Positions 1 through 64,000 of a stretch of 64,000 nucleotides of DNA are shown here, in pieces. The position numbers and the translations under genes were made by a program. The stretch lies in contig JAFQGP010000075.1 of NCBI GenBank assembly GCA_017415485.1, positions 635 through 64,634 on the forward strand, in the 5' to 3' direction. The notes under the pieces are model-generated. The model made no database searches, was not told where the DNA came from, and worked only from the letters and a program-made list of their open reading frames with translations. Numbering within the stretch: the stretch's first letter is position 1; every line of letters begins with the position of its first letter. Origin of the DNA: Clostridia bacterium. GTDB lineage: Bacteria > Bacillota > Clostridia > Oscillospirales > CAG-272.

Positions 1-627
1 GCCCTCAGCCTCGATGCCGAAAACGTCCTTTGCATCCTCTTCGTTCGAGATGCAAACGTCAACGTACTCGCAAAGCTTTGTCATAGCCTCGCGTGCCTCG
101 GCTCTTGTCCAGAGCTTGCCGCGGTAGTTGAGGTCGCAGGAGATCTTTACACCCTTTGCCTTTGCAGCCTTGCAAGCCTCAAGGCAAATGTCAACGAGCT
201 TGCCGCCGAGAGCGGGAGTGATGCCGGTGAAGTGGAACCAATCCGCGCCGTCGAAGATCTGGTCCCAATCAAAGTCGGAGGGCTGTGCCTCTGCGATCGC
301 GGAGTGTGCGCGGTCATAGATACATACGGAACCTCTCTGGGACGCGCCCTTTTCGAGGTAGTAGATACCAACGCGATCACCGCCGCGGACGACCTTCGAG
401 GTGTCAACGCCGAAGTAGCGGAGAGAGTCGATCGCCGCCTGACCGATAGCGTGCTTGGGGAGCTTGGTTACGTAAGCGCTCTCAATGCCGAAGTTGGCAA
501 GAGAAACCGCAACGTTCGCCTCGCCGCCGCCGAAAGTGGCCTGCATTTGGTCGTTCTGGAAGAAACGGTAGTATCCGTTGGGTGCAAGGCGAAGCATAAT
601 TTCGCCGAATGTGATTACCTTGCTCAT
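1..627 (-). CDS. kdgK: 2-dehydro-3-deoxygluconokinase (PfkB family), first 209 codons; the C-terminus lies beyond the window start
   Basis: Open to the window edge, so absent from the ORF track. Minus-strand translation from ATG 627-625 reads MSKVITFGEIMLRLAPNGYYRFFQNDQMQATFGGGEANVAVSLANFG...GDRVGIYYLEKGASQRGS, a typical KDG-kinase N-terminus. ATGA start/stop overlap with eda. Hexuronate operon context. Confidence 0.85.
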   Translation of the reverse strand, partial: MSKVITFGEIMLRLAPNGYYRFFQNDQMQATFGGGEANVAVSLANFGIESAYVTKLPKHAIGQAAIDSLRYFGVDTSKVVRGGDRVGIYYLEKGASQRGSVCIYDRAHSAIAEAQPSDFDWDQIFDGADWFHFTGITPALGGKLVDICLEACKAAKAKGVKISCDLNYRGKLWTRAEAREAMTKLCEYVDVCISNEEDAKDVFGIEAEG

Positions 628-1181
628 TTGTCAGCCTCCATTTTTTCGAGCGCTTCCTTTACGAAGAAGCTGCCGCCGATGGCAACGATCTTGTCGAAAG
701 CGAGGAATTCGTCGATGTTGGAACGGTCAACTCCGCCCGTGGGGATGAACTTGACCTGCGGAAAGGGACCCGAAAGTGCCTTGAGTGCGGAAAGACCGCC
801 GTAAACGTTCGCGGGGAAGAATTTAACGGTGGTGATGCCGAGTTCGAGCGCCTGCATGATCTCGGTGGGAGTTACGCAACCGGGATAGTAGGGAATATTC
901 TTCTCAATGCAGATCTTTGCAACGGCTACCGAAAGACCGGGGGAAACGATGAACTGTGCACCTGCCGCAAGAGCCGCCTCACACTGTTCTGCGTTGATAA
1001 CGGTGCCCGCGCCGATGGACATTTCGGGGTAATTCTTGCAAGCATAAGCGATCGCCTCAGCCGCGCAAGCGGTGCGGAAGGTGATCTCCGCGGTGTTGAT
1101 ACCGCTGTGCTTGAGAGCGGTAAGTATCTTGTCGGTCTCGGAGAGTTCCTTGATCACGACAACGGGAATGTATTTTTCCAT
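624..1181 (-). CDS. eda: 2-dehydro-3-deoxyphosphogluconate (KDPG/KHG) aldolase
   Basis: 185-aa ORF of the expected size for this family. Motifs recognised: GAGTV, VKFFPANVYGG, IPTGGV. Translationally coupled to kdgK. Confidence 0.9.
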   Translation of the reverse strand: MEKYIPVVVIKELSETDKILTALKHSGINTAEITFRTACAAEAIAYACKNYPEMSIGAGTVINAEQCEAALAAGAQFIVSPGLSVAVAKICIEKNIPYYPGCVTPTEIMQALELGITTVKFFPANVYGGLSALKALSGPFPQVKFIPTGGVDRSNIDEFLAFDKIVAIGGSFFVKEALEKMEADK

Positions 1182-1215
1182 TATTATAATCCTTTCTGAT
1201 ATATTTCAATTGACG

Positions 1216-1556
1216 AGTGCGAACAAAGCGTTCTGGGTGTCCCCTCATCACCCGCTGCGGCGGGAGCTTCTCCCAGGAGAAGCCTGGGGTTACTGTGAGC
1301 TTCGTTTGGAATTCTCGAATCTTCGAATTATTATTAAATTGAAATTTGCCTTAGCAAATTTCTACCTTTTCATTCCGCTTTAGCGGAATATTTAACTCGC
1401 GCGAAGCGCGTATTTAACTTTTGCATAGCAAAAATTCAGCATTTCTCTAAGAGAGAAATATTTAGCTCAAGGCGTTAAGCCTCCCTGGGCTTCTCCTGGG
1501 AGAAGCTCCCTCCGCAGAGGGTGATGAGGGGACACCCAGAACGCTTTGTTCGCACT
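1216..1556. repeat. MITE-like structured repeat, copy 1 (69-bp terminal inverted repeats enclosing a string of short hairpins)
   Basis: Arm 1216-1284 is the reverse complement of 1488-1556 at 67 of 69 positions. The interior holds at least 5 short perfect hairpins. A second copy in inverted orientation lies at 19886-20305. Confidence 0.85.
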
Positions 1557-1567
1557 TGCTTTAGTAA

Positions 1568-2413
1568 TTATACTCCAGAGTATGCTGCAAAGCCGCAGTC
1601 GATGGGGAGAACCACGCCGGTGATAGCGGATGCGGAGCGGTCGTCGCAGAGGAAGAGGGTCGCGCCGAGGAGTTCTTCTGCGTCAACGTAACGTCCTGTG
1701 GGAGTGCCGTTCAGGATCTTCGCGCTTCTTGCGGTGGGGGTGCCGTCCTCGTTGAAGAGGAGCGCGCGGTTCTGTGCGGAAACGAGGAAGCCGGGAGCGA
1801 TGGCGTTGCAACGGATTCCGGTGCCTGCAAAGTGGGTCGCGAGCCACTGTGTGAAGTTCGAGATACCTGCCTTAGCCGCAGAGTATGCGGGGATCTTGGT
1901 GAGAGGAGTGTATGCATTCATCGAGGAGATGTTGAGAATGCAGCCGCCCTTCTTTGCTACGAGATCCTTTGCGAAAGCCTGAGTGGGAAGAAGTGTGCCC
2001 TGGAAGTTGAGCTTGAAGACGAAGTCAACGCCCGAAGGATCGAGGTCGAAGAAGGACTTGCCTCCCTCTTTTGCCTCGTGCTGATATTCGTTGTCGGTGG
2101 TAGCTCTGGGGTTGTTGCCGCCCGCGCCGTTTACGAGAATGTCGCAGGGACCGAGATCGGCAAGAACCGCCTGATGAACCTGCTCGAGCATTTCGGGATC
2201 GAGAACGTTTGCCTTGTAGCCCTCGCAGATGAAGCCCTCTGCCTTGAGCTCGTCTGCGAGCTTCTTAACAGCCTCTTCGTTGAGGTCGAGAGCCGCAACC
2301 TTTGCGCCCGACTGTGCGAACGCGCGAGCCATAGCGCCGCAGATAAGTCCACCCGCGCCGGTAACTACAACTACCTTGCCGGTGTAATCAATATTGATGG
2401 GAAGATTGATCAT
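1568..2413 (-). CDS. uxuB: SDR-family oxidoreductase, probably short-chain-type D-mannonate/fructuronate oxidoreductase
   Basis: TGAGGLICG Rossmann motif and a YSAAK catalytic motif. 281 aa. Lies immediately downstream of uxuA-uxaC. Confidence 0.7.
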   Translation of the reverse strand: MINLPINIDYTGKVVVVTGAGGLICGAMARAFAQSGAKVAALDLNEEAVKKLADELKAEGFICEGYKANVLDPEMLEQVHQAVLADLGPCDILVNGAGGNNPRATTDNEYQHEAKEGGKSFFDLDPSGVDFVFKLNFQGTLLPTQAFAKDLVAKKGGCILNISSMNAYTPLTKIPAYSAAKAGISNFTQWLATHFAGTGIRCNAIAPGFLVSAQNRALLFNEDGTPTARSAKILNGTPTGRYVDAEELLGATLFLCDDRSASAITGVVLPIDCGFAAYSGV

Positions 2414-2616
2414 GATTATTTACCTCTTAATATATTTCGAGTTTCTGCCAATTTATAGATCAGCATAATTTTATTAAATTCGTTTTTTCGGGGGCTTTGC
2501 CTCCGAAAAAACACCTTTCAGACGAGCAAAGCGAGTCCGCGCGCCGAGGGGAGCTGACAAAATCTTCGATTTTGTCAAGCGGCGATAAGCGCGCGCCTCA
2601 ATCGTAAAACGCAGTT

Positions 2617-3702
2617 TTACGATTGGAGCCTGTCAAGCGAATCCCAAACGCCGAGCATATACATAATGCCGAGCGCGCGGTCGTAAAGGCCGTAGCCGGG
2701 ACGTACCGTGCCGGGACCCTCGCCCCAGAGATGTCTGCCGTGGTCGGGACGGATGTAGCCCTCGAAGCCGCAATCGTGGTAAGCCTTGAGGATTTCAAGA
2801 ATGCCCGTGTCGCCGTCGCAGTCGCGGTGGCTCGCCTCGGAGAAGTCGCCGTTATCGAAATGCTTTACGTTGCGGATGTGTGCAAACGCGATACGGTCGC
2901 AATGCTTGCGGACGATGTCTGCAACGTTGTTGTTGAGGTCTGCGCCAAGGCTGCCGGAGCAGAGAGTCAGGCAGTTATATTCGTCGTCAACCATGCGCAG
3001 GAAGCGGTCGATGTTTTCCTCGTTGATGAGAAGACGGGGCAGACCGAAGATGTCCCAAGGCGGGTCGTCCATGTGGATAGCCATCTTGATGTCGCACTCG
3101 CGGCAGGTGGGCATGATAGCCTCGAGGAAGTATTTCAGGTTAGCCCAGAGCTTTTCGTGGTCAACGTCGGCATAAGCCTTAAAGAGCTCGTCGAGCTTTG
3201 CCATTCTTTCGGGCTCCCAACCGGGGAAGGACATATTGTATTTTTCGGTGAAATCAAGGATGTACTTCGCCATAGCGTTGTAGTCGTCCTGGATCATATT
3301 CTTTTCGTAGAAAAGAGCTGTCGAGCCGTCGCCGACGGGATGGAAGAGGTTCGATCTTGTCCAGTCGAAGATGGGCATGAAGTTGTAGCAGATTACCTTT
3401 ACTCCGAATTTCGAGAGGTTACGGATGGTCTGCTTGTAGTTTTCGATGTAGCCGTCGCGGGTGGGAAGACCGATCTTGATGTCGTCGTGAACGTTGACGG
3501 ACTCAACGACGTCCATATTGAAGCCGTATTCGTCGAGCTGACGCTTGACTTCTGCGATCTCATCGATCTCCCAGATCTCACCTGGCATCTTGTGATGGAG
3601 TGCCCAGACGATACCGGTAACACCGGGGATCTGCTTGATATCCGAGAGCTTGATCTTGTCATTGCCCTCGCCGTACCAGCGGAATGTCATTTGCATTGGC
3701 AT
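2617..3702 (-). CDS. uxuA: mannonate dehydratase
   Basis: 361 aa. The N-terminus ..MTFRWYGEGNDKIKL resembles the UxuA consensus (WRWYG). Pathway context. Confidence 0.92.
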   Translation of the reverse strand: MPMQMTFRWYGEGNDKIKLSDIKQIPGVTGIVWALHHKMPGEIWEIDEIAEVKRQLDEYGFNMDVVESVNVHDDIKIGLPTRDGYIENYKQTIRNLSKFGVKVICYNFMPIFDWTRSNLFHPVGDGSTALFYEKNMIQDDYNAMAKYILDFTEKYNMSFPGWEPERMAKLDELFKAYADVDHEKLWANLKYFLEAIMPTCRECDIKMAIHMDDPPWDIFGLPRLLINEENIDRFLRMVDDEYNCLTLCSGSLGADLNNNVADIVRKHCDRIAFAHIRNVKHFDNGDFSEASHRDCDGDTGILEILKAYHDCGFEGYIRPDHGRHLWGEGPGTVRPGYGLYDRALGIMYMLGVWDSLDRLQS

Positions 3703-3722
3703 GATTTATACCTCCGTATATT

Positions 3723-5123
3723 TTACATATAAAAATATCTTTTTGCGTTTTCGTAACAGATGCCGCGAACGATCTCGCCGAGCGCCTTTTCATCGTTCGG
3801 GTATTCGCCGTTCTCGACCCATTCGCCGATGAGGGCGCAAAGGATGCGGCGGAAATATTCGTGGCGGGTATAGGAAAGGAAGGAGCGCGAGTCGGTCAGC
3901 ATTCCGACAAAGTTGCCGAGGATGGAAAGGTTGGCAAGGCTTATGAGCTGATCGCGCATTCCCTCTTTGTTGTCGTTGAACCACCAAGCGCTGCCGTGCT
4001 GGAGCTTGCCCGCGACCTCGGTGCCCTGGAACGCGCCGATGATGGTGTCGATGAAGGCGTTGTCGGATGCGTCAAGGCTGTAAATGATCGTTCTCGGCAG
4101 GCTTTCCTCGCGGTAAAGTCTGTCAAGGAGCATCGAAAGCTTGCGGCAGCCGTCGTTCGGACCGATGCAGTCAAATCCCGTGTCGGGACCGATCTCCCGG
4201 AACATTGCGGAGTTGGGGTTGCGCAGGCAGTTGTAATGAAGCTGCATTGCCATACCCGTGCGGACGTATTCCTTCGCACAATGAACGAGAAGGGCAGTCT
4301 TGAATGCTTCTGCCTCTGCGGAGGGAACGACTTCGCCTGCAAGTCCGCGTGCGAGAATTGCTTCAAGCTCCTCGTCCGTGCCTTCTGCGTAAACCATAAA
4401 GTCAAGTCCGTGGTCACTTGCCTTGCATCCGCAGGATGCGAAATAGTCGATTCTGTCCGAAAGAGCTTTTTTGAGAGCACTTACGGAATTGATCTCGTAT
4501 CCGCAGACCGCGGAAAGCTTTCCGATATAGTCAAGCCAGCCGGCTTTGTCGATATTGAGCGCCTTATCGGGGCGGAAGGAGGGGGCAACAACGGTGTCGA
4601 AGGACTCGTCAGCCGCGATCAGCTTGTGATATTCAAGGCTGTCGACGGGATCGTCGGTGGTGCCGATGAAGGCAACGCCGCTCTGCCTGATGATTCCGCG
4701 CGCGCTCATATCAGCCTCGGCGAGCTTCTTGTTGCAGAGCTCCCAGACCTCGGGTGCGGTCTCGGCGTTCAGGATCCCGTAGTAGCCGAAATAACGCTTC
4801 AGCTCAAGGTGGCACCAATGGTACATGGGGTTGCCGATAGCCTTCGGAAGAGCTTCGGCGAATTTGAGAAACTTTTCGTAAGCGGGTGCGTCGCCGGTGA
4901 TGTAGCGTTCGGGGACGCCGTTTGAGCGCATCAGACGCCACTTGTAATGGTCGCCGCCGAGCCATATCTCGGTGATGTCGGCAAAACGCTTGTCCTCCCA
5001 TATCTCCTTGGGGGAGACGTGGCAATGGTAGTCGATGATCGGCGCATCTGAGGCGTATTTATGATAGAGTACTTTCGCCGTTTCGGTCGTCAGAAGAAAG
5101 TCTTCGGTTAAAAATCGAGTCAC
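3723..5123 (-). CDS. uxaC: glucuronate isomerase
   Basis: 466 aa. MTRFLTEDFLLTTETAKVLYHKYA..PIIDYHCH is the canonical UxaC N-terminus; also GMLTDSRSFLSYTRHEYFRRILC near the C-terminus. Confidence 0.95.
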   Translation of the reverse strand: MTRFLTEDFLLTTETAKVLYHKYASDAPIIDYHCHVSPKEIWEDKRFADITEIWLGGDHYKWRLMRSNGVPERYITGDAPAYEKFLKFAEALPKAIGNPMYHWCHLELKRYFGYYGILNAETAPEVWELCNKKLAEADMSARGIIRQSGVAFIGTTDDPVDSLEYHKLIAADESFDTVVAPSFRPDKALNIDKAGWLDYIGKLSAVCGYEINSVSALKKALSDRIDYFASCGCKASDHGLDFMVYAEGTDEELEAILARGLAGEVVPSAEAEAFKTALLVHCAKEYVRTGMAMQLHYNCLRNPNSAMFREIGPDTGFDCIGPNDGCRKLSMLLDRLYREESLPRTIIYSLDASDNAFIDTIIGAFQGTEVAGKLQHGSAWWFNDNKEGMRDQLISLANLSILGNFVGMLTDSRSFLSYTRHEYFRRILCALIGEWVENGEYPNDEKALGEIVRGICYENAKRYFYM

Positions 5124-5134
5124 TTTGCATCCTC

Positions 5135-6400
5135 CTATAGGTTTTGATTATTTTTGGTATATTCGCGGTATTCCTTCGGGGTCTTGCCCGTTTCTTTTTT
5201 GAATAGCTTGGTGAAATATTGCACGTCCATGATCCCGCAATGGAGCGCGATGGTCTGAACCTGCAGATTCGTCGTCGAGAGCAGATGCTTTGCCTGCCCC
5301 ACGCGCTTTTCTCTGATATATTCCGAGACCGTCTTGTCGGTCTCCTTTTTGAAGATCGTTGCCAGATACCCCGAGCTGACGTTTTGCGCCTCGGCAAGTG
5401 TGGCAAGCGAGAGGTTTGCCGAAAGGTCGGCGTCGATCATAAGGACTGCCTTCCTGACTATCGGCGAAAGCCCCTGCATCGTGTGCTTGCGGACGAGTCT
5501 GCAATAAGCGCGAAACATTTCAAGCATAAACTCTAAATGATCGTTGTACGAGGTGAGCGCTTCGATCCTCACCGCAAAAGAGGAGGAGAGGCTGTCAAGG
5601 TATACCGGATGCACACCGCCCTTTTCCGCCGCCTTTCGCAGAAGGGTGTTCATAATTATCGAGTAATTCTTCGCATTTCGCAAAGGATCGGACACGCGCT
5701 TTTCGAAATGGCTGTCCGAGAAAGCGGAAAAAAGCTGGTTCTCCTTGTGTATCTGCCCACGCGCGACCGCATCCATTATCTCATTTTCAAAGTCATATCG
5801 CTTTTCCATGAGCTTCATATTCATAAGCAGGGAATCGAAATCGTCCTGCCTGTCATTTTCATTGATGACGGGAATCAGCTGCGAATCGTAATTCTCGGCA
5901 AGGTCAACGAGAGCAAAGGCTGATGTGTCCCACAGATGCTCGCAGAAGGTGTTAAGGAAGATGAAAAGATTGTCATCGGGTGTGATGACGGGTATACCGG
6001 CATAGAATTCGTTAAGGTATTTGAGCGCCCCAAACGGAAAGGCGTTCTTTTCCGCTATCTCGAGAATTGCCGCCGAGGAAAGCGGGGCGGGGAGATAGGG
6101 ACCGATAACCAGTATAGCGGGCTTTTCATCGACGGTCAGCGATAAATAATTATAGCACAGTGAAAAGCGGTTGGTGGTTTTATAAAGCGTTTGTCCCTGC
6201 AGCTCACCGATAAATTCCGCAAGCGTGGTATTGCTTGTCGGCGGGATCGTCATAAACGAGCGGAATTGCTCGTTGGCAATGACGGATATCGGTTCGTCCG
6301 GGTTATGGAGAGAGACCGGAATTCTGCATTTTCCGAAAGCCTCGCGCAGAAACCTGAATTCGCTTGCATTAAACATCTTGATGCCTCTTTCATAGATCAT
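5135..6400 (-). CDS. AraC-family transcriptional regulator
   Basis: C-terminal double HTH (LATLAEAQNVSSGYLATIFKKETDKT...IALHCGIMDVQYFTKLFKKETGKTPKEYR). Divergently arranged from the transporter/GH2 pair. Confidence 0.85.
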   Translation of the reverse strand: MIYERGIKMFNASEFRFLREAFGKCRIPVSLHNPDEPISVIANEQFRSFMTIPPTSNTTLAEFIGELQGQTLYKTTNRFSLCYNYLSLTVDEKPAILVIGPYLPAPLSSAAILEIAEKNAFPFGALKYLNEFYAGIPVITPDDNLFIFLNTFCEHLWDTSAFALVDLAENYDSQLIPVINENDRQDDFDSLLMNMKLMEKRYDFENEIMDAVARGQIHKENQLFSAFSDSHFEKRVSDPLRNAKNYSIIMNTLLRKAAEKGGVHPVYLDSLSSSFAVRIEALTSYNDHLEFMLEMFRAYCRLVRKHTMQGLSPIVRKAVLMIDADLSANLSLATLAEAQNVSSGYLATIFKKETDKTVSEYIREKRVGQAKHLLSTTNLQVQTIALHCGIMDVQYFTKLFKKETGKTPKEYREYTKNNQNL

Positions 6401-6633
6401 TTTGGATCGCGGAGAAGAGTGGATATGAACAAATAATCCAAATATGCAGTATTATTATAACATAACTTTTAAGCAATTACAACATAAAAAATTCAATATG
6501 ATTAAAAAAATACAAAAACAGATGAAAAAAACACTCCCGAAGTTTTGCAAAATATCTTATACTTAAAATAAAGGATTTTGCCGTCGAAAAACATTGCGGC
6601 AAGTCCCAAAAAAACAGAAAGAGGATCTTTCAA

Positions 6634-8085
6634 ATGAAAAAGCAAAAAACGCCGCAGCTTGATGCTAACGGAAAGCGCAAGTTCGGCATACTCGACAGCG
6701 TATCCTATGCAGCCGGCGACCTTGGCTGTAATATGAGCTTTGCGCTCAAGGGCACAATGGCTGCCTTTTGGACTCAGGTAATGGGTCTCGGACTCTGGTA
6801 CTCACTCCTTCTCGTTGTAGTTCAGGTATGGGACGCTATCAACGACCCGCTCATTGGCTCCATAGTTGACTCTGACAGACACACCTACAAGAGAAACAAA
6901 TTCCTTCAGTACATCTGGGTCGGCTCGATCGGCCTTATCGTTGGCGGAGCTTGCTGCTTCCTGCCTTTCCCCGGCGCTCCCACTTGGGCTAAGATCATCA
7001 TCTTTATCGCCGGCTACGTAATTTGGGACGCTTTCTACACCGTTGCAAACGTACCCTACGGCTCCCTCCTTTCGCTTATCTCAAACGAGCCTGCTGACCG
7101 CGCATCCCTCTCCGCTTGGCGTTCCATCGGATCTATGCTCGGCAATATGCTTCCCATGGTCATCCTTCCCTTTATCATTTACAACGAGGACGAGTCCCTC
7201 AACGGTCCCCGCGTATTCCTCGCGGCTCTCATCATGGGCGTTCTCGGCTTCATCTGCTTCCAGTTTATGATCAAGACCACAGAGGTCCGTGTTGATACCG
7301 AACTCAAGGTCAGCGAAGAGCGCGAAAAGTTCAACGTCATCAAGGCGATGGGCAACTTCTGCACCAACCGTCCCGCAGTCGGCGCAACTCTTGCCGCTAT
7401 GGGTATGTTCATTGGTATGCAGGGCGCGGCTACCGCTGTTTCCGTTGTGTTCCAGATCTACTTTAAGAACACCGAAATTTCGGGTATAGTTCAGCTCTTC
7501 TCCATGATCCCGATCCTTGTATTTACTCCTCTTGCAAGAAAGATGGTTACAAAGTTCGGCAAGAAGGAGCTTTCCGTTGTCGGTGCCGTCTGCTCGATCA
7601 TCGGCGCTTGCGGACTCTTTATCATCACTCCCGATAACACCGGCACAGATCTTCTGATCTACATCCTCTGCCAGCTCGTATACAGCCTTGGTCTCGGTAT
7701 CTACTCCACCGTATCCTGGGCAATGATGGGCGACGCGATCGACTACAACGAGTGGAAGACCGGCAAGAGAGAAGAGGGCGTTGTTTACTCGCTCCATTCC
7801 TTCTTCCGTAAGCTCGCTCAGGGTGTTGGTCCCGCAGTTGCACTTGTTATTATGAGCACTCTCGGTTACGTCAACAACGCAGTTGACCCCGTCACCGGCG
7901 AGGCATTTATCGACGTTACTCTCCTTTCCTGGGACGTAGCAGTCAACCTCCGCTACCTCGTAGCAGCACTCTTCCTTGTTTCCGCTATCATGCAGTTTAT
8001 CGGTCTCGGTCTTGTTTACAACCTTGACAAGAAGACCCTTGCAAAGATGAACGCAGACCTCGAGGCAAGAAGAAGCGCAGAGTAA
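6634..8085 (+). CDS. GPH-family (glycoside-pentoside-hexuronide) cation symporter, probable glucuronide transporter
   Basis: 483 aa with about 12 hydrophobic segments. The N-terminal motif GDLGCNM...DAINDPLIGSIVD is typical of MelB/UidB-type carriers. Directly upstream of the GH2 glucuronidase. Confidence 0.8.
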   Translation: MKKQKTPQLDANGKRKFGILDSVSYAAGDLGCNMSFALKGTMAAFWTQVMGLGLWYSLLLVVVQVWDAINDPLIGSIVDSDRHTYKRNKFLQYIWVGSIGLIVGGACCFLPFPGAPTWAKIIIFIAGYVIWDAFYTVANVPYGSLLSLISNEPADRASLSAWRSIGSMLGNMLPMVILPFIIYNEDESLNGPRVFLAALIMGVLGFICFQFMIKTTEVRVDTELKVSEEREKFNVIKAMGNFCTNRPAVGATLAAMGMFIGMQGAATAVSVVFQIYFKNTEISGIVQLFSMIPILVFTPLARKMVTKFGKKELSVVGAVCSIIGACGLFIITPDNTGTDLLIYILCQLVYSLGLGIYSTVSWAMMGDAIDYNEWKTGKREEGVVYSLHSFFRKLAQGVGPAVALVIMSTLGYVNNAVDPVTGEAFIDVTLLSWDVAVNLRYLVAALFLVSAIMQFIGLGLVYNLDKKTLAKMNADLEARRSAE

Positions 8086-8208
8086 TTGCGATCAATGTAA
8101 TTCGGTGTCCGCTCCGAGGAGCCGGACACCGAAATTATCTTTGAGTTTATTCCCAATTCACATTTATTTAGTATAATCATTTCGTATCTATAAATCAGGA
8201 GAAATACC

Positions 8209-10491
8209 GTGAGAAACATTGTAAATCTTAATTCGGATTGGTTGTTTGTCAAGAATACGACCGACATCTCTCTCCGCGAAGGCGAAAAGATCAGCCTTCC
8301 CCACACCTGGAACGCCGAAGACGGCTTTGACGGCGGCAACGACTATTTCAGAGGCTCCTGCCTCTACAAGAAGACTCTTGAGAAGTCCTCTCTCCCCGAG
8401 GCTGACCTTTATTATCTCGAATTCCGCGGCGCAAATTCCTCCGCTGACGTTTATGTTGGCGGCAAGAAGCTCGCGCACCACGACGGCGGTTATTCGACCT
8501 GGAGAGTAAACATCACCGAGGAGATCACCGATGCGACAGAGATCGCAGTTGTTGTTGATAACGCTCCCAATGAGACCGTTTACCCCCAGATGGCGGACTT
8601 CACCTTCTACGGCGGTCTTTACCGTAACGTAAACCTCGTTTGTGTCAACAAGGCTCATTTTGACCTTGATTACTACGGCGCACCCGGCATCAAGATCACT
8701 CCCGCAATTAATGGCAAGGATGCAAAGGTTGAGGTCGAGGTATACGTCAAGGATCTCGCCGAGGGTCAGAAGATCGTTTACACGATCTATGACAAGGAAG
8801 AAAACGAGATCGCAAAGGCTGAGACTACCGAGACCAAGGTAAACCTTGAGATCAAGAACGTTCATCTTTGGAACGGCCGCAAGGACCCCTACCTCTATTG
8901 CTGTGAGGCACAGATCGTTGAGGGCGTGACCGTTATCGATAATGTTTGCAGCCGATTTGGTTGCCGCACCTTCAAGATCGATCCCAACAACGGCTTTATC
9001 CTCAACGGTGAGGAATACCCCCTCCGCGGCGTATCGCGTCACCAGGACAGATGGGGCGTCGGTAACGCGCTTCTTCCCGAGCATCACGAGGAGGATATCG
9101 ACCTCATTTGCGAGGTTGGTGCAACCACCATCCGTCTTGCTCACTATCAGCACGATCAGTATTTCTATGATCTCTGCGACGAGCGCGGTCTCGTTATTTG
9201 GGCGGAGATCCCCTATATCTCGAAGCATATGCCCGGCGGACGCGAGAACACCATCTCGCAGATGAAGGAGCTCGTTTCGCAGAACTATAACCATCCCTCG
9301 ATCGTAGTCTGGGGTCTCTCCAACGAGATCGGCATCGGAGGCGCAGATGAGGATCTTCTTGAAAACCATAGAATCCTCAACGATATGTGCCACGAGATGG
9401 ATAAGACCCGTCTGACCACCATCGCGGCTGTTTCGATGTGCAAGATGGACGATCCCTATCTCCGGATCCCCGACGTTGTTTCCTACAACCACTATTTCGG
9501 TTGGTACGGCGGCGACACCACTATGAACGGCCCTTGGTTCGATAAGTTCCACGCAATGCATCCCACCATCCCGATCGGCTGCTCCGAGTACGGATGCGAG
9601 GCGCTCAACTGGCACACCTCCGAGCCCAAGCAGGGCGACTACACCGAGGAATATCAGTCCTATTACCACGAGGAGCTTATCAAGCAGCTCTTCACCCGCA
9701 AGTTTATGTGGGCGACCCACGTTTGGAATATGTTCGACTTCGGCGCAGATGCACGTGCAGAGGGCGGCGAGAACGGACAGAACCACAAGGGTCTTGTCAC
9801 TATGGACAGAAAGTACAAGAAGGACTCCTTCTATGCATACAAGGCTTGGCTCGTTTCTCCCGAGGTCGATCCCTTCGTTCACCTTTGCTCGAAGAGATAC
9901 ATCGACCGCGTTGAGGACGTGACCAAAGTTACCGTATACTCCAACCTCCCCGAGGTCGAGCTCTTCGTAAACGGCAAGTCTGTCGGCAAGAAGACCTCTC
10001 CCGACCATTTCTTCTACTTCGACGTGAAGAACGAGGGTGAGAGCACCATCGTTGCCAAGGCAGGCAGCCTTACCGACGAGGGCAAGATCCGCAAGGTCGC
10101 AGAGAGAAATATGGACTATGTTCTCCGTGAAGTCGGCGCGGTCCTCAACTGGTTCGACGTTGTCGAGGTTGAGGGCAGATTCTCGATCAATGACAAGATC
10201 TCCGACATTATGCAATCGAAGCGCGGCAAGCTTTGGTTCATCCGTTTCGGTCTCAAGCTCAAAAAGAAGATGGACGCAAAGAAAAAGGGTCAGAAGGGAG
10301 AAAAGAAGTCGGGCGGCTTTGACGTTGACCTCAAGGGCGGCAACATGGGCGGCATGATGGAAATGCTCGGCGGCTTCAGCGTTCTCCGTCTTTCCTCTAT
10401 GATGGGTATGATGGATATTTCTTTCACAAAGGAAGAACTCCTCAAGATGCATAAGCAGCTTACAAGAATTAAGAAACCTAAGAATAAATAA
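8209..10491 (+). CDS. uidA: GH2 glycoside hydrolase, predicted beta-glucuronidase with an extended C-terminus
   Basis: GTG start preceded by CAGGAG. Acid/base WGLSNEIG, nucleophile CSEYGCEA, YNHYFGWY. The glucuronidase-type N-x-K motif NHK is encoded at 9781-9789. Confidence 0.8.
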   Translation: MRNIVNLNSDWLFVKNTTDISLREGEKISLPHTWNAEDGFDGGNDYFRGSCLYKKTLEKSSLPEADLYYLEFRGANSSADVYVGGKKLAHHDGGYSTWRVNITEEITDATEIAVVVDNAPNETVYPQMADFTFYGGLYRNVNLVCVNKAHFDLDYYGAPGIKITPAINGKDAKVEVEVYVKDLAEGQKIVYTIYDKEENEIAKAETTETKVNLEIKNVHLWNGRKDPYLYCCEAQIVEGVTVIDNVCSRFGCRTFKIDPNNGFILNGEEYPLRGVSRHQDRWGVGNALLPEHHEEDIDLICEVGATTIRLAHYQHDQYFYDLCDERGLVIWAEIPYISKHMPGGRENTISQMKELVSQNYNHPSIVVWGLSNEIGIGGADEDLLENHRILNDMCHEMDKTRLTTIAAVSMCKMDDPYLRIPDVVSYNHYFGWYGGDTTMNGPWFDKFHAMHPTIPIGCSEYGCEALNWHTSEPKQGDYTEEYQSYYHEELIKQLFTRKFMWATHVWNMFDFGADARAEGGENGQNHKGLVTMDRKYKKDSFYAYKAWLVSPEVDPFVHLCSKRYIDRVEDVTKVTVYSNLPEVELFVNGKSVGKKTSPDHFFYFDVKNEGESTIVAKAGSLTDEGKIRKVAERNMDYVLREVGAVLNWFDVVEVEGRFSINDKISDIMQSKRGKLWFIRFGLKLKKKMDAKKKGQKGEKKSGGFDVDLKGGNMGGMMEMLGGFSVLRLSSMMGMMDISFTKEELLKMHKQLTRIKKPKNK

Positions 10492-10496
10492 ATAAA

Positions 10497-10537
10497 CAAG
10501 CTCCCGCTATCTGCAAGACGGCGGGGGCTTGTTTTTC
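10497..10537 (+). terminator. intrinsic terminator after the GH2 gene
   Basis: CAAGCTCCCGC...GCGGGGGCTTG stem followed by TTTTT. Confidence 0.75.
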
Positions 10538-10539
10538 TA

Positions 10540-10568
10540 TTGACTTATTGGCAAAAATATGCTATAAT
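10540..10568 (+). promoter_or_regulatory. near-consensus sigma-A promoter driving the small-ORF transcript
   Basis: TTGACT (10540-10545), 17-bp spacer, TATAAT (10563-10568). Confidence 0.7.
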
Positions 10569-10684
10569 ACTGTCGATATCTCCGGATATCCGGAGAGTGC
10601 CATAAACGGTGGCGGTTGCTTCCCATAAAGCGGGAATGCATAAATATTTCTTTTTGCCTTCCCGATGAGGGGAGGTGATGTTGA

Positions 10685-10777
10685 ATGGAATTTACACTTT
10701 TAGAAGTATTGGGTATTTTAACCTTTATTTTTATGGTTTTGTCTTATCTCAACGATCTTTACAATAAAAAGAAATAA
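10685..10777 (+). CDS. 30-aa hydrophobic peptide with a lysine tail, candidate type I toxin
   Basis: MEFTLLEVLGILTFIFMVLSYLNDLYNKKK. The GGAGG at 10671-10675 lies 9 nt upstream and is sequestered in the hairpin CCTTCCC-GATGA-GGGGAGG (10657-10675). Too short to appear in the ORF track. Confidence 0.55.
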   Translation: MEFTLLEVLGILTFIFMVLSYLNDLYNKKK

Positions 10778-10850
10778 CCGCCTCAGCTTCCAAACATAGG
10801 CGGTTATTTCTATAATCGTACATTGGAAGCAACCGTCATCGGTGCTCTCC
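10762..10850 (-). ncRNA. about 87-nt antisense sRNA overlapping the 3' end of the small ORF, candidate antitoxin
   Basis: Bounded by a consensus minus-strand promoter (10857-10885). On the minus strand the hairpin 10809-10772 is followed by CTTTTTATT. Ends are predicted from sequence only. Confidence 0.5.
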
Positions 10851-10856
10851 GTTATT

Positions 10857-10885
10857 ATTATACCACAAATGAGTTGATTTGTCAA
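10857..10885 (-). promoter_or_regulatory. perfect-consensus sigma-A promoter on the minus strand
   Basis: The minus strand reads TTGACA (10885-10880), 17-bp spacer, TATAAT (10862-10857). Confidence 0.7.
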
Positions 10886-10896
10886 CTCATTTTTTA

Positions 10897-11946
10897 TTAT
10901 TTATCGTTCCAGATCGGATTTCCAAGAGCGAGGCGGAGATCCTTGTTGACGTCAAATACCTCGGCGCGGTAGAAGGCTGCGGTGGGGTCGCAGTCGATGG
11001 CGATGGTCACGCCCTCCTCGCAGGAGAATTCAACGCTTTCAACAACGCCCTTGTCGCTTATGAGGTCGAGGCGGTAGTTGTGCTCGGGATTCTTCACGCT
11101 CTTGTGGAAGTCGCACGCGGAAACGGTGAGGCGTTGACCTTCAAAATTCAGGTGTCCGCCCATACGTGTGTCGCCGATGCACATCTTGATCCCGACGGGG
11201 CCGCAAACGAAGTCGCCCTCGCGGAGATGCTGAATGTAGGACACGTTCTTTCGCTCTGCCGAGTAGATCGTGGTCAGCGCGCGGTCGGAGCAGCAGGCGT
11301 GACCGTCGCCGCCCGCACAGCAGTAAAGGCGCTTGCCGAGCGCGAGGATGTCGCAGTAGAGCTTGTAGTTGTTCTCGGTGTGCTTCGATTCGAGCGACTT
11401 ATATGTGACCTCGATGCCAGTGTAGTCGCGGAAATAATAGTCGAGAGGATCCTCCGAGAGCATTTTCTGCTTTGGGTGGGGATGAACGAAGAAGCCGCCA
11501 AGCGAGAGCACCTTTTCAATGATCTCGCAGAATCTTTCTTTAGTAAATTTAGGATAAATGAAGTGACCTTCCTCACCGCCCTCGAACTGATACTCGTGGA
11601 AGGAGTGAAGGAGCTCCTCGGTCGACTTGGGGCCGGGGAAGATCATATTGTAATGCATAGAATTGCATTCGCATTCAATATCAAGGATAGCGGTGCCCGG
11701 CTCTGTTCCGCCGATGAAGGTGCCGTCTGCCCACTCGGGAAGATACATATGGCGAACCTGCTTGTGGTCGAGGATTGCGGCAAAATCCATGCCGAGTGCT
11801 TCCATTGCGCCCTTCCAATGGTCAAGGTTGCGCTTGCCGTCGGCGGTTCCGCCGGTTGCGGCGTGGTCATGAAGCTCTCCGAAAAATGCCCTTCTGCCCT
11901 CATAAAGAGCGGTGAGATGGGCGATCTCCTTGTCTGTTGCGTACAT
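10897..11946 (-). CDS. PHP-domain-like metal-dependent phosphoesterase (hypothetical)
   Basis: 349 aa. GELHDHAATGG and several further His/Asp clusters (ILDHKQ, FFVHPHP) resemble the PHP fold. Assignment is tentative. Confidence 0.5.
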   Translation of the reverse strand: MYATDKEIAHLTALYEGRRAFFGELHDHAATGGTADGKRNLDHWKGAMEALGMDFAAILDHKQVRHMYLPEWADGTFIGGTEPGTAILDIECECNSMHYNMIFPGPKSTEELLHSFHEYQFEGGEEGHFIYPKFTKERFCEIIEKVLSLGGFFVHPHPKQKMLSEDPLDYYFRDYTGIEVTYKSLESKHTENNYKLYCDILALGKRLYCCAGGDGHACCSDRALTTIYSAERKNVSYIQHLREGDFVCGPVGIKMCIGDTRMGGHLNFEGQRLTVSACDFHKSVKNPEHNYRLDLISDKGVVESVEFSCEEGVTIAIDCDPTAAFYRAEVFDVNKDLRLALGNPIWNDK

Positions 11947-12050
11947 TTGAGCCCTCCCAAAAAGTTATTGTGTTTATTATATCACAACAGAAAAGCCTTG
12001 TCAAGTCTGTTTGCTATTGACAAAAGAGGCAAGTAATGATATAATATAAA

Positions 12051-13619
12051 ATGAATAATAATATTAAGGAGAACTCAGATATGACTTCAAAGTTTATACT
12101 GAAAATCACATCCGCCGCGCTTGTTATCGTGATGATGCTTGCGATGTTTGCGGCTTGCGCTGAAACACAGGACGGATCCGGCGAAACGACACTCGCACCC
12201 GAAACTCAAGCCCCTTCTGCCGCTACCACAGTTGCAGAGACCGAGCCCGAGGAAACGATCGTTGGCGACGACGTTCCCGAGCTTGATTTCAAGGGCGAAG
12301 AGATCGTCATCCTTGGACGCAACCGCGACTGGGTCGCCGACGAGATCATCGTTTCGGATGAAAACGGCACCGTTGTAAACGATGCTGTTTATAAGAGAAA
12401 TTCGCTCGTTACCGAACGCCTTGGCATTAATCTCACTTTTCAGGGGGTCGGCGCAACCAACAGCACCGATAACTATGCGGTTCGTGATGCGCTTCGCAAA
12501 TTTATCGATTCGGGCGCAGAGGATGTAGATCTTGTTTCAAACGCGGCTTACGTTGCCGCTTCCACCCAGGCAGAAGGACTTTACCGCAATCTTACAGATG
12601 TCGAAAACCTTGATCTTTCAAAGCCTTATTGGTCACAGGGCCTTAACACGGCAATGGAGGTCGGCGGCGCGCAGTATCTTTGCTCGGGTGCTATCTTCCT
12701 TTCCTACTACCGCTTCATTTTTGCAACCTTCTTCAACGTTGATATGTTCAACAACGCAGGCATCGAGCTTCTTTATGATACCGTTGAAAAGGGCGAATGG
12801 ACTCTTGAGCGGCAGTTCATGCTTGCCGAGCAGCTTTACAAGGATAACAACGGTAACGGCGAGACCGACGAGGGTGACTTCTTCGGCTTTATGGGCAACC
12901 ACGATATGATCGGTGTTGACGGCTATTGGGCGTCCTTCGAGCTCCCGATCCTCACAAAGGACGAGAACGGATACTACAAGTATGCTCTCGATCTTGAGCG
13001 CACCGGAAAGGCTGTTGAGCTTATCAATGACTTCTTCTGGAACAATAAGGGCGTTATGCGCGTTAATCATAAGTCCGGCGACACAGAGCAGGACGACATT
13101 GCGCAGAGCTTTGCTAACGAAGAGGCGGCAATGGTAACTCTTCGTCTCTACGAATGTGAAAACGACCTGGTTGGTATGAGCAACTACGGTATCGTTCCTC
13201 TTCCCAAGCTCGACGGAAATCAGGAGATCAACCGTTCCGCGATCCATGACTCCTTCTCCGTATATTCGCTTCCCAATTTCAGCTTCACCGACGATGAGCT
13301 TGCGATGCTCGGCGCGGTTCTTGAGGTAATGGCTTCGCAGAGCTTCAAGACCATCACTCCCGCATACTACGAGCAGGCTCTCAAGGGCAGATACGTCAAT
13401 GACCCGCAGTCGGTCGCTATGCTTGACGACATCACCCAGAACGTATGGATCGAGGCGGGAATTCTTAACTGCAACGCTATCGAGGCACCTCACAAGACAT
13501 TCAGAGATGCTATTAAAAACCGTTATCCCAATGCATCCTCTCTCTTCTCGCAGAAGGCGAAGATAACCCAGAGAAAGATAAAAGACCTCAACGAAAGTCT
13601 TGAAAAGCTTCTTGGCTGA
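12051..13619 (+). CDS. large extracellular solute-binding lipoprotein (ABC-type, family 1-like)
   Basis: Signal peptide with lipobox LAMFAAC, followed by a Thr/Glu/Pro-rich linker. About 520 aa. No permease or ATPase genes adjacent. The start could instead be the Met at 12081. Confidence 0.75.
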   Translation: MNNNIKENSDMTSKFILKITSAALVIVMMLAMFAACAETQDGSGETTLAPETQAPSAATTVAETEPEETIVGDDVPELDFKGEEIVILGRNRDWVADEIIVSDENGTVVNDAVYKRNSLVTERLGINLTFQGVGATNSTDNYAVRDALRKFIDSGAEDVDLVSNAAYVAASTQAEGLYRNLTDVENLDLSKPYWSQGLNTAMEVGGAQYLCSGAIFLSYYRFIFATFFNVDMFNNAGIELLYDTVEKGEWTLERQFMLAEQLYKDNNGNGETDEGDFFGFMGNHDMIGVDGYWASFELPILTKDENGYYKYALDLERTGKAVELINDFFWNNKGVMRVNHKSGDTEQDDIAQSFANEEAAMVTLRLYECENDLVGMSNYGIVPLPKLDGNQEINRSAIHDSFSVYSLPNFSFTDDELAMLGAVLEVMASQSFKTITPAYYEQALKGRYVNDPQSVAMLDDITQNVWIEAGILNCNAIEAPHKTFRDAIKNRYPNASSLFSQKAKITQRKIKDLNESLEKLLG

Positions 13620-13627
13620 TATCCATC

Positions 13628-13660
13628 AAAAAGCACCCGCAGATAGCGGGTGCTTTTTTG
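13628..13660. terminator. bidirectional intrinsic terminator
   Basis: AAAAAGCACCCGC-AGATA-GCGGGTGCTTTTTT. Confidence 0.8.
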
Positions 13661-13729
13661 ATGGATTAGTTTGGCGACTAAATGAAAGTCTGCTTGTGCT
13701 TGTTGCTTTAAAAAGATATATCTCCTTTC

Positions 13730-13956
13730 AAAAAACAAAAAGTGCGCCAACCGAAGCCAGCGCACCGAAAAACGCTAACTCCAATTGTCGCCAAACAAAA
13801 CTTAAGAAGCACAAAGAAATTTCTCCGTTACCACCAAAGCGGAATTTGCGTTTTTACCAAATTCAAAAATGGTGTTAAAGAGAAAAGGGTATAAGACCCC
13901 CATATATGAGAATAGGAAGTTTTCTTCTAACGCTTCAATATTAAGTTTTGTTTGGC
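13730..13956 (-). ncRNA. candidate structured sRNA of about 225 nt, class unknown
   Basis: Minus-strand promoter TTTACA (13991-13986), 17-bp spacer, TGgTATAAT (-10 at 13968-13963). A 16-nt 5' segment (13956-13941) is perfectly complementary to 13805-13790. The terminator has a UUCG-looped stem at 13765-13742 plus a T-run. Confidence 0.35.
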
Positions 13957-14228
13957 ATTTATATTATACCACATTTTTCGTGTTTTGTAAACTCTTTTTG
14001 AAAAATATTATCTATCAAGTGCAATAAACTAATTTACATTGATGTTGCTTGTGCTGACAGATAGCCCTTTTTGAAGTAAAAAGTAAGAAGTAAAAGGTAA
14101 TAAGTGAGGTAGATTTTCGCCTTCGGCAAAAATCTGTATTTTTTAATACTTATCCTCTTGATTAGGATAAAATTATATGATATAATATTAAATAATTATT
14201 GTTAAATATAATGCAGAGGTATACTCAA

Positions 14229-14675
14229 ATGAAAATAGACGTTAAAATCAAGCTCACACGCGGGGCTAAGGCGCCCGAATATGCGACGGATGGATCGGCT
14301 GCGGTTGATATCCGTGCGGCTCTTGAGGGCGGCGAGGTTATTATTCAGCCCGGTGAGAGGGCAATGATCCCCACGGGGATCGCGATCTCGACGGGTCGCG
14401 ACGACGTTGTTGCCGTTATGGCGGGCAGAAGCGGACTTGGCGCAAAGCACGGGATCACTCTTGCAAACGGAATCGGAATCATCGACTCGGATTACCGCGG
14501 CGAGCTTCGCGCGACTCTGATAAACAAGGGAAACGAGCCTTTCAAGGTCTGCGACGGCGACCGCATCGCACAGCTTATGTTCATGCCCGTGATGCAGGCA
14601 GCCTTCATCGAGGCGGACGAGCTTGACGAAACAGAGCGCGGCACGGGCGGATTCGGCTCGACGGGGGTGAACTGA
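14229..14675 (+). CDS. dut: dUTP diphosphatase
   Basis: Motifs AVDIRA, GRSGLG, GIIDSDYRGE, ERGTGGFGSTG. Start chosen at MKIDVKIKL after an AGAGG. The ORF track gives 14199. Promoter TTGATT-17-TATAAT at 14158-14186. Confidence 0.9.
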   Translation: MKIDVKIKLTRGAKAPEYATDGSAAVDIRAALEGGEVIIQPGERAMIPTGIAISTGRDDVVAVMAGRSGLGAKHGITLANGIGIIDSDYRGELRATLINKGNEPFKVCDGDRIAQLMFMPVMQAAFIEADELDETERGTGGFGSTGVN

Positions 14676-14676
14676 T

Positions 14677-15264
14677 ATGAAGCTCATTCTCGCATCGCAG
14701 TCGCCGAGAAGAAAAGAAATACTCGAAAGCGTCGGGCTCAAATTTGACATTATGCCCGTCGATGCCGATGAAACTCTTCCCGAGGGTATCGAGTGCGCGG
14801 ACGCGGTGACGATGCTTGCCCGCCGCAAGGCGAAGGCACTCGCCGAGACTCACCCCGAGCTTTCGGACTGCGTCATCCTTGCCGCAGACACGCTTGTTGA
14901 GTGCTTCGGCGAAATTCTCGGCAAACCTACCGACAAAGAGGACGCGCGCAGAATGCTGACAATGCTCTGCGGCTGTGGAAGTGCCGTTCACACGGGCATC
15001 TGCATCGGATACAAAGGCAGATTCGCAACCGCTGTCGAAACGGCTTACGTCACATTTGACGAAATGAGCCCCGAGGAGATCGAGGATTACATTTCGACCG
15101 ACGAGCCCTATGACAAGGCGGGCGGATATGCCGTTCAGGGGCGCGCGGCGCTCTATATTGCGGGCGTTACGGGCGACTGGTATTCGGTCGTCGGTCTGCC
15201 CATCCACGCGGTCAAGACTCTGCTTGAAGAAGAGTTCGGCATCCGCATCACTGAAATAGATTAA
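14677..15264 (+). CDS. maf: Maf-family nucleoside triphosphate pyrophosphatase (septum formation protein)
   Basis: MKLILASQSPRRKEIL... and DKAGGYAVQG motifs. Position upstream of mreB. Confidence 0.9.
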   Translation: MKLILASQSPRRKEILESVGLKFDIMPVDADETLPEGIECADAVTMLARRKAKALAETHPELSDCVILAADTLVECFGEILGKPTDKEDARRMLTMLCGCGSAVHTGICIGYKGRFATAVETAYVTFDEMSPEEIEDYISTDEPYDKAGGYAVQGRAALYIAGVTGDWYSVVGLPIHAVKTLLEEEFGIRITEID

Positions 15265-15276
15265 CGGAGAAAAACG

Positions 15277-16278
15277 ATGTCAAAGCATCTTGGAATCGAC
15301 CTGGGTACGGCGAATACCCTGGTTTATATGAAGGGAAAGGGAATAGTTCTGCGCGAGCCGTCGGTAGTGGCGGTCGATCAGGTGCGCAAAAAGGTCGTTG
15401 CCGTGGGCAGCGAGGCAAAGCGTATGATCGGCAAAACTCCCGGCAACATAGCGGCACAAAGACCGCTCAAGGACGGTGTTATCGCGGATTTCGACAAGAC
15501 CGCGGCGATGCTGCACTCCTTCTTCGGCAAGGTTTCGGCGGGCGGAGTGCTCTCGCGCCCCACAGTCATGATCTGCATACCCTACGGTGTCACCGAGGTT
15601 GAGCGCCGTGCCGTTGAGGATGCTACTTTCGAGGCGGGAGCCAAGAGCGTTGCTCTGATCGAGGAGCCCATTGCATCCGCGATAGGATCGGGACTCAAGA
15701 TCGCGGGCGCGCGCGGCTCGATGATCGTCGATATCGGCGGCGGAACGACCGAGGTTGCCGTCATCAGCCTTGGCGGTATCGTAATTTCGCATTCGCTGAG
15801 GACTGCGGGCAACGTGCTTGACGAGTCGATCGTGCAGTATATGAAGCGCGAGCACAAGATACTCATCGGCGACGGCACCGCAGAGGCACTCAAGAAGGAT
15901 ATCGGCTCGGTCCATCACTCAATGGACCGCGGTGAGCGCGAGATCAGAGGCAGAAACCTTCGCACGGGTCTGCCCGCAGTTATGACAGTCACTTCGGCGC
16001 AGGTCAGAGAGGCTATGCGCGAGTCTGTCGATCAGATCATAGATACGATAAGAATGGCACTCGAGAACACTCCCCCCGAGCTTTCCGCCGATATTTTCGA
16101 CTTCGGCATAATGCTTGCGGGCGGCGGCGCGCTTCTCGGAGGTCTGCCCGCGCTCATCACCGAGCGCACGGGCGTGCGAGTCACGGTCGCAAAGCGTCCG
16201 CTTGACAGCGTTGCTCTCGGCATCGGCCGTGTTATCGAAGGCAATTACAGCGGTGTTGCAAAATACCGCGCAAGATAA
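15277..16278 (+). CDS. mreB: rod shape-determining actin-like protein MreB
   Basis: LGIDLGTANTLVY, DIGGGTTEVAVISLGG and LAGGGALL motifs. 333 aa. Confidence 0.95.
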   Translation: MSKHLGIDLGTANTLVYMKGKGIVLREPSVVAVDQVRKKVVAVGSEAKRMIGKTPGNIAAQRPLKDGVIADFDKTAAMLHSFFGKVSAGGVLSRPTVMICIPYGVTEVERRAVEDATFEAGAKSVALIEEPIASAIGSGLKIAGARGSMIVDIGGGTTEVAVISLGGIVISHSLRTAGNVLDESIVQYMKREHKILIGDGTAEALKKDIGSVHHSMDRGEREIRGRNLRTGLPAVMTVTSAQVREAMRESVDQIIDTIRMALENTPPELSADIFDFGIMLAGGGALLGGLPALITERTGVRVTVAKRPLDSVALGIGRVIEGNYSGVAKYRAR

Positions 16279-16299
16279 AGGATTCAAAAGGATTGGGAT

Positions 16300-17157
16300 A
16301 TGGGATTCATTCTGAAGCTTTTTAAGAGCAGATTTTTCGTAATATCGCTCGCAGTTGCTCTGCTTTTGTCGATCGTGCCGGGTGTCCTCTGTGCGATGGG
16401 GCAGGGCTCCTATATCCGTTCCGCGATTGTAACGGCTGCAAGCCCCTTCAGCTGGGCATTTACCAAGGTTGGCGAGGGAATTACGGGCTTTTCGCTTTAT
16501 TTCAAGACGCTTGAGGAGCTTCGCGACGAAAATGCCGCATTGCGAGCCGAGCTTGAGGGTTACAAAAGCCTTGTTTACGATGCCGAGCTGATCAAGGAAG
16601 AAAACGAGTTTTATTCGAATTATCTCGGCATCAAGGAGGAGCACATCGATTTCCTCTTTGAAAATGCCACGGTTGTCGGCCGCGAGGCGACGAATTACCG
16701 CACCGTTGTCACCCTTTCAAAAGGAAGCCTGCACGGGATCGAGGTCAATATGCCCGTCATAACCGAAGAGGGCCTGATCGGACATATCACCGAGGTCGGA
16801 TCTACCTGGTCGAAGGCGGAGATACTGACCGAATCCTCCTCCGCAGTCGGCGCATACATCGAGCGTTCGGGCACTCTCGGCGTTGTCGAGGGGACTTATG
16901 AGCTGCGCACCGAGGGATTTTGCAGGATGGTGTATATCGAGGCGGATGCGGATATCCGCGTCGGCGACAAGGTCCTTTCATCGGGTATTGGTGAGGTCTA
17001 CCCCCGTGGTCTGCTTATCGGAAAGGTCACCGAAGTCAGCAGGGACGAGCGCACAAGGACTCTTGTGGCAACCGTCGAGCCCGCGGCAGATCTTGGATCG
17101 ATCTCGAAGGTTATGATCATCACCGAATATGAGATCACGTCCTTGCGGGGAGAATGA
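16300..17157 (+). CDS. mreC: rod shape-determining protein MreC
   Basis: N-terminal TM segment, a coiled-coil region (ENAALRAELEGYK) and a beta-rich C-terminus (GLIGHITEV, YPRGLLIGKV). Follows mreB. Confidence 0.9.
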   Translation: MGFILKLFKSRFFVISLAVALLLSIVPGVLCAMGQGSYIRSAIVTAASPFSWAFTKVGEGITGFSLYFKTLEELRDENAALRAELEGYKSLVYDAELIKEENEFYSNYLGIKEEHIDFLFENATVVGREATNYRTVVTLSKGSLHGIEVNMPVITEEGLIGHITEVGSTWSKAEILTESSSAVGAYIERSGTLGVVEGTYELRTEGFCRMVYIEADADIRVGDKVLSSGIGEVYPRGLLIGKVTEVSRDERTRTLVATVEPAADLGSISKVMIITEYEITSLRGE

Positions 17158-17158
17158 T

Positions 17159-17713
17159 ATGGAATTCAAGGAACAAAAACGGCAGGATTTTTTCTCCTCG
17201 CAAAACATAGGAAAGATCCTTCTTTTCACGATTCTCATCTTTTTTTCGGGGATCCTGCAAAGCTCGCTTTTCCCCGCGCTTGCGATGCTTCCCGCATCTC
17301 CCGATCTTGTTCTGATAGCAGTTATCGGGCTTGCGGTATATGACGGCGAGAGAAGCGGAGCGGTTGCGGGCATTGGAGGCGGAGTCCTCCTTGAGGCGCT
17401 GGGCGGCGGCGCGCATATCTTGCTTATGCCGCTCTTTTATATGCTTTGCGGCTACATCTTCGGCATAGTCAGCCGTGTTTTTCTCAACAGAAACTTTATT
17501 TCCTGGCTCCTTTATATACTTATCGGAACGGCTCTGCGCGGCGCTCTCAGCCTTTTTCACCTGATGCTCACCGAGGTTGATGTGAATATCTATCTGATGT
17601 TCACAGAGGTGATCATTCCGGAGTACTTTATCACTCTCATTTGCGCTGTGCCGATGTATTTCCCGGTCAGAGCCGCTTCGCGCCCCTTCCATAAGAAGAT
17701 CGAAATGGAATAA
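17159..17713 (+). CDS. mreD: rod shape-determining protein MreD
   Basis: Polytopic small membrane protein immediately after mreC. Start taken at the ATG at 17159 (MEFKEQ), just after the mreC stop. Confidence 0.75.
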   Translation: MEFKEQKRQDFFSSQNIGKILLFTILIFFSGILQSSLFPALAMLPASPDLVLIAVIGLAVYDGERSGAVAGIGGGVLLEALGGGAHILLMPLFYMLCGYIFGIVSRVFLNRNFISWLLYILIGTALRGALSLFHLMLTEVDVNIYLMFTEVIIPEYFITLICAVPMYFPVRAASRPFHKKIEME

Positions 17714-17720
17714 TATTCAG

Positions 17721-19871
17721 ATGAACGATAATAAACAAAAAGAATTGCAGACTGCAGTCGAGGAATACGGACGAAGCGATTATCTTTACAGGTATCTGAT
17801 CATCGGCGTTTTCTTTGTGCTGATCTGCATCGTCTATGCCATATCGGCGTTCAGGATACAAAGCCTTTACGGCGGCAAGGATGCCGATGCGGATGACGGA
17901 TATACCGAACGTTACGTGACGCTCTCCGCGGTGCGCGGCGAGATCTTTGACACGAACGGGAAAATTATTGTAAGCAACGAATATATTTATTCGCTGATAT
18001 ATGACTATTCGGCAATGCGGAAGACCTATTCCGAGCAAAACGAGGATATTCTTGCCGTGCTTTCTCTGCTCGAAGGCACCGAGTTCCGCGCCGAAAGCCA
18101 ATGCCCGTTTAAGGGCGTTTACCCAAGTATAACCTTTGACGTTGACATTCTCAAAAGCTCCACGGTCAAGGCAAGACTCGCGCGCATCATAGGTGAGCTT
18201 TCGCTTGATGAATCTGCCCCCGCATCGGAGATCGCAAAGGCGATCGCGGAAAGATACCGTATGCTCGATGACTCGGGCGAGCCGAAATATACCGCAGAGG
18301 AAATGACCGAGCTCATTCGCGTTCGCTACGAGATGGATGCCATTCGCTTTTCCGCAGTCGAACCCTACGTTTTTGCCGAGGGCATCGATATGGCGCTTGT
18401 TACAGCAGTCCGTGAGCTTGATATCCGCGGCGTCGATCTCAAGGTCGATTATTCAAGAAAATATCATTATCCGGGTTATGCATCCCACATTCTCGGCAGG
18501 ATCAGCCGCATTCTTGCGGAGGATGCCGAATATTATTCCTCTCTCGGCTACCCGATGACGGCAAAGGTCGGCATCAGCGGTTGCGAGCTCGCTTTTGAGG
18601 AATACCTTCACGGCACCGACGGCGAGATGAAGATCGTGGAGGATGAAAACGGATATATCGTCAGCCGCGAGGTGACAAAAGAGCCCATCGCGGGCAAGGA
18701 TGTTTACCTGACGATAGACATTATGCTGCAGATAGCGGCAGAGGATGCGCTTGCCGATAATATTAAGCGCGTCAATGATAAAGCCGCCGCAACTGCGGGC
18801 GATCTTGACGGCGAGGATTGCGACGCGGGCGCGATAGTGGTCCAAACCGCAGAGGGCGGAGCGATCCTTGCAATGGGATCCTATCCCACCTATGACCTTG
18901 CAACCTTCAACCGCGATTTTGCCGAGCTTGTCAATGACCCGCGAAGCGTTTATACGAACCGCGCGCTGATGGGACAGTACCGCCCCGGCTCGACGGCAAA
19001 GATAGGCACGTCCGTCGCGGCGCTTGCCGAGCCGCTTTACATTGACAGCGTGCTGTTTTCAAGCTCATCGAAGATAAATACCAAGGGTATTTACACCTAT
19101 TATGATGACTATCAGCCCGAATGCTGGGTCTATACCGATTATCACACCGTGCACGGCTCGATAAATCTGTCAAAGGCACTCAGCGTATCCTGCAACTATT
19201 TTTATTATGAACTCGGCAGGATCATGGGCATTGACAGGATAAACAAGTATTTCAAGATCTTCGGTATGGGTCAGCCCACGGGCATCGAGCTTGCCGAAAA
19301 CGTCGGCGTTCTCGGAAATGCGGCGTATAAGCAAACGCTCAATATCCCGATCTCCGACCGCGTATGGATGCCGGGTGACACTCTGCGAACCGCGATCGGC
19401 GTTGGATACAGCGAGCACACACCGCTTCAGATATCGAATTACGTTTCGATGATAGTAAACGGCGGCACTCGCTATGCCGCGCATCTGCTCAAAGAGGTGC
19501 GAAGCTTTTCGGGCGAGGTCATCTTCGTCCGCGACCCCGAGGTGAAGGCGGAGGTTGAAATAACAAATTCGGCGTATAACGCCATCATCGAGGGTATGCA
19601 GGGGTCGCTCACGTCCTCCGCAGACCTGAGAAGCTCCTTCGGCGATTTCCCCTCCGAGATCGGCGCGGGCGGCAAGACGGGAACTGCGCAGACCTTCTCG
19701 ACAGCGAGCAACAATGCCGTTTTCGTCACATTTGCACCCCTCAAAGAGCCCGAGATCGTCGTTGCCTGTGTCCTCGAACGCGGCGCACACGGATATAACG
19801 CCTCCTGGGCAGCAAGGGACGTGCTCAACCGCTATTTCGGACTTGTTACAGAGGAAGATATAATACAATAA
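17721..19871 (+). CDS. mrdA: penicillin-binding protein 2 (class B transpeptidase)
   Basis: Motifs STAK, SCN (SxN) and KTGTA. N-terminal TM anchor. 716 aa. Follows mreBCD. Confidence 0.9.
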   Translation: MNDNKQKELQTAVEEYGRSDYLYRYLIIGVFFVLICIVYAISAFRIQSLYGGKDADADDGYTERYVTLSAVRGEIFDTNGKIIVSNEYIYSLIYDYSAMRKTYSEQNEDILAVLSLLEGTEFRAESQCPFKGVYPSITFDVDILKSSTVKARLARIIGELSLDESAPASEIAKAIAERYRMLDDSGEPKYTAEEMTELIRVRYEMDAIRFSAVEPYVFAEGIDMALVTAVRELDIRGVDLKVDYSRKYHYPGYASHILGRISRILAEDAEYYSSLGYPMTAKVGISGCELAFEEYLHGTDGEMKIVEDENGYIVSREVTKEPIAGKDVYLTIDIMLQIAAEDALADNIKRVNDKAAATAGDLDGEDCDAGAIVVQTAEGGAILAMGSYPTYDLATFNRDFAELVNDPRSVYTNRALMGQYRPGSTAKIGTSVAALAEPLYIDSVLFSSSSKINTKGIYTYYDDYQPECWVYTDYHTVHGSINLSKALSVSCNYFYYELGRIMGIDRINKYFKIFGMGQPTGIELAENVGVLGNAAYKQTLNIPISDRVWMPGDTLRTAIGVGYSEHTPLQISNYVSMIVNGGTRYAAHLLKEVRSFSGEVIFVRDPEVKAEVEITNSAYNAIIEGMQGSLTSSADLRSSFGDFPSEIGAGGKTGTAQTFSTASNNAVFVTFAPLKEPEIVVACVLERGAHGYNASWAARDVLNRYFGLVTEEDIIQ

Positions 19872-19885
19872 GTACTGACTTAATA

Positions 19886-20305
19886 AGTGCGAACACATCC
19901 TCCTGGGTGTCCCCTCATCACCCTCTGCGGAGGGAGCTGTCTCGCTGCGGCTCGGTCACGCCGCGGGTCTGACAGTCCCCCGGACTGTCATTCAATACCG
20001 CGTCGCCGCTTCGCTACCCAGGAGAAGCCTAGAAAACAAGGCTACGCCTTGAGTGAAATATTTCTCCTACGGAGAAATGTGATATTTTTGCTTCGCAAAA
20101 GTGAAATTCGCGCTTGGCACGCGTGAAATCTTTCGCTTTCAGCGAAAGGTTAAGGTAGAAATTTGCCAAGGCAAATTTCAAAATAATAAATAATTCGAAA
20201 ATTAGAGAATACCAAACGAAGCTTACAGTAACTCCAGGCTTCTCCTGGGAGAAGCTCCCGCCGCAGCGGGTGATGAGGGGACACCCAGAAAGCTTTGTTC
20301 GCACT
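19886..20305. repeat. MITE-like structured repeat, copy 2 (inverted relative to copy 1, with a nested insertion of about 78 bp)
   Basis: The termini match copy 1 at roughly 90% by eye. 19939-20016 interrupts the conserved arm GGGAGCT|...|CCCAGGAGAAGCC. The interior has GTGAAAT/GTGATAT-phased hairpins at 20053-20160. Confidence 0.85.
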
Positions 20306-20341
20306 CGCGTATTAATTATTTTACTAAAACAGAGATGAACT

Positions 20342-21232
20342 ATGAAAAATAACTCAAAACGCAAATTGCCGCGCGTGGCGGCTTTGCATGATCTTTCCTG
20401 CTTCGGCAGGTGCGCGCTGACTGTCATAATCCCCGCGCTTTCGGCATCGGGAATACAAACGATACCCGTGCCCACAGCACTGCTTTCCACCCACACGGGC
20501 GGATTTACAAATATGCATTTCCGTGATCTTGACGATTCGATCGGCGATATCGCCCGCCATTTCGGTGAGCTCGGGCTTGATTTTGATGCGATCTACACAG
20601 GTTTTCTCGGTAGTGAGCGTCAGGTCAGAACAGTCGAGGACTTTATTGATAAGACCGCGGATGAGAACACACTGATCTTCGTCGATCCCGTTATGGGCGA
20701 CGACGGAAAGCTTTATTCGGCTTGCTTCCCCGAGCTTGTTGCCGAAATGCGCCGCCTTTGCGCTCGCGCGGATATAATCACGCCCAATCTCACCGAGGCG
20801 TGTCTTATGACCGACACGGAATATCCCGATCTTTCGGAGCATTCCAAAGAAGAGGTAGAAGCCGCCATCGGCGCGATAGCGGAAAAGATAAAGACCTTCA
20901 CGAATGCCGAGTGCGTTGTCACGGGTGTTCATTTCAAGGAAGGCGTCGGCACCTATTGCCTCGGAAAAATGCATTCCGAGCGCGCAAGACGCAACGATTA
21001 TCCCGGCACGGGCGATCTTTTCGCCTCTGTTATGCTTGCGTATATCCTCAAGTCGGGCAAGCCGCTTGACAGAGAAATTCTGCAAAAGAGCGCGGAATAT
21101 GCCTCGCGCTTTACCGCGGAGGTCATCGACTACTCGCTTGAGTACGGTGATGCCGAGCCACGCCGCGACGGAGTTTTGCTCGAGGGCTGTCTCGGCAAGC
21201 TTGTTGCGGATATGAATGCTGTTGAGGTATAG
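20342..21232 (+). CDS. pdxK: pyridoxal/pyridoxamine kinase
   Basis: RVAALHDLSCFGRCALTVIIPALSASGIQ..PVPTALLSTHTGGF is typical of Gram-positive PdxK. C-terminal GTGDLFAS. Confidence 0.85.
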   Translation: MKNNSKRKLPRVAALHDLSCFGRCALTVIIPALSASGIQTIPVPTALLSTHTGGFTNMHFRDLDDSIGDIARHFGELGLDFDAIYTGFLGSERQVRTVEDFIDKTADENTLIFVDPVMGDDGKLYSACFPELVAEMRRLCARADIITPNLTEACLMTDTEYPDLSEHSKEEVEAAIGAIAEKIKTFTNAECVVTGVHFKEGVGTYCLGKMHSERARRNDYPGTGDLFASVMLAYILKSGKPLDREILQKSAEYASRFTAEVIDYSLEYGDAEPRRDGVLLEGCLGKLVADMNAVEV

Positions 21233-21236
21233 GACA

Positions 21237-21617
21237 ATGGAATTGTTCGGACTTTCTTTCGCTCTGTTCTTCATTATGTTTTTGCTCTCCTCCTTGGCTT
21301 TTTCCGCAGGGTTTGTATTCATAATAATTTATGCGGTTAGACAAAAATCAAAGAACGATAACGCTCCGCTCCTGACGGTTGAGGCAAAGGTGGTCGACAA
21401 AAGAACGGTATCTCACCGTCATCATAACCATCATAACCATATTTCGCACAGGCACTATTACCATTATGTAAGTTTCGAGCTCTCGGACGGGCAGAGAACG
21501 GAACTGCGCGTATCAAGCATCGAATTTGACTCGCTTGCGGTTGCCGATGCGGGAATGCTGACGCTTCAAGGTTCGCGATTTGTTTCGTTTGTAAAAAACA
21601 GCGAGGTGGCACACTGA
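21237..21617 (+). CDS. DUF2500-like membrane-anchored protein with a His-rich insert
   Basis: N-terminal TM segment, then ...VEAKVVDKRT..[HRHHNHHNHISHRHYYHY]VSFELSDGQRTELRVS...GMLTLQGSRFVSF, which matches the DUF2500 pattern. Start at MELFG after a GAGG. Confidence 0.55.
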   Translation: MELFGLSFALFFIMFLLSSLAFSAGFVFIIIYAVRQKSKNDNAPLLTVEAKVVDKRTVSHRHHNHHNHISHRHYYHYVSFELSDGQRTELRVSSIEFDSLAVADAGMLTLQGSRFVSFVKNSEVAH

Positions 21618-21618
21618 T

Positions 21619-22107
21619 ATGGAAGAAAAAATGACACCCCACGAGGCGCGTGCGGCAGAGCTCTTCCTTTCGGGCGCGGTCTGCGCACAAGCGGTCTTTT
21701 GCGCTTTTTGCGATCTTCACGGGCTTGATTTTGAAACAGCCTCTCGCCTTTCCTCCTCGATGGGCGGCGGAGTCGGAAGACTTCGCGAGGTCTGCGGAGC
21801 CTTTTCGGGTGCGGCAATGGCGGCGGGACTTATCTACGGGTTTACTATTCCTCCCGCACAAGGCGAAAAGAGCGAGCATTACAAGCGCATCCAGCTCCTT
21901 GCCTCCCGCTTTTCCGAGCGGTGGGGGAGCATTGTTTGCCGCGATATTCTCGCCGCAAGAATTGGCGAGAATGCGGTCTCGACCGATCATGTTCCCGAAG
22001 AACGCACCAAAGAATATTATGCAAAGCGCCCTTGCCTTGAAGCTGTGCGTCTCACGGCGAGAATTCTTGACGAATATATAGAAAATAATCCAATAAACGG
22101 AGATTGA
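21619..22107 (+). CDS. C_GCAxxG_C_C family protein
   Basis: GAVCAQAVFCAFC, SSMGGGVG..REVCGAFSGA and IVCRDIL motifs. 162 aa. Confidence 0.75.
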   Translation: MEEKMTPHEARAAELFLSGAVCAQAVFCAFCDLHGLDFETASRLSSSMGGGVGRLREVCGAFSGAAMAAGLIYGFTIPPAQGEKSEHYKRIQLLASRFSERWGSIVCRDILAARIGENAVSTDHVPEERTKEYYAKRPCLEAVRLTARILDEYIENNPINGD

Positions 22108-22109
22108 TC

Positions 22110-23927
22110 ATGAAAAAGACAAGATTATTTACTCTTTTGTTCTGCATTTTAACATTTGCGCTCATCTTTTCCTCCTGCGACGGCGGTGAAGTTCCTTCCG
22201 AAAGCACGGAAAACGAAACCACGGTCCTTGCAGAAGAAACCGAGCCGATACCGCAGACGCTGAAGCTCAACGAGGCGGGAAAAAGCGAGTTTTACATTGT
22301 ATATCCCTATGATTTCGACAAGGAGATCAAGGATGTTGCTATCAACCTCCGCAAGCAGATAGCGAAGTACACGGGCATAGAGCTAAAACTGACGAGCGAT
22401 GAGATCCTCTCAAAGCCTGTTGGCGACACCGGCGTTGAGCATCAATATGAGATCCTTCTCGGCGTTACCAATCGCGAAGCTTCGAAGAAGGCGGCGGAGG
22501 GTATGCGTACCCGCGACTATACCGTGACCTTTGAAGGTGACAAGATCATCCTTGCAGGCACAACAATCAGCTCGACCGAAAAGGCTGTCGAGCGCTTTAT
22601 CAATGACGTGCTTGTAAAGCAGAGCAAGAACAATATGGGCAGTGCCACGATCGAGCTGACCGAGGCTAATAAATTCAGCTATACTTACGGCAAGTATACG
22701 ATCGGCTCCTGCGATCTTCTTGGCGCAGACCTCAGCGAATACCGTATCGTTTACAACAAGACCGATATTTATTCCGCAGAGAGATACGCGCGTCTTTTCG
22801 CCAACGAGCTTTCCACATCGGCGGGATTCGGTCTCCCCATAAAGCTTGATACCTCGGTAAAGAACGATGACGCCAATGCACGCGAGATCATTTTTGGCGT
22901 AACTGCCAGAGGCGGTGAGGCGGTCGACACACGCCACGGCTATTCGATCCGCGCAACGGGAAGCAAGCTTTTCGTTTCCGCAGAGTGTATGGAAGGCTAC
23001 GCGGCGGCTTACAAATATCTGACCGAAACTCTTTTCAAGGGTGACAAGGTCGAGATCGCCGAGGGCTTCACTCACACGGGAGTCTCCGAGCCCGAGGATA
23101 AGCAGGATATTGAAAACCGTGCGGGTGAGTATCGCGTTATTTTCAACAATGTCCACGGCGCGCATATCGACGTATATCCGATGGAAACCCGTAACCAGAT
23201 GCAGGCGGAGCTTCACTTTGAGTATCTCCCCGACGTCATCGGCCTTCAGGAAAACGCCGCTTGTGTCGGTACTTATCACGTAAGAATGAAAAAGTTCGGT
23301 TATTCACCCGTTCCGATCACGCCCACCAACAGCAACAAGCAGGATTATACCGCAATGCTCTACCGCGCAGATAAGCTTGACATCGTCAAGTGCGGATACT
23401 ATCTCTATGACGACGGCGCGGGCGACAAGTCGAAGTCGGTATCCTGGGCGGTATTCAAGGATAAGGCGAGCGGCGACGTATTTGCCGTCGGTTCGACTCA
23501 TTTCTACTGGACGAGCGACGATCTCGGCAAGTCAGCGCGTATCAAAGACGCCGCACAGCTTGCGGAGGTTGTCAAGGACATCACAACAAAGTATAATTGC
23601 CCGATGATCGTAGGCGGTGACTTCAACTGCAATATCAATTCCGAGCCCATCAAGAATCTTTATTCCGCGGGATTTGAGAATCTGCAGAAGATCTCGCCCG
23701 ACACTATGGATACCACCACTCACCACGCATATTCCCCCTGGAATGAGGAGCTTAATCTTTATATCGATGTTGTTATCCCCACAAAGGCATACAGCTCGGC
23801 GATAGACCACGCTCTGCTTTACAACAAGAGCACTCTGACACCCAAGATGTTCCGCGTGATCCTCCACGACTACACGCTTCTCTCGAGCGACCATTGCCCC
23901 GTAATGGTAGATTTTGATATCAACTGA
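22110..23927 (+). CDS. lipoprotein with a C-terminal endonuclease/exonuclease/phosphatase (EEP) domain
   Basis: Lipobox IFSSC. EEP-type motifs GLQEN, GGDFN and SDHCPVMVDF in the C-terminal 270 aa. N-terminal domain unknown. Confidence 0.7.
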   Translation: MKKTRLFTLLFCILTFALIFSSCDGGEVPSESTENETTVLAEETEPIPQTLKLNEAGKSEFYIVYPYDFDKEIKDVAINLRKQIAKYTGIELKLTSDEILSKPVGDTGVEHQYEILLGVTNREASKKAAEGMRTRDYTVTFEGDKIILAGTTISSTEKAVERFINDVLVKQSKNNMGSATIELTEANKFSYTYGKYTIGSCDLLGADLSEYRIVYNKTDIYSAERYARLFANELSTSAGFGLPIKLDTSVKNDDANAREIIFGVTARGGEAVDTRHGYSIRATGSKLFVSAECMEGYAAAYKYLTETLFKGDKVEIAEGFTHTGVSEPEDKQDIENRAGEYRVIFNNVHGAHIDVYPMETRNQMQAELHFEYLPDVIGLQENAACVGTYHVRMKKFGYSPVPITPTNSNKQDYTAMLYRADKLDIVKCGYYLYDDGAGDKSKSVSWAVFKDKASGDVFAVGSTHFYWTSDDLGKSARIKDAAQLAEVVKDITTKYNCPMIVGGDFNCNINSEPIKNLYSAGFENLQKISPDTMDTTTHHAYSPWNEELNLYIDVVIPTKAYSSAIDHALLYNKSTLTPKMFRVILHDYTLLSSDHCPVMVDFDIN

Positions 23928-23935
23928 TAAAGAAA

Positions 23936-23970
23936 ACGGACTTTTGCCGAGGCAAAAGTCCGTTGTTTTT
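23936..23970. terminator. bidirectional terminator between convergent genes
   Basis: AACGGACTTTTGCC-GA-GGCAAAAGTCCGTT flanked by A- and T-runs. Confidence 0.75.
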
Positions 23971-23972
23971 AT

Positions 23973-25484
23973 TTATTTCTTCCTTTTAATAAATATAGGC
24001 GTAAAGAGAAGGATGATGGGGAGAAATGATACCGCTACGCCACATCCGCTTTCAGCGGGTGCTTCGGTCAGAGCCTCGGTCGCCTGAGCGGCGATGTATT
24101 GCTCCTTTTCCTCCGCAGTCAGTGCGCGTGAGGTGTAGGTTGCGGTGTAGGTCATATCTCTTTTGATGTACCAGGTCATCTTTTCGTCCCATCCGGCAAA
24201 TTCGTAGGCAAATTCGCCGTCGCTCTCGCGGGTGGGATTGATGTCTTTAGGTTCGTCAACCTTTGAACCATAGGGATATTCGACTGTTTTAAGAACGCTT
24301 CCGTCGTAGTCCGCGAAGGTGACGGTGAGGATCGCGGGATCCCAGACCGCGTAAAGCGTTATGTCTTCGTCAGCGGTGTAGCTTGCGCCCGCGGTGTAAA
24401 CGACCTCACCGCCCTTTTCGGTTGCCCAACCGAGGAAGGTGTTGCCTTCAAGCGTTGGTACTTCATCGGTGATGACGGCTTCTTTATCGTGGAATCTGCG
24501 CTGTTGGGTAAGCTTCATTTTGCCTTCGCCTACCTTATAATATATAGTGAAGACGTTCACTTCACTTGAGCGGAGATAAGATGCGGAGATCCAGCCTTCC
24601 TTGCCTTTGAAGTCGATTTTGCCCCAATTCTCATTGAATTTGAGAACTTCAACTTCGTCGCCGTGCTTAAGCGCGCCGAGGATCGAAAATGATGTTCCGG
24701 CACCCGCGCGGACGTTGAGTGAATCGGCAGTTACAACGAACTTTCCGGGCTTTGCGGAGTCCTCTTCAAGTGAGAAGACAGAGTAATCGGTGCCCTCTTT
24801 GGTTTCGTATTTGAGCGCGCCGTAGCCGACTATGTAGCTGTCGTCAAGTGCGTATTTGTGCCGAGCAACACGTTCGCCGCCGTTGCCTTCGACGGTGTAG
24901 ACGTAACCGTCGCGCACTCCGATAACGAGTCCAACGTGAGTTGAAACAGCGTTTGACGTTGCATTTTTGAAGTAAATAAGGTCGCCGATGATGGGAGTGT
25001 AGCCCGATTCACAGGTTTTGTAAAGTCCCTGCGGTTTAAGTATCTCATTTATCATTCTCGGACAGCTGACCTCTGAGCAGTCGATCTCGGCGGGTATTCC
25101 CGCTTGGAACTGACACCAGGAAACGAAAGCCGCGCACCAAGCGTAGCCCCAGATGCCTTCAAGCTTGCAGAAAAGTCGGTTGTATTCGACGAAGTTTTCC
25201 GAGCCTCCAAGGTTCCAGCCGTCCATATCGGCATCCGAGTCGCCCTCGTGGTATCCGACCTGCGAAAGCGCGATAAGGATCACGTCGTATCTGTGGTCGC
25301 CCGTAAGCTTTGATTTGGCTTCGAGGAGTTGATCGTAATAATTGCTTGATTTGTAAGCGTCGCCGTATTCATAAGCCGAGTAATTCGGCTTGATCGAAGC
25401 CGAAGACGGTAGAATGAAAAGGGACAGCATTACAGCAAAAGACAAGATCACGCTAACTATCTTATTATAATATGAAGAAAACAT
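23973..25484 (-). CDS. secreted cell-wall hydrolase: CHAP domain + SH3b + two Listeria-Bacteroides-type repeats + C-terminal TM anchor
   Basis: CHAP Cys motif YAWCAAFVSWC and His motif THVGLVIG. SH3b region LNVRAGAGTSFSILGALKHGDEV. Repeat motifs FLGWATEKGG..YTA...ITLYAVW and FAGWDE. Confidence 0.8.
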   Translation of the reverse strand: MFSSYYNKIVSVILSFAVMLSLFILPSSASIKPNYSAYEYGDAYKSSNYYDQLLEAKSKLTGDHRYDVILIALSQVGYHEGDSDADMDGWNLGGSENFVEYNRLFCKLEGIWGYAWCAAFVSWCQFQAGIPAEIDCSEVSCPRMINEILKPQGLYKTCESGYTPIIGDLIYFKNATSNAVSTHVGLVIGVRDGYVYTVEGNGGERVARHKYALDDSYIVGYGALKYETKEGTDYSVFSLEEDSAKPGKFVVTADSLNVRAGAGTSFSILGALKHGDEVEVLKFNENWGKIDFKGKEGWISASYLRSSEVNVFTIYYKVGEGKMKLTQQRRFHDKEAVITDEVPTLEGNTFLGWATEKGGEVVYTAGASYTADEDITLYAVWDPAILTVTFADYDGSVLKTVEYPYGSKVDEPKDINPTRESDGEFAYEFAGWDEKMTWYIKRDMTYTATYTSRALTAEEKEQYIAAQATEALTEAPAESGCGVAVSFLPIILLFTPIFIKRKK

Positions 25485-25692
25485 TTGTGGCCTCCGCGGA
25501 TTTTTACCATTGTATCTATATTATAGCATATTTTCGAAGGTTTGTAAATGGGGGAAGAGAAGTAATATAAGTGAAAATAATGGTATATAATAGGAAGTGA
25601 GATTCATTAGATGAAAGTTAATATTTTATATCTTAATAATAAAATATTTTCTCGCGAAAGACACAATATAAAAAGATTTTTTGAAAAAAGCA

Positions 25693-25721
25693 TTGACTTA
25701 TGAGGCATTATGTGATATAAT
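25693..25721 (+). promoter_or_regulatory. near-consensus sigma-A promoter
   Basis: TTGACT-17-TATAAT upstream of the Cys-repeat gene. Confidence 0.65.
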
Positions 25722-25762
25722 ATACCCGAAAAACTTTCATAATTAAGAAAAGGAGATTAAAA

Positions 25763-27166
25763 ATGAGAAAGTTTACAACAATTTTCGTAACAGTTGTTCT
25801 TTGCCTTGCAACTCTTGCTGTTTGCGCATCTGCTGCATCAAATACCAACTGTGCAAAGAACGTTCACGACTGGTCCGCATGGGCTGCTATTGAGATCCTT
25901 GAGGATGGTTCCATCGTAATGGGTCGTTCCTGCATTTGCGGTGCTGAAGATGAGCCCTACATCATCCCCGCTCCTCACGAGCACACCATCGCACACGTTC
26001 CCGCTGCAGAAGCTTGCCATGTTCCCGGAACTGTTGAGTACTGGCACTGCACCGATCCTAACTGCGAGGCTGTTTTTGCTGATAAGGCACTTACCCAGCT
26101 GACCAACCGCAAGAACCTCGAGATCCCCGCTGATTGCGAGCTCGCATATGTTCCTGCAGCAGAGGCTTGCCACAAGCCCGGTAGTGCTGAGTATTGGTAC
26201 TGCCCCGAGTGTGAAGCAGTTTACGCTGATGCTGAGGGTACTGTTCTTACCAATAGAAAGAACCTTGAGACCCCTGCTGACACCGAGCTCGTTCACCACG
26301 AGGCTATCGCTCCCTGCCATGCAAACGGCTACCTTGAGTACTGGTACTGCCCTGATTGCGACGGTTACTTCACCGACGCTGCAGGTACCCAGATCACCAA
26401 TATCAAGAACCTCACCGTAGAGGGCGACCTCTCCAAGCTTGTTTACACCGCTAAGGTTGAGCCCACCGCTACCGAGAACGGTATGAATGAGTACTGGTAC
26501 TGCGCAGGTTGCGACTGCTACTTCACCGATGCAGAGGGTAAGATGAACATTGCTTACCTCAGCCTCACCATTCCCGCTACCGGTGCAACCGAGCACACCC
26601 ACACCATCGCATACGTTCCCGCTACCGAGGCTTGCCACGTTCCCGGCTCCGCTGAGTTCTGGTACTGCACCGATCCTACCTGCGAGATCGTATTCGCTGA
26701 CGAGGCTCTTACTCAGGTTACCAACCGCAAGAATCTTGAGACTCCTGCAGTTGTTGAGCTTCAGCACATCGAGGCTGTAGCTGCTTGCCATGCAAACGGC
26801 TACCTTGAGCACTGGTACTGCCCCAAGTGTGATGCTTACTTCGCAGATGCAGCAGCTACTCAGCTCACCAATATCAAGAACCTCACCGTTGAGGGCGACC
26901 TCTCCAAGCTTGCTTACACCGCTAAGGTTGAAGCTACCGCTACCGAGAACGGTATGAATGAGTATTGGTACTGCGCAGGCTGTGACTGCTACTTCACCGA
27001 TGCAGAGGGCAAGTACAACATCGCTTACCTCAGCCTCACCATTCCCGCTACCGGCGAGCCCACCAGCCCTGACACCGGCGACAACGCTATCTTCTTCATC
27101 GTAGCTCTCGTTGCTGTTGCTACCCTTGGTGTTGCAGCTGTTAGCTTCAAGAAGAGAGAGAACTAA
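25763..27166 (+). CDS. secreted, wall-anchored Cys-rich repeat protein (7 repeats of about 45-50 aa), function unknown
   Basis: Signal peptide. Seven repeats contain E[YFH]W[YH]C-x2-5-C, and five of them also a preceding [AP]CH. C-terminal SPDTGD + hydrophobic stretch + KKREN sorting signal. Confidence 0.85.
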   Translation: MRKFTTIFVTVVLCLATLAVCASAASNTNCAKNVHDWSAWAAIEILEDGSIVMGRSCICGAEDEPYIIPAPHEHTIAHVPAAEACHVPGTVEYWHCTDPNCEAVFADKALTQLTNRKNLEIPADCELAYVPAAEACHKPGSAEYWYCPECEAVYADAEGTVLTNRKNLETPADTELVHHEAIAPCHANGYLEYWYCPDCDGYFTDAAGTQITNIKNLTVEGDLSKLVYTAKVEPTATENGMNEYWYCAGCDCYFTDAEGKMNIAYLSLTIPATGATEHTHTIAYVPATEACHVPGSAEFWYCTDPTCEIVFADEALTQVTNRKNLETPAVVELQHIEAVAACHANGYLEHWYCPKCDAYFADAAATQLTNIKNLTVEGDLSKLAYTAKVEATATENGMNEYWYCAGCDCYFTDAEGKYNIAYLSLTIPATGEPTSPDTGDNAIFFIVALVAVATLGVAAVSFKKREN

Positions 27167-27195
27167 TCTGAATTAACGGATTATTATCTTACATA

Positions 27196-27228
27196 AAAAG
27201 CACCTCCCGTTTCGGGAGGTGCTTTTTT
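27196..27228 (+). terminator. intrinsic terminator
   Basis: AAAAAGCACCTCCC-GTTTC-GGGAGGTGCTTTTTT. Confidence 0.85.
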
Positions 27229-27325
27229 GCGTAAAAATCAAAAAAGCTATTGCATTTCACTGAAAAATATAGTATAATTAATATGTTAATCGGGTAATAC
27301 CGAAATAAATTCTTGTGAGGAAAAA

Positions 27326-27532
27326 ATGCCAAAGGTTGTTCGTATTATTGCGCTTATCATGGCTATTCTGATGGGACTTTCCGCTATCGGAATGATTGCT
27401 ATGTACGTGGCGGCAGAGAGCTTGGATTCCGCAAATACTTCGGCGTCTCTCGCGATCGCGGATACAGAAAATAACTCCTGTAACGTCGCAGATAACGCGG
27501 ATTCTGCAATTTTAGCAGTTAAATACTGTTGA
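27326..27532 (+). CDS. 68-aa exported or membrane small protein, function unknown
   Basis: Own promoter TTGCAT-17-TATAAT (27250-27278). N-terminal hydrophobic segment IIALIMAILMGLSAIGMIAMYVAA, then an acidic and Ala/Ser/Asn-rich tail with two Cys, ending ..KYC. Confidence 0.5.
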   Translation: MPKVVRIIALIMAILMGLSAIGMIAMYVAAESLDSANTSASLAIADTENNSCNVADNADSAILAVKYC

Positions 27533-27618
27533 CAGTGAGCTTATCTCTCGGTTGCTGTTGTTGCAAGAGATCACTGATACTTTTGAAAACAACGCCCTCG
27601 CGATGGAGGGCGTTGTTT

Positions 27619-29196
27619 TTATATGATAAGATATCTTGCATTGCTGAGCGAATCGGACGAATCGGGCGACGGAGTCGGCTCGAGGGCGTTCTTTTCGGCT
27701 ATGAGATTTGCATCTGTGCGGTATCTCTTGGCAATATCCCAAAGAGTTTCGTTTGCGGATGGATAACAAACACGGATATGTGATGCATCGGGCTGTGAGA
27801 ATGCAGACGGTGTGAGGTTGATCTCGCCGATCGAATCAATTTCTTGCTCTTTGTCGATAAGGCAAGAAATATAAAGCTCGCAGTCGCATACGATCCGGTC
27901 GGAATCGATGCGTCCTTTTACTTCTGCCACCGCTGCGCTTACAGAGGTTACGAGCGGAAGATCATCAACGTTTCCGCGGATGTCAGCGGTGTATTTCATA
28001 TCGGCATCAAACTCTGCCGGTATCAGCTCGGCACCGTTATCTGCGATAGCGGAGAATTTGATCTTTCCGCTTGCGGTAAACCTGCCGCCTTCGCTGATCT
28101 CGGTCTTGATCTCGGGGAGCAGTGTGGCGCGGATGTCGCAGAGACGCATTCCGCTGTCAAGAGAAAGATCGGTAAGGGGCTTGGAAGAACTGACTGTCGC
28201 GTTTCCGCACCAGCAAGCGACCGGCGAGGGAAGAGTCAGCTTGCGGCGTGAGGATTCGCAATCGGATGTTTTCGAATAGGCGTCTTTGATGTAGGCAATT
28301 TCGCCCGCAGCGGCTGCCTCGGCGGAGAGCATAACGGTAGCCTCGAGATCGATTCCGTCCTCGGTAGCCGCCGCGGTGAGTGCGGGACAAACACCGATAG
28401 CGCGGATCCCTACGATCTGTGCTTTATCGGGAAGCGTACTTCCGATGGGCAGGGTTTCGGCGAAGGGGATCTTGCGGACCATTTTTCTCGGGCGCTCACC
28501 TTCTCCCTCGCGAGTCAGCAGAATATGCGCGCAGACCTCGCCGCGGCAAAGAGCACCGCCATCCGAAAGCTGTACGTGCGAGATCATAACGTCGCCGCGT
28601 GAGGAGATGATGCGGAATTCGTCGCTTGCCGAGAGCCCCGCTTCCGCGCGTGTGAGTCTGTCCTTGCAGGTGATCGGACTGTTTGATACCGATGAATAGT
28701 ATCCGCAATCGGCGCGCGCGGTCAACACTTTCAAATCGTCATTACCGCTGTCGCCGTGGATGAGAGTTTCGGCATCAGAATAAGCACGAAGCTCGGGCGA
28801 GAGACGGACGCGGCTCTTGAGCGTCAGTTTTCTCGGCGCGGTCACACGTGCAGAAACGTTTTCAGCCGAAGCATCCGGCAGATAGGAAAGGGCAGAGGGA
28901 TCCTTCGGGAGAGCGTTGTCCGAGAGCAGAAGGTCGTATTCACTCGGCAACTCGGCGCACCACAGTGACGAATCCTCGGCTGATTCGTATAAGACCGAAT
29001 ACCTTATTCCGCCCGCATATTCCGCGCTTCCGCCGCCGAGGTAGAGTGTGGGAGTCCCCGCGACGGCAGAGCAGGAAAGAACTCGCCCGACAGCGGGCAT
29101 ATAGTCGGGAAGCGTGAAGTCATCCGAAAGCTCGCAGGTCTGCGCGCGGTCGAAAAGACGCGAGGTGTATGAAAATCTTTTGTTGTTGTCGCTCAT
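27619..29196 (-). CDS. DUF3794 domain protein with C-terminal LysM
   Basis: N-terminal FTLPDYMPAVGRVL is typical of DUF3794 repeats. The C-terminal IRVCYPSANETLWDIAKRYRTDANLIAEKN is a LysM motif. Confidence 0.7.
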   Translation of the reverse strand: MSDNNKRFSYTSRLFDRAQTCELSDDFTLPDYMPAVGRVLSCSAVAGTPTLYLGGGSAEYAGGIRYSVLYESAEDSSLWCAELPSEYDLLLSDNALPKDPSALSYLPDASAENVSARVTAPRKLTLKSRVRLSPELRAYSDAETLIHGDSGNDDLKVLTARADCGYYSSVSNSPITCKDRLTRAEAGLSASDEFRIISSRGDVMISHVQLSDGGALCRGEVCAHILLTREGEGERPRKMVRKIPFAETLPIGSTLPDKAQIVGIRAIGVCPALTAAATEDGIDLEATVMLSAEAAAAGEIAYIKDAYSKTSDCESSRRKLTLPSPVACWCGNATVSSSKPLTDLSLDSGMRLCDIRATLLPEIKTEISEGGRFTASGKIKFSAIADNGAELIPAEFDADMKYTADIRGNVDDLPLVTSVSAAVAEVKGRIDSDRIVCDCELYISCLIDKEQEIDSIGEINLTPSAFSQPDASHIRVCYPSANETLWDIAKRYRTDANLIAEKNALEPTPSPDSSDSLSNARYLII

Positions 29197-29295
29197 ATTT
29201 TTTCCTCCGTGAGAGTATATTTCGCTAAAATATATGCAGGATTTGCAAAAAATATGATCTCTTTGCCAAATAAACCAATGGTTGAAAAAGATCTA

Positions 29296-29324
29296 TTGAC
29301 AAATACTTGTCGTTATGATATAAT
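29296..29324 (+). promoter_or_regulatory. perfect-consensus sigma-A promoter
   Basis: TTGACA-17-TATAAT. Confidence 0.65.
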
Positions 29325-29366
29325 AAACACGTAAGAAAAACTATCAAACAGGCAAAGGAGGTGACG

Positions 29367-29423
29367 ATGATGAAAAAGCTTTATATTTTTCGGATGTCGT
29401 GTTTGCCTCCCGTTTTTATATGA
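29367..29423 (+). CDS. 18-aa upstream ORF (possible leader peptide)
   Basis: AAGGAGGTGACG then ATGATG...: MMKKLYIFRMSCLPPVFI. Followed by overlapping alternative hairpins at 29442-29491. Confidence 0.3.
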   Translation: MMKKLYIFRMSCLPPVFI

Positions 29424-29504
29424 CGGAAGACTGATATTTTTGCATCCGAAGGGGTGCATTTTTTGTTGTAAAGATGCACCCCACACGCAGTATTTCGGTA
29501 TCGG

Positions 29505-29729
29505 TTGAAGAAAGAGGGTGCAAGAATACATAATACGATTGTAATATCGAAAAAAATAATAGAATACAGACGTGCTAACAACATCACACAAAGTGAACTC
29601 GCAAGAGAGCTTGGCGTTTCTCCGCAGGCGGTTTATAAATGGGAGAAGGAGATTTGTTATCCGGACATAACCTTTCTTCCTGCTCTTGCGGTTGTAGTTG
29701 GTTGTAGTATTAACGATTTCTTTGAATAA
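29505..29729 (+). CDS. XRE-family helix-turn-helix protein
   Basis: IIEYRRANNITQSELARELGVSPQAVYKWEK is a classic HTH_3 motif. The only in-frame start is TTG at 29505, with no good SD. Confidence 0.6.
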   Translation: MKKEGARIHNTIVISKKIIEYRRANNITQSELARELGVSPQAVYKWEKEICYPDITFLPALAVVVGCSINDFFE

Positions 29730-29820
29730 CAACAAAACCCACCTCGTTATCCTCGGGTGCTAAAGGACAGTAAAAAAGCCGATATGGATTTATTTCCGTA
29801 TCGGCTCTTTTCTATTAGCA

Positions 29821-30062
29821 CTATCACATAAGTGGTGAGCGCGCTCTTCCTGATAGTTTTTAGTGATATGCTATCTTCGATAGCGTGATATTTTTGCTAT
29901 CGCAAAAGTGATATTTCAAGGCATTGCCTTGAAGTGATATTCTATTCGCCCTATAAACTCGCGAAGCGAATATCACTTGGACGAAGTCCAAATATCACTG
30001 CGTAGCAATATCACTCGCCAGAGGCGAATAGAGTTGGCGTTGTGTTCCTGGGAACACAACGC
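29821..30062. repeat. hairpin array phased by the 7-mer GTGATAT and its complement ATATCAC
   Basis: GTGATAT at 29863, 29885, 29908 and 29934. ATATCAC at 29970, 29992 and 30008. A different short palindrome lies between successive 7-mers. The final hairpin is 30034-30063. Confidence 0.8.
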
Positions 30063-30093
30063 CTTTGAGGTGGGTTTTGAGTTGAATCAAGAT

Positions 30094-31272
30094 TTAGATT
30101 CTTGCAACGCCTGTTGCTCTTGCTGCCTCTGCAACTGCGGCTGCTACGACCTTGCCGACATTCTTGTCGAGCGCAGAGGGGATGATGTTCTCCTCACTCA
30201 GGTCTGCGTCGCTGATGAGAGAAGCGAGTGCGCGGGAGGTTGCAACCTTCATTTCCTCGTTGATCACCGACGCACGGACGTCAAGCGCACCGCGGAAGAT
30301 GCCGGGGAATGCAAGGAGGTTGTTGATCTGGTTGGGGAAGTCGGAACGGCCTGTACCAACGATACGTGCGCCGCCTGCCTTTGCCTCGTCGGGCATGATC
30401 TCGGGGGTGGGGTTAGCCATCGGGAATACGATAGCGTCCTTTGCCATAGTCGAAACCATCTCTGCGGTTACGGTGCCGGGAGCGGATACGCCGATGAACA
30501 CGTCAGCGCCCTTGAGAGCGTCTGCGATAGTGCCGTCAACCTTATCCTTGTTGGTGATCTTAGCCATTTCCTGGATCTCGGAGTTGAGACCGGGCTTGCC
30601 CTCATAGATGGTGCCGCGGCTGTTGCACATAATGATGTTGCCTGCGGTTGCGCCCATGTTGATGAGGTGCTTTGCGATCGAAACGCCTGCTGCGCCTGCG
30701 CCGCTCATAGCGATCTTGATCTCTGCCATATCCTTCTTAACGATCTTGAGAGCGTTGAGAAGAGCTGCAGCAACTACGATCGCGGTGCCGTGCTGGTCAT
30801 CGTGGAAGATCGGGATGTCGCACATCTCGATAAGACGGCGCTCGATCTCGAAGCAGCGGGGAGCTCCGATGTCCTCGAGGTTGATACCTCCGAAGGAGCC
30901 GGAAAGGAGATAAATGGTGCGGACGATCTCGTCAACATCCTTGGAGCGGATGCAGAGGGGGAATGCGTCAACGTCGCCGAACTCCTTGAAGAGAAGGCAC
31001 TTGCCTTCCATAACGGGCATACCTGCCTCGGGACCGATGTCGCCAAGGCCGAGAACTGCGGTACCGTCGGTGATAACGGCAACGAGGTTCGAACGGCGGG
31101 TAAGCTCGAAGGACTTGTTATAGTCTGCTTGAATTGCGAGGCAGGGCTCTGCAACACCGGGGGTGTAAGCAAGGGAGAGGTCGTCGCGGGTATTTACGGG
31201 AATACGCGCGGTAACTTCGATCTTACCGTTCCATTCGGCGTGCTTCTTAAGAGATTCTTCTCTGTAATTCAT
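30094..31272 (-). CDS. NAD(P)-dependent malic enzyme (short form)
   Basis: LSLAYTPGVAEPCL, ITDGTAVLGLGDIGPEAGMPVMEGK and GAGAAGV motifs. 392 aa. Confidence 0.9.
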   Translation of the reverse strand: MNYREESLKKHAEWNGKIEVTARIPVNTRDDLSLAYTPGVAEPCLAIQADYNKSFELTRRSNLVAVITDGTAVLGLGDIGPEAGMPVMEGKCLLFKEFGDVDAFPLCIRSKDVDEIVRTIYLLSGSFGGINLEDIGAPRCFEIERRLIEMCDIPIFHDDQHGTAIVVAAALLNALKIVKKDMAEIKIAMSGAGAAGVSIAKHLINMGATAGNIIMCNSRGTIYEGKPGLNSEIQEMAKITNKDKVDGTIADALKGADVFIGVSAPGTVTAEMVSTMAKDAIVFPMANPTPEIMPDEAKAGGARIVGTGRSDFPNQINNLLAFPGIFRGALDVRASVINEEMKVATSRALASLISDADLSEENIIPSALDKNVGKVVAAAVAEAARATGVARI

Positions 31273-31295
31273 CTGTAGATCTACCTTTTTTCAGA

Positions 31296-32402
31296 TTACT
31301 TTTCCCAGGGGAATACGTACTGGGTAAGACCGAGCTTGTCGCGAACTGCGGACATTTCGCCCTGAACAGACTCATTGATCGGAACGCCGGACTCACGGGA
31401 GAGACGGATCTCGTATTCCTTCTCGCCTGCGGAGTAGATGCGCTCTGCTCCGGGAGCCTTTCTTGCGCCGCGAACTTCACGGATGATGTCGCCGGCCTTC
31501 TTACGGCAAACGTCCTCACCGAGGAAGTGGTTGGTGTCGATAGCGATGAAGAAGTGACCGAGGTGGAAGGGAACCTTCTTGCCGTCCTTAAGACCGGTAA
31601 GAGCCTTACCGTAGGAACCGTCCTGAAGAACTGCGGAAAGGAGCTCTACGAACATAGCGTAGCCGTAGCCCTTGTAGCCTGCGCCCTCTTCGCCAGGGCC
31701 GCCGAGAGTGCAGAGAGCGCACTCGCCCTTTGCCATATCCTTGAGAGCGTCAGCAGCCTTGCCAACGTAAGCAGTACCCTCTTTGGTTACGAGAGCGCCT
31801 GCGGGAGCGTCCTTGTCAAGACGAGCGTAGTACTCGAGCTTACCGTTCTGGTAAGTGGAGGTAGCGCCGTCAAAGTTGAAGTCGAAGGGCTCATCGGTGG
31901 GAACGCCGAGAGTGAGGGGGTTAGTACCGAACATACCCTCTACGCCGAAGGTAGGAGCAACGGTGGGACGAGCGTTGGTACCGGTAAGACCGATACAGCC
32001 CTGAGAAGCAGCCATGGAGGTGTAGTAGCCTGCGATACCGTAGTGGCAGGAGTTACGAACAGCAACCATACCCATACCGTACTTCTTAGCCTTATCGATA
32101 GCCATCTGCATAGCCTTGTAACCGATAACCTGACCCATACCGTCATGTCCGTCAACAACAGCGGTTGTCTCGGTCTCCTTGATGATCTCAAAATTGGTTA
32201 CGGGGTTCTGAATACCTGCCTCGATTCTGTCAAGGTAGATCGGCTTGAAACGGTTGCAGCCGTGGGACTCGATACCGCGCTTGTCGGATTCGAGAAGAAC
32301 GTCTGCGCAGATCTCCGCGTCCTCGCGGGGAATGCCGTAGCCTACGAAAGAGTCAACTACAAAGTTTGTAATTGTGGTCCAATCGACGATGTGTTTTGCC
32401 AT
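31296..32402 (-). CDS. Ldh_2-family (malate/L-lactate/ureidoglycolate-type) dehydrogenase
   Basis: ESDKRGIESHGCNRF and the RNSCHYGIAGYY motif. Start taken at MAKHIV (32402). Confidence 0.8.
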   Translation of the reverse strand: MAKHIVDWTTITNFVVDSFVGYGIPREDAEICADVLLESDKRGIESHGCNRFKPIYLDRIEAGIQNPVTNFEIIKETETTAVVDGHDGMGQVIGYKAMQMAIDKAKKYGMGMVAVRNSCHYGIAGYYTSMAASQGCIGLTGTNARPTVAPTFGVEGMFGTNPLTLGVPTDEPFDFNFDGATSTYQNGKLEYYARLDKDAPAGALVTKEGTAYVGKAADALKDMAKGECALCTLGGPGEEGAGYKGYGYAMFVELLSAVLQDGSYGKALTGLKDGKKVPFHLGHFFIAIDTNHFLGEDVCRKKAGDIIREVRGARKAPGAERIYSAGEKEYEIRLSRESGVPINESVQGEMSAVRDKLGLTQYVFPWEK

Positions 32403-32604
32403 GATTGATAGTACCTTTCTTTTTATAAAAATTTTTATTTTTTCAATCTTTGTGTTTTCACACAGAAATATTATACCATTATTTCTCTTGTTTTGCAATA
32501 GGAAAACAAATAAAAATCATATATTTAATTATTATTTTACAAAATAATTTCCGCAGGTCGCTTCTGCGATCTGCGGAAAATGCGGAGATATCAGCGCAGT
32601 TGTT

Positions 32605-33003
32605 TTACCATCCGGTATCCTTCAAATACCATTCACCGTCCGGCTCTTTTACATAGAAGTAGCAAAATGTTCTTTCAGGTTGATTAAAGTATTTAATTGC
32701 GTCAGGTGTTTTCATATTGGCGATAAAAACTATGCATTTCTCATATTCTATATCATAGTCTTTTTTGAACAGTTCAAGATGGTGGGAACATAATGAGTCA
32801 CCCGCAAATTCGAGACTTTTGAGCTTGACGATTGATTCCCCTTTTTCAATTTCTTCAATTATCATATTGACGATTGTCTCACGCTCCTCCATAGTATATA
32901 ACTCGGATTCACCGTAATCGATTTTGGCGCTTCCGGTCTTTGAGCATGAGATGAGCGAGACAATCATAATAGCCGCGAGTACAATACATAATATTTTTTT
33001 CAT
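32605..33003 (-). CDS. small lipoprotein, function unknown
   Basis: Lipobox LISCS. 132 aa. Confidence 0.6.
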   Translation of the reverse strand: MKKILCIVLAAIMIVSLISCSKTGSAKIDYGESELYTMEERETIVNMIIEEIEKGESIVKLKSLEFAGDSLCSHHLELFKKDYDIEYEKCIVFIANMKTPDAIKYFNQPERTFCYFYVKEPDGEWYLKDTGW

Positions 33004-33195
33004 GTTGCACCTCTCTGCATATTTTTAACGGTTTAACTGGATTCATTATATCATATGGTTTTGGTGTTGTCAATGGACTTGTCGCAAGTTTTAATAAGTA
33101 TATAACAAATTTCCGAATATATATTTACAATCGCCAAAGATTGTGATATAATTATTCTATATATTATATATAATCAAGAAAGGAACTACGAAAAA

Positions 33196-34584
33196 ATGCT
33201 TGATAAGAAAACAATGTCCGAGCTTATTGCCATCGTGCTTCACGGCGGCGCAGACTTTGTTGAGGTCTACTCGGAATACTCCAAGGCGAACAGTGTAAGT
33301 TATTCCAACAAGAAGATCGAGACTGTCGCAGACAGCGTTCACGGCGGCGTCGGAATTCGCGCTTTCGTTGGAACAAAGACATACTTCGGATGCACGTCCG
33401 ATCTCACCCCCTCGGGTCTGCGCGAGTGCGCCGAGAGAGTTGCGCAGGCTGTCGGTAGCCCCGTGCAGAGAATTCCGGATTTCTATCTGACAGAAAGAAT
33501 TCCCACCAATATCCATCCCATCAAGACCATGCCCTCCGACGTTCCCGCGGCTGTAAGAGCCGAGCTCCTTCGTGCGGCTTGCACCAAGGCTTATGAGTAC
33601 GCTCCCGAGATCGTTCAGGTATCGGGCGGCATTTCCTCGAACGAGAAGAACTTTATCGTTGCAAACAGCGAGGGTCTTTACACCGGCGACAGACAGGTCA
33701 GAACCAGAATCAGCGTTTCTGCGGTTGCATCCGACGGCTCGGAGAACCAGACCGGCGGTTCGAACCCCGGCAGAAGCATGGGTTGGGAGCTCTTTGACAG
33801 CGTTGTAAATCCTGAGGAAGTCGGCAAAGAGGCGGCGCGTCAGGCTATGGTAAATCTCAAGGCAGTTCCTTGCCCCTCGGGTAAGATGACTGTTGCGATC
33901 GGCAACGGCTTCGGCGGCGTTATCTTCCACGAGGCTTGCGGTCACTCTCTCGAGGCAACAAGCGTTGGTATCGGAATGTCGCAGATGGCGGGCAAGATGG
34001 GTCAGCAGATCGCTAACCCCAAGGTCACCGCGATCGATGACGGCACCATCCCGAACGGTTGGGGCTCCTGCAATATCGACGACGAGGGAATGCCGATGAT
34101 CAAGCGCACCCTCATCAAGGACGGTATCCTCACCTCCTATATGATCGACCGCCTCGGCTCGCGCAGAATGGGTATGCCCTCCACAGCAAGCGGACGCCGT
34201 CAGGATTACTCCTACGAGCCCACCTCGCGTATGACAAACACCTACATCGCAAACGGCCCCGACAAGAACGAGGATATCATCAAGTCTATCGACAACGGCA
34301 TTTATGCAGCAGCAATGGGCGGCGGATCCGTCAACCCCTTCACCGGCGCGTTCAACTTTGCCGTAAGAGAGGGTTACATCGTTCGCAACGGTGAGATCTG
34401 CGAGCCCATCAAGGGCGCTTCGCTGATCGGCACCGGTAGCGAAATCCTGATGCAGATCGATATGGTCGGTCAGAATATGGAGACCGCGCAGGGTATGTGC
34501 GGATCTTCGAGCGGCTCTGTTCCCACAGACGTAGGACAGCCCCTCATCCGCGTTTCGGACATCACCGTTGGCGGAAGCAAGTAA
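33196..34584 (+). CDS. tldD: TldD-family metalloprotease
   Basis: HEACGHSLE (HExxxH) motif. 462 aa. Paired with a PmbA homologue. Confidence 0.9.
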   Translation: MLDKKTMSELIAIVLHGGADFVEVYSEYSKANSVSYSNKKIETVADSVHGGVGIRAFVGTKTYFGCTSDLTPSGLRECAERVAQAVGSPVQRIPDFYLTERIPTNIHPIKTMPSDVPAAVRAELLRAACTKAYEYAPEIVQVSGGISSNEKNFIVANSEGLYTGDRQVRTRISVSAVASDGSENQTGGSNPGRSMGWELFDSVVNPEEVGKEAARQAMVNLKAVPCPSGKMTVAIGNGFGGVIFHEACGHSLEATSVGIGMSQMAGKMGQQIANPKVTAIDDGTIPNGWGSCNIDDEGMPMIKRTLIKDGILTSYMIDRLGSRRMGMPSTASGRRQDYSYEPTSRMTNTYIANGPDKNEDIIKSIDNGIYAAAMGGGSVNPFTGAFNFAVREGYIVRNGEICEPIKGASLIGTGSEILMQIDMVGQNMETAQGMCGSSSGSVPTDVGQPLIRVSDITVGGSK

Positions 34585-34602
34585 GCGAAAGGAGTCAAGA
34601 TA

Positions 34603-35913
34603 ATGAAAAATGCTATTAAAAACGCCGTTGCCGAGGCTGCAAAGGCTTACGGTGCTGAAGGCTATGAAGTAAAAATGGGTTCCTCCACCAGCGCGGCTGT
34701 TGAGGCACTTAAGGACGATATTTCTTCGGTTACTTATGACAAGAGCAAGAGCATCAGCGTAAGATGCGTCAAGGGCGGAAAGAGCGGCTATGCTTCGGGC
34801 AATATCGTAACTCCCGAGGAGGCTGCAGAGCTCGTTCGCCGCGCTTGCGAAAGCGCGCTTGTCGTTGACGACGCGGACGAGGTTCCACTTTTCGAGGGCT
34901 CGCCCGAATATAAGGAAGTTGAAAAGAAGGAAGTCGTCATTCCCTCCGCTGAAGAGATGATCAAGGAAACTATGGATATGCAGACCAAGATCATGGCTTG
35001 CGAGAAGGTAGTTGAGGGTTCGCAGAGCTTCATGCAGGTTTCTGCATCCGAGTCGAGCTTCTTCAACTCCGCGGGACTTGATCTCGATTATGAATCGGGC
35101 TACGTTGCAAAGGGCGCAGTTGCCGCTGTCAAGGACGGCGACGACGCGGAAGAGAACTACGAAATGAAGTTTGCGGACGAGATCTCGAACGATGAGCTCG
35201 TCAAGCTCGCATACGACGGCGCAGTTGCAAAGCTCGGCGGCAAGCCCGTTGACTCGGGCAAGTACAATATCATTATGGAACGCGGCGCAATGCGCTCGAT
35301 TATCAGCGTATTCTCGGGACTTTTCTCGGCGCGTTCGGCATTCCTCAAGACCACGATGTTCGCGGGCAAGGAAGGCGAGAAGGTTGCGGCTGACATAGTC
35401 ACCCTCATCGATGACCCCTTCCACGAGAAGAAGTTCGGTCATTGCCCCTTCGACGCAGAGGGCGTAGCGGTCTACACCAAGAGCGTAATCGAGGACGGTA
35501 CGCTCAAGACCCTCCTTTATAACCGTATGTACGCAAAGAAGTTCGACACCGAGACCACCGGTAACGCGACCAGCGCAAAGGGCATCGGCGTTCAGGGGCT
35601 CTATCTCAAGCCCGGTGAGCTTACCGAGGAAGAGCTTCTCGCAAAGCTCGGCGACGGACTTTATATCACCGATCTCAGCGGTCTGCACGCAGGCGTAAAC
35701 GCTGTCAGCGGCGATTTCTCGCTCCAGGCGGCAGGATTCCTCGTCGAGGGCGGCAAGAAGACCCGCGCTGTCAAGAATATCACGGTTGCGGACAACTTCT
35801 ACAAGCTCATCTTCAAGGTCACCGCAATTGCAAACAACCTCAGCTTCGGCACAGGTTCGAGCTTCGGTGCTCCCGACGTAATGTTCTCGGATATTGCTAT
35901 CTCCGGCAACTAA
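34603..35913 (+). CDS. pmbA: PmbA/TldE-family protein
   Basis: 436 aa. C-terminal GLHAGVNAVSGDFSLQAAGFLVEGGK is typical of the TldD/PmbA fold but lacks HExxH. Follows tldD. Confidence 0.85.
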   Translation: MKNAIKNAVAEAAKAYGAEGYEVKMGSSTSAAVEALKDDISSVTYDKSKSISVRCVKGGKSGYASGNIVTPEEAAELVRRACESALVVDDADEVPLFEGSPEYKEVEKKEVVIPSAEEMIKETMDMQTKIMACEKVVEGSQSFMQVSASESSFFNSAGLDLDYESGYVAKGAVAAVKDGDDAEENYEMKFADEISNDELVKLAYDGAVAKLGGKPVDSGKYNIIMERGAMRSIISVFSGLFSARSAFLKTTMFAGKEGEKVAADIVTLIDDPFHEKKFGHCPFDAEGVAVYTKSVIEDGTLKTLLYNRMYAKKFDTETTGNATSAKGIGVQGLYLKPGELTEEELLAKLGDGLYITDLSGLHAGVNAVSGDFSLQAAGFLVEGGKKTRAVKNITVADNFYKLIFKVTAIANNLSFGTGSSFGAPDVMFSDIAISGN

Positions 35914-35937
35914 AAACATAAAAGGACTGTAATTATT

Positions 35938-37023
35938 ATGAATAAGGTAAGAATTGGTATAATCGGCTGCGGCGGCATTGCTAACGGCAAGCATATGCCC
36001 TCTCTCGCGAAGCTGAAGAACGTTGAAATGGTCGCTTTCTGCGACATCGTAATCGATAAGGCAGAAAAGGCTGCCGCAAAATTCGGAACTCCCGATGCAA
36101 AGGTTTATGAAAACTACAAGGAACTCCTTGCTGACGAGACCATCGACGTGGTTCACGTTTGCACCCCCAACCGTTCGCATTCCTTCATCACAGTTGACGC
36201 CCTCGAGGCAGGCAAGCACGTAATGTGCGAGAAGCCGATGGCAATCAACTCGGTTGAGGCAAAGAAGATGCTCGACGCCGCTGAAAGAACCGGCAAGAAG
36301 CTCTCCATCGGCTATCAGACACGTAACCGCGCGGATGCCGTTTACCTCAAGAAGCTCGTTGACGACGGTATGTTCGGCGATATCTACTACGCGAAGGCAA
36401 CCGCTCTTCGCCGCCGCGCAGTTCCCACCTGGGGCGTGTTCCTCAACGAATATGAGCAGGGCGGCGGTCCTCTGATCGACATCGGAACCCACGCGCTCGA
36501 CCTCACACTTTATATGCTGAATAACTATAAGCCCAAGTATTGCGTCGGTACCGCGTACCACAAGCTCTCGCAGGGCGATCCCGAGCATCAGGGCAACGCG
36601 TGGGGCAACTGGGATCCCGAGAAGTTTACTGTTGAGGATTCCGCGTTCGGTTTCGTTGTTATGGAAAACGGCGCGACAATCAATCTTGAATCCGCTTGGG
36701 CACTCAACGTGGCTGACCCCCGCGAGGCTGTGACCTCCTTCTGCGGCACTCTTGCAGGCGCGGATATGAACAATGGCCTCCGCATCAACGGCGTTGCACA
36801 CAACGCGCAGTATGAGTTCAAGCCCAACCTTGACGCCAAGGGCGCGGCATTCTTCGACGGCCACGGCAACGAATCCCCCGCCGACCGCGAGGCAAGGCTC
36901 TGGATCGAGGCTATCGTAAACGATACCACTCCCCTCGTCACTCCCGAGCAGGCTTATACCGTAACAAGAATTCTTGAAGGTATCTATACTTCGGCTAAGA
37001 CGGGAGATATCTATAGATTTTAA
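35938..37023 (+). CDS. Gfo/Idh/MocA-family oxidoreductase
   Basis: IGIIGCGGIANGKH Rossmann motif and the EKP motif (MCEKPMA). Confidence 0.85.
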   Translation: MNKVRIGIIGCGGIANGKHMPSLAKLKNVEMVAFCDIVIDKAEKAAAKFGTPDAKVYENYKELLADETIDVVHVCTPNRSHSFITVDALEAGKHVMCEKPMAINSVEAKKMLDAAERTGKKLSIGYQTRNRADAVYLKKLVDDGMFGDIYYAKATALRRRAVPTWGVFLNEYEQGGGPLIDIGTHALDLTLYMLNNYKPKYCVGTAYHKLSQGDPEHQGNAWGNWDPEKFTVEDSAFGFVVMENGATINLESAWALNVADPREAVTSFCGTLAGADMNNGLRINGVAHNAQYEFKPNLDAKGAAFFDGHGNESPADREARLWIEAIVNDTTPLVTPEQAYTVTRILEGIYTSAKTGDIYRF

Positions 37024-37079
37024 AACAATAGTTTAATTCGTAAAAGCAGGTCAACTCGATGGACAGAAGGAGAATAGAA

Positions 37080-38603
37080 ATGAAAAATAATATATGTAAT
37101 CGTATTATTGCTCTTGTAATGTCTATGATCATGATGACATTTGTTTTCACTTCCTGCGCCGATCATCCTGATCCGGAAATTACAACAGAAACTCCCCAAG
37201 CAAACACTCAAGCTCCGGCAGATGAAACGACCTCCGATCCGCGTTATGATTCGAAGGGATATCTGAAAGACGACATTCCTGCTGATCTGGACTACGGAGG
37301 TAAAACTATCAACCTGTTGGTTTGGGATGACGTTGAGCATGAAGAGTTTTTCATCGCTTACGAGGAACTTGGCGGAGATATTGTTGATCAGTCTATCTAT
37401 GACAGAAATGCAAAGGTCGAATCAAGGCTTGGAGTTACACTGTCATTTATACGTGTTAAAGGCAATTCGGAAAATATTTCTTCTTGGAACTCTTATGTAA
37501 ATAACTCTGTGTCCACCAATGCGAAAGAATTTGATATTCTTGCGGGTTATTCGATCTCCATAGCAAAATGTGCTTCGAGCGGATATCTTTATAATATGCT
37601 TGACAAGGAATGCGAGTATCTCAATTTTGAACAGCCTTGGTGGAGTCAGTTGTTGCTCGAACAGGCTACTTTCGGTGATAATCTCTATTTTGCGTCGGGC
37701 GATATTTCGCGAAATGCGCTTGAGATGATGTATGTTTGTTATGTGCAAAACGGTCTTCTTGCTCAATATAATCTTCAGAACCCTCAGGAGGTCGTTCCAT
37801 CCGGCGATTGGACTTATGAAAAGTTTATCGAAATGTGCAAGGGTGTATATAAGGACGACGGAGACGGAGCAAAGAATTGCACAAAGGAATCGGGCGATGT
37901 GTTTGGCTACGTTACCTCGCGTATTCATGTTGACCCTTGGTTCTACGGATCGGGTGCAACGATATGCGAACGCAACGAAAGCGGAGAGATCATTGAATCT
38001 CCTTCATTCACCGGTGAGCGTGTAGCTAATACCGTTGATATGCTGACAGAATTGCTTCACAAGAGCAATGACGGAATCTTCACATCCGAAGTTACACATC
38101 AGGACGCGTTTGGGCAGGGAAGGACCCTTTTTATGATCGAACGCGCGAGAGTTTCGCATAATACGTTGGCTAAGAAATACGGAGATGTTACATTCTCGGT
38201 TGTTCCCTGTCCCAAGTATGACAAAGATCAGGAAAAATATATTACCGTAATGGGCAATCCATTCACCCTTTATGCTATCGCATCGGATATTGGCGATCCG
38301 AAAATGGCATCTGCCTTCATCGAGTGTTTTGCTTCGGAAGGCTACCGACAGGTAACCCCCGCGGTATTTGAGCTTTCTCTCAAGACAAGATACGTTTCCG
38401 ATTCAGTTTCGGGAGTTATGTATGATTTGATAAGAGAAAACGTCACCTATGATGTTGGACGTCTCTTCTCGGATGAGCTTATCGGTCAGAATAACTTCAG
38501 AAAGGCTATATCCGATGACCAAAACTGGGGTTCTGTAGCAGTTCAGGCATCGAAGACGCTTGCAAGACAGCTTGTAAAGCTAAACCAAGCGCTTAATAAG
38601 TAA
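37080..38603 (+). CDS. large extracellular solute-binding lipoprotein (paralogous in type to 12051-13619)
   Basis: Start at MKNNICN after AAGGAG. Lipobox FTSC. Same architecture and scattered shared motifs (e.g. PWWSQ versus PYWSQ) with the other binding protein. No permease genes nearby. Confidence 0.75.
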   Translation: MKNNICNRIIALVMSMIMMTFVFTSCADHPDPEITTETPQANTQAPADETTSDPRYDSKGYLKDDIPADLDYGGKTINLLVWDDVEHEEFFIAYEELGGDIVDQSIYDRNAKVESRLGVTLSFIRVKGNSENISSWNSYVNNSVSTNAKEFDILAGYSISIAKCASSGYLYNMLDKECEYLNFEQPWWSQLLLEQATFGDNLYFASGDISRNALEMMYVCYVQNGLLAQYNLQNPQEVVPSGDWTYEKFIEMCKGVYKDDGDGAKNCTKESGDVFGYVTSRIHVDPWFYGSGATICERNESGEIIESPSFTGERVANTVDMLTELLHKSNDGIFTSEVTHQDAFGQGRTLFMIERARVSHNTLAKKYGDVTFSVVPCPKYDKDQEKYITVMGNPFTLYAIASDIGDPKMASAFIECFASEGYRQVTPAVFELSLKTRYVSDSVSGVMYDLIRENVTYDVGRLFSDELIGQNNFRKAISDDQNWGSVAVQASKTLARQLVKLNQALNK

Positions 38604-38605
38604 CA

Positions 38606-39913
38606 ATGGAATACTACCTTAACCCCAACGACCCGCGATTTATGGGCAAAGACGATTCAGAATCGATACAGAATGCGGTCAACGCCGCGGAAAACGGAGA
38701 AGTCCGAACAGTTATCATTCCTCGCAGATGCGAGAGAACGGGACTTGACGAATGGACTATATGCCGTTCGATATTGCTTCCTTCCAATATTACCGTTATT
38801 CTTGACGACTGTCACCTCACCCTCGCCGAGGGTGTTTATGAGAATATCTTCCGAAACAAGAATATGTATACCGATGTGTCGCTTTCTTCGGAAGGAATTC
38901 AGCGCGGTATTCGCATAATCGGCAGAGGCAATGCCGTGCTCGACGGCGGTAAGGGCAACGATCTCAACCAGAAAACGTCTTGCCTCGACGGCCGTCCGCA
39001 CGTGCGGTTCAACAATTTCGTCCTGCTTCAACACGTGGAAGATTACGTGCTTGAAAATTTCAAGTGCATCAATATGCGCTGGTGGGCGATCAATCAGATC
39101 TGCTGTAAGCACGGAAGGCTCTCAAACTTGAGCTTTTTCAACGGCGTGAAGATACCGAATCAGGATGGGATCAACCTTCGCATTGGCTGCTCGGATATAC
39201 TTATCGAAAATATCACGGGCAGAACGGGCGATGACGTTGTCGCGCTGACCGCACTACCGCTTGGTTCAGACAAGGATCTCGTGCCCGAGGACGGTGATAT
39301 CGACATCCACGACGTAACCATCCGTAACGTTCGCGCGCACACCCGCCAGTCGGTCGTGGCTCTGAGAAATCAGGACGGCTCGAAGCTTTATCGCATATCG
39401 ATCGAGAATATTGCCGACGTCGGCGGCGAGTACGGGCCTTGGGGAGTAGTTCGAATCGGTGAAAATAACTATTTCCGAAGCCGACCCTCGGTGCTCGGAG
39501 AAACCTATGAGATCAACGTCCGCGGAGTGTATTCACTCTGCAGAGGCACCGTTTTTGTCAACGCAACGCTCAAGGATTCGTCGATCCGCGACGTTTACGC
39601 GGGCGGTACGTCAATGGCGGCGGTTTCGACCTTCAGAATGCCGAGCAGATCCTGGGTCGGATGCATGATCGAAGGCGGCGTGACGATGCAGAATGTCGTG
39701 TTCGAAAATATCCATTACAACGGCTCGGCGGGGCATCCCGATGAAAATAAGCTCAATTTCCCCGGCACGGACTATCCCGGCTGCGCGCTTGATTTCAGAT
39801 GTATGCGCGAATGCGACACCCTTGACAGGGTAGTGTTCAGAGATATTTTCACCCGCGAAGGCGCAGAACTTGCTATGATAGACGAAAGATTTGCGCTTGA
39901 TATAAGAAATTAA
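38606..39913 (+). CDS. right-handed beta-helix protein, GH28-like (polygalacturonase-type motifs), no signal peptide
   Basis: NQDGINL ... GRTGDDVVAL ... resembles the GH28 NTDG / G(D)DC(I)A catalytic motifs. 435 aa. Confidence 0.6.
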   Translation: MEYYLNPNDPRFMGKDDSESIQNAVNAAENGEVRTVIIPRRCERTGLDEWTICRSILLPSNITVILDDCHLTLAEGVYENIFRNKNMYTDVSLSSEGIQRGIRIIGRGNAVLDGGKGNDLNQKTSCLDGRPHVRFNNFVLLQHVEDYVLENFKCINMRWWAINQICCKHGRLSNLSFFNGVKIPNQDGINLRIGCSDILIENITGRTGDDVVALTALPLGSDKDLVPEDGDIDIHDVTIRNVRAHTRQSVVALRNQDGSKLYRISIENIADVGGEYGPWGVVRIGENNYFRSRPSVLGETYEINVRGVYSLCRGTVFVNATLKDSSIRDVYAGGTSMAAVSTFRMPSRSWVGCMIEGGVTMQNVVFENIHYNGSAGHPDENKLNFPGTDYPGCALDFRCMRECDTLDRVVFRDIFTREGAELAMIDERFALDIRN

Positions 39914-39936
39914 TAATTATATTTAGGAGAAAAAAC

Positions 39937-40905
39937 ATGAAACTTTGTGTTCTTGAAAATCTTTACGGAAACAAGACTCTTGAGGAGTCTTTGTCGATCC
40001 TTACCTCGCTTGGCGTACATACCGTTGAGGTTGGCGCGGGCGGATATCCCGGAAAGGCTCATTGCAATCCCGCAGAGCTTCTTGCCGACGAGGCAAAGTA
40101 CAACGCTTTCGTTGAAACCTTTAAGAAATTCGACGTCGAGATCGCGGCGCTGGCTTGCCACGGCAACCCCCTGCATCCCGACAAGGCTATCGCAGCGCAG
40201 TTTGACAAGGACTTCCGCGAGGCTATCCTTCTTGCAGAAAAGCTCGGCGTTAAGACTATCATCGGCTTCTCGGGCTGTCCCGGCGACAGCGAGGGCTCGA
40301 AGTACCCCAACTGGGTAACCTGCCCCTGGCCCGATGACTTCCTCACCATTCTTGAATGGCAGTGGAACGAGAAGGTAATTCCTTACTGGCAGGAAATGGG
40401 CGCATTTGCGACTGCTCACGGCGTTGAGCATATCGCATTCGAGATGCACCCCGGCTTCTGCGTATACAATCCCGAAACACTCCTGAGGCTCCGCGCGGCT
40501 GTCGGTCCCGTTATCGGCGCAAACGTTGACCCCTCCCACCTTATCTGGCAGGGAATGGATCCCGTTGCCGCTATCCGCGAGCTCAAGGGCGCGATCTATC
40601 ACTTCCACGCGAAGGATACCAAGGTCGATAAGTATAACACCGCAAAGAACGGCGTTCTCGATACCAAGCATTACAGCGACGAGCTTAACCGCGCGTGGGT
40701 ATTCCGCGCAGTCGGATTCGGTAACAACGAGTCTTATTGGAGAGATATCATCTCCAACCTCCGCCTCTGCGGCTACGACGGAGCTATCTCCATCGAGCAC
40801 GAGGATAGCATTATGACAGTCGACGAGGGACTCCGCAAGGCGATTTCTGTGCTTGCTCCCATCGTAATGACAGAGGATAAGCCGAGAACGATTTCTTGGG
40901 CATAA
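39937..40905 (+). CDS. sugar phosphate isomerase/epimerase (xylose-isomerase-like TIM barrel)
   Basis: Pattern IAFEMHPG...DPSHLIWQG...HFHAKD...SIEHED of the AP_endonuc_2/TIM family. Confidence 0.8.
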   Translation: MKLCVLENLYGNKTLEESLSILTSLGVHTVEVGAGGYPGKAHCNPAELLADEAKYNAFVETFKKFDVEIAALACHGNPLHPDKAIAAQFDKDFREAILLAEKLGVKTIIGFSGCPGDSEGSKYPNWVTCPWPDDFLTILEWQWNEKVIPYWQEMGAFATAHGVEHIAFEMHPGFCVYNPETLLRLRAAVGPVIGANVDPSHLIWQGMDPVAAIRELKGAIYHFHAKDTKVDKYNTAKNGVLDTKHYSDELNRAWVFRAVGFGNNESYWRDIISNLRLCGYDGAISIEHEDSIMTVDEGLRKAISVLAPIVMTEDKPRTISWA

Positions 40906-40916
40906 TCCGAACAACA

Positions 40917-41085
40917 GCGGAAAGTTTTTTGGAAATTCTTAAGAAACTTTTTTTCAAAAAAGTTTCTTAAGTCGCACTCCGCAGAGTGCGAAATTCCCCT
41001 TGTGCTTCGAACCGCCTGCGCCCCGCAGGCGGTTCGGAAGGATTAAACCCACCCCTCGCGGGTGGGTTTAATCCTTCACTACTAT
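40917..41085. repeat. four-hairpin structured repeat, copy A
   Basis: Hairpins at 40938-40971, 40971-40990, about 41007-41039 and 41041-41073. The core CTTAAGTCGCACTCCGCAGAGTGCGAAATTCCCCTTGTGCTTCG recurs inverted at 49301-49350. Confidence 0.8.
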
Positions 41086-41101
41086 ACTATGAGGTGTAAC
41101 T

Positions 41102-41926
41102 ATGTATAAAAGAATCCTCCTCGCCCTCGATCTTGAAGGCGTAAATAACGTCAAGGGCGTTCCCTACGAAGCACTCTCAAAGGACACCGACGAATGGAAG
41201 ATCGCAAAATCGCAAGCCGCTCTTGAGATCAACGCCGCGGCTGATGCCCTTTTCCGCGCGGGTGCCGAGCGAGTTGATCTTTGGGATAACCACGGCGGCG
41301 GTCATAATATCGATCCCGCAGACCTCGACCCGCGCATCATGCTCCTTGATCCCGACCTTTCAAAACCGAGAATGTATTTTGCCGATGACTACGACTGCGT
41401 CTGCTACTTCGGCTATCACGCAATGGAGGGCACCCTCGGCGGCGTGCTGGCGCATACTATGAGCAGTAAGACCGTGCAGTTCTATAAGCTGAACGGCAAA
41501 TATATCGGCGAGATCGATATGGACGCCTATATCGCCGCATCGCACGGTAAGCCCTCTGTGTTCTTCGCGGGCGGTAATATCGCGTGCTCGCAGGCAAAAC
41601 ACGCCGTGGAGTCGATCGTTACCGTCATCACAAAGCACGAGATCTCGCGAAATGAAGCCGAATTCCGCGACAATTCCGAGCTTTTTGCCGAAATAGGCAA
41701 AAAGATCACCGAAGCGGTAAATACTGAACACGGATATAAAACGCTTGATTTCCCCGCGAGATTTGAAAAATCCTTCAAACGAGTTGAGGACACGGCAAAG
41801 TATCTTGCCCGCTTGCAAAAAAGAGGCATCGAAGCTGAATACCTCACCGATGAAGTCCTCGGCAAAGACGCCCATACCGTCGTTTCCACGGTTCACAATA
41901 TTGAGGAATTTATTGTTTGCATATAA
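41102..41926 (+). CDS. M55-family D-aminopeptidase (Bacillus DppA-like)
   Basis: ILLALDLEGV..., FGYHAMEGT and GVLAHT motifs. 274 aa. Confidence 0.75.
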   Translation: MYKRILLALDLEGVNNVKGVPYEALSKDTDEWKIAKSQAALEINAAADALFRAGAERVDLWDNHGGGHNIDPADLDPRIMLLDPDLSKPRMYFADDYDCVCYFGYHAMEGTLGGVLAHTMSSKTVQFYKLNGKYIGEIDMDAYIAASHGKPSVFFAGGNIACSQAKHAVESIVTVITKHEISRNEAEFRDNSELFAEIGKKITEAVNTEHGYKTLDFPARFEKSFKRVEDTAKYLARLQKRGIEAEYLTDEVLGKDAHTVVSTVHNIEEFIVCI

Positions 41927-41933
41927 AGAAATA

Positions 41934-41976
41934 ACGGATACTCAACCCCTTTCGGGAAATTGAGTATCCGCTTTTT
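41934..41976. terminator. bidirectional terminator between the peptidase gene and the phage-like operon
   Basis: ACGGATACTCAA...TTGAGTATCCGC followed by TTTTT. Confidence 0.75.
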
Positions 41977-41982
41977 GATTAT

Positions 41983-42372
41983 TTAATCGGGATATACGTC
42001 AGCCGTGGAGCCCTTAACGAAGGGGATTTCGGCGGAGATGGCGGCGAGGGCGTCGCACCATCGGTCGAAGAGCTTTTCGTAAAGCTCGGTGTCCTCGTCG
42101 AGGATCAGCATTGCTGCCATATAATATGCCGCGGCGGGCGCGAATCGGTCGGAAAGGGGAAAATCCGAATCGAGGCTGAGAAAGAGAGCGGGGAAGGGCT
42201 CGGCTTCATCAAGCCCAAAGGCTTTGCGGTAGGCTCTGTCGAGCGCCGCCGCCTCGGTGCAGAGCGCTGCGCCTATGTAAGGTGCGCGCTCCGCAAGCTC
42301 GGACTCGGAGATCGAGTCGCTCACCTCGCCGATAAGTCGCAGGGCGGTATCGTAAACGCTTTGCAGGGTCAT
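41983..42372 (-). CDS. small phage protein, possible head-tail adaptor/head completion protein
   Basis: 129 aa. Last gene of the head operon, directly after the capsid gene. Assigned by position only. Confidence 0.4.
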   Translation of the reverse strand: MTLQSVYDTALRLIGEVSDSISESELAERAPYIGAALCTEAAALDRAYRKAFGLDEAEPFPALFLSLDSDFPLSDRFAPAAAYYMAAMLILDEDTELYEKLFDRWCDALAAISAEIPFVKGSTADVYPD

Positions 42373-42393
42373 TCTTTACCTGCCTTTCGGGAC

Positions 42394-43212
42394 TTACGCG
42401 GCAACGGTAAGGTCGAGTCTTACCATCTCGGTGGGATAGATGACCTGCGCGCCGTAGAGGTGAAGTCCCTTAACGGCATCTGCAAAACGTCTTTCGGGGC
42501 GGTAAGCATCGATCTCGGAAAGCTGCTCGGCGAAAGCGATGGCACGCTTGGAACGAGCCACGCACTTGTGTACGTTTTCTGCGACAACAACGTTGTTGGA
42601 AACGTATACCTTGCAGCCCGCAACGTAACCGATGCAACCTGCCTCGAGAGCGGTATCGTTGTTGGAGACGTTGATCTTGCTCTTGAGGATCAGCGCGCCG
42701 ACTGCGGGGGATACTTCAACGACGATATCGCCCGGATCATAGACGTTGTTTTCAAGAAGCTTGGTGCGCGCGTCGATAATGAGACCGAGAATGTTGTCCA
42801 CGTTTGCGGTGGCTTCGATGTTGGATCCCGCAAAGGCGCAAAGGGAGAAGATGTACTGATCCGCTGTGTTTGCAAGTGCTGCCGCGGCATTCTTTACAGC
42901 GGCATCCATGAGTCTAGGCTCGCTCTGTGCGCGGTCGATGTCATCGATCTGGAAGTTGAATGCCTTCGCCTGATCGATCCTCATTGTCTTGACGCCGTCC
43001 GAAAGCTCCTGCGCGCCGGTTTCGAAATCAGTATTCTTGGTATAGTCAAAGACGTTGATGTCGCCGATGCCGCAGATCTTTACACGGTCGCCTCGGTTTT
43101 TGATCTCGCCCTCAAACTCACGGTTGCAGTTTGCGACGGCGATGTACTTTTTGTCCATCTGGGAAAGAAGAGTTTCGCTCCATACGGTAGATATAAAGTT
43201 TGTAAGTGACAT
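42394..43212 (-). CDS. putative major capsid protein
   Basis: 272 aa, immediately downstream of the scaffold-like gene. The N-terminus MSLTNFISTVWSETLLSQMDK.. resembles P22-coat-like or other small capsid proteins. Mainly positional. Confidence 0.55.
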   Translation of the reverse strand: MSLTNFISTVWSETLLSQMDKKYIAVANCNREFEGEIKNRGDRVKICGIGDINVFDYTKNTDFETGAQELSDGVKTMRIDQAKAFNFQIDDIDRAQSEPRLMDAAVKNAAAALANTADQYIFSLCAFAGSNIEATANVDNILGLIIDARTKLLENNVYDPGDIVVEVSPAVGALILKSKINVSNNDTALEAGCIGYVAGCKVYVSNNVVVAENVHKCVARSKRAIAFAEQLSEIDAYRPERRFADAVKGLHLYGAQVIYPTEMVRLDLTVAA

Positions 43213-43247
43213 TATTTAAGTTCCTTTCTTATTTTGAATTTTTTGTT

Positions 43248-43691
43248 TTAGTGCCAGCTCTTCATTGAGCGGCGGATCTTTTCGATGTTTTTTCTGACCT
43301 CGGCGGGTTTCATTGCGCGAACCTCGGCGGGGGAATAGAGGCTGTCCTCGGCACTTTCTATTCTGCCGAAGGATTGCTCGCGTGCTTTGCGGTATGCACG
43401 CGCGATCTTGATCTGTTCCACCTCGCGACGGCGAAGCTCAAGCGCGTATGCCGCGGCGGGAGGTATTCCGCGTTCAAGCGCGGCATTGAAGGAATCGGGA
43501 AGCGTGGAGATATCCGCATCGGGGTAAAGCTCGGTAAATTCGCGCCACCCCTCGGTGATCTCTCTGGCGGCACGCTCGGCTTTTTCAAGCTTTGCACGCA
43601 AGTCATCAAGCTCGGTGTGAAGATCGGGTTCGACCGTGTCGGCTTCCTCCGCAAGTACTTCTTCGGTTATCAGATCAATCGTTTCGTCCAT
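43248..43691 (-). CDS. putative scaffolding protein
   Basis: 147 aa, highly charged and predicted helical (DDLRAKLEKAERAAREITEGW...). AGGAGG precedes the ATG at 43691. Overlaps the portal stop. Sits between portal and capsid. Confidence 0.55.
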   Translation of the reverse strand: MDETIDLITEEVLAEEADTVEPDLHTELDDLRAKLEKAERAAREITEGWREFTELYPDADISTLPDSFNAALERGIPPAAAYALELRRREVEQIKIARAYRKAREQSFGRIESAEDSLYSPAEVRAMKPAEVRKNIEKIRRSMKSWH

Positions 43692-45228
43692 CGTGGACCT
43701 CCTTTCTGTGCGCTTCTGCAAGCACTCTGCGTTCGGGAACGAGTCCTTCGGGCAGTCTGTCAAGATATTCCGCTGTGCTGATGTGACCGCCTTCGAGAAG
43801 CTTGTCGAGCACGCTCAAAGTTCCCGATGCGGAATAGCGAGCCGAATCGCAAACGTCGATCTTCGCGCAAAGAAGCAGGGAATGAAGGCTTGAGGGAAAG
43901 ATCTTGCCAAAACCGTCGCGAGTGCGAAGAGGTCTGCCGTCGGGGCAGAAGCAGAGCGTCATATCTGCCCAAATGCAAGCCATTTGCTCGAGGCAGAGAT
44001 AAAGTGCACTTTGAACGTGCTCAAGCGCCTGCATGGATGCCTCGCGAAGTGCGAGGATCGCGCTTGTGTTGGTGGGATTGACGTTGCCGAGTGCGGTGTC
44101 CGTCGCTCCCGCAAGCTCCTTTGTCATCGCAACTGCTGTTTCGATCAGCTCGAGATAGCCCTCCTCGAGCTTGCCCGTGCCGACCACGGTTACCGCATCG
44201 GCAAGATTGCCTCCGCCAACAGCGCCGATCGCCTCGCCGATCTCGTTTGTCCATTCGGGAATACGGGTGCGGTCATAGATGACCTTTGAAAACGCCGTGT
44301 CGGTCATGTGCTTCATGAGCATTGCGTATGCACGGTTGATGTATTTCTGATTGGCGATCATTGAACTCACGGGCGAATTGCCGAAGAAGCAGTTTTTAGC
44401 TTTTTGCCAGGAAAAATGAGCGATGGGATAAAGCTTGCAGGGCGTTACGATACGCTTGATGAGGCAGTCGCGGGTGGATTTTTCAAACACTACCTTGCCG
44501 TTTTCGCGGAAGAATTTGATGAGGTAGGTCGCGCGTTCCTCGCCGCCCTCATATTCGGGCTCGTATTTTGCAAGCTCACCCGCGCCTTTTTCGGTAAGCT
44601 CGAATTTGCCGTCGGCGGTGATCTTGGATAAATCCTTCTCGGAAACTCCCGCGGCGCGAGCTTCGCGGCGAAGCTGATCGACGCTTGCTCTGCCCGAGAT
44701 GATTATGTAATCCTGCGACTGAATGTCGGGATTGGTGACGTCGGCGGGGAAGACGTTGGCGGAATCGAGCGTTTCAGTCACGATGTCGCCCATCCAACCG
44801 TCGCATCCGCGTGAATCGGCGTCCCAGGAGCAGTAAAGAAGTCCGTCGCCCGAGAGAGCTGCGTCGTAAAGCAGACTGTAGATCACGCTTTGCAGACGCG
44901 AATGCTCCCAACGGTATGCGGCGTTTTCGGTGAGCAGATCGATTGCCTTTCTGATCCTTTCCGCTTCTGCGGAATTTGGCGCGAAGGGTAGGTTTTCGTC
45001 CGAATACGTTATCTTGACGTCGCCGACGGCGGCACTTGAAACGAGATAATCAACTATACGGCTGATGACGTTGAAGACGGGTTTGGGAAGTCCTTCGCCG
45101 CCGCGCCATTGGTCGCCTCGGTAAAACCGCTCGTTTTCGGCTATTCGCGAGTAAAGACCGATCTGTCTTTTGTAGTTCCTACCGGCTTCATACTGCCGCC
45201 AGGTCTTGATTTGTGATGTTTTGGTCAT
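43675..45228 (-). CDS. putative portal protein
   Basis: 517 aa. N-terminal ..ENERFYRGDQW.. is the type of motif seen in portal/connector proteins. Position within the packaging/head gene order. Confidence 0.65.
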   Translation of the reverse strand: MTKTSQIKTWRQYEAGRNYKRQIGLYSRIAENERFYRGDQWRGGEGLPKPVFNVISRIVDYLVSSAAVGDVKITYSDENLPFAPNSAEAERIRKAIDLLTENAAYRWEHSRLQSVIYSLLYDAALSGDGLLYCSWDADSRGCDGWMGDIVTETLDSANVFPADVTNPDIQSQDYIIISGRASVDQLRREARAAGVSEKDLSKITADGKFELTEKGAGELAKYEPEYEGGEERATYLIKFFRENGKVVFEKSTRDCLIKRIVTPCKLYPIAHFSWQKAKNCFFGNSPVSSMIANQKYINRAYAMLMKHMTDTAFSKVIYDRTRIPEWTNEIGEAIGAVGGGNLADAVTVVGTGKLEEGYLELIETAVAMTKELAGATDTALGNVNPTNTSAILALREASMQALEHVQSALYLCLEQMACIWADMTLCFCPDGRPLRTRDGFGKIFPSSLHSLLLCAKIDVCDSARYSASGTLSVLDKLLEGGHISTAEYLDRLPEGLVPERRVLAEAHRKEVHDGRND

Positions 45229-45242
45229 TGTTCCTCCTCTGT

Positions 45243-46976
45243 TTACTTTGCTGAAAGAATGACGCTGTAAATGACGGCGGGCGAGTCTGTCTCAACGATC
45301 AAACGAAGCTTTTTGAATCGCGGCATCGGTATGCGGCAAGAGAATTGCTCGCGTCCTCCGCCTGCCTTGCCGTGAAGGGGCGCCGTCACACGCTCGCCTT
45401 TTTCGGTTTCAAGAGTCAATGTGCCGCTCCCGCCCGAAAGATCGTATTCGAGCACCACGGCGGCGCTCCTTTTTGTTTTCTCGGGGCATCCGAAATCCAA
45501 AAAGTGAGTTACAAGCTTTGATTTGATCGGGAACACTTCGTCCGACTCGTTGTCATTCGTGAGATCGTCGAAAAATACGTATATGCAACCACCTCTTGAG
45601 AATGCGGGCAGATTGCCGTAGCGGAAGAGCCTTTCGGCAAAGATCCCGCGATAGACGGTCCATGCTTTCCGCGCCAGATCGTAAATAAGGAGCCTGCCCT
45701 CGCTGTCTTCGGCGTCTGCGATGAAGATCTTTTGTTTTTGCGGCAGAGAAAGCATTGATATTTTTTCCGAATCTTTGGGGATGAGAGCCGATACCTCATC
45801 CGACAGCATCGAAGCACTGCACTCGTCGCGAACGCCCGATTGAGAATGCCAGCGCCAAAGTCTGCCGCAAAAGTATGTTATCGGGTCGTTGTCGAAATAT
45901 GCGGAGCTGGGGATATATTCGGCTCCGATCGCTGAATTCAGCAGAAAGCTTTGCGGCTTCAGAGCCTCGGTATTTGCTTCGTCGCCGTTCCAATCGATGA
46001 ACCAGGCATCCTTTTCGGTGAAAAGTATCCCTCTGCCGTAATGATGAGCAATGTTTGTTATCGGATAAGCTCCGCTTCCGATGCAAAGTGCAGATGATAC
46101 GGGGACGTAAAGGGGGATGGCATTCGGTGCTGTAAGCTGTGAGTAGGAATGTGCGCTTCTGCTGACCGGCACGGATGAATACAGATTGCAGGAGATTCCG
46201 GGATTATAAAGGCAAAGCCGCTCGCCGCCGTTATTGCCGAAAACGAATGCTTTGGCGGCTTGCTTCATTCTGCTTGATTCCGAAGACTCAGGCGGCAATG
46301 TAAGCCAAAATGTGACATTCATCGTTCCGGTGAGCGAGATGGTGTGCGCAACCGATGGATATTCCTCGTCAAGATAAATATTGTTCTCGGCAAGGTCAAC
46401 CTCAGTTCCGTTGATCTCGACCCTGTCGATCGATGCTGCGTTGATACCAAGGTTGAATCTGTTGGTCGTTGACGTAACCGAATAGGATATTCGTATGCGA
46501 TCAGAAAGAAGATTCAGATCTTCGTTTATCGCACCGCAGGATCTTGGATGCCATCCGATACCGTAAAGGGGCGCATAGCCTTCAACAAGGATAAGCTCTC
46601 CGTCTTTCAGGTAATAAAAGACTTGCCCGTCGTGGACGTAGAGATTTCCGCCAAAGCAGAAGATATCCGCTTCTCCCTCGGCGTTAGCAAGATCGCCTAC
46701 TTTCTCGGAGCTGCCGCTTTCGATGTCGGTGATTATCAGCGAATCGCCTATAACGGAGTATAGCTTGTCGGCAAAATTGAAGCTTGCGCGCAGATTGCCC
46801 TGATACTCGGCAACCGAGGCGTAGCCCGCTCTCGTCTTCAGCGAGCCGTCGGCATCAAGATCGAGGTTTTCGGTAAGATAGCAATTCCCCCGCTGCCGGG
46901 TGCGGTCTATGCCGCCAAAGCCATCCTCATACATCCGCTCAACGCCGAGGGCATTTTTGAATTTGAAGCTCTTCAT
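45243..46976 (-). CDS. 577-aa phage-associated protein of unknown function
   Basis: Intact ORF tightly packed between terL and the portal gene. No motif recognised. Confidence 0.6.
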   Translation of the reverse strand: MKSFKFKNALGVERMYEDGFGGIDRTRQRGNCYLTENLDLDADGSLKTRAGYASVAEYQGNLRASFNFADKLYSVIGDSLIITDIESGSSEKVGDLANAEGEADIFCFGGNLYVHDGQVFYYLKDGELILVEGYAPLYGIGWHPRSCGAINEDLNLLSDRIRISYSVTSTTNRFNLGINAASIDRVEINGTEVDLAENNIYLDEEYPSVAHTISLTGTMNVTFWLTLPPESSESSRMKQAAKAFVFGNNGGERLCLYNPGISCNLYSSVPVSRSAHSYSQLTAPNAIPLYVPVSSALCIGSGAYPITNIAHHYGRGILFTEKDAWFIDWNGDEANTEALKPQSFLLNSAIGAEYIPSSAYFDNDPITYFCGRLWRWHSQSGVRDECSASMLSDEVSALIPKDSEKISMLSLPQKQKIFIADAEDSEGRLLIYDLARKAWTVYRGIFAERLFRYGNLPAFSRGGCIYVFFDDLTNDNESDEVFPIKSKLVTHFLDFGCPEKTKRSAAVVLEYDLSGGSGTLTLETEKGERVTAPLHGKAGGGREQFSCRIPMPRFKKLRLIVETDSPAVIYSVILSAK

Positions 46977-47029
46977 GTTTTTTCCTTTCGTTGTATTTTC
47001 ATTTTTTGACGCGGTACAGACGTTGTTTT

Positions 47030-48370
47030 TCAGTCAAAAAATGAATTTGATCGATCATTTCTGAATCGGAATTTGTGACCACCCTCCTCGGCTGCGGCGA
47101 AACGGCTCATAAGAGCGTATCTCAGCGCCTCGGGCGAGTGGGTGACCGAGTGCGGCTCGCCCGAGGCGTCTTCGGTGCGGTTTTTGTCGAAGAGCAGGGC
47201 GGGCAGGCATCTTATCAGCTCGCGGCAGCGCTCGCTGATGAGTAAGCCGGGGGTGCCGTCATCACGGTCGGCAAGATATTCGCGGACAACTCTCCATCCG
47301 GGAATGCGCCTGTCATCCGCAGGACGCATCGGCGGCATACCTTCTGCGGATTGCATGATCTCGAATCCGCTTTTTCCGCTGTCCTGCCTGCGGTTCCAAA
47401 GGTCGGGTGACGCAACGGCAAATTCCACACCCTTCCCTCGGCAAAGCTCGCTGATCTTTTTTGCGGCTTCGCCGAGCGTCAGGTTCGGGGCGCAGAATTC
47501 GTCGGTGACGTAGACCCTGCCCGTTCGGTCGCAGATGCAGATGTAGGCGGCGAGCATATCAAAACCGTAGTCAAAGGCGGCGATCGTGTGGTAAGCGCGC
47601 GGGATGGCTGTGGCGGCGCATACGTGACGAGCCTCATCGAATTCGGTAAAGAATTGCCCCTCGAAGATGTCCCATTTTCCGTAAAGCCAAGCCTCGCGCA
47701 AGCGTGTCGGCAAGGATTCCAGCCGCCGCACGTAGTCGGGATCGGCGCGGGTGAGGATATCGTTGTCGAAAACGGTTGCGGGGACGAAGGCGTAATCATC
47801 GGGATTCTCACCCGTGCGGTATTCGCGGTCGATAAAGAGCCTTTTGACCCAGGCGTGTCCTATCCCGCCGGGATTGCAGGTGAGATAGATCCGCCTTGGG
47901 CGGTCCGACGTGCCTCGCAGACAGGCCTTGAAGATCGAAAACTGATATTCGCTCAGTTGCGTTGCCTCGTCGAGGGCTATGACGTCGTATTCCTGACCCT
48001 GATAGCGGAGTGCATCGCGTTCCGAGGCGGCGTAGCCGAGGGTGATGCGGCTCCCGTTTTCAAGGGTCAGCTCTTTGTCGCGCTCGCTGTAAGAGAGGAT
48101 CGCTCCGTATTCGGCGAGCAGGGGAGAGAGATGATTTGAGCGGAGTTCGGGGAGAGTTCTTCGCACAAGCAGGCAGCGAAGTCCGGGGTATCGCAGGCAC
48201 ATAAGCACAAGCTTTCGCCTCAGCGCCCATGATTTTCCTCCACCGCGCGCTCCGCCATAGGCAACGTACTTTTGCCGACAGGCGAAAAATTCGCGCTGAC
48301 GGCTGTTCGGCGAGCCTTTTATGTGGAGCGCGCGTTCGGGTGCACTATCCGCCGTCTTCATAAGCGTCAT
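47030..48370 (-). CDS. terL: terminase large subunit
   Basis: Walker A YGGARGGGKS, Walker B YDVIALDEAT and coupling motif LTCNPGG. C-terminal nuclease-type acidic residues. 446 aa. Confidence 0.9.
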   Translation of the reverse strand: MTLMKTADSAPERALHIKGSPNSRQREFFACRQKYVAYGGARGGGKSWALRRKLVLMCLRYPGLRCLLVRRTLPELRSNHLSPLLAEYGAILSYSERDKELTLENGSRITLGYAASERDALRYQGQEYDVIALDEATQLSEYQFSIFKACLRGTSDRPRRIYLTCNPGGIGHAWVKRLFIDREYRTGENPDDYAFVPATVFDNDILTRADPDYVRRLESLPTRLREAWLYGKWDIFEGQFFTEFDEARHVCAATAIPRAYHTIAAFDYGFDMLAAYICICDRTGRVYVTDEFCAPNLTLGEAAKKISELCRGKGVEFAVASPDLWNRRQDSGKSGFEIMQSAEGMPPMRPADDRRIPGWRVVREYLADRDDGTPGLLISERCRELIRCLPALLFDKNRTEDASGEPHSVTHSPEALRYALMSRFAAAEEGGHKFRFRNDRSNSFFD

Positions 48371-48767
48371 GGTCGAAGATCAGTCGGAGCTGACCCGTAT
48401 CGGTTATCCCTGTTTCTTGCTTTTCCTCGCCCGAATAACCCAGGCGGAGCTTGAGATAGACCGAAAGGATGGAGGCGGACATTTCCGAGTTGAGAGCCTC
48501 GTCCTCGAGAGCGGCGCAAAGCGCGCCGTGAACCTCGGGGCGTGTGTTTCGAAGCCTTTCAAAATCGGAGAGGGTGCTGCGGGTAAATCTGCAAAAGCCT
48601 GCGACGTTCGGTATCCTGCCCGCGTTTTTGCGCTTTCCGTCCGCGCCCTCGGCTTGGCAGAGCGCGAGATATTCGTCAAACAGCTTGACGATGCTCCCGT
48701 TATCTGCCGCTTCCTCGAGCGCGGTACGGTTTGGTTCGTTCTGCGGTCCTTGGTCGTTTGCGGACAT
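48345..48767 (-). CDS. terS: terminase small subunit
   Basis: 140 aa from MSANDQ (GAGG upstream). HTH-like IPNVAGFCRFTRSTLSDFERL and the C-terminal ..YLKLRLGY pattern of small terminases. Overlaps the terL start by 26 nt. Confidence 0.65.
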   Translation of the reverse strand: MSANDQGPQNEPNRTALEEAADNGSIVKLFDEYLALCQAEGADGKRKNAGRIPNVAGFCRFTRSTLSDFERLRNTRPEVHGALCAALEDEALNSEMSASILSVYLKLRLGYSGEEKQETGITDTGQLRLIFDHDAYEDGG

Positions 48768-48889
48768 TCTGACCTCGCTTTCCCGTCTGTACCGCAATCA
48801 TTTTACCGCCGATGGGAGTCTCATCCCGAAACCGATAGTCTGCGTGAGTCTCAAGAGTATCACGGGTTTTGCATAAAAAAGAAAAAACT

Positions 48890-49240
48890 CCCCATTTGGA
48901 GAGAAAAAGCCGGAAAGTTTTTGTCCAACTTTTTTAAAAGGTGGCAGAGTTCGAGACAGCGTCTCGAATCAAATGCGAAAGTGCGGCTCTGGCGGTTTTC
49001 CGTAGGAAAATGGAGGCGTAAGCCGACAAGCCAGAGTCGTCATTTGCCGAAGGCAAATAGTTTAGCTTTCGCCACAATGCTTCGGAACGGTGTCTCCGTT
49101 CCGAACCTAAAAAGGACTTCCCGAATGTAGGGAAGTCCTTTTTAGGTTAATATTAAACTCAATTAAGCTCTGATTATGCCGTTCTTTATACTATCCGCCT
49201 TGTGTGCTGCTTTGAGGATAACAAAAAATCTTGATATAAC
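48890..49240. repeat. dense run of unrelated short hairpins ('hairpin forest')
   Basis: For example CGAGACAGCGTCTCG, CATTTGCCGAAGGCAAATAG, GGAACGGTGTCTCCGTTCC, AAAAAGGACTTCCC-GAATGTA-GGGAAGTCCTTTTT. Confidence 0.7.
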
Positions 49241-49400
49241 ATAAATGGCATCACCGCGAGGGTGATGCCATTTATGTTCGGAATGTCGGCGGGGCGCCGC
49301 CATTCCGAAGCACAAGGGAAGTTTCGCGCTCTGCGGAGCGCGACTTAAGGCGCTGCCTTAAGAATTCGCGAACTTTTGAAAAAGTTCGATCAAAACTTCA
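49241..49400. repeat. four-hairpin structured repeat, copy B (inverted relative to copy A)
   Basis: The reverse complement aligns with 40917-41085. The linkers and loops are shared. Two of the stems differ in sequence between copies but each remains self-complementary. Confidence 0.8.
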
Positions 49401-49404
49401 TCCT

Positions 49405-49448
49405 TTTTAATAAAAATGAAAATTTCCGCCCGAATCGGGCGGAAATTC
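49405..49448 (-). terminator. intrinsic terminator of hprK
   Basis: The minus strand reads GAATTTCCGCCC-GATTC-GGGCGGAAATTTTCATTTTTATT. Confidence 0.8.
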
Positions 49449-49480
49449 ACCATAACTTTTCACTTTTCACTTTACACTTA

Positions 49481-50416
49481 TCACTCTTCAATCCCCATCA
49501 TCGCCATCAGTCTCTTATTAAACTCCTCGGCGGTGTTATATCCCATCTTCTTCTGGCGGTTGTTCATCGCCGCGATCTCAAGGATGATGGCGAGGTTTCG
49601 TCCGGGGCGGACGGGGATGGTCAGCGAGGGCAGCTCGATGCCGAGAATGTTGACGGTCTGATCGTCAAGACCGAGGCGGTCGTACATCTTGCCCTGAACC
49701 CAGGATTCAAGATTGATGACAAGGTCGAGCTTTTCGGTGTCCTTGACCGCGCTGATACCGTAAAGACGCTTGACGTCGATGATACCAATGCCGCGAAGCT
49801 CAACATAGTGGCGCAGGATCTCGGGTGCCGAGCCGACAAGAGCCTTTTTCGATACTCTCTTGATCTCAACGGCATCGTCCGCGATAAGACGGTGGCCTCT
49901 CTTTACAAGCTCGATCGCGGTTTCGGATTTACCGACTCCGCTGTCGCCGAGGATGAGGATACCCTCGCCGTAGACCTCAACAAGTACGCCGTGGCGCGTG
50001 ATGCAGGGCGCGAGATGCACGTTGAGCGAGGCGAAGAGCGCCGCCATGGTCGCGGAGGTCAGCTCCTCGGTCGAAAGAAGCGGAACTTCGTATTCTTCGC
50101 AGTATTTTATCATCTCGGGGAATGCTTCAAGTCCCGAGGTATAGAGGATGACAACGGGCTTCTTTGCCACAAAATTGCGTATGCGGGCGTCGCGCTGGCT
50201 TTCGCTCATATTTGAAATATAGCTGTACTCGGCGTTGCCGATAAGCTGTATACGCGATTCCTCAAAAATATCGAGAAAACCCGAAAGCGCAAGTCCGGGG
50301 CGGTCGACCTCGGGCGCGGTGACGAAGATTTCCTCCGCAGGGTGCGGAAGGTATATTTCTTTAAGCTTGAATTCCTTGATAAGAGCCGAGAGCGATATTC
50401 TGTTCTTTTCTTCCAT
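49481..50416 (-). CDS. hprK: HPr kinase/phosphorylase
   Basis: P-loop GDSGVGKSETA and LIADDAVEI motifs. 311 aa. Confidence 0.93.
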   Translation of the reverse strand: MEEKNRISLSALIKEFKLKEIYLPHPAEEIFVTAPEVDRPGLALSGFLDIFEESRIQLIGNAEYSYISNMSESQRDARIRNFVAKKPVVILYTSGLEAFPEMIKYCEEYEVPLLSTEELTSATMAALFASLNVHLAPCITRHGVLVEVYGEGILILGDSGVGKSETAIELVKRGHRLIADDAVEIKRVSKKALVGSAPEILRHYVELRGIGIIDVKRLYGISAVKDTEKLDLVINLESWVQGKMYDRLGLDDQTVNILGIELPSLTIPVRPGRNLAIILEIAAMNNRQKKMGYNTAEEFNKRLMAMMGIEE

Positions 50417-50578
50417 GATAAACGTCCTCTTTGATTTTTATTATATATAGTATATCATATATTTGCCTCGGTTGCAAATGGTTTTTGCAAATTTTTATAT
50501 GAATTTTCAAATATTCATATTGGAGTAACAAAAATGTGGTATCATTAATTGGATTATTATATACAATAGGAGAAAAAT

Positions 50579-51619
50579 ATGAACTTCAAGGTTATAAAGC
50601 GTCTTTCACTTGCGCTTGCTCTGCTTATTTGCCTTTCTGCGATCCTCACATCTTGCGGTGTCAAGCCAATCAAGAGCACGGAGGAGGAGTCGGCAGTTGT
50701 CGGCAAAATAGGAAAATATGATGTCAGATACGAGGAGCTTCGTTATCTCGTTCTCAATTTCAAGAGAGATATGGCGCTCAAATACGGCGAGGACATCTGG
50801 ACAGATCCCGCTAAAGCGGAAAGCTACAAGGACGAGCTTTGGTCGCTTGTCAGCGAAAATATCGTCAGCGATTACTATGCCGTTCAGGCGATGGCTGACT
50901 ACTATTACGTTGGCGGCGGTGCGGCGCTCATGATGAACGAAAAGCCCATCCTTGAGGCAGTTCAGGAGACTGTCGAGCTTGTCGTTGACGAATGCGGCGG
51001 ATTCAAGAAATATAAGGAGATGCTCGCTTCGGAGTATCTGACCGACAATCTTTTCCGTTTTTACAGCGCCGCAGAGGAATGCGCGAACGAGCTTTTCTAT
51101 ATCCTCGTGCGCGACCTTGGCGAAATTGAAAGCAGCGACGAATACATCGACGAATATTTCAAATCGGATGATTTCCTTCGCACCAATCACATCTTCATTT
51201 CGGGTGTGAGTGCGGAAAATCTCGCAAAGGCGAAGGATCTGCAGGCACAGCTTGCGGCAAGCGACAACAAGGAGCTTGAGATGATAATGCTCAAGGGCAT
51301 CCATTGCGCCGATTACACCATGACCACCACCCACGGCAAGTATTTTGCAAGATACACCTCCGATTACGGCGAGGAATACGAGCTTGCGGCGTTTGATCTC
51401 AAAATTAACGAGCTCAGCGACGTCGTTGAAGCAAGCAACGGATATTATATCATCCTCCGTCTTGAGCCCGAGGCCGACTACATCAAGCAGAATTATGAGG
51501 ATTTCAAGGACGACATCCTCGGCTCGGAGTTCAACAAGGTTCTTGCTTCCTATAAAGAGAGCCTCGAGTTCAGCCTCAACGATTACGGCAAGTCGATAAA
51601 TATTCTGGAGATCGAATAA
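50579..51619 (+). CDS. PrsA/SurA-like peptidyl-prolyl isomerase lipoprotein
   Basis: Lipobox LTSCG. SurA_N-like segment, then a PpiC-like segment (TNHIFISG ... ASNGYYIILRLE). Confidence 0.65.
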   Translation: MNFKVIKRLSLALALLICLSAILTSCGVKPIKSTEEESAVVGKIGKYDVRYEELRYLVLNFKRDMALKYGEDIWTDPAKAESYKDELWSLVSENIVSDYYAVQAMADYYYVGGGAALMMNEKPILEAVQETVELVVDECGGFKKYKEMLASEYLTDNLFRFYSAAEECANELFYILVRDLGEIESSDEYIDEYFKSDDFLRTNHIFISGVSAENLAKAKDLQAQLAASDNKELEMIMLKGIHCADYTMTTTHGKYFARYTSDYGEEYELAAFDLKINELSDVVEASNGYYIILRLEPEADYIKQNYEDFKDDILGSEFNKVLASYKESLEFSLNDYGKSINILEIE

Positions 51620-52666
51620 ATGGCTACAGTCAGCGGCGGAAGGCGCAGATCCTTCAAAAGCCGTCATCACACCCCGATGGGAAAGGGCGGAAAGCTGGCG
51701 GTCATATTCGTTTGCACCGCGCTCATCCTTTTTGTGCTTGCGGTCATGCTCGGCAACTACCTTCGCGGACTTGCGGAGGCGGTGATCGAGGACACGACCG
51801 AGGCATCGACAACGGAGGAAGAACTCTACTACTCAAACGCTCCCGACGAAGTGATCGCGATGGGAATATACTTTGGCGGTGAGTTTGCAACGGAAGGAAC
51901 CAAAACGCAGGCAGAAACCGCGGAGGAAGATACTTCCGTGCCCGAAGAACCGATCAGATTCGATTCGATCTCTCTGACCCTGCGCGAAAAGGACAGGGAA
52001 AGCGGCGAGATGCTTCTTGCCTATTCCTCGCCCATCAGCCTTGAATACGGCATCGACGTGACGGGTGAGACATCGCTTGAAGATGGATTGGCTGAAATTA
52101 AAAGCTTTTACGGCGAAAGAATACCGATCTGCGGCGTTTTTGAGATCGATCACCCCGAACTCCCCATGCCAAGCCGCGATATTATGCGAGCCTACGAGAT
52201 CGCGCTGATATGCGAGCTTATCGACGCGGGAATCGAAGAGATCGTTCTTGTCGGTTTCGATTTTGCGGTGGAGGAAGGCATTTCCTTCATTTCGGATATC
52301 TATGAGCAAAAGGGAAGAGGCACCGCCATCGGGCTTGCGCTCCCGTTTGATTTCTTTGTTGCCGCCGAGGCACAAGGAAAGCTCAGCGAGATCACCAAAA
52401 GATGCGGCTTCCTTGCGCTCGATCTCTGTTCTCTCAAGGTTCCCGCGCTTATGACCGCGGAATCGCTGATAACAGACCGAGTTTCAAGAACGCGCGCGAT
52501 CTGCCGCGAGTTTTCGGTCCGAGTGCTTCTCGGATGCGGTGGGAACCCCGATTGCGAATCCCAAACGCGGGCGGCTATGAATGCGGGCGCAGATAACGTG
52601 ATGACAGCACTTGGCATTTTTATGCCAAAGGAAGAAAATATTACCGAAGAGATAACGGCTGAGTGA
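51620..52666 (+). CDS. membrane-anchored hypothetical protein
   Basis: Start abuts the previous stop. Basic N-terminus plus one TM segment, then an acidic linker and a domain of about 230 aa. No motif recognised. Confidence 0.55.
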   Translation: MATVSGGRRRSFKSRHHTPMGKGGKLAVIFVCTALILFVLAVMLGNYLRGLAEAVIEDTTEASTTEEELYYSNAPDEVIAMGIYFGGEFATEGTKTQAETAEEDTSVPEEPIRFDSISLTLREKDRESGEMLLAYSSPISLEYGIDVTGETSLEDGLAEIKSFYGERIPICGVFEIDHPELPMPSRDIMRAYEIALICELIDAGIEEIVLVGFDFAVEEGISFISDIYEQKGRGTAIGLALPFDFFVAAEAQGKLSEITKRCGFLALDLCSLKVPALMTAESLITDRVSRTRAICREFSVRVLLGCGGNPDCESQTRAAMNAGADNVMTALGIFMPKEENITEEITAE

Positions 52667-52750
52667 TCGGCCGTTATTTTTATAAATTGCTTGACATTTG
52701 TCTTATTTTGTTGTAAAATATATAATAGTATAATATGCTCGGAGGACTAT

Positions 52751-53632
52751 ATGTCAAAGGTTATCAAAAGGAAGAAAAAAACGGGGAAGGCGTTGCTCGC
52801 GATCGCGCTTGTGATCCTTCTTACAGCCGTCATACTTCTCGGGGCTCTTGCGGGCGCCGCCTTTGTTGTTGCCAAGGGACCCGCAAAGTCGGAATCCGAT
52901 CGCCTTTGCGCTACTTTTGCAGAAAAGCGTTTCCCACTTGCGGGACTCTTTTTCAGTGCCGATGAGCTCGAAGCCTCGCTCTTCTATATGCCCCCCGCAC
53001 AGAAGAACGGCGAGATCAGCCTCTCGGAGAATTATCAAACAAAGCTTCATTATATAAATGACGCATCTTCCGCTTGGGATGCCGTTGTCATTACGGGAAT
53101 CTCACCCGATGACGTTGCTCTCGGCAAGAAAAACGACGGTGTTGCCGATGCAAAATACGCCTTTGGTCTTACGGGCGATGTTGATGCCTTTATCATCGGC
53201 GATTATATTTCCTATCGCGGCGAAGACGGCGAGATATACTGCTTCTGCGCGATGGGTGATGACGGAGTGCTTGATATTGGCGCAAAAACTCTTTATGAGG
53301 CGGCAAATTCGGGCTACCTTTGGGGTATTTCGGTCGATCGCGTGCTTATCGCGGGCGGCTCTCCCGAGAATTCTCTCGGCGGCGGTTATTCCTCGCGCGC
53401 CGCTATCGGTCAGGCGGCTGACGGCTCTCTGATCCTCATTTTTGCAAACGACCGCGGGTTCTATCCCTCGGGTATCACATATTCCGAGCTTGCTTCGCTT
53501 ATGTATGAGTATGGTGCTGTAAGTGCCGCTGCGATCCGTGCCGAGGGCGCGTTTTACGCAGACGGCATCGGTCAGCTCGGCTCGAAGAGCGAGAACGGAT
53601 TCTCTCTTGTAGTGAAGGGAGGTGCCAACTGA
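52751..53632 (+). CDS. phosphodiester glycosidase family (DUF2233/NAGPA-like) protein, membrane anchored
   Basis: Start at MSKVIKRKKK after GGAGG. The C-terminal SRAAIGQAADGSLILIFANDRG...ITYSELASLMYEYGAVSAAAI matches the family pattern. Confidence 0.65.
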   Translation: MSKVIKRKKKTGKALLAIALVILLTAVILLGALAGAAFVVAKGPAKSESDRLCATFAEKRFPLAGLFFSADELEASLFYMPPAQKNGEISLSENYQTKLHYINDASSAWDAVVITGISPDDVALGKKNDGVADAKYAFGLTGDVDAFIIGDYISYRGEDGEIYCFCAMGDDGVLDIGAKTLYEAANSGYLWGISVDRVLIAGGSPENSLGGGYSSRAAIGQAADGSLILIFANDRGFYPSGITYSELASLMYEYGAVSAAAIRAEGAFYADGIGQLGSKSENGFSLVVKGGAN

Positions 53633-55524
53633 TGTCGGAAAACAATCTTCCCAAGAATAATCCCGAAGAGATCGGTAAGGTGAAAAATATCATATCAATG
53701 TCCGAGACCTCGGGCAAGCGCGGTGACGTGAATTCCAAGATCGGCATCGGGCTTGACGCGCAGTTTGCGGGCAAGGAGAGAAGAAGGCACCCCAAGGCGA
53801 ACGCGCTTCTCAAGGGTCTGCTTGCTTATTTCAGCGCCGCAGTACTTGTAATCGGGATCCTCACCGTTGTCGCGTGGCGGCTTTTCGAGATCCGCGAGGC
53901 GGGTCGCGCCGACCTTTTTGTTGAAAATTATATCGCGGAAAAGGATATCGAGGGCTGGCGTCAGCAGCTTAGATTGAATCTGCCGAATACCTATCCCGCT
54001 TATGAGGACGCCTCAAAGTTAGCTTACGACGTTCTCTCACCCGTGCTTGAGCTCGGCGAGATCACGTATCTGCGAAGAATTACTCCCTCGGCGGAGGGAT
54101 ATCCCGTTTATGAACTCTTCTCGGACGGCACACATTTCGCCGCGCTCGTTATTTCCGACAGTTCAGTCGGTCTTTTCTCGACGGGTGAATGGCAGGCGGT
54201 GCGCGTTGAGTTTGATATTGATTTCTTTGACAGCGTCGAATTCCCCGAATACCGCGTGATCCTCCCCGCGGGCGCGTCACTCACCGTCAACGGTGCGGCG
54301 ATCGATCCCGCTATGAAGGAAAAAAAGCGAGCGACATATCCCGCGCTTTCGATAGCGGAGAAGGGGCACGATGTTGCTCCCTGCGACATCTACGTTTTCA
54401 ATGACGTGTATTTCCTCCCCGAGCTTTCCGCAACGCTTGAAGGCGCGAGCCTTGTTTGCGAGCAGATGGGCGAGGGCGAGTACTTCTTCTATTACCCCGA
54501 AAGCGCAATGCATTCGATCAGCGTCACAGTCCCCGTCGGCGTTGATGCATACGTGAGCGGAATCAAACTCACAGAGGAATGGGCAAGCCGCACGGAGATC
54601 GACGGCGAGCTTGGCGCGCTTGACGACGGCGGAACGGGAACTCTGCCACGCCTCAGCGTCTGGACGGTCGGCAACCTCTTCGGCGAGGTCGAGGTCGAGG
54701 CGAAGATTGGCAAAACCGAGGTCGCGCTGCTGTCGAACGAGGGCGGAAACTATAAGTTCGACACCCCCGCGGAGTGCAAGTATACTCTCACAGTCATCCT
54801 TCCCACGGGTGCAGAGCTTTTCGTCAACGGAAAGGCGATAGCCGCCAACGATAAAACCTCCGCGACCGCCGAGGACATTGCCTACGGTTTCACCGCGCTT
54901 GGCAGATATGAGGTCTCCGAGCTCGGAGTTATCGAGGGCGGAGTGCCGAATTTCGATAAATACACCCTCACGGGTTATCTTGCCGAGCCGAACGTGACCG
55001 CAAAGCTTGGCGGCGTTGAGTTGCCGCTTGCGGGCAAGAGCGTTTCGGGCTACAAAATGAGATGCGATTTTGATTACACCGCGGGCGACGTTTTCGATGC
55101 CGAGCGCATTGCGGCGGCTGAAAAGTTTGCCGAAAGCTATCTCGCATATATCTGCGGCGGCGGTGCTTGGCAGGATCCCGCCAACGAAAAGGCTTTCAAC
55201 GATAATTACAACGCTATCAAGGCGCAGATGATCGAGGGCACGGCTGGCTACGTCGGCGTGATGGAATCCTACCGCGACGTCAACCTGATGCCGAAGTACG
55301 ATTCCTTCACCGTCGATTCAAAGACCGCGACCGATCTTGTCGCATACACCGAAAAGAGCCTCTCCTGCCGCGTTGAATTCAGCGTAACGCGCACGAGAAC
55401 GGTTGAAGGCGTACAGCAGACAGATACACTCACCGGCAGCATCAGCGTTCTGCAGGTCCTCTACAAGGGCGAATGGCGAGTTTGGAGCTTTGTGTATTCT
55501 CCTGCGGAGAACAGTGGTCAGTGA
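53632..55524 (+). CDS. large membrane-anchored hypothetical protein
   Basis: ATGA-type overlap with the preceding gene. One TM segment (LLAYFSAAVLVIGILTVVAW). The 550-aa extracytoplasmic part has no recognised motif. Confidence 0.55.
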   Translation: MSENNLPKNNPEEIGKVKNIISMSETSGKRGDVNSKIGIGLDAQFAGKERRRHPKANALLKGLLAYFSAAVLVIGILTVVAWRLFEIREAGRADLFVENYIAEKDIEGWRQQLRLNLPNTYPAYEDASKLAYDVLSPVLELGEITYLRRITPSAEGYPVYELFSDGTHFAALVISDSSVGLFSTGEWQAVRVEFDIDFFDSVEFPEYRVILPAGASLTVNGAAIDPAMKEKKRATYPALSIAEKGHDVAPCDIYVFNDVYFLPELSATLEGASLVCEQMGEGEYFFYYPESAMHSISVTVPVGVDAYVSGIKLTEEWASRTEIDGELGALDDGGTGTLPRLSVWTVGNLFGEVEVEAKIGKTEVALLSNEGGNYKFDTPAECKYTLTVILPTGAELFVNGKAIAANDKTSATAEDIAYGFTALGRYEVSELGVIEGGVPNFDKYTLTGYLAEPNVTAKLGGVELPLAGKSVSGYKMRCDFDYTAGDVFDAERIAAAEKFAESYLAYICGGGAWQDPANEKAFNDNYNAIKAQMIEGTAGYVGVMESYRDVNLMPKYDSFTVDSKTATDLVAYTEKSLSCRVEFSVTRTRTVEGVQQTDTLTGSISVLQVLYKGEWRVWSFVYSPAENSGQ

Positions 55525-55748
55525 TTAGTGGTCAGTGGACAGAAAGAAGCGGTTTTTGTTTAACATAACCAAAACCGAATAATCAAAATTGTGCAATAAT
55601 ACAAAATAGCAAGTCAGGAAAAAGTATTTCTTGACTTGCTTTTTTGTTTATGATAAAATAAAATTAGGGTAATTTTTATAAAAAGTGTAACCAAAGTGGT
55701 TTTTTCGTGTCTATATAAGTAGAGGTAACCGAAAAGGAGGTAAAGTCT

Positions 55749-57182
55749 ATGAAAAAATTAATATCTACGATCCTCGTCCTCACCTTTGTTTTAGCTGCCT
55801 TGAGTGCACTTACGCCAAGCATTTCGGCAAAGAGCGCGACGATCAGCGAGAGGGAAGCAAGAGAATTGGTGGAAAGAGCATATCAGTTTTTCTGTGATGC
55901 CAGAGTAGATGACTGGGACGATAATCTTGTTGATTACAAATCCGAGGATATTTGTGAGATTTATATCTCGCATATTGACGAAACGCTGATTTACAGACCG
56001 GTAGATGAGTCCAAGCTTCCCGGCGGATCGTATTCCGCAATGCGCGAGGCGGCGAAAGAAATCTATACCGAGAAAATCGCGGAACTCGCTTATCAGTTCT
56101 CGGGCTCAAGTCCGGGCGGTGTGACCCATAATTTGCCTATGTATCATATTGCGGAAAGCGGAAAGGTTTACGGATACGGGCTTCAAGAGAATTCTTCACA
56201 TAATTTATATATTTATACACCGAGCCTTCAATACAATAGATCTTCCGAAGGAGAGGTTCAGCTGAGTATTATTTCGGGAGACTCAAAAAGTGCGACTGCG
56301 CTCATAACAATGAGCTTTTATTGGGCGGACGGTCCACGTTCTTCATTCTGTGAAGCAGTAGAATGCAAATTTGAAAAAACAGCGCGCGGTTGGAGAATTG
56401 CGGAATCCGAATTCAGTTTACTTTTGTCTTCGTCCAAAACCGCACTTGATGATTACCGCAAGGCTAATCCCGAAAAAGTCAATCCCGAGGTCCTGAAGCT
56501 TACGGATGCCGAGGCAAAGGATACCATTGACGAAACTGTAATGGATTATATGATCGAAATGTATTGCGGTTACTACGAAAGCTATCTTGATTACGTAAAG
56601 CACGAACAGAAGGAAGCCCAGGAGATAGTAAAAGAGATCACAGCCTCCGATGGCTCAAAGCGCACTATGAGGTATGTTGAGTATTTACCGAATATAGGTA
56701 TAGATGATATTGGATGGGCTTATTTTACCGACGAGTTTTACAAGATGGTTTTAACTCAAGCGTATCACGACAATTCGTTTGATATGTTCATAACCGAAGG
56801 GGATATAACTTATATGGCTGTGATCGAGGGGGCGGAAGCGCTTTCGTTTGTGTATGATCCTAATGATGTTGTTGTCCGCGTTATTGAATCCACAGATAAA
56901 GAAGCAACAGCGTATGTTTATTGCGGCTTGAAAAAGGACGGCAAGGTTGTTCCGATATACGTTGAATGCAAATTTGAAAAGGATGAAAGAAATTCGCGAT
57001 GGTATATTGCAGACTCTTCATTTGTCGATATGCTGACCTCGGCTGACGAATTTGAGTATACCGTCGCCGAAGCACCCAAAACCGGTGATGCGGCATATAA
57101 TACCATCGCCCTCTGCCTCGGCGGAATTGCCATAATTATGTCGGCGATCTGCCTTGTACGCCGCAAAAGAGAGATACTTTAA
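55749..57182 (+). CDS. secreted, sortase-anchored protein, paralog 1 of 4 (two-module form), function unknown
   Basis: Signal peptide ..SISAKS. Two modules, each ending ECKFEK..(G)W(R/Y)IA(E/D)S.F. C-terminal EAPKTGD + hydrophobic stretch + RRKREIL. Confidence 0.85.
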   Translation: MKKLISTILVLTFVLAALSALTPSISAKSATISEREARELVERAYQFFCDARVDDWDDNLVDYKSEDICEIYISHIDETLIYRPVDESKLPGGSYSAMREAAKEIYTEKIAELAYQFSGSSPGGVTHNLPMYHIAESGKVYGYGLQENSSHNLYIYTPSLQYNRSSEGEVQLSIISGDSKSATALITMSFYWADGPRSSFCEAVECKFEKTARGWRIAESEFSLLLSSSKTALDDYRKANPEKVNPEVLKLTDAEAKDTIDETVMDYMIEMYCGYYESYLDYVKHEQKEAQEIVKEITASDGSKRTMRYVEYLPNIGIDDIGWAYFTDEFYKMVLTQAYHDNSFDMFITEGDITYMAVIEGAEALSFVYDPNDVVVRVIESTDKEATAYVYCGLKKDGKVVPIYVECKFEKDERNSRWYIADSSFVDMLTSADEFEYTVAEAPKTGDAAYNTIALCLGGIAIIMSAICLVRRKREIL

Positions 57183-57209
57183 TTTTTATCAAGAAAGGAC
57201 GGTAAAACG

Positions 57210-58676
57210 ATGAAAAAGATTTTATCAATTATTTTAGCCCTCACCTTCTGCTTTGCCGCCTTTTCGGCACTCGCACCAAGTGCCTCGGCAAAGAGCGCGA
57301 CGATCAGCGAGAGAGAAGCGAAAGAATTGGTGGCAAAGGCATATGAATTCTACTGTGATGCCATTGTTGACAGTTGGATAGATAACGGTAATCTTGTTGA
57401 CTATCAGTCGGACGATGCCTTTAACATTTACAATTCGGAGCTTGACAGAACTTTACTTTATTACCCCGTATATGAATCAAAGCTTCCCGGAGGCTCGTAT
57501 TCCGAGATGCGCGAGGTCGTTAAAGAGATATATACCGATGATCTTGTTGCCGACGATCGCCAGATCTCGGCATATTCATGGCGAAAGGATTCCGATGATT
57601 CGTACTTGAACGATAATATTTTTGTGCCGATTTACCACGTTGCAGAAAACGGCAAGGTTTACGCACAAGGGCTTAAAGACTATGCGGATTACAGCGTATT
57701 TATTTCCGCAACTGATCCCGGTTATTTTTATGAATCGTTCGATGGAGAAATACATCTGAAAATAAAATCGGGTGACTCAAAAAGCGCAACCGCGTTTATT
57801 ATCATGGGTTTTTATCACGGTGACAGTGCCCGTTCGCAGTATCACGGAACTGTTGAATGTAAATTTGAAAATACAGCGGACGGATGGCGGATAGCAGAAT
57901 CAGAATTCAGCGTTTTGATGGCGTCATCTCCGCTTGGACTTTCTGTCTATCGCCAACTTAACCCCGAAGAAACCGATCCGGATGTTTACAAGCTTACCGA
58001 TTTCGAGGCAAAGTATATTGTTGACGGTTATATAGCCGATTACATATTGGAAAGGTATTGCAATTATTATCAGAATTACGTTGATTATGCCAAGAGCTCA
58101 CAAAAAGAAGTTAAAGAAATCGTAAAAGAGATCACAGCTTCCGACGGTTCCAAGCACACGATGAGGTACGTGGAATATCAGCCGGGGATTTATTTCCTTG
58201 ATGATGCATGGGAATATTATCTGGATAATGATTTCGTCAAAGAACACGTGCTGAAAGCATATCGGGACAATGAATTTGATATGTTTATCACTGAAGGCGG
58301 TACAGAATATATAGCTGTACTTGATGAGGACGATCTTTTGTTTGTGTATGACCGCGATAAGGCATTGGTAGAGGTTATCGAATCTACCGATACAGAAGCC
58401 ACCGCGCGCGTATATTGCGGCCTCAAAAAGGACGGCAAGGTTATTCCGATATATGTTGAATGTAAATTTGAAAGATTCGACACCCTTATCCAATGGAATC
58501 TTGCTGATTCCGCGTTCGTAGATATGGTGACCTCTGTTGACGGATTTGAATACACCGTTGGCGAAGCACCTCCCACGGGCGACAACGCATTTGACACCAT
58601 CGCCCTCTGCCTCGGCGGAATTGCAATAATTATGTCGGCGATCTGCCTTGTTTGCCGCAAAAGAGAGATACTTTAA
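57210..58676 (+). CDS. secreted, sortase-anchored protein, paralog 2 of 4 (two-module form)
   Basis: Same architecture. C-terminal EAPPTGD...CRKREIL. The 27-bp junction with its RBS is shared with genes 3 and 4. Confidence 0.85.
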   Translation: MKKILSIILALTFCFAAFSALAPSASAKSATISEREAKELVAKAYEFYCDAIVDSWIDNGNLVDYQSDDAFNIYNSELDRTLLYYPVYESKLPGGSYSEMREVVKEIYTDDLVADDRQISAYSWRKDSDDSYLNDNIFVPIYHVAENGKVYAQGLKDYADYSVFISATDPGYFYESFDGEIHLKIKSGDSKSATAFIIMGFYHGDSARSQYHGTVECKFENTADGWRIAESEFSVLMASSPLGLSVYRQLNPEETDPDVYKLTDFEAKYIVDGYIADYILERYCNYYQNYVDYAKSSQKEVKEIVKEITASDGSKHTMRYVEYQPGIYFLDDAWEYYLDNDFVKEHVLKAYRDNEFDMFITEGGTEYIAVLDEDDLLFVYDRDKALVEVIESTDTEATARVYCGLKKDGKVIPIYVECKFERFDTLIQWNLADSAFVDMVTSVDGFEYTVGEAPPTGDNAFDTIALCLGGIAIIMSAICLVCRKREIL

Positions 58677-58703
58677 TTTTTACCAAGAAAGGACGGTAAA
58701 ACA

Positions 58704-59951
58704 ATGAAAAAGTTTTTATCATTCATTTTAGCTCTTACTTTCTGCTTTGCCGCCTTTTCGGCATTCGCGCCGAGTGTTTCGGCTAAAAGCGAGACGATCA
58801 GCGAAAGTGAAGCGAAGGACTTGATAGTAAAGGCGTATGAATTCTGCCGGAATGTCAGAGCGGGAGAATCCCGTATTCACGAAAATTCGGAAGAATATAG
58901 AATAGAGGTGAAATTCGGCGAAAAATATTCGGAACGGGAATATTATTGGCTTGCCAAAGAGGAAAATCTTCCCGGCGGATCGTATGAAAAAATGTGCGAA
59001 TACGTCGAGACTATCTATACCAAAGAGGCTGCTCCGACGGCATATGCTTACAAGCTGGATGGTACTGTGAATCCGAGCGATAATATGTGGGATGGTCTTT
59101 ATCCGCTGTTCTACAGAAACGAGAACGGTGTTTTATATGCTTCCACCAGCTACTTGAATTATCGAGGCGCGTATCTTTTTCCCGATGCGGAGGGCGTTGA
59201 ATTTGAAATAGTATCGGGAGATTCAGATACGGCAAAAGCTAATGTATCCGTAAAATTCTTTCACGGCGACGGTCCGAGACCTTATACCTACGACATTGTC
59301 GAATGTCTGTTTGAAAACACCCCCGACGGTTGGAGAATTGCGGAGTCGGAATTCAGCATTATAATGGCGACCCAAAAGGCATATTTCGATGATTACCGCG
59401 CAAAAAATCCCGATGCGGCGAATCCTTCGGGTGGAGGACTTTTGGTTGCCGACGTTGAGGAAATACTGCGCGCCGTGATCGGTGGTTTGAATTACAATAT
59501 CGACAAATACGAATATTATGAATTCTGCACGGAGCGGGCGGTTGAAAAATTATCCTCGGGATGCAAGGCTGTATCTGAAAAGGTAGGGGATGAGTATCAT
59601 GTCACAGTGAACGGTGTATTTCCAATAGCATTTGTTTACGATCCGGGCAATACTCGAATTGCGATAGCTGAATCTACGGATAAGGAAGCGAGCGTGGCTA
59701 TTTGGTTGGGCTTGAAATACGGAAACACATCTTATCCCACCGGAATCGTGTGCGAATTCAAAAAGGGACATTCCTTGTGGATGCTTGACGATTGTGAATT
59801 TGTCGATATGTTGATAACAGGAGAGGGCTTTGATGGCGAAGCACCTGTGACCGGTGACAACGCATACGATACCATCGCCCTCTGCCTTGGCGGAATTGCA
59901 ATAATTATATCGGCGATCTGCCTTGCTCGCCGCAAAAGAGAGATACTTTAA
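58704..59951 (+). CDS. secreted, sortase-anchored protein, paralog 3 of 4 (divergent second module)
   Basis: Same signal peptide and first module (..VECLFENTPDGWRIAESEF). C-terminal EAPVTGD...RRKREIL. Confidence 0.85.
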   Translation: MKKFLSFILALTFCFAAFSAFAPSVSAKSETISESEAKDLIVKAYEFCRNVRAGESRIHENSEEYRIEVKFGEKYSEREYYWLAKEENLPGGSYEKMCEYVETIYTKEAAPTAYAYKLDGTVNPSDNMWDGLYPLFYRNENGVLYASTSYLNYRGAYLFPDAEGVEFEIVSGDSDTAKANVSVKFFHGDGPRPYTYDIVECLFENTPDGWRIAESEFSIIMATQKAYFDDYRAKNPDAANPSGGGLLVADVEEILRAVIGGLNYNIDKYEYYEFCTERAVEKLSSGCKAVSEKVGDEYHVTVNGVFPIAFVYDPGNTRIAIAESTDKEASVAIWLGLKYGNTSYPTGIVCEFKKGHSLWMLDDCEFVDMLITGEGFDGEAPVTGDNAYDTIALCLGGIAIIISAICLARRKREIL

Positions 59952-59978
59952 TTTTTACCAAGAAAGGACGGTAAAACG

Positions 59979-60770
59979 ATGAAAAAGATTTTATCATTAA
60001 TTTTAGCCCTCACCTTCTGCTTTGGCGCTTTTTCAGCATTAGCGCCGAGCGTTTTGGCTGCCGATGCGGAGTTTACACAGAAAGATGCAAAAGCTCTGAT
60101 CGATGCGGCGGTTGCATCGAGGGAGAAGCTATCAAATAATTATTATAGAAATTATATGAGTTACGCCCAAGCTCCTGAGAGTCTTGGCTATGATCACGAT
60201 TGGCTCGAGAGGTTGGTTTGGGTTGAGGGAAGGGAAGAACTTTATCTAACCTTGATGGAGCATTTGCTCCCCGGCGGTTCATATGAAGGCTTCCTTGATG
60301 ATACTCATGGCATTTTTACTGACGCGGTTTCCGAGCGTTATTGCTCGAAGTATTATTACAATAATAGTTTTGAGCTTTTTATTATGAGTGAACACTACGG
60401 CTATAGGATGATTACTGCACATGACACGATGGTACACCTCGGATTTTATTACGTTCCCGAAAACGGAGTAGTTAAACTTACCGAGGTAACGGACGACCGC
60501 GCGAAAGCTTTGGTCTATTGTCAAAAAGCAATCGAACCGGAAAATATTGATATAGTTGTCGAGTGTGTATTTGAAAAGACCGCGGATGGTTGGCGTATTG
60601 CTGATTCCGATTTTGCCGATATGTTATGCTCTTACAGTGATTATAGCTATACTGTTTGCGAAGCACCTTCAACCGGTGACAATGCATTCGACACCATCGC
60701 CCTCTGTCTCTGCGGGATGGTGGTTGCACTCGCAGTCCTCGGAAGTATGCGAAGAAAACGCGAAGAATAA
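59979..60770 (+). CDS. secreted, sortase-anchored protein, paralog 4 of 4 (single-module form)
   Basis: One module ending VECVFEKTADGWRIADSDF. C-terminal EAPSTGD...RRKREE. Confidence 0.85.
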   Translation: MKKILSLILALTFCFGAFSALAPSVLAADAEFTQKDAKALIDAAVASREKLSNNYYRNYMSYAQAPESLGYDHDWLERLVWVEGREELYLTLMEHLLPGGSYEGFLDDTHGIFTDAVSERYCSKYYYNNSFELFIMSEHYGYRMITAHDTMVHLGFYYVPENGVVKLTEVTDDRAKALVYCQKAIEPENIDIVVECVFEKTADGWRIADSDFADMLCSYSDYSYTVCEAPSTGDNAFDTIALCLCGMVVALAVLGSMRRKREE

Positions 60771-60852
60771 TTTATCAAAGGAGCAAGTCTGCGGATTTGC
60801 TCCTTTTGCGTGCGAGAGTTATGTGAGGATTAAGTTAAAGTAAAGTACGTGT

Positions 60853-60997
60853 CTGTAGGGGACGGCGCCTCGACGTCCCGAGCCAAATTAAATTATTGCT
60901 GTGCATTGAATCAAGAACATAACATTATATTTTCTGAATTTAATCAACGCAATAATATCGTGCTGTCGCGGGACGTCGAGGGCGCCGTCCCCTACGG
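60853..60997. repeat. long hairpin/inverted repeat: GC-rich arms of 28 and 29 nt around an AT-rich 88-bp centre
   Basis: CTGTAGGGGACGGCGCCTCGACGTCCCG (60853-60880) versus CGGGACGTCGAGGGCGCCGTCCCCTACGG (60969-60997). One indel between the arms. Confidence 0.8.
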
Positions 60998-61146
60998 TTT
61001 TGCGGTATAATTACGTTAATCGCAATATTTGTCCAATAAACGCCCATAAATGACTTGCCTAAAAGCATATTTTGTCTTATAATGTTATGTGTATAGGTAT
61101 ATTATGCCTAAAACCAAAAAATCCACGAAAACGTGAGGCAAAGACT

Positions 61147-62220
61147 ATGAGCGAAGTTAAAAACGTACAGAAAACAGGCTGCGCCGTCATCGGCTACGGC
61201 GGAATGGGCGGCTGGCACACCAGATATATTCTTGAGAGTGACGTGGCGTACCTTTGCGGTATCTACGACATCAATCCCGTGAAGGTCGAGCTTGCAAAGA
61301 CCAACGGTATCCGCGCGTATGCAACACTCGAGGAGCTTCTTGCGGATGACGAGATCAAGTTCGTTACCATTGCAACTCCCAACGAGGTCCACGCCGAGAT
61401 CGCCATCAAGGCTCTCCGCGCGGGCAAGCACGTTATCACCGAAAAGCCCGTTGTTCTCAACTCGAAGGAGCTTGAGGAAGTCATCGCCGTTGCAAACGAG
61501 TGCGGCAGGCTCTTCACCGTTCACCAGAACCGCCGTTGGGACATCGACTTCCGTATGATGCGCGAGGCTTATCTTTCGGGCAAGCTTGGCAAGGTTTTCT
61601 CCTGTGAATCGAGGATCCACGGCTCGCGCGGCGTTCCCGGCGACTGGAGAGGCAAGCCCGAGCACGGCGGCGGAATGATCTATGACTGGGGCGTTCACCT
61701 CATCGACCAGATGCTTCTCATCTTCGAGGACAAGAAGATCAAGCAGGTGCGTTGCCTCTGCGAACATATCACCAACAAGGAAGTTGACGACGGCTTCAAG
61801 CTCGACATCATCTTCGAGGACGACACCGTCGGTCACATCGAGGTCGGCACTCACCACTTCATCTCGCTTCCCAGATTCTATATGACCGGTACCGCAGGCG
61901 CGGCTATCATCAACGATTGGCGCGACCGCACTCGTGTTATTTCCTGCAAGACCGTTGAGGAGGGCGAAGTCAAGCCCGTCGTCACCGCCGCAGGTATGAC
62001 CAAGACCATGGCTCCCCGCGCCGAGGACACTCTCGAGGAGAGCTACATAGAACGTATGGACTCCGACGTTCACGATTACTACCGCAACTTCACCGCAGCT
62101 ATCCGCGGCGAGGCAGAGCAGATCGTCAAGCACAACCAGATGCGCCGCGTTCTCCGCGTCATCGAGGCTGCATTCGAGTCTGATAAGCTCGGCAAGACTG
62201 TTGATTTTGAGGAAGTATAA
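61147..62220 (+). CDS. Gfo/Idh/MocA-family oxidoreductase
   Basis: Start at MSEVKNVQKTG. GCAVIGYGGMGGWH Rossmann motif and TEKP motif. Confidence 0.85.
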   Translation: MSEVKNVQKTGCAVIGYGGMGGWHTRYILESDVAYLCGIYDINPVKVELAKTNGIRAYATLEELLADDEIKFVTIATPNEVHAEIAIKALRAGKHVITEKPVVLNSKELEEVIAVANECGRLFTVHQNRRWDIDFRMMREAYLSGKLGKVFSCESRIHGSRGVPGDWRGKPEHGGGMIYDWGVHLIDQMLLIFEDKKIKQVRCLCEHITNKEVDDGFKLDIIFEDDTVGHIEVGTHHFISLPRFYMTGTAGAAIINDWRDRTRVISCKTVEEGEVKPVVTAAGMTKTMAPRAEDTLEESYIERMDSDVHDYYRNFTAAIRGEAEQIVKHNQMRRVLRVIEAAFESDKLGKTVDFEEV

Positions 62221-62222
62221 GA

Positions 62223-62849
62223 ATGACTTACCTTTTCGATTTTGACGGCACTCTCGTTGATTCGATGCCGACCTATGCCTCGCAGATGCTCCGCATTCTC
62301 GAGGAAACCGGCACACCTTATCCCGATGACGTAATAAAGATCATCACCCCCCTCGGCTACATCGGCACGGCGAAGTATTACCTCGAGCTCGGTATGCCTC
62401 TCACCTTTGAGGAGATCACCAAGCGTATGGGTGATTATATGTACGAGCAGTATGCGAACAATATCCCCGCAAAGGAAACCGTTCGCGAAACTCTCCTTGC
62501 CCTCCGTGCGCGTGGCGACAGCATCAACGTGCTGACTGCAAGCCCGCATCTGACACTCGATCCCTGCCTCAAGCGCCTCGGACTTTTCGATCTTTTCGAC
62601 AACGTTTGGTCCTGCAACGATTTCGATATGACCAAAGCCGACCCGCAGATCTACGTCGAGGCTGCAAAGCGACTCGGCAAGAGCGTCGAAGAAGTCACCT
62701 TCCTCGACGATAACCTCGGCGCCTGTCGTACCGCAAAGATCGCAGGTATGAAAGTCTACGGCGTCTACGACGATTCCTCGAAGGAATACACAAACGAAAT
62801 GAGCAGCGAATTTGACGGGTATATCGTCAAATTCAGCGAGCTGCTTTAA
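62223..62849 (+). CDS. HAD-superfamily hydrolase
   Basis: MTYLFDFDGTLVDS (DxDGT motif I), LTAS (motif II region) and FLDDN (motif IV). Confidence 0.85.
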   Translation: MTYLFDFDGTLVDSMPTYASQMLRILEETGTPYPDDVIKIITPLGYIGTAKYYLELGMPLTFEEITKRMGDYMYEQYANNIPAKETVRETLLALRARGDSINVLTASPHLTLDPCLKRLGLFDLFDNVWSCNDFDMTKADPQIYVEAAKRLGKSVEEVTFLDDNLGACRTAKIAGMKVYGVYDDSSKEYTNEMSSEFDGYIVKFSELL

Positions 62850-62967
62850 TAACGGAAAGTTTTTGAGGTTGCTTAAAGGGAAGGGCAAGACTGTCTAAAC
62901 AGTCAACGATCCCACAGTATGGGAGATGATGTACTTCGGCTACGCTTGCGAGGATGAAAAATACAGG

Positions 62968-64000
62968 GAGAAAACAAATGAAACTGAATTTTGATTTTGA
63001 CAAAATAATTGGCAAGGTCAAACCGATGCATGCTGTCGGTCAGCCCCCGGTTGAGGTAGGTGACAACGGCGTTGAGGACGATATGTTCCATTATCTGACC
63101 GAGGCAAATATTCCTTATTCGCGTCTTCACGATACATACGGAGCTTATGCAAATAACGTTTTCGTGGATATCCCAAATCTCTTCCGTGATTTTGACGCGG
63201 ACGAGAACGATCCCGAGTCTTATGATTTTGCTTTCACAGATGAGCTCCTTTCCAAAATGATCGCTGCAAAGGTCGAACCTTATTTCCGCCTCGGCGTAAC
63301 GATCGAAAACGCGCATATGGTCAAAGCATACCGCATTTTCCCCCCCAAGGATCCGGCAAAGTGGGCGCGCATTTGCGAACACGTCATCCGCCATTACAAC
63401 GAAGGCTGGGCGAACGGTTTTCATTTTGGCATCAAGTATTGGGAAATTTGGAACGAGCCCGACAATGAGGAATCGATCGAGCTTAACAATATGTTCAAGG
63501 GCACGGCGGAGGAGTATTATGAGCTATACGCCGTAACCTCAAAGCATCTGCGCGAGTGCTTCGGCGACAGCATCAAGATCGGCGGATACGCAAGCACAGG
63601 TCTGTACGTCGGCTATATGGAACAGGAGGAAAAGTACCGTCAGCCGCACGAGATCACCCATTGGGAGGCTCGCGCGATCTACCATACCAAGTACTTTCTC
63701 GGCTTTCTCGAACGCGTAAAACGTGATGGATTGCCGCTTGATTTCTTCTCGCATCACAGCTATATGGACGTCCGCCGCACGATGGATATTCAACATTACA
63801 CCGAAAGAATTCTCGCCGAGGCGGGCTTCCACGATATAGAGATCCACCTTAACGAATGGAACACCGACCGCACCCGCGAAACTCGTGGAACGACAAAGGC
63901 ATCCGCCGATGTTGCGGCGATGATGATGGCAATGCACGCGACCAAGATGTCGATGATGTGCTACTACGACGCGCGTGTCGGTATCAGCGTTTATGGCGGT
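62968..64000 (+). CDS. clan GH-A glycoside hydrolase, GH39-like; 3' end beyond the window
   Basis: Absent from the ORF track because it is open to the window edge. AGGGAG precedes the ATG at 62968. MKLNFDFDKIIGKVKPMHAVGQPP... and the acid/base-type motif YWEIWNEPDN. Confidence 0.55.

What the first reader, a model, noticed from the sequence alone, without database searches (positions are those of the whole stretch)
10540..10900. Candidate type I toxin-antitoxin module: convergent consensus promoters, a 30-aa membrane peptide and a 3'-overlapping antisense RNA
The 400-bp gap between the GH2 gene and the PHP gene has no ORF in the track but is highly organised.
- Plus strand: TTGACT-17-TATAAT (10540-10568).
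- A short ORF at 10685-10777 encodes MEFTLLEVLGILTFIFMVLSYLNDLYNKKK, one hydrophobic helix with a KKK tail.
- Its GGAGG is buried in the hairpin CCTTCCC-GATGA-GGGGAGG (10657-10675).
- Minus strand: a perfect TTGACA-17-TATAAT (10885-10857) faces it. The hairpin 10809-10772 followed by CTTTTTATT would end an sRNA of about 87 nt that overlaps the last codons and the 3' UTR of the ORF.
- The mRNA 5' UTR (10591-10623) can pair with 10825-10851 as 10 + 17 bp around a 6-nt internal loop. This encloses the whole ORF in a fold-back.
- The predicted sRNA 5' end is complementary to that same 3' segment, so it would compete with the fold-back.

This logic is that of the txpA/RatA, bsrG/SR4 and hok/Sok families, and the peptide looks like holin-like Hol-Tox peptides. 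I cannot say whether this exact family has been described.
Basis: partly seen in the sequence, partly recalled or inferred. Interest (0 to 1): 0.8.

Follow-up and report, generated by a model that had tools for sequence, protein, structure and literature searches.

The report
Type I toxin-antitoxin module, TxpA/Hol-Tox kind
The 360-bp gap holds a self-contained gene pair, a 30-residue membrane peptide mRNA and a facing antisense RNA, that belongs to a large, so far uncharted branch of the known TxpA/BsrG/SprG (Pfam Hol_Tox) type I toxin-antitoxin family in uncultured gut Clostridia.

Summary
This includes both near-consensus promoters, the 30-aa ORF, the buried SD, the antisense terminator and a 27-bp 5'-3' fold-back (mRNA fold z = -9.3).

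It is not a one-off. Three seeded scans recovered well over 200 homologous modules in Oscillospiraceae, Ruminococcus and other Eubacteriales gut MAGs and on predicted viral contigs. They are often multi-copy or in tandem.

Across 111 full-length copies:
- Homology in the 58 aligned copies stops at the two -35 boxes, and both promoters are kept in all 111.
- The ORF evolves as a protein (pN/pS 0.20).
- The 5' hairpin and the antisense terminator covary.
- Each copy's 5' and 3' arms fit each other better than other copies' arms (-42 vs -28 kcal/mol).

The window peptide misses Pfam on its own. However, 15 of 47 sister peptides hit Hol_Tox, which TxpA, BsrG and PepG1 also hit, and profile comparison links them (96%).

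Antisense-only remnants occur (9 of 65). Toxin-only remnants do not (0 of about 100).

Verdict: a new member, and a large new branch, of a known kind. Transcripts, toxicity and the translation switch remain untested.

The parts
10540..10568 (+). toxin-mRNA promoter TTGACT-17-TGcTATAAT
   Evidence: 11/12. A promoter scoring 10/12 or better sits at this position in 107 of 111 relatives, with the TG extension in 100. Homology of the 58 aligned modules begins at this -35 box.
10575..10900 (+). predicted toxin mRNA (about 325 nt; TSS inferred 7 nt after the -10 box)
   Evidence: Fold -118.7 kcal/mol, z = -9.27. The ends are inferred from the promoter and terminator, not measured.
10575..10590 (+). 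5'-terminal hairpin GAUAUC-UCCG-GAUAUC
   Evidence: all 6 pairs show changes on both sides across 58 relatives (GC<->AU, UA<->CG).
10591..10623 (+). 5' arm of the long-range helix (11 bp, 6-nt bulge, 16 bp)
   Evidence: 92-98% of cells are paired in 58 relatives. The arms differ but stay complementary in distant relatives.
10631..10639 (+). CGGGAAUGC segment, able to pair either with the end of the 5' arm (CUUCCC) or with the anti-SD
   Evidence: Nascent-transcript folds. These pairings are possible in 92% and 85% of cells in relatives, but covariation is weak.
10656..10676 (+). anti-SD / SD hairpin GCCUUCCC-GAUGA-GGGGAGGU
   Evidence: P unpaired 0.004. 92% of cells are paired in relatives (helix 6).
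10685..10777 (+). toxin ORF, 30 aa, MEFTLLEVLGILTFIFMVLSYLNDLYNKKK (stop codon included)
   Evidence: pN/pS is 0.20 and differences by codon position are 837/192/1455. hhalign to the Hol_Tox-positive sister peptides gives 96.2%.
10770..10811 (-). terminator hairpin of the antisense RNA; the same helix also forms in the mRNA; apical loop carries UUGG on the antisense strand
   Evidence: 6 pairs covary (helix 7). UUGG is in the loop of 50 of 91 distinct hairpins.
10825..10851 (+). 3' arm of the long-range helix, fully covered by the antisense RNA
10762..10850 (-). predicted antisense (antitoxin) RNA, about 88 nt. It overlaps the last four sense codons (NKKK), the stop codon and the 3' UTR, including the 3' arm.
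   Evidence: Promoter; fold z = -6.0 with terminator and U-run. The ends are inferred.
10857..10885 (-). antisense-RNA promoter TTGACA-17-TGgTATAAT
   Evidence: 12/12. It scores 12/12 in 100 of 111 relatives and 11/12 or better in 110. Homology of the 58 aligned modules ends at this -35 box.
10867..10900 (+). mRNA terminator hairpin AAAUGAGUUGA-UUUG-UCAACUCAUUU plus U-run; it contains the -35 box of the antisense promoter
   Evidence: Compensatory changes are seen in close relatives (L037, L038). A canonical plus-strand terminator is detectable in only 39 of 111 relatives.

Best explanation
This is a chromosomal type I toxin-antitoxin module of the TxpA/BsrG/SprG (Pfam Hol_Tox) kind.

A strong promoter makes a stable mRNA of about 325 nt for a 30-residue single-helix membrane peptide with a KKK tail. 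Three features keep the mRNA closed:
- Its 5' end sits in a hairpin.
- Its 5' UTR pairs over 27 bp with its 3' UTR.
- Its SD is buried in a local anti-SD hairpin.

A perfect-consensus promoter lies inside the mRNA's own terminator. It fires the other way and makes an antisense RNA of about 88 nt. This RNA is fully complementary to the last four sense codons, the stop codon, the shared hairpin and the 3' arm of the fold-back.

Inferred steps:
1. The two RNAs first meet through the complementary hairpin loops (UUGG on the antisense side).
2. The antisense RNA displaces the imperfect 5' arm.
3. The resulting perfect duplex is cut by RNase III and the mRNA is lost, as for RatA/txpA and SR4/bsrG.
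4. The freed 5'-arm end (CUUCCC) can re-pair with the SD region, so translation stays off.

Shown here: the sequence features, their conservation, coding selection, covariation and family membership of sister peptides. Inferred: the transcripts, their ends, toxicity, RNase III and the order of events.
For: Anatomy in the window:
- Searches show all the features.

Family size and spread:
- 6 peptide homologues were found by exhaustive phmmer, in different genomic contexts.
- Scans seeded on the 3' arm, on the K-tail/terminator and on the 5' arm gave 81, 119+ and 116+ genome stretches. Most hits lie in Clostridia gut MAGs, many with several copies or tandem arrays.
- 88 of 116 hits on viral contigs carry the module.

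Coding signal:
- pN/pS is 0.20, against 0.68 and 3.8 in the other two frames.
- All ORFs are 27-31 aa long.

Peptide family:
- 15 of 47 sister peptides hit Hol_Tox, the best at 29.5 bits against a cut-off of 23.3.
- The profile of the window's subfamily against the Hol_Tox-positive subfamilies gives hhalign 96.2%, E = 2.5e-9.
- Fozo 2010 equates 'holin-like toxins' with the TxpA family.

Promoters:
- Both are conserved in all 111 copies. The antisense promoter scores 12/12 in 100 of them.

RNA structure:
- 94% of cells are paired against about 48% when the partners are slid.
- The 5' hairpin and the terminator covary.
- The long-range helix forms in the MFE of 109 of 111 copies.
- Cognate arms give -42.3 against -28.3 kcal/mol for non-cognate arms. 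The cognate arm ranks first in 23 of 50.
- A permutation test on the outer helix gave 0 of 5000.
- G.U cells outnumber A.C cells 161 to 33 on the plus strand.

Toxin-antitoxin logic:
- 9 of 65 evaluable 3'-seeded copies lack the toxin's 5' half.
- 0 of about 100 evaluable 5'-seeded copies lack the antisense gene. Fisher p = 1.4e-4.
Against: - There are no expression data and no toxicity test.
- The window peptide alone hits no Pfam, NCBIfam or PHROG family, and no Rfam family matches.
- The SD is predicted closed in every state modelled, and slightly more open when the antisense site is blocked (0.118 against 0.004). How the toxin is ever translated is therefore unexplained, and a translational effect of the antisense RNA is not supported by folding.
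- Only 39 of 111 relatives show a canonical plus-strand terminator after the 3' arm.
- The invariance of the 3' arm in the first set, and of the K-tail in the second, comes partly from the search seeds.
- The orphan asymmetry compares sets drawn with different seeds and capped scans.
- Some TxpA-like peptides are not toxic when tested. YhzE-2 is one precedent.
Confidence: 0.8

Rival explanations
1. The locus encodes a small membrane peptide with a housekeeping or regulatory role, not a toxin. Its mRNA is tuned by a cis-antisense RNA. [quoted passage not shown]
For: - No toxicity was tested.
- There are weak NCBIfam similarities to ComI, a 30-aa regulatory membrane peptide.
- Fozo 2010 found YhzE-2 non-toxic despite type I-like organisation.
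- The window copy sits among ordinary sugar-use genes, not in a prophage.
Against: - Homology to Hol_Tox, the family of the proven toxins TxpA, BsrG and PepG1.
- Multi-copy, tandem, patchy distribution, and presence on viral contigs.
- The module is absent from the same spacer in a strain 96.7% identical.
- Antisense-only remnants occur, but toxin-only remnants never do.
Confidence: 0.13
2. The region is a mobile or selfish non-coding repeat (MITE-like), or a structured non-coding RNA. On this reading its inverted repeats give the fold-back, and the ORF is incidental.
For: - The element is repeated, about 345 bp long, with sharp homology borders and inverted arms.
- The UTR arms are more conserved than the ORF.
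Against: - The ORF keeps its frame and a length of 27-31 aa, with pN/pS 0.20 and third-position bias. The other two frames do not.
- Peptide profiles are homologous to a protein family.
- The arms are not at the ends of the element. The ends are promoter -35 boxes.
- The helix carries conserved G.U pairs that are mismatches at the DNA level or on the other strand.
- No transposase and no target duplications were seen.
Confidence: 0.04
3. The features are a chance clustering of promoter-like and terminator-like sequences in an AT-rich spacer between two genes.
For: The spacer is 37% G+C against 51% for the whole window, and AT-rich DNA throws up -10-like hexamers.
Against: - Fold z-scores are -9.3 and -6.0.
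- The module is conserved as a unit in more than 100 unrelated genomic contexts.
Confidence: 0.01

Closest known systems
txpA/RatA (Bacillus subtilis skin element) and its Enterococcus faecalis relative EF3263
   Same: - The toxin is a small peptide with an N-terminal TM helix in Pfam Hol_Tox.
- A convergent antisense RNA overlaps the 3' end of the mRNA. EF3263 has an antisense RNA of about 110 nt over its 3' UTR.
- RatA acts by forming a duplex that RNase III cuts.
- The SD is unusually long. Here GGAGGUGAU gives at least 9 nt of match to the canonical 16S 3' end; txpA has 11-12.
   Different: - The peptide here is half the length of TxpA (30 against 59 aa) and does not hit Hol_Tox on its own.
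- There is no nucleotide or Rfam similarity.
- The host is an uncultured gut clostridial lineage.
- I did not find a conserved, co-varying 5'-3' fold-back whose 3' strand is the antisense target described for txpA in the papers read.
bsrG/SR4 (B. subtilis SPbeta prophage)
   Same: - BsrG (38 aa, KKK tail) hits Hol_Tox at 34.5 bits.
- SR4 binds the 3' end of the mRNA. It both promotes decay and changes the structure around a distant SD.
- The antitoxin promoter is 6-10 times stronger than the toxin promoter. Here the antisense promoter scores 12/12 in 100 of 111 copies, while the toxin promoter mostly scores 11/12.
   Different: - Folding here does not predict tighter SD closure when the antisense RNA is bound.
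- No sequence similarity of the RNAs. The best BsrG Rfam hit is 12.5 bits, E = 1.5.
sprG1-4/SprF1-4 (Staphylococcus aureus)
   Same: - PepG1 hits Hol_Tox, and some sister peptides hit the NCBIfam PepG1 model weakly (3.5e-6).
- The antisense RNA overlaps the 3' end.
- There are several paralogous copies per genome with possible cross-talk.
   Different: - There is one start codon here, not two nested peptides.
- The taxon differs.
- No secretion or haemolysis data exist.
hok/Sok and aapA/IsoA (Gram-negative type I systems)
   Same: - The full-length mRNA is locked by a 5'-3' long-distance interaction.
- Local anti-SD hairpins keep the SD closed during transcription (the general principle is quoted).
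   Different: - In those systems the antisense RNA binds the 5' region, and only after 3' processing.
- The toxins are unrelated.
- Here the antisense RNA targets the 3' strand of the long-range helix itself.
Clostridioides difficile CD-toxin/RCd type I systems
   Same: - Both are in the class Clostridia.
- Toxin and antisense genes are convergent and overlapping.
- The toxins have a hydrophobic N-terminus and a lysine-rich tail.
- The systems are often on prophages.
   Different: - Those toxins are 34-59 aa and are stated to have no homology to known type I toxins.
- The 2019 review lists TxpA-like sequences in Clostridia only for C. bolteae.

Membership tests
TxpA/BsrG/SprG toxins (Pfam PF16935 Hol_Tox) | The peptide matches the Hol_Tox profile above the gathering score (23.3 bits). 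| tested here: not met
   The window peptide gives no Hol_Tox hit even at E <= 10.
TxpA/BsrG/SprG toxins (Pfam PF16935 Hol_Tox) | Homology to family members shown through intermediates. | tested here: met
   15 of 47 peptides from homologous modules hit Hol_Tox, the best at 29.5 bits. The profile of the window's subfamily against the Hol_Tox-positive subfamilies gives hhalign 96.2%, E = 2.5e-9, over all 30 residues. The whole modules align at the nucleotide level.
Type I toxin-antitoxin system (general) | A small (under 60 aa) hydrophobic peptide with one TM helix and a charged C-terminus, evolving as a protein. | tested here: met
   30 aa with a KKK tail. pN/pS is 0.20.
Type I toxin-antitoxin system (general) | An antisense RNA gene with its own promoter and terminator, complementary to the toxin mRNA. 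| tested here: met
   At the sequence level only. The promoter scores 12/12, and the terminator hairpin is followed by a U-run. Both are conserved, and the stem covaries. Transcripts were not observed.
Type I toxin-antitoxin system (general) | The peptide is toxic when over-produced, and the antisense RNA neutralises it. | not testable with these tools
   The only indirect support is the asymmetry of remnants: 9 of 65 antisense-only against 0 of about 100 toxin-only.
TxpA/RatA-type organisation (Gram-positive) | The antisense RNA lies on the 3' side, convergent, overlapping the 3' UTR and the end of the ORF (definition in T1TAdb). | tested here: met
   The predicted antisense RNA 10850-10762 covers codons 27-30, the stop codon and the 3' UTR.
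TxpA/RatA-type organisation (Gram-positive) | The duplex is degraded by RNase III. | not testable with these tools
   Inferred from RatA and SR4.
Rfam antitoxin RNA families (RatA, SR4/BsrG, SprF and others) | A match to a covariance model. | tested here: not met
   No family comes near its gathering score. BsrG scores 12.5 bits against 55.
hok/Sok-type long-distance-interaction mRNAs | A conserved 5'-3' long-range helix in the toxin mRNA. | tested here: met
   (109 of 111 copies form it).
hok/Sok-type long-distance-interaction mRNAs | The antisense RNA binds the 5' leader of a 3'-processed mRNA, and the toxin is of the Hok family. | tested here: not met
   The antisense RNA lies at the 3' end. 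The peptide is unrelated to Hok, with no Pfam hit.

The most novel reading that the evidence does not exclude
The module stands for a very large, unannotated radiation of TxpA-type type I systems in uncultured gut Oscillospirales. In these systems the antitoxin may work by strand displacement. Its 5' end mimics the mRNA's own 5' arm and competes for the 3' arm of a co-evolving 27-bp end-to-end helix. That would release a CUUCCC segment which re-wires a four-part anti-SD/SD switch about 170 nt away. This would be long-range allosteric antisense control combined with RNase III decay. Antisense-only 'orphan' copies would serve as anti-addiction genes against incoming paralogues.
Probability: 0.3. 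Interest if true: 0.6.

Novelty: new member of a known kind. Interest (0 to 1): 0.42.

Why it matters
[quoted passage not shown] In the class Clostridia they have been studied almost only in C. difficile, and the 2019 review lists TxpA-like sequences only in C. bolteae.
- This window opens onto hundreds of natural variants of one compact RNA-controlled module in dominant but uncultured gut and rumen bacteria and their phages.
- The natural variation already shows which helices are under selection. The family is therefore a ready-made data set for how toxin mRNAs are kept silent, and a source of small portable RNA switches.
- For genome annotation, the practical result is a set of sequence signatures that find these loci: the K-tail/terminator motif AAAAAGAAATAACCGCC, the arm cores, and two facing consensus promoters about 345 bp apart.

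Tried and rejected
- An exact 29-mer from the ORF found nothing in genome contigs.
- tblastn of the peptide against plasmids found nothing.
- Rfam at E <= 10 gave only chance hits.
- Pfam, NCBIfam and PHROGs gave nothing significant for the window peptide.
- A profile search of solved structures found nothing.
- Synteny led nowhere for homologues. In 28 loci carrying the neighbouring 349-aa gene, the module is absent from the same spacer, even at 96.7% identity.
- A MAFFT alignment of concatenated arms (A4) misaligned the outer helix, so RNAalifold recovered only 12 inner pairs. I relied instead on alignment-free tests of cognate against non-cognate duplexes. The second of these used crude segment boundaries that misfire in some copies.
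- The alternative pairings 1:2, 2:3 and 1:4 in the 5' UTR are compatible with 85-97% of cells but have too little two-sided variation to prove.
- I considered that antisense binding closes the SD further, as SR4 does. Folding does not support this.
- I considered a MITE or terminal-inverted-repeat origin and rejected it (see rival explanations).
- T1TAdb supplements were not available.
- A literature search for type I systems in Ruminococcus, Oscillospiraceae or Faecalibacterium found nothing relevant.
Full report
**1. What is in the window**

The 400-bp spacer lies between the glycoside hydrolase family 2 gene (8209-10491, +; Pfam GH2 domains) and a convergent 349-aa gene (10897-11946, -; no Pfam hit).
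- The promoter scan finds TTGACT-17-TATAAT at 10540-10568 (+, 11/12) and TTGACA-17-TATAAT at 10885-10857 (-, 12/12). Both have a TGn extension.
- The ORF 10685-10777 encodes MEFTLLEVLGILTFIFMVLSYLNDLYNKKK. Its GGAGG lies 9 nt upstream of the ATG.
- That GGAGG sits inside the hairpin CCTTCCC-GATGA-GGGGAGG at 10657-10675.
- The predicted mRNA 10575-10900 folds to -118.7 kcal/mol, z = -9.27. It has a 5'-terminal hairpin and an end-to-end helix, 10591-10601 and 10608-10623 with 10825-10851 (11 + 16 bp, 6-nt bulge). It also has the SD hairpin, a strong hairpin just after the stop codon, and a terminator at 10867-10892.
- The predicted antisense RNA 10850-10762 folds with z = -6.0. It ends in a 14-bp stem followed by UUUUUAUU.
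- The T-run of that terminator is the complement of the AAT AAA AAG AAA codons of the NKKK tail.
- The -35 box of the antisense promoter lies inside the mRNA terminator.

**2. Known libraries do not name it directly**

No Rfam family comes near its threshold. The peptide hits no Pfam, NCBIfam or PHROG family. There is a single copy in the window.

**3. Relatives**

The exact peptide occurs on 6 metagenome contigs with the same neighbours, 96-100% identical.

Loci carrying the neighbouring 349-aa gene come from 28 related MAGs: Eubacteriales, Clostridia and Oscillospiraceae from ruminant and other animal guts. None has the module in the same spacer.
- A strain 96.7% identical (L012) has 260 bp of unrelated sequence there.
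- L007 has a small multi-TM gene there.
- The spacer is therefore a variable spot, and the module is patchily distributed.

An exhaustive phmmer search of 1.84 billion representatives gave 6 peptide homologues at 65-90% identity. Their contigs carry the whole module in other genomic contexts.

Three exact-pattern scans of one-genome-per-species contigs gave these results.

| Seed | Stretches |
|---|---|
| 3' arm | 81 |
| K-tail/terminator | 119+ |
| 5' arm | 116+ |

- Apart from a minority of chance hits in high-G+C genomes, the hits lie in Oscillospiraceae, Ruminococcus, Acutalibacteraceae, Angelakisella, Faecalibacterium, Eubacterium CAG:180, Lachnospiraceae and unnamed Clostridia. Hosts are ruminants, deer, chicken, mouse and human.
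- Many genomes hold 3-5 copies or tandem arrays.
- 88 of 116 hits in IMG/VR viral contigs also carry the module.

**4. The ORF is a gene**

Across 55 distinct coding sequences the ORF keeps its frame and a length of 27-31 aa.
- Over 173 pairs, pN/pS is 0.20, against 0.68 and 3.8 in the other two frames.
- Differences fall 837/192/1455 on codon positions 1/2/3.
- The 47 distinct peptides share M-x-x-T-[LW]-x-x-L, one hydrophobic helix and an [NH]KK[KNR] tail.
- Fifteen of them hit Pfam Hol_Tox, the best at 29.5 bits against a cut-off of 23.3.
- A profile of the window's own subfamily aligns end to end with a profile of the Hol_Tox-positive subfamilies: hhalign 96.2%, E = 2.5e-9.
- Fozo et al. 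[quoted passage not shown] **5. Both promoters are part of the unit**

In the 58-module alignment, similarity starts at the plus-strand -35 box and ends at the minus-strand -35 box. The flanks are unrelated.

| Promoter (111 full-length copies) | Score | TG extension |
|---|---|---|
| Sense | 10/12 or better in 107 | 100 copies |
| Antisense | 12/12 in 100; 11/12 or better in 110 | 43 copies |
| Shuffled controls | peak at 7-8 | not applicable |

A stronger antitoxin promoter is what is reported for SR4.

**6. RNA structure under selection**

On the 58-module alignment, 94.0% of cells in the consensus structure are paired, against 40-52% when partners are slid.
- The 5'-terminal hairpin changes on both sides at all 6 pairs.
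- The post-stop hairpin, which is the antisense terminator, covaries at 6 pairs.
- The long-range helix is 92-98% paired but nearly invariant in that set. This is partly because the set was found with a 3'-arm seed.

The set found with the K-tail seed removes that bias. There the arms differ yet match:
- L136: GAGCAUACC/GGUAUGCUC
- L146: GGCACUGCC/GGCAGUGCC
- L188: GGGCAUACC/GGUAUGCCC (all)

Further tests of the long-range helix:
- Cognate 5'/3' segments pair at -42.3 kcal/mol on average, against -28.3 for non-cognate pairs. The cognate partner ranks first in 23 of 50 cases and in the top three in 38 of 50.
- A cruder test on the outer helix alone gave 0 of 5000 permutations as good.
- The helix forms in the MFE of 109 of 111 copies.
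- Non-Watson-Crick cells are mostly G.U on the plus strand (161, against 33 A.C), including two nearly fixed G.U pairs. This points to an RNA helix in the sense transcript rather than a DNA inverted repeat.
- The apical loop of the shared hairpin carries CCAA (UUGG on the antisense strand, a YUNR-type motif) in 50 of 91 distinct hairpins.

**7. Toxin-antitoxin logic in the remnants**

Nine loci keep the antisense promoter, the 3' arm, the terminator and the last toxin codons. They have lost the toxin promoter, 5' UTR and start codon.
- Among evaluable 3'-seeded copies, 9 of 65 are such antisense-only remnants.
- Among about 100 evaluable 5'-seeded copies, none lacks the antisense part. The two apparent exceptions run into runs of N.
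- Fisher p = 1.4e-4.
- The two sets come from different, capped scans, so this is supportive rather than decisive.

**8. How it most likely works**

*Shown:* the parts, their conservation, coding selection, covariation and family links.

*Inferred from txpA/RatA and bsrG/SR4:*
1. The sense RNA is a stable, closed toxin mRNA.
2. The antisense RNA of about 88 nt is made in excess.
3. It pairs with the last four sense codons, the stop codon and the 3' UTR, probably starting at the complementary loops.
4. It displaces the imperfect 5' arm.
5. The perfect duplex is cut by RNase III.

*Folding of shortened transcripts:*
- Before the 3' arm exists, or when it is blocked, the end of the 5' arm (UUGCUUCCC) pairs with the SD region, and CGGGAAUGC pairs with the anti-SD.
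- In the full-length fold the local anti-SD closes the SD.
- These alternative pairings are possible in 85-97% of cells across relatives, but there is too little two-sided change to prove them.
- The SD is predicted closed in all states (P unpaired 0.004 full-length, 0.118 with the antisense site blocked). The step that ever allows translation is therefore unknown.

**9. Weak points**
- No transcript, toxicity or RNase data.
- The mRNA 3' end is clear in the window, but a canonical terminator is seen in only 39 of 111 relatives, against 12 in shuffles.
- There is seed bias, as noted above.
- The TxpA, BsrG and PepG1 sequences came from memory.

**10. Comparison and novelty**

The module works like txpA/RatA, bsrG/SR4 and sprG/SprF, and its peptide is a remote member of their family. 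That makes it a new member of a known kind.

Features I did not find described in the papers read:
- Its abundance in uncultured gut Oscillospirales. The 2019 Clostridia review lists TxpA-like sequences only for C. bolteae, and a literature search found nothing for these taxa.
- The co-evolving end-to-end helix whose 3' strand is the antisense target. This feature is otherwise typical of hok and aapA mRNAs.

I rate it as a solid, well-supported find of moderate interest.

Noticed in passing
L012:2874-3134 (syntenic to window 10487-10899): In a strain 96.7% identical, the same spacer holds 260 bp of unrelated sequence. It is bounded by inverted GTGGACAGTGG-type repeats and has a perfect 42-nt hairpin inside. 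It looks like a different small element occupying the same site.
   Followed up: no
L007:1049-1551 (syntenic spacer): Another relative carries a multi-TM ORF of about 130 aa, with its own consensus promoter and terminator, in the same spacer. The GH2/349-aa gene spacer is a hot spot for small insertions.
   Followed up: no
Its relatives are widespread in the same MAG clade.
   Followed up: partly
L068, L077, L079, L088, L091, L094, L096, L102, L115: These are antisense-only remnants. The promoter, 3' arm, terminator and last toxin codons are kept, and the toxin's 5' half is deleted. L115 is in the sister genome of the window's species, which also has one intact copy (L063).
   Followed up: yes
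L045 (four copies), L141 and L146 (three each), L062, L111, L064, L069, L076, L174, L177, L178, L196, L204, L205: These are tandem or clustered arrays of modules. Some mix peptide subfamilies. In some arrays the antisense -35 box of one unit lies within about 40 nt of the sense -35 box of the next.
   Followed up: partly
L038:117-299 and L039:77-340: Two degenerate copies. In one the stop codon TAA has become AAA, giving a 60-aa read-through across the hairpin and the 3' arm. In the other the 5' half is replaced, and the ORF is fused to what looks by eye like the start of a P-type ATPase gene (not checked with any tool).
   Followed up: partly
L076:28-454 and L099:5954-6406: Modules interrupted by an insertion of about 75-88 nt near the anti-SD/SD region (model position about 135).
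   Followed up: no
L161:3354-3704: A full module sits on a contig binned as Akkermansia muciniphila. All other confirmed module copies lie in Bacillota (Clostridia) bins, so this is probably a mis-binned contig.
   Followed up: no
window 10669-10679: The SD GGGGAGGUGAU offers at least 9 contiguous Watson-Crick pairs (11 counting G.U) to the canonical 16S rRNA 3' end. It is conserved across the family. An unusually long SD is also a noted feature of txpA.
   Followed up: partly
window 10841-10862: The closing stem of the end-to-end helix is followed directly by UUAUUAUUAUA, the complement of the antisense -10 box. In relatives that lack a canonical terminator, this helix plus the U-rich tract might itself end the mRNA. 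This is speculative.
   Followed up: no

Follow-up and report, generated by a model that had tools for sequence, protein, structure and literature searches.

A multi-copy family of structured non-coding repeats at a peptidase and phage-head locus of uncultured gut Clostridia

In the 64-kb stretch of DNA from a Clostridia bacterium analysed here (hereafter the window), two hairpin repeats, copies A and B, face each other across about 8 kb that contains an M55 peptidase gene and a head-only phage block. This placement raises the question of whether the repeats delimit a segment or belong to something more widely dispersed. A preliminary description of the locus suggested that they could delimit a segment that was inserted or can invert, or be recombination scars, while allowing that the bracketing might be coincidental, and held that structure is the selected feature.

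Results

Anatomy of the repeat arms in the window

Copies A and B have a 44-nt core in common that is absent from the rest of the window. Exact matches to CTTAAGTCGCRCTCCGCAGAGYGCGAAA occurred twice (40966-40993 on the + strand and 49322-49349 on the − strand), compared with none expected from 100 shuffles, in agreement with the near-identical core described initially. The arms form a 61-nt inverted repeat (I4) with 85% complementarity. Other elements of that description were also recovered: the compensatory A..T versus G..C pair is located within TCGCNCTC-CGCA-GAGNGCGA, both copies carry the conserved tail CCCTTGTGCTTCG, and downstream of it lie two hairpins whose loops are similar but whose stems differ. 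The folding energies of A and B were −96.8 and −110.7 kcal/mol, corresponding to z-scores of −11.8 and −9.9 against shuffles.

Copy A (40921-41079, + strand), delimited by sequence, fold and the models R1 (63.6 bits) and R2 (54.9 bits), is a solo arm with a 'nested' layout. It consists of the 5' motif AAAGTTT (40921-40927), the hairpin hp1 with a CTTAAG..CTTAAG stem (40938-40971), hp2 with the sequence TCGCACTC-CGCA-GAGTGCGA (40972-40991), the C-rich linker AATTCCCCTTGTG (40992-41004), hp3 (41005-41040) and hp4 (41036-41077), which has GGAAG at its base in common with hp3. Copy B (49238-49399, − strand), delimited in the same way with 87.6 bits for R1 and 115.1 bits for R2, is an arm with a 'separate' layout, comprising the 5' motif GAAGTTTT (49399-49392), hp0 with CGAACTTTT-TC-AAAAGTTCG (49388-49369), hp1 with CTTAAGGC-AGC-GCCTTAAG (49362-49344), hp2 with TCGCGCTC-CGCA-GAGCGCGA (49343-49324), the linker AACTTCCCTTGTG (49323-49311), hp3 containing a G-A mismatch (49310-49276) and hp4 (49278-49238).

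The repeat had been described as four hairpins; B has five, hp0 being placed upstream in B and nested inside the loop of the CTTAAG hairpin in A. Two details were revised, as CTTCG, previously read as conserved, belongs to the stem of the third hairpin, and the supposed bulge in the imperfect hairpin of B is the mismatch noted above. The interval between the two copies, given as 8.15 kb holding exactly the M55 gene and the head module, also contains a degenerate arm that had been missed. This copy C (48912-49148, + strand), identified by model R2 (37.1 bits, E 3e-10 to 1e-12), its inverted-repeat arms and sequence, is convergent with B and has the 5' motif GGAAAGTTTTT, hp0 CCAACTTTT..AAAAGGTGG (48925-48944, + strand), hp1 TTCGAGAC-AGC-GTCTCGAA (48950-48968, + strand), degenerate sequence at the hp2 position, an hp3-like hairpin CTTCGGAACGG..CCGTTCCGAA (49078-49104, + strand) and a bidirectional terminator-like hairpin (49105-49148). 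Models R1 and R2 found only these three arms in the window.

Conservation of structure across the family

A, B and C are members of an undescribed multi-copy family of structured non-coding repeats. With model R1 or R2, more than 25 arms were identified, spread over about 12 distinct genomes or contigs (contigs are designated by L numbers below); strict-pattern scans gave matches in only three species and four contigs because the linker is variable. The hosts are uncultured gut Clostridia (Oscillospiraceae-like MAGs, Ca. Avispirillum) and include some phage or prophage contigs. In each arm a 5' domain of about 100 nt is conserved, comprising AAAGTTT, hp0 with a CTTTT..AAAAG core, the junction GCGRRTT, hp1, hp2 with its CGCA loop and the C-rich tail RAAYNYYCCC; the loops CGCA and AGM are invariant across copies. 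It is followed 3' by one or two interchangeable GC-rich hairpins, the last often terminator-like. Two layouts occur in the family, with hp0 either separate from hp1 or nested within its loop, and hp2 is missing or altered in copy C and L032.

Among 15 copies, drawn from about 10 genomes or contigs, 99.6% of cells in hp1 and hp2 were paired, and two-sided compensatory change was present in 11 of 16 pairs, a value reached by none of 500 shuffles; the loops stayed fixed while the stem pairs changed. A structure-blind alignment of eight copies (MAFFT/RNAalifold) recovered hp0, hp1 and hp2 with compensatory change in 11 of 24 pairs, and in hp3 and hp4 of A-type arms 11 of 27 pairs were compensatory. 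At the variable hp2 pair A-T, G-C, C-G and T-A all occur, and loops and linkers are retained over a range of core GC content from 38 to 80%. Compensatory change from hp0 to hp4 around fixed loops upholds the view that structure is the selected feature, and the covariation on which that view depended is strong. A helix closing the domain between the 5' motif and the linker was unsupported, the duplex energies of own and non-own combinations being indistinguishable (p = 0.46).

Foldback pairs

Copy C, about 310 nt away, is the real partner of B, rather than A. Together they form a foldback composite of about 490 bp with facing arms (48912-49399), recognised by its inverted repeats and model R2, with the outer termini AAAGTTT...AAACTTT. 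Its inverted arms (48915-48945 and 49368-49398) match over 31 nt at 81%, with a second inverted stretch at 49078-49104 and 49286-49312 (74%), and nothing inside it resembles an ORF except the remnant of an HTH gene at the centre (49149-49237). Convergent pairs were also found in L004, L007, L014 and L028 (in the dnaA-dnaN spacer). L034 contains two such pairs, and these composites, each of about 495 bp, are homologous end to end. The inverted arms extend over 101 nt at 83% in L034 and 32 nt at 94% in L028. The full element is shown by these pairs to be a foldback of about 0.5 kb with two convergent arms, and solo arms such as A also persist. When the empty site of L023 was compared with filled sites, the indel boundary fell at the outer AAAGTTT termini of the composite; no target-site duplication was detected at the L034 pairs or at the junctions of the window and L014 versus L023.

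Retention of copy A and probable sense-strand constraint

Copy A lies in a conserved setting on the + strand, between an AP_endonuc_2 gene (39937-40905) and the M55 peptidase gene (41102-41926), both assigned by Pfam; with synteny, these define a unit at 39937-41926. The M55 ribosome-binding site, GAGGTG, follows hp4 by about 15 nt. An A-type arm occupies this spacer in every species sampled (orthologous copies in L023, L025-27, L028, L029, L030 and L031), showing strict retention of the family at this site, always in the orientation of AP_endonuc_2 and M55. In L029 and L030 the arm is kept although the head block lies on the opposite side of that gene cluster; L014 lacks 40906-41929, that is A and M55, and carries an 85-nt heptad/terminator segment instead. 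Two permuted layouts were seen at one orthologous spacer site. Between species, A-type arms are 68-83% identical, compared with only 51-60% at four-fold sites of M55, and their hp3 and hp4 contain 14 G.U cells versus one C.A cell on the sense strand.

Signals of transcription were less uniform. Upstream of A and of B, no sigma-70-like promoter was found on the strand of the element, and no conserved −10/−35 sequences were seen across copies. B is preceded by the terminator of hprK itself, within a companion module (49420-49485, − strand) in which (AGTGAAA/AGTGTAA) heptads immediately follow the hprK stop codon and lead into the intrinsic terminator GAATTTCCGCCCGATTCGGGCGGAAATTT and a T-run; the order of heptads, terminator and arm recurs after dnaA and AP_endonuc_2 in L028 and after AP_endonuc_2 in L030. 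A T-run follows hp4 in L003 and L028A, and not directly in B; hp4 of copy A has neither a T-run nor any consensus intrinsic terminator. Whole-arm folding energy showed no systematic difference between sense and antisense, and in the pairs one arm is antisense to local genes, as is an arm inside the phage head operon of L033. Different copies are flanked by unrelated genes, and the gene that follows is often convergent. A riboswitch or 5' leader was rejected, a co-oriented downstream gene being present only at the M55 site and the next gene elsewhere being convergent, absent or unrelated. No transposase, of Y1/HUH or other type, adjoins any copy examined, and no parent IS was identified.

No match to Rfam 15 at the gathering threshold was obtained for A, B, the B-C composite or an L034 composite, and the best sub-threshold scores were at the level of noise (csRNA 20-25 bits against 57; tfoR 24 against 70). 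The only passing match in the window was elsewhere, to the Gut-1 RNA motif (RF01706), likewise a hairpin array from uncultured gut bacteria. This instance (20051-20134) lies inside another foldback repeat, which has a CTC-CGCA-GAG hairpin in common with hp2. The Gut-1 consensus differs in having hairpins spaced by GUGAAAU, and its model gave no match to arms A and B.

The hprK site and the phage-head block

The head-only phage block (41983-48797, − strand; Pfam, PHROGs) lies outside the repeat and encodes a TerS-like protein (140/150 aa), TerL, a 577-aa unknown protein, the portal, a 147/171-aa protein, the major head protein and a 129-aa protein. Species with marker identities of 81-100% all retain the block, only the flanking cargo varying, and it is kept without the repeats amid changing neighbours in L008, L013, L023, L024, L028, L029 and L030. 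Among relatives with identical HPrK, L014 has the block and B without A, and L008, L010-12, L017 and L013 have the block without either copy; B is thus variable among strains identical in HPrK. In species with 83-88% HPrK identity (L023, L024) the block is present and B absent. L023 and L024 have an empty hprK-TerS spacer; it is filled in the window, L009, L014 and L016, internally deleted in L015 and occupied by other genes in L008, L013 and L025. These comparisons show a patchy distribution of the family between strains at the hprK site, and its independence of the head block.

That A and B are inverted recombination sites or scars bounding an 8-kb segment of M55 and phage-head genes, as initially proposed, is very improbable and already contradicted. 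They are inverted and the best-matching pair of copies in the window, and the region is rearranged between species, but the head block can be accompanied by A alone, by B alone or by neither copy, A accompanies AP_endonuc_2-M55 even where the block is elsewhere, B pairs with C, and the piece absent from L014 is the unit of A and M55 rather than the 8-kb segment. No recombinase gene is present in or beside the segment (41-49.4 kb), and no inversion was seen among more than 15 related contigs, in which internal orientation is uniform. An invertible segment of the invertase or shufflon type was rejected on these grounds, and an integrated prophage or island with att sites because the repeats are inverted rather than direct, an integrase is absent and the head block itself is conserved across species, variation being confined to the cargo beside it. 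Comparison of relatives for presence, absence or inversion, as the preliminary description had proposed, plainly revealed the block without its repeats. Copies also occur at unrelated loci with no association to segment boundaries (downstream of dnaA, of genes for an amidase, an S1-domain protein and an XRE protein, and within phage contigs), although the contigs scanned did not show the hundreds of random sites that description had envisaged. The placement of A and B around 8 kb is judged coincidental, the alternative that the preliminary description had itself allowed.

Discussion

On balance we favour the reading that A, B and C belong, as arms, to a multi-copy foldback repeat assembled from hairpin modules, similar to MITE, BOX or SPRITE elements, with a cis role at the RNA level. 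The co-orientation of A-type arms, their slow divergence and the G.U excess point to constraint on sense-strand RNA. Against this reading count that no target-site duplication was detected and no parent IS or transposase identified near the copies, that the arms are far longer than MITE repeats, that hp4 of A has no consensus terminator, that sense and antisense energies are similar, and that arms are antisense in pairs and in L033; conservation of loops and linkers across GC contents and genera is also commoner in dedicated functional RNAs than in selfish DNA.

Bacterial MITEs are typically below 500 bp and lie between genes or within 3' UTRs, and their transcripts are predicted to fold into very stable stem-loops; they are multi-copy, truncated or solo derivatives are known, and some insert into operons without breaking them (PMC10969869). 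BOX, RUP and SPRITE elements cluster and include terminator-like modules, with BOX and SPRITE built of interchangeable hairpin modules placed after genes or between cistrons and considered to influence mRNA stability or termination (PMC10969869). The family resembles MITEs such as QMITE2 of Coxiella, Correia/NEMIS of Neisseria and Chunjie of Geobacter in being non-coding, at most about 500 bp and bounded by inverted terminal arms: the B-C and L034 composites are of this size, and terminal inverted repeats are present in B-C, L034 and L028 and absent from solo arm A. In the contigs covered, 3 arms were counted in the 64 kb of the window, 3 in 21 kb of L028 and 4 in 12.6 kb of L034, and the hprK site was polymorphic. 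It differs in that MITE terminal repeats are usually 4-30 bp, compared with structured, co-varying arms of 30-100 nt here, in that neither the target-site duplication of at least young MITE copies nor, near the copies, a parent IS with matching ends that would mobilise the element in trans was found, in not being AT-rich, and in the conservation of sequence and structure across genera of very different GC content. With BOX/RUP/SPRITE and REP/BIME the family has in common modular hairpins, terminator-like modules and clustering with other repeats, but not sequence. REPs are smaller than the arm unit of 100-160 nt, and the copy number of the family, counted in contigs rather than whole genomes, seems well below that of REP and BOX; no RAYT-type gene was seen beside the copies. 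Membership of REP/BIME (an imperfect palindrome of about 20-40 nt, a conserved 5' tetranucleotide, hundreds of copies, a genomic RAYT transposase) was rejected, given a unit of about 100 nt, three different hairpins and 3 arms per 64 kb.

It is possible, if unlikely, that the 5' domain of about 100 nt is instead a dedicated, undescribed structured RNA with multi-copy and sometimes paired genes, for example a small RNA that acts in trans and has a C-rich seed, an RNA that binds protein or one resembling a ribozyme, the variable 3' hairpins serving as terminators. This would fit the strong covariation, the loops and junctions (CGCA, AGM, the CTTTT..AAAAG core) invariant over 38-80% GC and several genera, the G.U excess, the T-run after a terminator-like hp4 in L003 and L028A, and the two permuted layouts at one site, as in some ribozymes; no Rfam match was obtained, and the single-stranded tail (UCCC/CCCUU) may resemble the anti-Shine-Dalgarno seeds of Firmicute small RNAs. 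It is harder to reconcile with the absence of a promoter or conserved −10/−35 upstream, the hprK terminator preceding B, the loss or alteration of hp2 in copy C and L032, the occurrence of arms in inverted pairs and, in L033, antisense within a phage head operon, and the unsupported closing helix. Somewhat less likely still, the hairpins would function as DNA, single-stranded or cruciform, that a transposase or recombinase recognises in trans, in the manner of REP/RAYT or IS200/IS605 PATE elements, with RNA structure incidental. Foldback pairs without target-site duplication, hairpin-rich ends with the conserved terminal AAAGTTT, a patchy distribution that includes phage contigs, a pair within the dnaA-dnaN spacer and the similar stability of whole arms in sense and antisense are consistent with such recognition. 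Yet no transposase adjoins any copy, no conserved target tetranucleotide was found 5' of the arms, which exceed REPs greatly in size and complexity, the G.U-only pairs of A-type arms lie mainly on the sense strand, and a solo arm has been held long-term at one site across species.

Under the favoured reading of a foldback repeat acting in cis, the element would be selfish or mobile DNA spreading as a foldback unit by a route that leaves no target-site duplication. It may be co-transcribed with its neighbours and then fold into stable RNA hairpins, which would work in cis as an intercistronic barrier, an attenuator or a terminator. REP/BIME elements have a role in mRNA protection, and the proposed role parallels that considered for REP/BIME, BOX, SPRITE and bacterial MITEs. 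The repeat is probably an intercistronic or terminator RNA structure, and because the transcribed element would fold into stable hairpins it may be tolerated and, at the M55 site, have been exapted.

Sequence and fold of the repeat arms

Copy A (window positions 40921-41079, forward strand), a solo arm in the spacer between the AP_endonuc_2 and M55 peptidase genes, and copy B (49238-49399, reverse strand) were found to have a common core, as the preliminary description had proposed: the 28-nt sequence CTTAAGTCGCRCTCCGCAGAGYGCGAAA is present at exactly two sites in the 64 kb (expected, 0). Between them the arms make an inverted repeat of 61 nt with 85% complementarity, and folding of both regions was far above shuffled controls (z = -11.8 and -9.9). 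On reading the sequence, the A..T versus G..C difference between the copies, and the conserved tail followed by unlike downstream stems, were likewise as first described. The repeat was said to consist of four hairpins; B bears one more hairpin upstream, hp0 (CGAACTTTT-TC-AAAAGTTCG). The same hairpin is present in A, placed within the loop of the CTTAAG hairpin, hp1; we refer to these layouts as separate (B) and nested (A). The CTTCG motif, reported as conserved between the copies, belongs to the stem of hp3, and hp3 and hp4 overlap, the 3' end of the former running into the base of the latter (GGAAGG).

A repeat family with compensatory changes

Copies beyond the window were identified by two degenerate pattern scans, in MAGs of Ca. 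Avispirillum and two 'Eubacteriales' (loci L001-L003) and then in a gut metagenome lineage of high GC (L004-L007). A first viral pattern scan gave no match; a relaxed pattern identified three IMG/VR contigs (L032-L034). Two covariance models, R1 (hp1, hp2 and the linker) and R2 (hp0 included), detected over 25 arms in the loci fetched via protein neighbours. Counts from the strict-pattern census are underestimates, because the CCCTTGTG tail is not conserved but varies among copies.

In a set of 15 distinct arms, pairing holds in 99.6% of cells and two-sided changes were seen in 11 of 16 pairs, with all four Watson-Crick states observed at one hp2 position. None of 500 shuffles attained these values, and in slid controls pairing dropped to 31-48%. 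A structure-blind MAFFT alignment analysed with RNAalifold gave the same three hairpins (11/24 pairs compensatory), and in hp3 and hp4 of the A-type arms 11 of the 27 pairs were compensatory. The GC content of the core ranges from 38 to 80% across the family, and fixed despite this range are the CGCA loop, the AGM loop, the CTTTT..AAAAG core of hp0, the 5' AAAGTTT and the RAAYNYYCCC tail. Covariation and fixed loops across copies support the earlier proposal that the structure is the selected feature. No Rfam family matched the repeat in a gathering scan of the window or in E-value scans of A, B, the composite containing B and one composite of L034; blastn of copy B against plasmid and phage records gave no match, and no earlier description of the family was found in the literature searched.

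Copy B is one arm of a foldback composite

R2 detected a third arm in the window, copy C, at 48908-48991 on the forward strand (37 bits, E about 1e-10), with its own hp3-like and terminator-like hairpins reaching 49148. B and C are convergent and about 310 nt apart, forming a foldback of about 490 bp (48912-49399) with the outer ends AAAGTTT...AAACTTT; the partner of B is C, not A. Convergent pairs were also found in L004 and L007 (behind an XRE gene), in L014, in L028 (dnaA/dnaN spacer) and twice in the IMG/VR contig L034, whose two composites are alignable over about 495 bp and have 101-nt arms that are 83% complementary. Solo arms are represented by A and the copies in L001-L003. An IMG/VR phage contig, L033, carries an antisense arm (2432-2620, forward strand) between its large terminase and portal genes, with an insertion of about 40 nt within hp1. 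At the centre of the B-C foldback lies a short hydrophobic ORF (49166-49234, forward strand; MPFFILSALCAALRITKNLDIT); reading it as a type I toxin was rejected, since it is what is left, after decay, of the C-terminus of an XRE-type HTH gene (60 aa), found intact in L013.

Arms and phage-head genes vary independently

The preliminary description had taken A and B for the inverted boundaries of an inserted or invertible segment (41.1-49.2 kb) holding the M55 gene and the phage-head genes. At strain level, contigs encoding an identical HPrK were compared. L009 has both arms as in the window. In L014, B is present and A and M55 are both absent; what it lacks is precisely A plus M55 (40906-41929), in whose place stands an 85-nt heptad/terminator segment. 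Neither arm was present in L008, L010-12 and L017, where a 314-aa gene occupies the position of B and the far flank differs, nor in L013, which has other cargo and a divergent array. Contig L015 ends in the portal gene, leaving A uncovered, and retains B in part: comparison of its positions 3930-3945 with window 48905-49325 revealed a deletion of about 370 nt joining the linker of B, GAAACTTTCC, to the outer terminus of C, AAAACTTTCC. The deletion passes through the direct repeat AAACTTTCC and leaves a solo 5' domain; it is a recombination between short direct repeats arising from the symmetry of the foldback.

Between species, an arm was present in the AP_endonuc_2-M55 spacer of all those sampled (L023, L025-27, L028, L029, L030, L031; M55 81-100% identical). 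In L023 and L024 (HPrK 88% and 83%, respectively) the head block is still beside hprK, with an empty spacer. In L029 and L030, from two related species, the head block lies across the other side of the AP_endonuc_2-M55 gene cluster and unrelated genes follow M55; compared with window 34000-48800, the malic enzyme-to-M55 cluster of L029 and L030 (1-10825) is on the opposite side of the head block and in opposite relative orientation. This is a rearrangement with one breakpoint beside the 129-aa head gene, and no repeat arm was found at that junction. No recombinase gene was found in the 41.1-49.2 kb segment and no inverted isoform among the related contigs compared. With the head block occurring without arms as well, these results refute the bracketing of an inserted or invertible segment, and the view of A and B as its boundaries is now extremely improbable. 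The strain and species comparisons show that A belongs to the M55 spacer, that B-C was inserted at a hot spot for cargo and varies among strains, and that the head block is independent of both.

The hprK-TerS spacer and the head block

The spacer between hprK and the TerS-like gene (48800-49480; also seen in L008, L013, L015 and L023-L027) is a hot spot for cargo, holding in different strains the B-C foldback, a gene for a 314-aa lipoprotein-like protein, one for a 442-aa lipoprotein-like protein with a 60-aa HTH gene, an AAA/DUF4143 ATPase gene or nothing; one foldback arm often persists next to the cargo. The 314-aa and 442-aa genes were rejected as a parent transposase, having no Pfam hit on record and lipoprotein-like signal sequences at their start. 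Tandem heptads, AGTGAAA/AGTGTAA (AGTGGAC in L030), start right behind stop codons at 49454-49485 (reverse strand) in the window, 1950-2010 and 9725-9800 in L028, 8560-8640 in L014 and 9740-9800 in L030. A conserved terminator hairpin, GAATTTCC...GGAAATTT, follows them in the window (49420-49448), L028 and L014, and is not evident in L030. The heptad module lies upstream of arms at several loci, and it is this module that stands in for A plus M55 in L014.

The head block (41983-48797, reverse strand) encodes a TerS-like protein, TerL, a 577-aa unknown protein, a P22-like portal, a 147-aa protein, the major head protein and a 129-aa protein. It was kept in each relative sampled (L008, L013, L023, L024, L028, L029, L030; marker identity 81-100%) while its neighbours change, and no integrase, tail or lysis genes were found near it; the block resembles a head and packaging module that has been domesticated. 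Upstream of the TerS-like gene is a conserved region (window about 48800-48870, reverse strand; L023 11035-11100; L024 10985-11050) with two direct repeats, TTGAGACT, about 30 nt apart, then GGTAAAAT, a candidate for a regulated, non-canonical promoter of the head block.

Other repeats in the window

A second foldback family, with terminal inverted repeats of about 74 nt around a hairpin array, is represented at 1214-1557 and 19885-20308 by two mutually inverted copies 18.3 kb apart. The sole Rfam hit of the window, Gut-1 RNA (RF01706; 20051-20134, forward strand; 50 bits, equal to the gathering score), falls inside this element, which also has an hp2-like CTC-CGCA-GAG hairpin; the orphan Gut-1 motif may thus belong to a foldback repeat and not be an RNA gene in its own right. 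Paralogous coding units of about 1.3-1.5 kb arranged in tandem (55733-60718; three to four copies, 63-84% identity) and a second set of internal repeats (25982-26989) have no relation to the hairpin-arm family.

Constraint on the arms and interpretation

The genes flanking the arms (amidase, S1-domain, membrane protein, XRE, DnaA, HPrK, AP_endonuc_2, EAL/GGDEF and phage TerL/portal) are mutually unrelated, which rules out a gene-specific leader, and an M55 leader or riboswitch was rejected as a general explanation because other copies have no gene downstream. Arms that are solo or come first in a pair follow the strand of the upstream gene; antisense arms are the second of a pair and the one in L033. 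B is placed after the terminator of hprK itself. A promoter belonging to the arms was rejected: no sigma-70-like site was found on the element strand upstream of A or B, and TATAAT boxes that precede the arms of L028 and L030 lack conservation at other copies. The M55-site arm is 68-83% identical between species, compared with 51-60% at four-fold sites of M55, and its hp3 and hp4 have 14 G.U cells against one C.A cell on the sense strand, which is evidence of sense-strand constraint at this site. In whole-arm folding energy the sense and antisense strands did not differ systematically; the sole measure in favour of sense is the G.U count in hp3 and hp4. Layouts alternate between separate and nested among orthologous M55-spacer arms, and their hp3 stems differ, suggesting that these arms were converted or replaced by other family members.

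The element is a structured interspersed repeat of a known kind, and this family itself is new. By the criteria used for MITE, BOX and SPRITE repeats (PMC10969869), the family is alike to these. No target-site duplication was found at the element junctions examined and no parent transposase was seen; as the arms far exceed canonical MITE terminal repeats in length, we do not file it as a proven MITE. It would best be read as a foldback repeat of hairpin modules, with a probable tolerated or exapted role as an RNA structure acting in cis at 3' ends or between cistrons. The chance of a genuinely new functional RNA is modest. A dedicated structured RNA (a small RNA, protein-binding or ribozyme-like) is still conceivable, if rather unlikely, because loops and linkers are conserved across genera; against it, a four-way junction closed by a helix in which the 5' motif pairs with the C-rich linker was rejected, as own and non-own duplexes scored alike (-4.46 vs -4.43 kcal/mol; permutation p = 0.46) and RNAalifold did not predict this helix. 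A DNA-level role, with the hairpins as transposase or recombinase substrates, we consider unlikely.

Similarly doubtful is a more ambitious form of the RNA reading, that the 5' domain of about 100 nt is a new class of functional structured RNA riding a strand-symmetric foldback of about 0.5 kb and moving between Clostridia and their phages. The domain would comprise AAAGUUU, three hairpins that co-vary and whose CGCA and AGM loops are invariant, and a tail rich in C, and would tolerate a permuted layout with hp0 separate or nested in hp1. Strand symmetry would then ensure that one sense copy is transcribed in either insertion direction, and the RNA might, for instance, insulate by binding a protein or the ribosome, act as a signal for processing or cleave itself.

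Reading the family as a foldback repeat of hairpin modules removes a tempting wrong inference from inverted repeats to a mobile or invertible phage-head segment and replaces it with a defined, searchable family of over 25 instances, with two covariance models and with boundaries and layouts described. To our knowledge, nothing is known of non-coding repeats in the host clade, uncultured gut Clostridia. Compensatory evolution in this family is unusually clean over a wide GC range, which makes the family well suited to curation in Rfam and to testing by metatranscriptomes or Term-seq. The family may also explain why certain spacers, such as that between hprK and TerS, are hot spots for the exchange of cargo genes.

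Follow-up and report, generated by a model that had tools for sequence, protein, structure and literature searches.

The locus described here raises the question of why a bacterial chromosome would keep a compact set of phage morphogenesis genes in the apparent absence of the rest of a phage. The set lies in a 64 kb stretch of Clostridia DNA, which was analyzed at its full length and is referred to below as the window.

Genes of the Block

Seven intact open reading frames (ORFs) occupy positions 41983-48767 of the minus strand (ca. 6.8 kb) and are tightly packed, neighboring genes overlapping by at most 26 nt or being separated by at most 53 nt. The initial annotation had reported seven co-oriented genes at these positions, with overlaps or gaps of 53 nt or less, and our ORF calls reproduced both the coordinates and the packing. 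The genes run in the following order:

48345..48767, minus strand: small terminase-like (TerS-like) protein, 140 aa (position and 26-nt overlap with terL)
47030..48370, minus strand: large terminase TerL, 446 aa, ATPase and nuclease (Terminase_6N 3e-12, Terminase_3 2e-9, phrog_979 2e-46)
45243..46976, minus strand: predicted podovirus-type tail nozzle/hub, 577 aa, β-propeller based (AF2 and Foldseek)
43675..45228, minus strand: portal, 517 aa, P22-like family (P22_portal PF16510 1e-12, phrog_156 7e-25)
43248..43691, minus strand: scaffolding-like protein, 147 aa from ATG, acidic and helical (between portal and capsid)
42394..43212, minus strand: HK97-fold major capsid protein, 272 aa (phrog_267 9e-48, Phage_capsid_4 PF25209 4e-10, PDB 8e16 gp6 2e-31)
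41983..42372, minus strand: predicted portal-to-nozzle tail adaptor, 129 aa, helical bundle (AF2 pLDDT 88.7, Foldseek, adjacency in relatives)

The labels proposed earlier for TerL, portal and capsid are confirmed by these profile matches. TerL carries the Walker A (GGARGGGKS), Walker B (YDVIALDE) and LTCNPGG motifs, as the annotation had noted, and also matches the NCBIfam model of PBSX-family TerL at a sub-threshold level (8e-15, 55 bits; cut-off 105). The capsid protein is 41-43% identical to capsid proteins of phages D6E, AP45 and phiCP26F; its match to TIGR04387 (N4-gp56 family; E 7e-5, 22 bits) is under the cut-off of 60. The terS label is consistent with gene position, while homology adds little: three of 30 family members match phrog_606 "terminase small subunit" (best E 0.002), and the window protein has no match in Pfam, NCBIfam or PDB. 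A core of the form PNxAGFCRY...EDEALNS...YLKxRLGY...FEHD is nevertheless kept in ca. 70 species. By eye, a putative HTH-like motif can be seen in the TerS-like protein; no DNA-binding domain was found by any search. For the 147-aa protein, no family was retrieved; its position and composition suggest a scaffold. The ATG start is preferred, a TTG at 43763 being less likely, and the ORF is conserved in all relatives. There is no protease gene in the block.

The 577-aa protein, previously listed as unknown, was subjected to structure prediction. The AF2 model (pLDDT 86.7, pTM 0.81) was searched with Foldseek, and the 27 best PDB matches were all podovirus nozzle proteins (E 8e-17 to 1e-10), including those of Pa223 (8e-17), P22 (gp10; 2e-14, TM 0.64), T7 (gp12), SU10 and crAss001, with target-length-normalized TM scores of 0.60-0.67 for Pa223, P22 gp10 and Pan3. 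The protein is also 23% identical to gp14 of Bacillus podophage Pascal, which sits in the Pascal tail module. As judged from the model, it is a podovirus tail nozzle of the P22 gp10/T7 gp12 class. The 129-aa protein had been called adaptor-like, and this holds. Podovirus adaptors or portal-tail complexes account for all of its 21 best Foldseek matches, among them Sf6 gp7 (prob 0.98), P22 gp4 and HRP29, at E values of 0.13 or worse that are not significant alone. The adaptor and nozzle genes stand apart in the window, and in operons of the L140/L141 type an adaptor homologue immediately precedes the nozzle gene (HMM E 5e-12 and 3e-9). From the fold trend and this adjacency, we assign the protein as the putative portal-nozzle adaptor.

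It follows from the seven gene identities that the block specifies a phage head, its packaging motor and the minimal core of a short tail, so the earlier description of the operon as "head-only" fails. Pfam or PHROG scans of 43 other window ORFs (all but a few small ones) revealed no gene for an integrase, repressor, replication function, fibre, holin or endolysin. Thus, of the statement that the 64 kb holds no tail, lysis, integrase or replication gene, the tail part has to be dropped and the rest stands for the ORFs scanned.

Head and packaging genes without fibre or lysis genes are what one would expect of a capsid-forming satellite, i.e., a cf-PICI-like mobile element that builds small heads of its own, packages itself and relies on a helper podophage for fibres, lysis and possibly replication. 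A 2026 preprint has likened an Oscillospiraceae element to such a satellite (bioRxiv 10.64898/2026.07.08.737213). We consider this reading unlikely for the block, which has its own tail adaptor and nozzle, proteins absent from described cf-PICIs, and has no integrase, excisionase, primase/replication or repressor gene within or beside it in the window.

Putative Promoter and Terminators

The annotation had described hairpin-rich noncoding DNA followed by hprK on one side of the block and a bidirectional terminator beside a peptidase gene on the other. Both descriptions are correct: a 684-nt spacer with five perfect hairpins (arms of 10-19 nt) separates the block from hprK (49481-50416), and the far end is closed by a 17-bp stem (41972-41933) facing a convergent M55 peptidase gene. 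The following elements were identified:

49420..49448, minus strand: hprK intrinsic terminator, 13-bp stem followed by a T-run (terminator scan)
48888..48903, minus strand: second terminator-like hairpin with T-run, candidate insulator directly 5′ of the promoter (terminator scan)
48817..48862, minus strand: four phased direct repeats, TGATACT (48862-48856), TGAGACT (48853-47), cAGACT (48841-37) and TGAGACT (48823-17)
48800..48805, minus strand: -10-like hexamer TAAAAT, 11 nt past the last repeat
48773..48792, minus strand: 5′ leader GTACAGACGGGAAAGCGAGG with a ribosome-binding site (upstream-region alignment)
41933..41972, minus strand: operon terminator, 17-bp stem and T-run, common to the convergent M55 peptidase gene (terminator scan)

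The GAAATTTCCGCCC...GGGCGGAAATTT hairpin of the hprK terminator is found also 3′ of hprK in related loci L002, L004 and L007-L011, and a hairpin with a T-run occupies the insulator position in every close relative, where the stem sequence differs and the structure is conserved. The repeats are spaced by 9, 10 and 20 nt, and no -35 element is present at 17 nt from the TAAAAT hexamer. A 5-mer exactly repeated at least three times at this phase was found in 28 of 74 related loci, compared with 0.5% of shuffled sequences; the repeat word varies by lineage (GAGACT, GGGACT, GGCAC, GGCAG, GGCGTG). Where a locus has three or more phased copies, the last repeat and the -10 box mostly lie 16-20 nt apart. 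Downstream, the window and 13 relatives share 18 identical nt of the leader (ACAGACGGGAAAGCGAGG), and in the wider family the -10 box is followed by a related motif, GCACAGAC. Upstream alignments show that this architecture is conserved across the block family. We infer that the region in front of terS houses a dedicated, insulated promoter consisting of a terminator, three to four helically phased 7-mers and a -10 box.

The repeats may be activator sites, an odd -35 element or a pac site. In phage SPP1, the pac site is associated with the terS region. The last possibility would suit a satellite, as the repeats lie directly 5′ of terS and the span from the repeats to the terminator (ca. 6.9 kb) fits a head of 8-9 kb; if they are a pac site, packaging would be self-directed and not random. 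No regulator gene was identified, and none adjoins the block in the upstream flanks of 46 species.

Conservation and Co-Divergence with the Flanks

The block was found at the same hprK-proximal site in 12 other GTDB species-representative MAGs, i.e., in all 12 close species, and every ORF is intact in the 12-13 genomes compared, which extends the earlier observation of full-length ORFs without frameshifts. The synteny and dN/dS comparison that the annotation had proposed yielded median NG86 dN/dS values of 0.10-0.26 for the block (portal 0.10, TerL 0.12, adaptor 0.13, nozzle 0.17-0.22, scaffold-like protein 0.24, TerS-like protein 0.25) and 0.06-0.18 for flanking cellular genes, all of which are approximate, as many pairs approach saturation in dS. 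Distances within the block correlate with those within the flanks (Mantel r 0.83, p 0.0002), and core block proteins evolve more slowly (dN 0.127) than those encoded in the flanks (0.195). The GC3 of the block, 0.58-0.71, is in line with that of host genes.

The annotation had offered a very recent deletion remnant as one explanation. The genes are clearly of phage origin and the block ends abruptly, as would be the case for a recently truncated or decaying prophage or for a prophage split by an assembly artefact. However, the ORFs are intact at the same site in 12 species, under purifying selection on par with hprK, the block has diverged together with its flanks, and the boundaries are identical in independent assemblies from many studies, with dozens more species carrying a block bounded by cellular genes. 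Truncation or artefact is thus extremely improbable and, as far as the comparative data allow, appears refuted. The fixed site, co-divergence across 12 species and wholly host-like composition also argue against the satellite.

Because the block is vertically inherited and under selection, we favor its interpretation as a viriform or GTA-like element, probably a domesticated short-tailed-phage operon of an uncultured gut Clostridia lineage that would specify a GTA-like particle. Its phage-derived structural genes are chromosomally fixed, vertically inherited and under purifying selection in 12 species, and genes for its own replication, integration or lysogeny control are absent from the 64 kb window and do not recur in the flanks of 46-47 species. 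Of the "domesticated capsid/packaging system" suggested earlier, the GTA-like version is thereby retained as the best explanation, given this conservation and the precedent of FpGTA (PMC12946183), and the satellite-like version is not.

A domesticated particle could also serve a role other than transfer, such as PBSX-like killing, programmed lysis that releases DNA, or use as a capsule for storage or delivery; DNA would then be packaged with no productive transfer. The evidence for domestication is the same for both roles, and the authors of the FpGTA study leave a PBSX-like role possible (PMC12946183). The behavior of the nozzle would be in keeping with this: it evolves fast, albeit under constraint (44-68% identity among close relatives where its neighbors are 80-97% identical), and appears to swap alleles, as would suit a part at the surface or in contact with the target that is caught up in conflict between strains. 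We nevertheless regard a non-transfer role as rather unlikely. A podovirus-type particle lacks a contractile or long tail to kill with, and the constraint on TerS and TerL equals that on the capsid, which implies that DNA packaging itself is under selection; this fits transfer, though PBSX also packages DNA.

Synonymous divergence is mosaic along the block, with nozzle dS of 1.1-2.1 beside terL dS of 0.13-0.33. This pattern counts in favor of a mobile satellite. It is also the only indirect hint of DNA exchange.

Distribution of the Block Family

Relatives of the portal were detected in at least 476 species genomes and form more than 1336 clusters at 90% identity. Most of the 80 best loci keep six to seven block genes in the same order, and the others end at contig edges. 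All carrier genomes compared are MAGs; the family is also found in human-gut genomes, e.g., Anaerotruncus sp. CAG:390. The nozzle gene is present in 74 of 89 loci analyzed and absent in ca. 12 related loci, so the tail core is either not universally required or encoded elsewhere.

In 47 of 47 species with readable downstream DNA, the block stops after the adaptor gene. A survey of 141 downstream ORFs (47 species) and 92 upstream ORFs (46 species) showed only cellular families among the most frequent Pfam matches. Hence, neither the contiguous tail, lysis or integrase module for which the annotation had suggested looking in other assemblies nor the mobility genes of a satellite recur among the frequent flank families. 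Genes inserted at the junctions are cellular or accessory. Distant copies are likewise bounded by cellular genes, in differing chromosomal contexts, the latter being a point in favor of a satellite. Isolated recombinase genes adjoin the block in loci L028 and L039 and are not conserved.

Within the set of IMG/VR contigs found by a peptide-pattern scan, contigs of phage size (36-45 kb) have portals no more than 34% identical to that of the block, a further point against a truncated prophage, and all contigs with at least 42% portal identity are no longer than 10.1 kb and resemble fragments of chromosomal blocks. When 185,579 species genomes were scanned with a strict promoter pattern for a second locus with fibre or lysis genes, only terS promoters and chance matches were retrieved.

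Proposed Mechanism

Transcription would be driven by the dedicated promoter, insulated by upstream terminators, with three to four phased 7-mers ending 11 nt before the -10 box; it is probably turned on by an unlinked activator, in a few cells. The subsequent steps are deduced from the protein families. The seven genes would yield one translationally coupled message. Scaffold, capsid and portal would assemble a small procapsid, which TerS and TerL would load, with headful packaging of host DNA as the most likely mode, and the adaptor and nozzle would then close the portal as the core of a podovirus-type tail. The other parts, namely receptor-binding fibres, plug or needle, and holin/endolysin, may come from elsewhere in the genome, which is plausible by analogy with operon II of FpGTA, or may be dispensable in some lineages. 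Expression of the block, particle formation, the kind of DNA packaged and its transfer are predictions of this model.

Comparison with Known Systems

Classical GTAs (RcGTA, CcGTA, BaGTA and VSH-1) resemble the block in having phage-derived structural genes that are chromosomally fixed, vertically inherited and under purifying selection, no self-replication, a dedicated insulated promoter (putative in the block) and a "genome" that is probably spread over several loci. They differ in host phylum and ancestral phage and are siphovirus-like, with a tube, tape measure and baseplate encoded in clusters of 14-17 kb, whereas the block is podovirus-like and far smaller; no counterpart of their regulators CtrA/GafA and GafYZ was identified. 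With P22-like, T7-like and Pagevirus podophages, the block shares the P22_portal family, the gp10/gp12 nozzle fold, a predicted gp4/gp7-like adaptor and probably scaffold-dependent, protease-free head assembly; unlike them, it has no tailspikes or fibres, needle or plug, ejection proteins, lysis, replication or lysogeny genes and is not mobile. Nor does it have the contiguous lysogeny, replication, tail-fibre and lysis modules of a prophage, or pseudogenes of these.

In cf-PICIs, too, genes for terS, terL, portal, capsid and scaffold are part of the element, fibre and lysis genes are lacking, and parts encoded elsewhere are needed. The block differs from them by its nozzle and adaptor, by a locus fixed across species in place of variable presence among close relatives, and by the absence of an integrase, replication and regulatory (repressor) module. 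The defective PBSX/skin-type prophages of Bacillus are also domesticated Firmicutes particles, and the PBSX type packages host DNA, but PBSX is myovirus-like and spans 28 kb, and a single locus holds its tail, lysis and regulator (Xre, Xpf) genes.

The closest known system is FpGTA, the podovirus-like GTA of Faecalibacterium prausnitzii (Borodovich et al., Nat Commun 2026; PMC12946183). Its operon I encodes TerS, TerL, portal, capsid and a P22-gp10-like nozzle, the fibre/lysis operon is unlinked, and the particles are 40 nm in size with ca. 9 kb of DNA inside (PMC12946183). Both systems are chromosomal operons of gut Clostridia (Ruminococcaceae/Oscillospiraceae group) with a TerS-like protein, TerL, portal, scaffold, HK97-fold capsid and nozzle, without integrase or replication genes and without fibre or lysis genes in the operon; both nozzles match the same PDB entry, 8eap (P22 gp10). 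The FpGTA operon is near-ubiquitous within its genus. GTA-like packaging is also seen in other Ruminococcaceae/Oscillospiraceae, where the locus was not identified (PMC12946183; bioRxiv 10.64898/2026.07.08.737213).

The differences concern size, order and accessory genes. The block has seven genes in 6.8 kb, and FpGTA has ten ORFs in 10.5 kb, arranged in operon I as terL, portal, a small ORF, capsid, two small ORFs, nozzle and further ORFs (PMC12946183), so that the nozzle gene lies after capsid in FpGTA and between terL and portal in the block. The block has no "Prp"-annotated or TolA-like genes and none of the extra ORFs found 3′ of the nozzle gene in the L140-type proxy operon. The FpGTA capsid (RCH50849.1) is named as N4-gp56 family, a model whose cut-off the block capsid does not reach, and the FpGTA TerS is reported to be without a DNA-binding domain (PMC12946183), whereas an HTH-like motif may be present in the block protein. 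Particles have been seen for FpGTA, and the block is known here from its genes. The L140/L141 operons, which have the FpGTA gene order, are related to the window block at 50% (TerL), 38% (portal), 33% (capsid) and 24% (nozzle) identity; L140 belongs to Clostridiales bacterium GWF2_36_10, not to Faecalibacterium, and the FpGTA proteins themselves (RCH50844-RCH50852) were compared by description and gene order. The block, kept intact across hundreds of gut Clostridia species, thus appears to be a compact relative of the FpGTA-type systems already known.

Genes of the block

The block occupies 6.8 kb and consists of seven tightly packed ORFs, whose junctions range from a 26-nt overlap to a 53-nt gap.

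41983-48767, minus strand: seven ORFs, in order terS-like, terL, a 577-aa protein, portal, scaffold-like, capsid and a 129-aa protein
48767, minus strand: ATG of the TerS-like protein gene (140 aa), which overlaps terL
41972-41933, minus strand: operon terminator with a 17-bp stem, at the downstream end

These coordinates bear out the initial annotation of seven tightly packed, co-oriented genes, and its other structural observations stand as well: Walker A, Walker B and LTCNPGG motifs are all legible in the TerL translation, all seven ORFs are full length, a terminator lies at the end next to the peptidase gene, and hairpin-rich noncoding DNA followed by hprK lies on the other side. The observation as a whole is real, save for the label “head-only”, which is considered below.

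TerL, the portal and the capsid protein are clearly identified by profile searches. TerL matches Terminase_6N (3e-12) and phrog_979 (2e-46), the portal belongs to the P22 family (PF16510, 1e-12), and the major capsid protein, of the HK97 fold (phrog_267, 9e-48; PDB 8e16 gp6, 2e-31), is 41-43% identical to capsid proteins of phages D6E, AP45 and phiCP26F. We infer that the first gene encodes a TerS-like protein. Its own sequence gave no family match, no match among PDB sequences and no similarity to the TerS of phage Pascal by hhalign; a conserved core (PNxAGFCRY...EDEALNS...YLKxRLGY...FEHD) is found in about 70 species, and three of 30 members of this family weakly match a small-terminase PHROG. 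The 147-aa acidic helical protein encoded between portal and capsid is called scaffold-like by its position only.

Predicted tail proteins of the block

An AlphaFold model of the 577-aa protein was made from 33 homologues (pLDDT 86.7, pTM 0.81). The top 27 matches of this model in a PDB fold comparison were all nozzle or hub proteins of short-tailed phages, including those of Pa223 (8e-17), P22 (gp10, 2e-14, TM 0.64 to the target), Pan3, T7 (gp12) and SU10 and the crAss001 muzzle. By sequence, the sole phage protein related to it is Pascal gp14, from the tail module of this Bacillus podophage; a pattern search of IMG/VR retrieved no nozzle relatives. The model of the 129-aa protein is a helical bundle (pLDDT 88.7), whose best 21 matches were all podovirus adaptor or portal-tail complex entries (Sf6 gp7, P22 gp4, HRP29), weak ones with E values of 0.13 or worse. 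In L140 and L141, two related operons that have the gene order of FpGTA (the podovirus-like GTA of Faecalibacterium) and serve here as its proxy, a homologue of the 129-aa protein directly precedes the nozzle gene (HMM E 5e-12 and 3e-9). Since adaptor followed by nozzle is the canonical order, this adjacency independently supports the 129-aa protein as an adaptor.

As judged from the models, both proteins are tail parts, the nozzle and, probably, the adaptor, respectively. The label “head-only” thus fails, on fold comparison for the nozzle and on fold trend and the L140/L141 gene order for the adaptor, because the predicted products include, besides a head and a packaging motor, the core of a podovirus tail (portal, adaptor and nozzle). 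The nozzle is most conserved in its N-terminal 25 residues, and model confidence is very low for residues 1-32; we conjecture that this stretch may contact the conserved adaptor or portal. Of the 89 loci analysed, 74 have a nozzle by profile search and about 12 lack it. One of the latter is the close relative L012, where the loss is clean. In four other nozzle-less species (L038-L041; e.g., L039:12938-14188) the adaptor carries an N-terminal fusion of about 290 aa, disordered and rich in Ser, Thr, Glu and Asn.

Chromosomal surroundings in the window

The block is surrounded by ordinary chromosomal genes, namely hprK, mreBCD, uxaC and the genes for PBP2, an M55 peptidase and a sporulation protein with a SipL domain. 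When 43 other ORFs of the window were compared with Pfam, PHROG and NCBIfam, no fibre/spike, plug/needle, ejection, lysis, lysogeny or replication gene came up. The early statement that tail, lysis, integrase and replication genes are missing therefore holds, in the ORFs scanned, for lysis, lysogeny and replication and is wrong for the tail, of which the nozzle and probably the adaptor are present. One of the two main rivals to the interpretation given below, that the block is a helper-dependent satellite, is weakened by the lack of integrase and replication genes and also by the block's own nozzle.

Other features of the window are as follows.

37059-39913, plus strand: insertion of two genes, low in GC (GC3 0.43 in the first), present in 0 of 12 syntenic relatives
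33157-36864, minus strand: gene for a protein of 1235 aa, unmatched in Pfam, PHROG and NCBIfam
27619-29196, minus strand: SipL-domain (sporulation) protein gene
23973-25484, minus strand: CHAP + SH3 cell-wall hydrolase gene
20051-20134, plus strand: Gut-1 RNA (RF01706; 50 bits, exactly the gathering score; E 7e-7), the sole Rfam match in the window

The two products of the insertion are a lipoprotein-type sugar-binding protein of 514 aa and, at 38606-39913, a GH28-like beta-helix protein of 435 aa. Together they were considered as a tailspike pair and rejected, the latter being a polygalacturonase-like enzyme of the cytoplasm and the former a lipoprotein that binds sugars; both are low in GC and found in no relative. 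The insertion looks metabolic, with a role in pectin or hexuronate use. The 1235-aa protein, a conserved neighbour, is free of phage matches in the same three databases; it is kept near the block in most close relatives (59-75% identity, orientation varies), and its homologue in the related locus L028 has faint RicinB and DUF3289 matches. The CHAP + SH3 hydrolase, the only lysin-like gene of the window, lies 17 kb from the block and bears no sign of phage origin.

Selection on the block

We scanned one genome per bacterial species for the block and its site. The same block was found at the same site in 12 MAGs from ruminant hindgut, with hprK upstream and the M55, xylose-isomerase-like and 1235-aa protein genes downstream, and every block ORF was intact in every genome of this syntenic set. 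Across the 12 MAGs, the portal is 80-95%, TerL 83-97% and the capsid protein 72-93% identical, which is the same range as for HprK (81-97%). Synteny is accompanied by purifying selection, the two signs that the initial annotation had proposed to look for. Median pairwise dN/dS values (Nei-Gojobori; approximate, since many pairs are near dS saturation) span 0.10-0.26: 0.10 for the portal, 0.12 for TerL, 0.13 for capsid and adaptor, 0.17-0.22 for the nozzle and 0.24-0.26 for scaffold and TerS, with 0.06-0.18 for eight flanking cellular genes.

Distances calculated for the block and for its flanks correlate (Mantel r 0.83, p 0.0002), the core block proteins evolve more slowly than neighbouring proteins (mean dN 0.127 vs. 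0.195), and block GC3 is host-like. The block is clearly maintained by selection. A decaying prophage or an assembly artefact is excluded by the shared site in 12 MAGs, the intact ORFs and purifying selection, and the fixed locus further weakens the case for a helper-dependent satellite. Our confidence in the domestication of the block is far higher than that in the full mechanism proposed below.

Synonymous divergence is uneven along the block. In genome pairs with a dS of 0.13-0.33 for terL, the adjacent nozzle gene has a dS of 1.1-2.1, and several-fold differences are seen elsewhere along the block, too. This pattern indicates that segments have been exchanged between lineages, most strongly at the nozzle.

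Distribution and boundaries of related loci

A scan with the portal profile retrieved relatives from ruminant and human guts, present in no fewer than 476 species-level genomes. Gene content and order are the same in most of the best 80 (52-95% identity), and the other loci of this set are cut off by contig ends. The commonest Pfam families are all cellular and none are phage, both among 141 ORFs located past the adaptor gene (three per locus, 47 species) and among 92 ORFs located before terS (two per locus, 46 species). No recurrent DNA-binding family was found when these 92 upstream ORFs were searched for a regulator. Extra DNA at either junction in relatives contains cellular or accessory genes, never phage genes, and distant copies of the block, checked singly, are likewise bounded by cellular genes. 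Since some of the distant copies keep the neighbourhood (the xylose-isomerase-like gene, GFO/IDH oxidoreductase, Ldh_2, ptsH or hprK), residence in the chromosome appears to be old.

One portal cluster, which includes Anaerotruncus sp. CAG:390, is present on 461 contigs, and the family is thus common in human guts as well. In the part of IMG/VR reachable by peptide-pattern scan, contigs of 36-45 kb have portal identities of at most 34%, and contigs with at least 42% portal identity are all 10.1 kb or shorter and resemble pieces of the chromosomal block.

Separate lineages have HPr-system genes beside terS, namely hprK in L115 and the window clade and ptsH in L032 and L034, which may reflect an ancestral neighbourhood or coincidence. 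Both block ends are insertion hot spots in loci L002, L005, L006, L007, L011, L013, L028 and L039. The inserts comprise a MerR-type regulator with a membrane protein, an M48-like membrane protease, malic enzyme with Ldh_2, and a barstar-containing trio; some carry recombinases (a serine resolvase in L028, a tyrosine recombinase in L039).

Predicted promoter region

The following elements lie upstream of the operon.

49448-49420, minus strand: hprK terminator, from the terminator scan
48903-48888, minus strand: second hairpin with a T-run, conserved among relatives in structure, not in sequence
48862-48817, minus strand: four phased 7-mers (TGATACT, TGAGACT, cAGACT, TGAGACT; spacings 9, 10 and 20 nt), downstream of the second hairpin
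48805-48800, minus strand: TAAAAT, 11 nt past the last repeat; predicted transcript start about 7 nt beyond it

In the leader that follows TAAAAT, the stretch of 18 nt ACAGACGGGAAAGCGAGG is identical in the window and 13 relatives. The promoter layout recurs family-wide with a lineage-specific repeat word (GAGACT, GGGACT, GGCAC, GGCAG or GGCGTG), and 28 of 74 loci contain a 5-mer in three or more exact copies at this phase, vs. 0.5% of shuffled sequences. The last repeat is like a -35 box, except for its spacer of about 13 nt, and we therefore read the repeats as putative sites of a tandem-binding activator. Their geometry is, by analogy, like that of Pho boxes. Alternatively, the repeats may be a TerS pac site, or double as one, as in pacL of SPP1. 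A crude test of co-variation between the repeat word and the putative helix-turn-helix of TerS gave no clear pattern.

The regulon was searched for with a strict pattern, GAGACT-N24-GAGACT-N11-TAAAAT. Within related loci, it matched at terS promoters only. In all species genomes, there were 16 matches, i.e., seven known terS promoters, two new ones (L111 and L115) and seven apparent chance matches, one of which (L116) was checked and falls within a surface-protein gene.

The hprK-terS spacer is 684 nt long in the window vs. 140-220 nt in most relatives. The extra DNA (48904-49419) is a string of perfect hairpins with arms of up to 19 nt, in which an Rfam search found no known RNA. One hairpin module (49104-49148) is also present in L013, again upstream of terS, and may thus be a small mobile repeat.

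A proposed GTA-type particle operon

With moderate confidence, we interpret the block as a domesticated, regulated, podovirus-derived operon for a GTA-type particle, whose missing parts would be encoded elsewhere in the genome. Besides a satellite that depends on a helper, the other main rival to this interpretation is a particle with a role other than transfer. If the block does specify a GTA-type particle, its fast-evolving nozzle may be the seat of recipient specificity. The family offers, in a very compact set, naturally occurring parts for a DNA-filled capsid whose portal is closed, together with a conserved promoter design whose repeat word shifts by lineage. At 6.8 kb, such blocks are easily overlooked by prophage finders.

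According to two recent studies of particle-borne DNA in the gut, much of the packaged bacterial DNA originates from Ruminococcaceae, Oscillospiraceae and related families in a GTA-like pattern, and the responsible gene cluster has been found only in Faecalibacterium (PMC12946183; bioRxiv 10.64898/2026.07.08.737213). FpGTA-type packaging was also described for Gemmiger, CAG-115, Ruminococcus callidus, Onthomonas and Christensenellaceae, where the authors found no locus (PMC12946183), and a 2026 preprint on an Oscillospiraceae producer found no cluster and noted an element like a capsid-forming satellite (bioRxiv 10.64898/2026.07.08.737213). Being small, widespread (at least 476 species-level genomes) and under selection, the block is a concrete candidate locus for this packaging. 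A bolder proposal, which we regard as improbable, is that the block is the source of the abundant GTA-like packaging in these families and may, in addition, be a minimal self-targeting unit. The lineage-specific phased 7-mers upstream of terS would then serve both as promoter operators and as pac site for TerS, packaging would start with a headful of about 7-9 kb that is the operon itself, and allele replacement between related cells would spread a block that appears vertically inherited. If true, this would place the block between virus and GTA and would account for nozzle-allele swapping and for the mosaic dS.

Comparison with FpGTA

FpGTA was described in Faecalibacterium by Borodovich et al. 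(Nat Commun 2026; PMC12946183). Its operon I has ten ORFs, including TerS, TerL, portal, a “Prp”-annotated ORF, an N4-gp56-family capsid protein, a tail nozzle matched to PDB 8eap and a TolA-like protein; a second operon, 125 kb away, encodes fibres, a receptor-binding protein, holin and endolysin; and the particles are 40 nm in size, look tailless and contain about 9 kb of host DNA (PMC12946183). The layout of L140 (1-9150) and L141 (5488-12670), which is terS, terL, portal, a small ORF, capsid, a 130-aa beta-rich ORF, adaptor, nozzle and more ORFs, agrees with the order that the numbering of the FpGTA accessions implies. L140 lies on a 251-kb chromosome contig of a groundwater MAG, Clostridiales bacterium GWF2_36_10, and this layout is therefore also chromosomal and also found outside the gut.

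As far as gene content can tell, the window block works like FpGTA operon I. Unlike the ten-gene operon I, the block has seven genes, lacks the extra ORFs and carries the nozzle gene between terL and portal. Its capsid protein matches the N4-gp56 model only below the cut-off, whereas that of FpGTA belongs to this family, and operons with the FpGTA order are 24-50% identical to the block. We keep the block apart from the FpGTA family, with which it is compared by description and gene order only.
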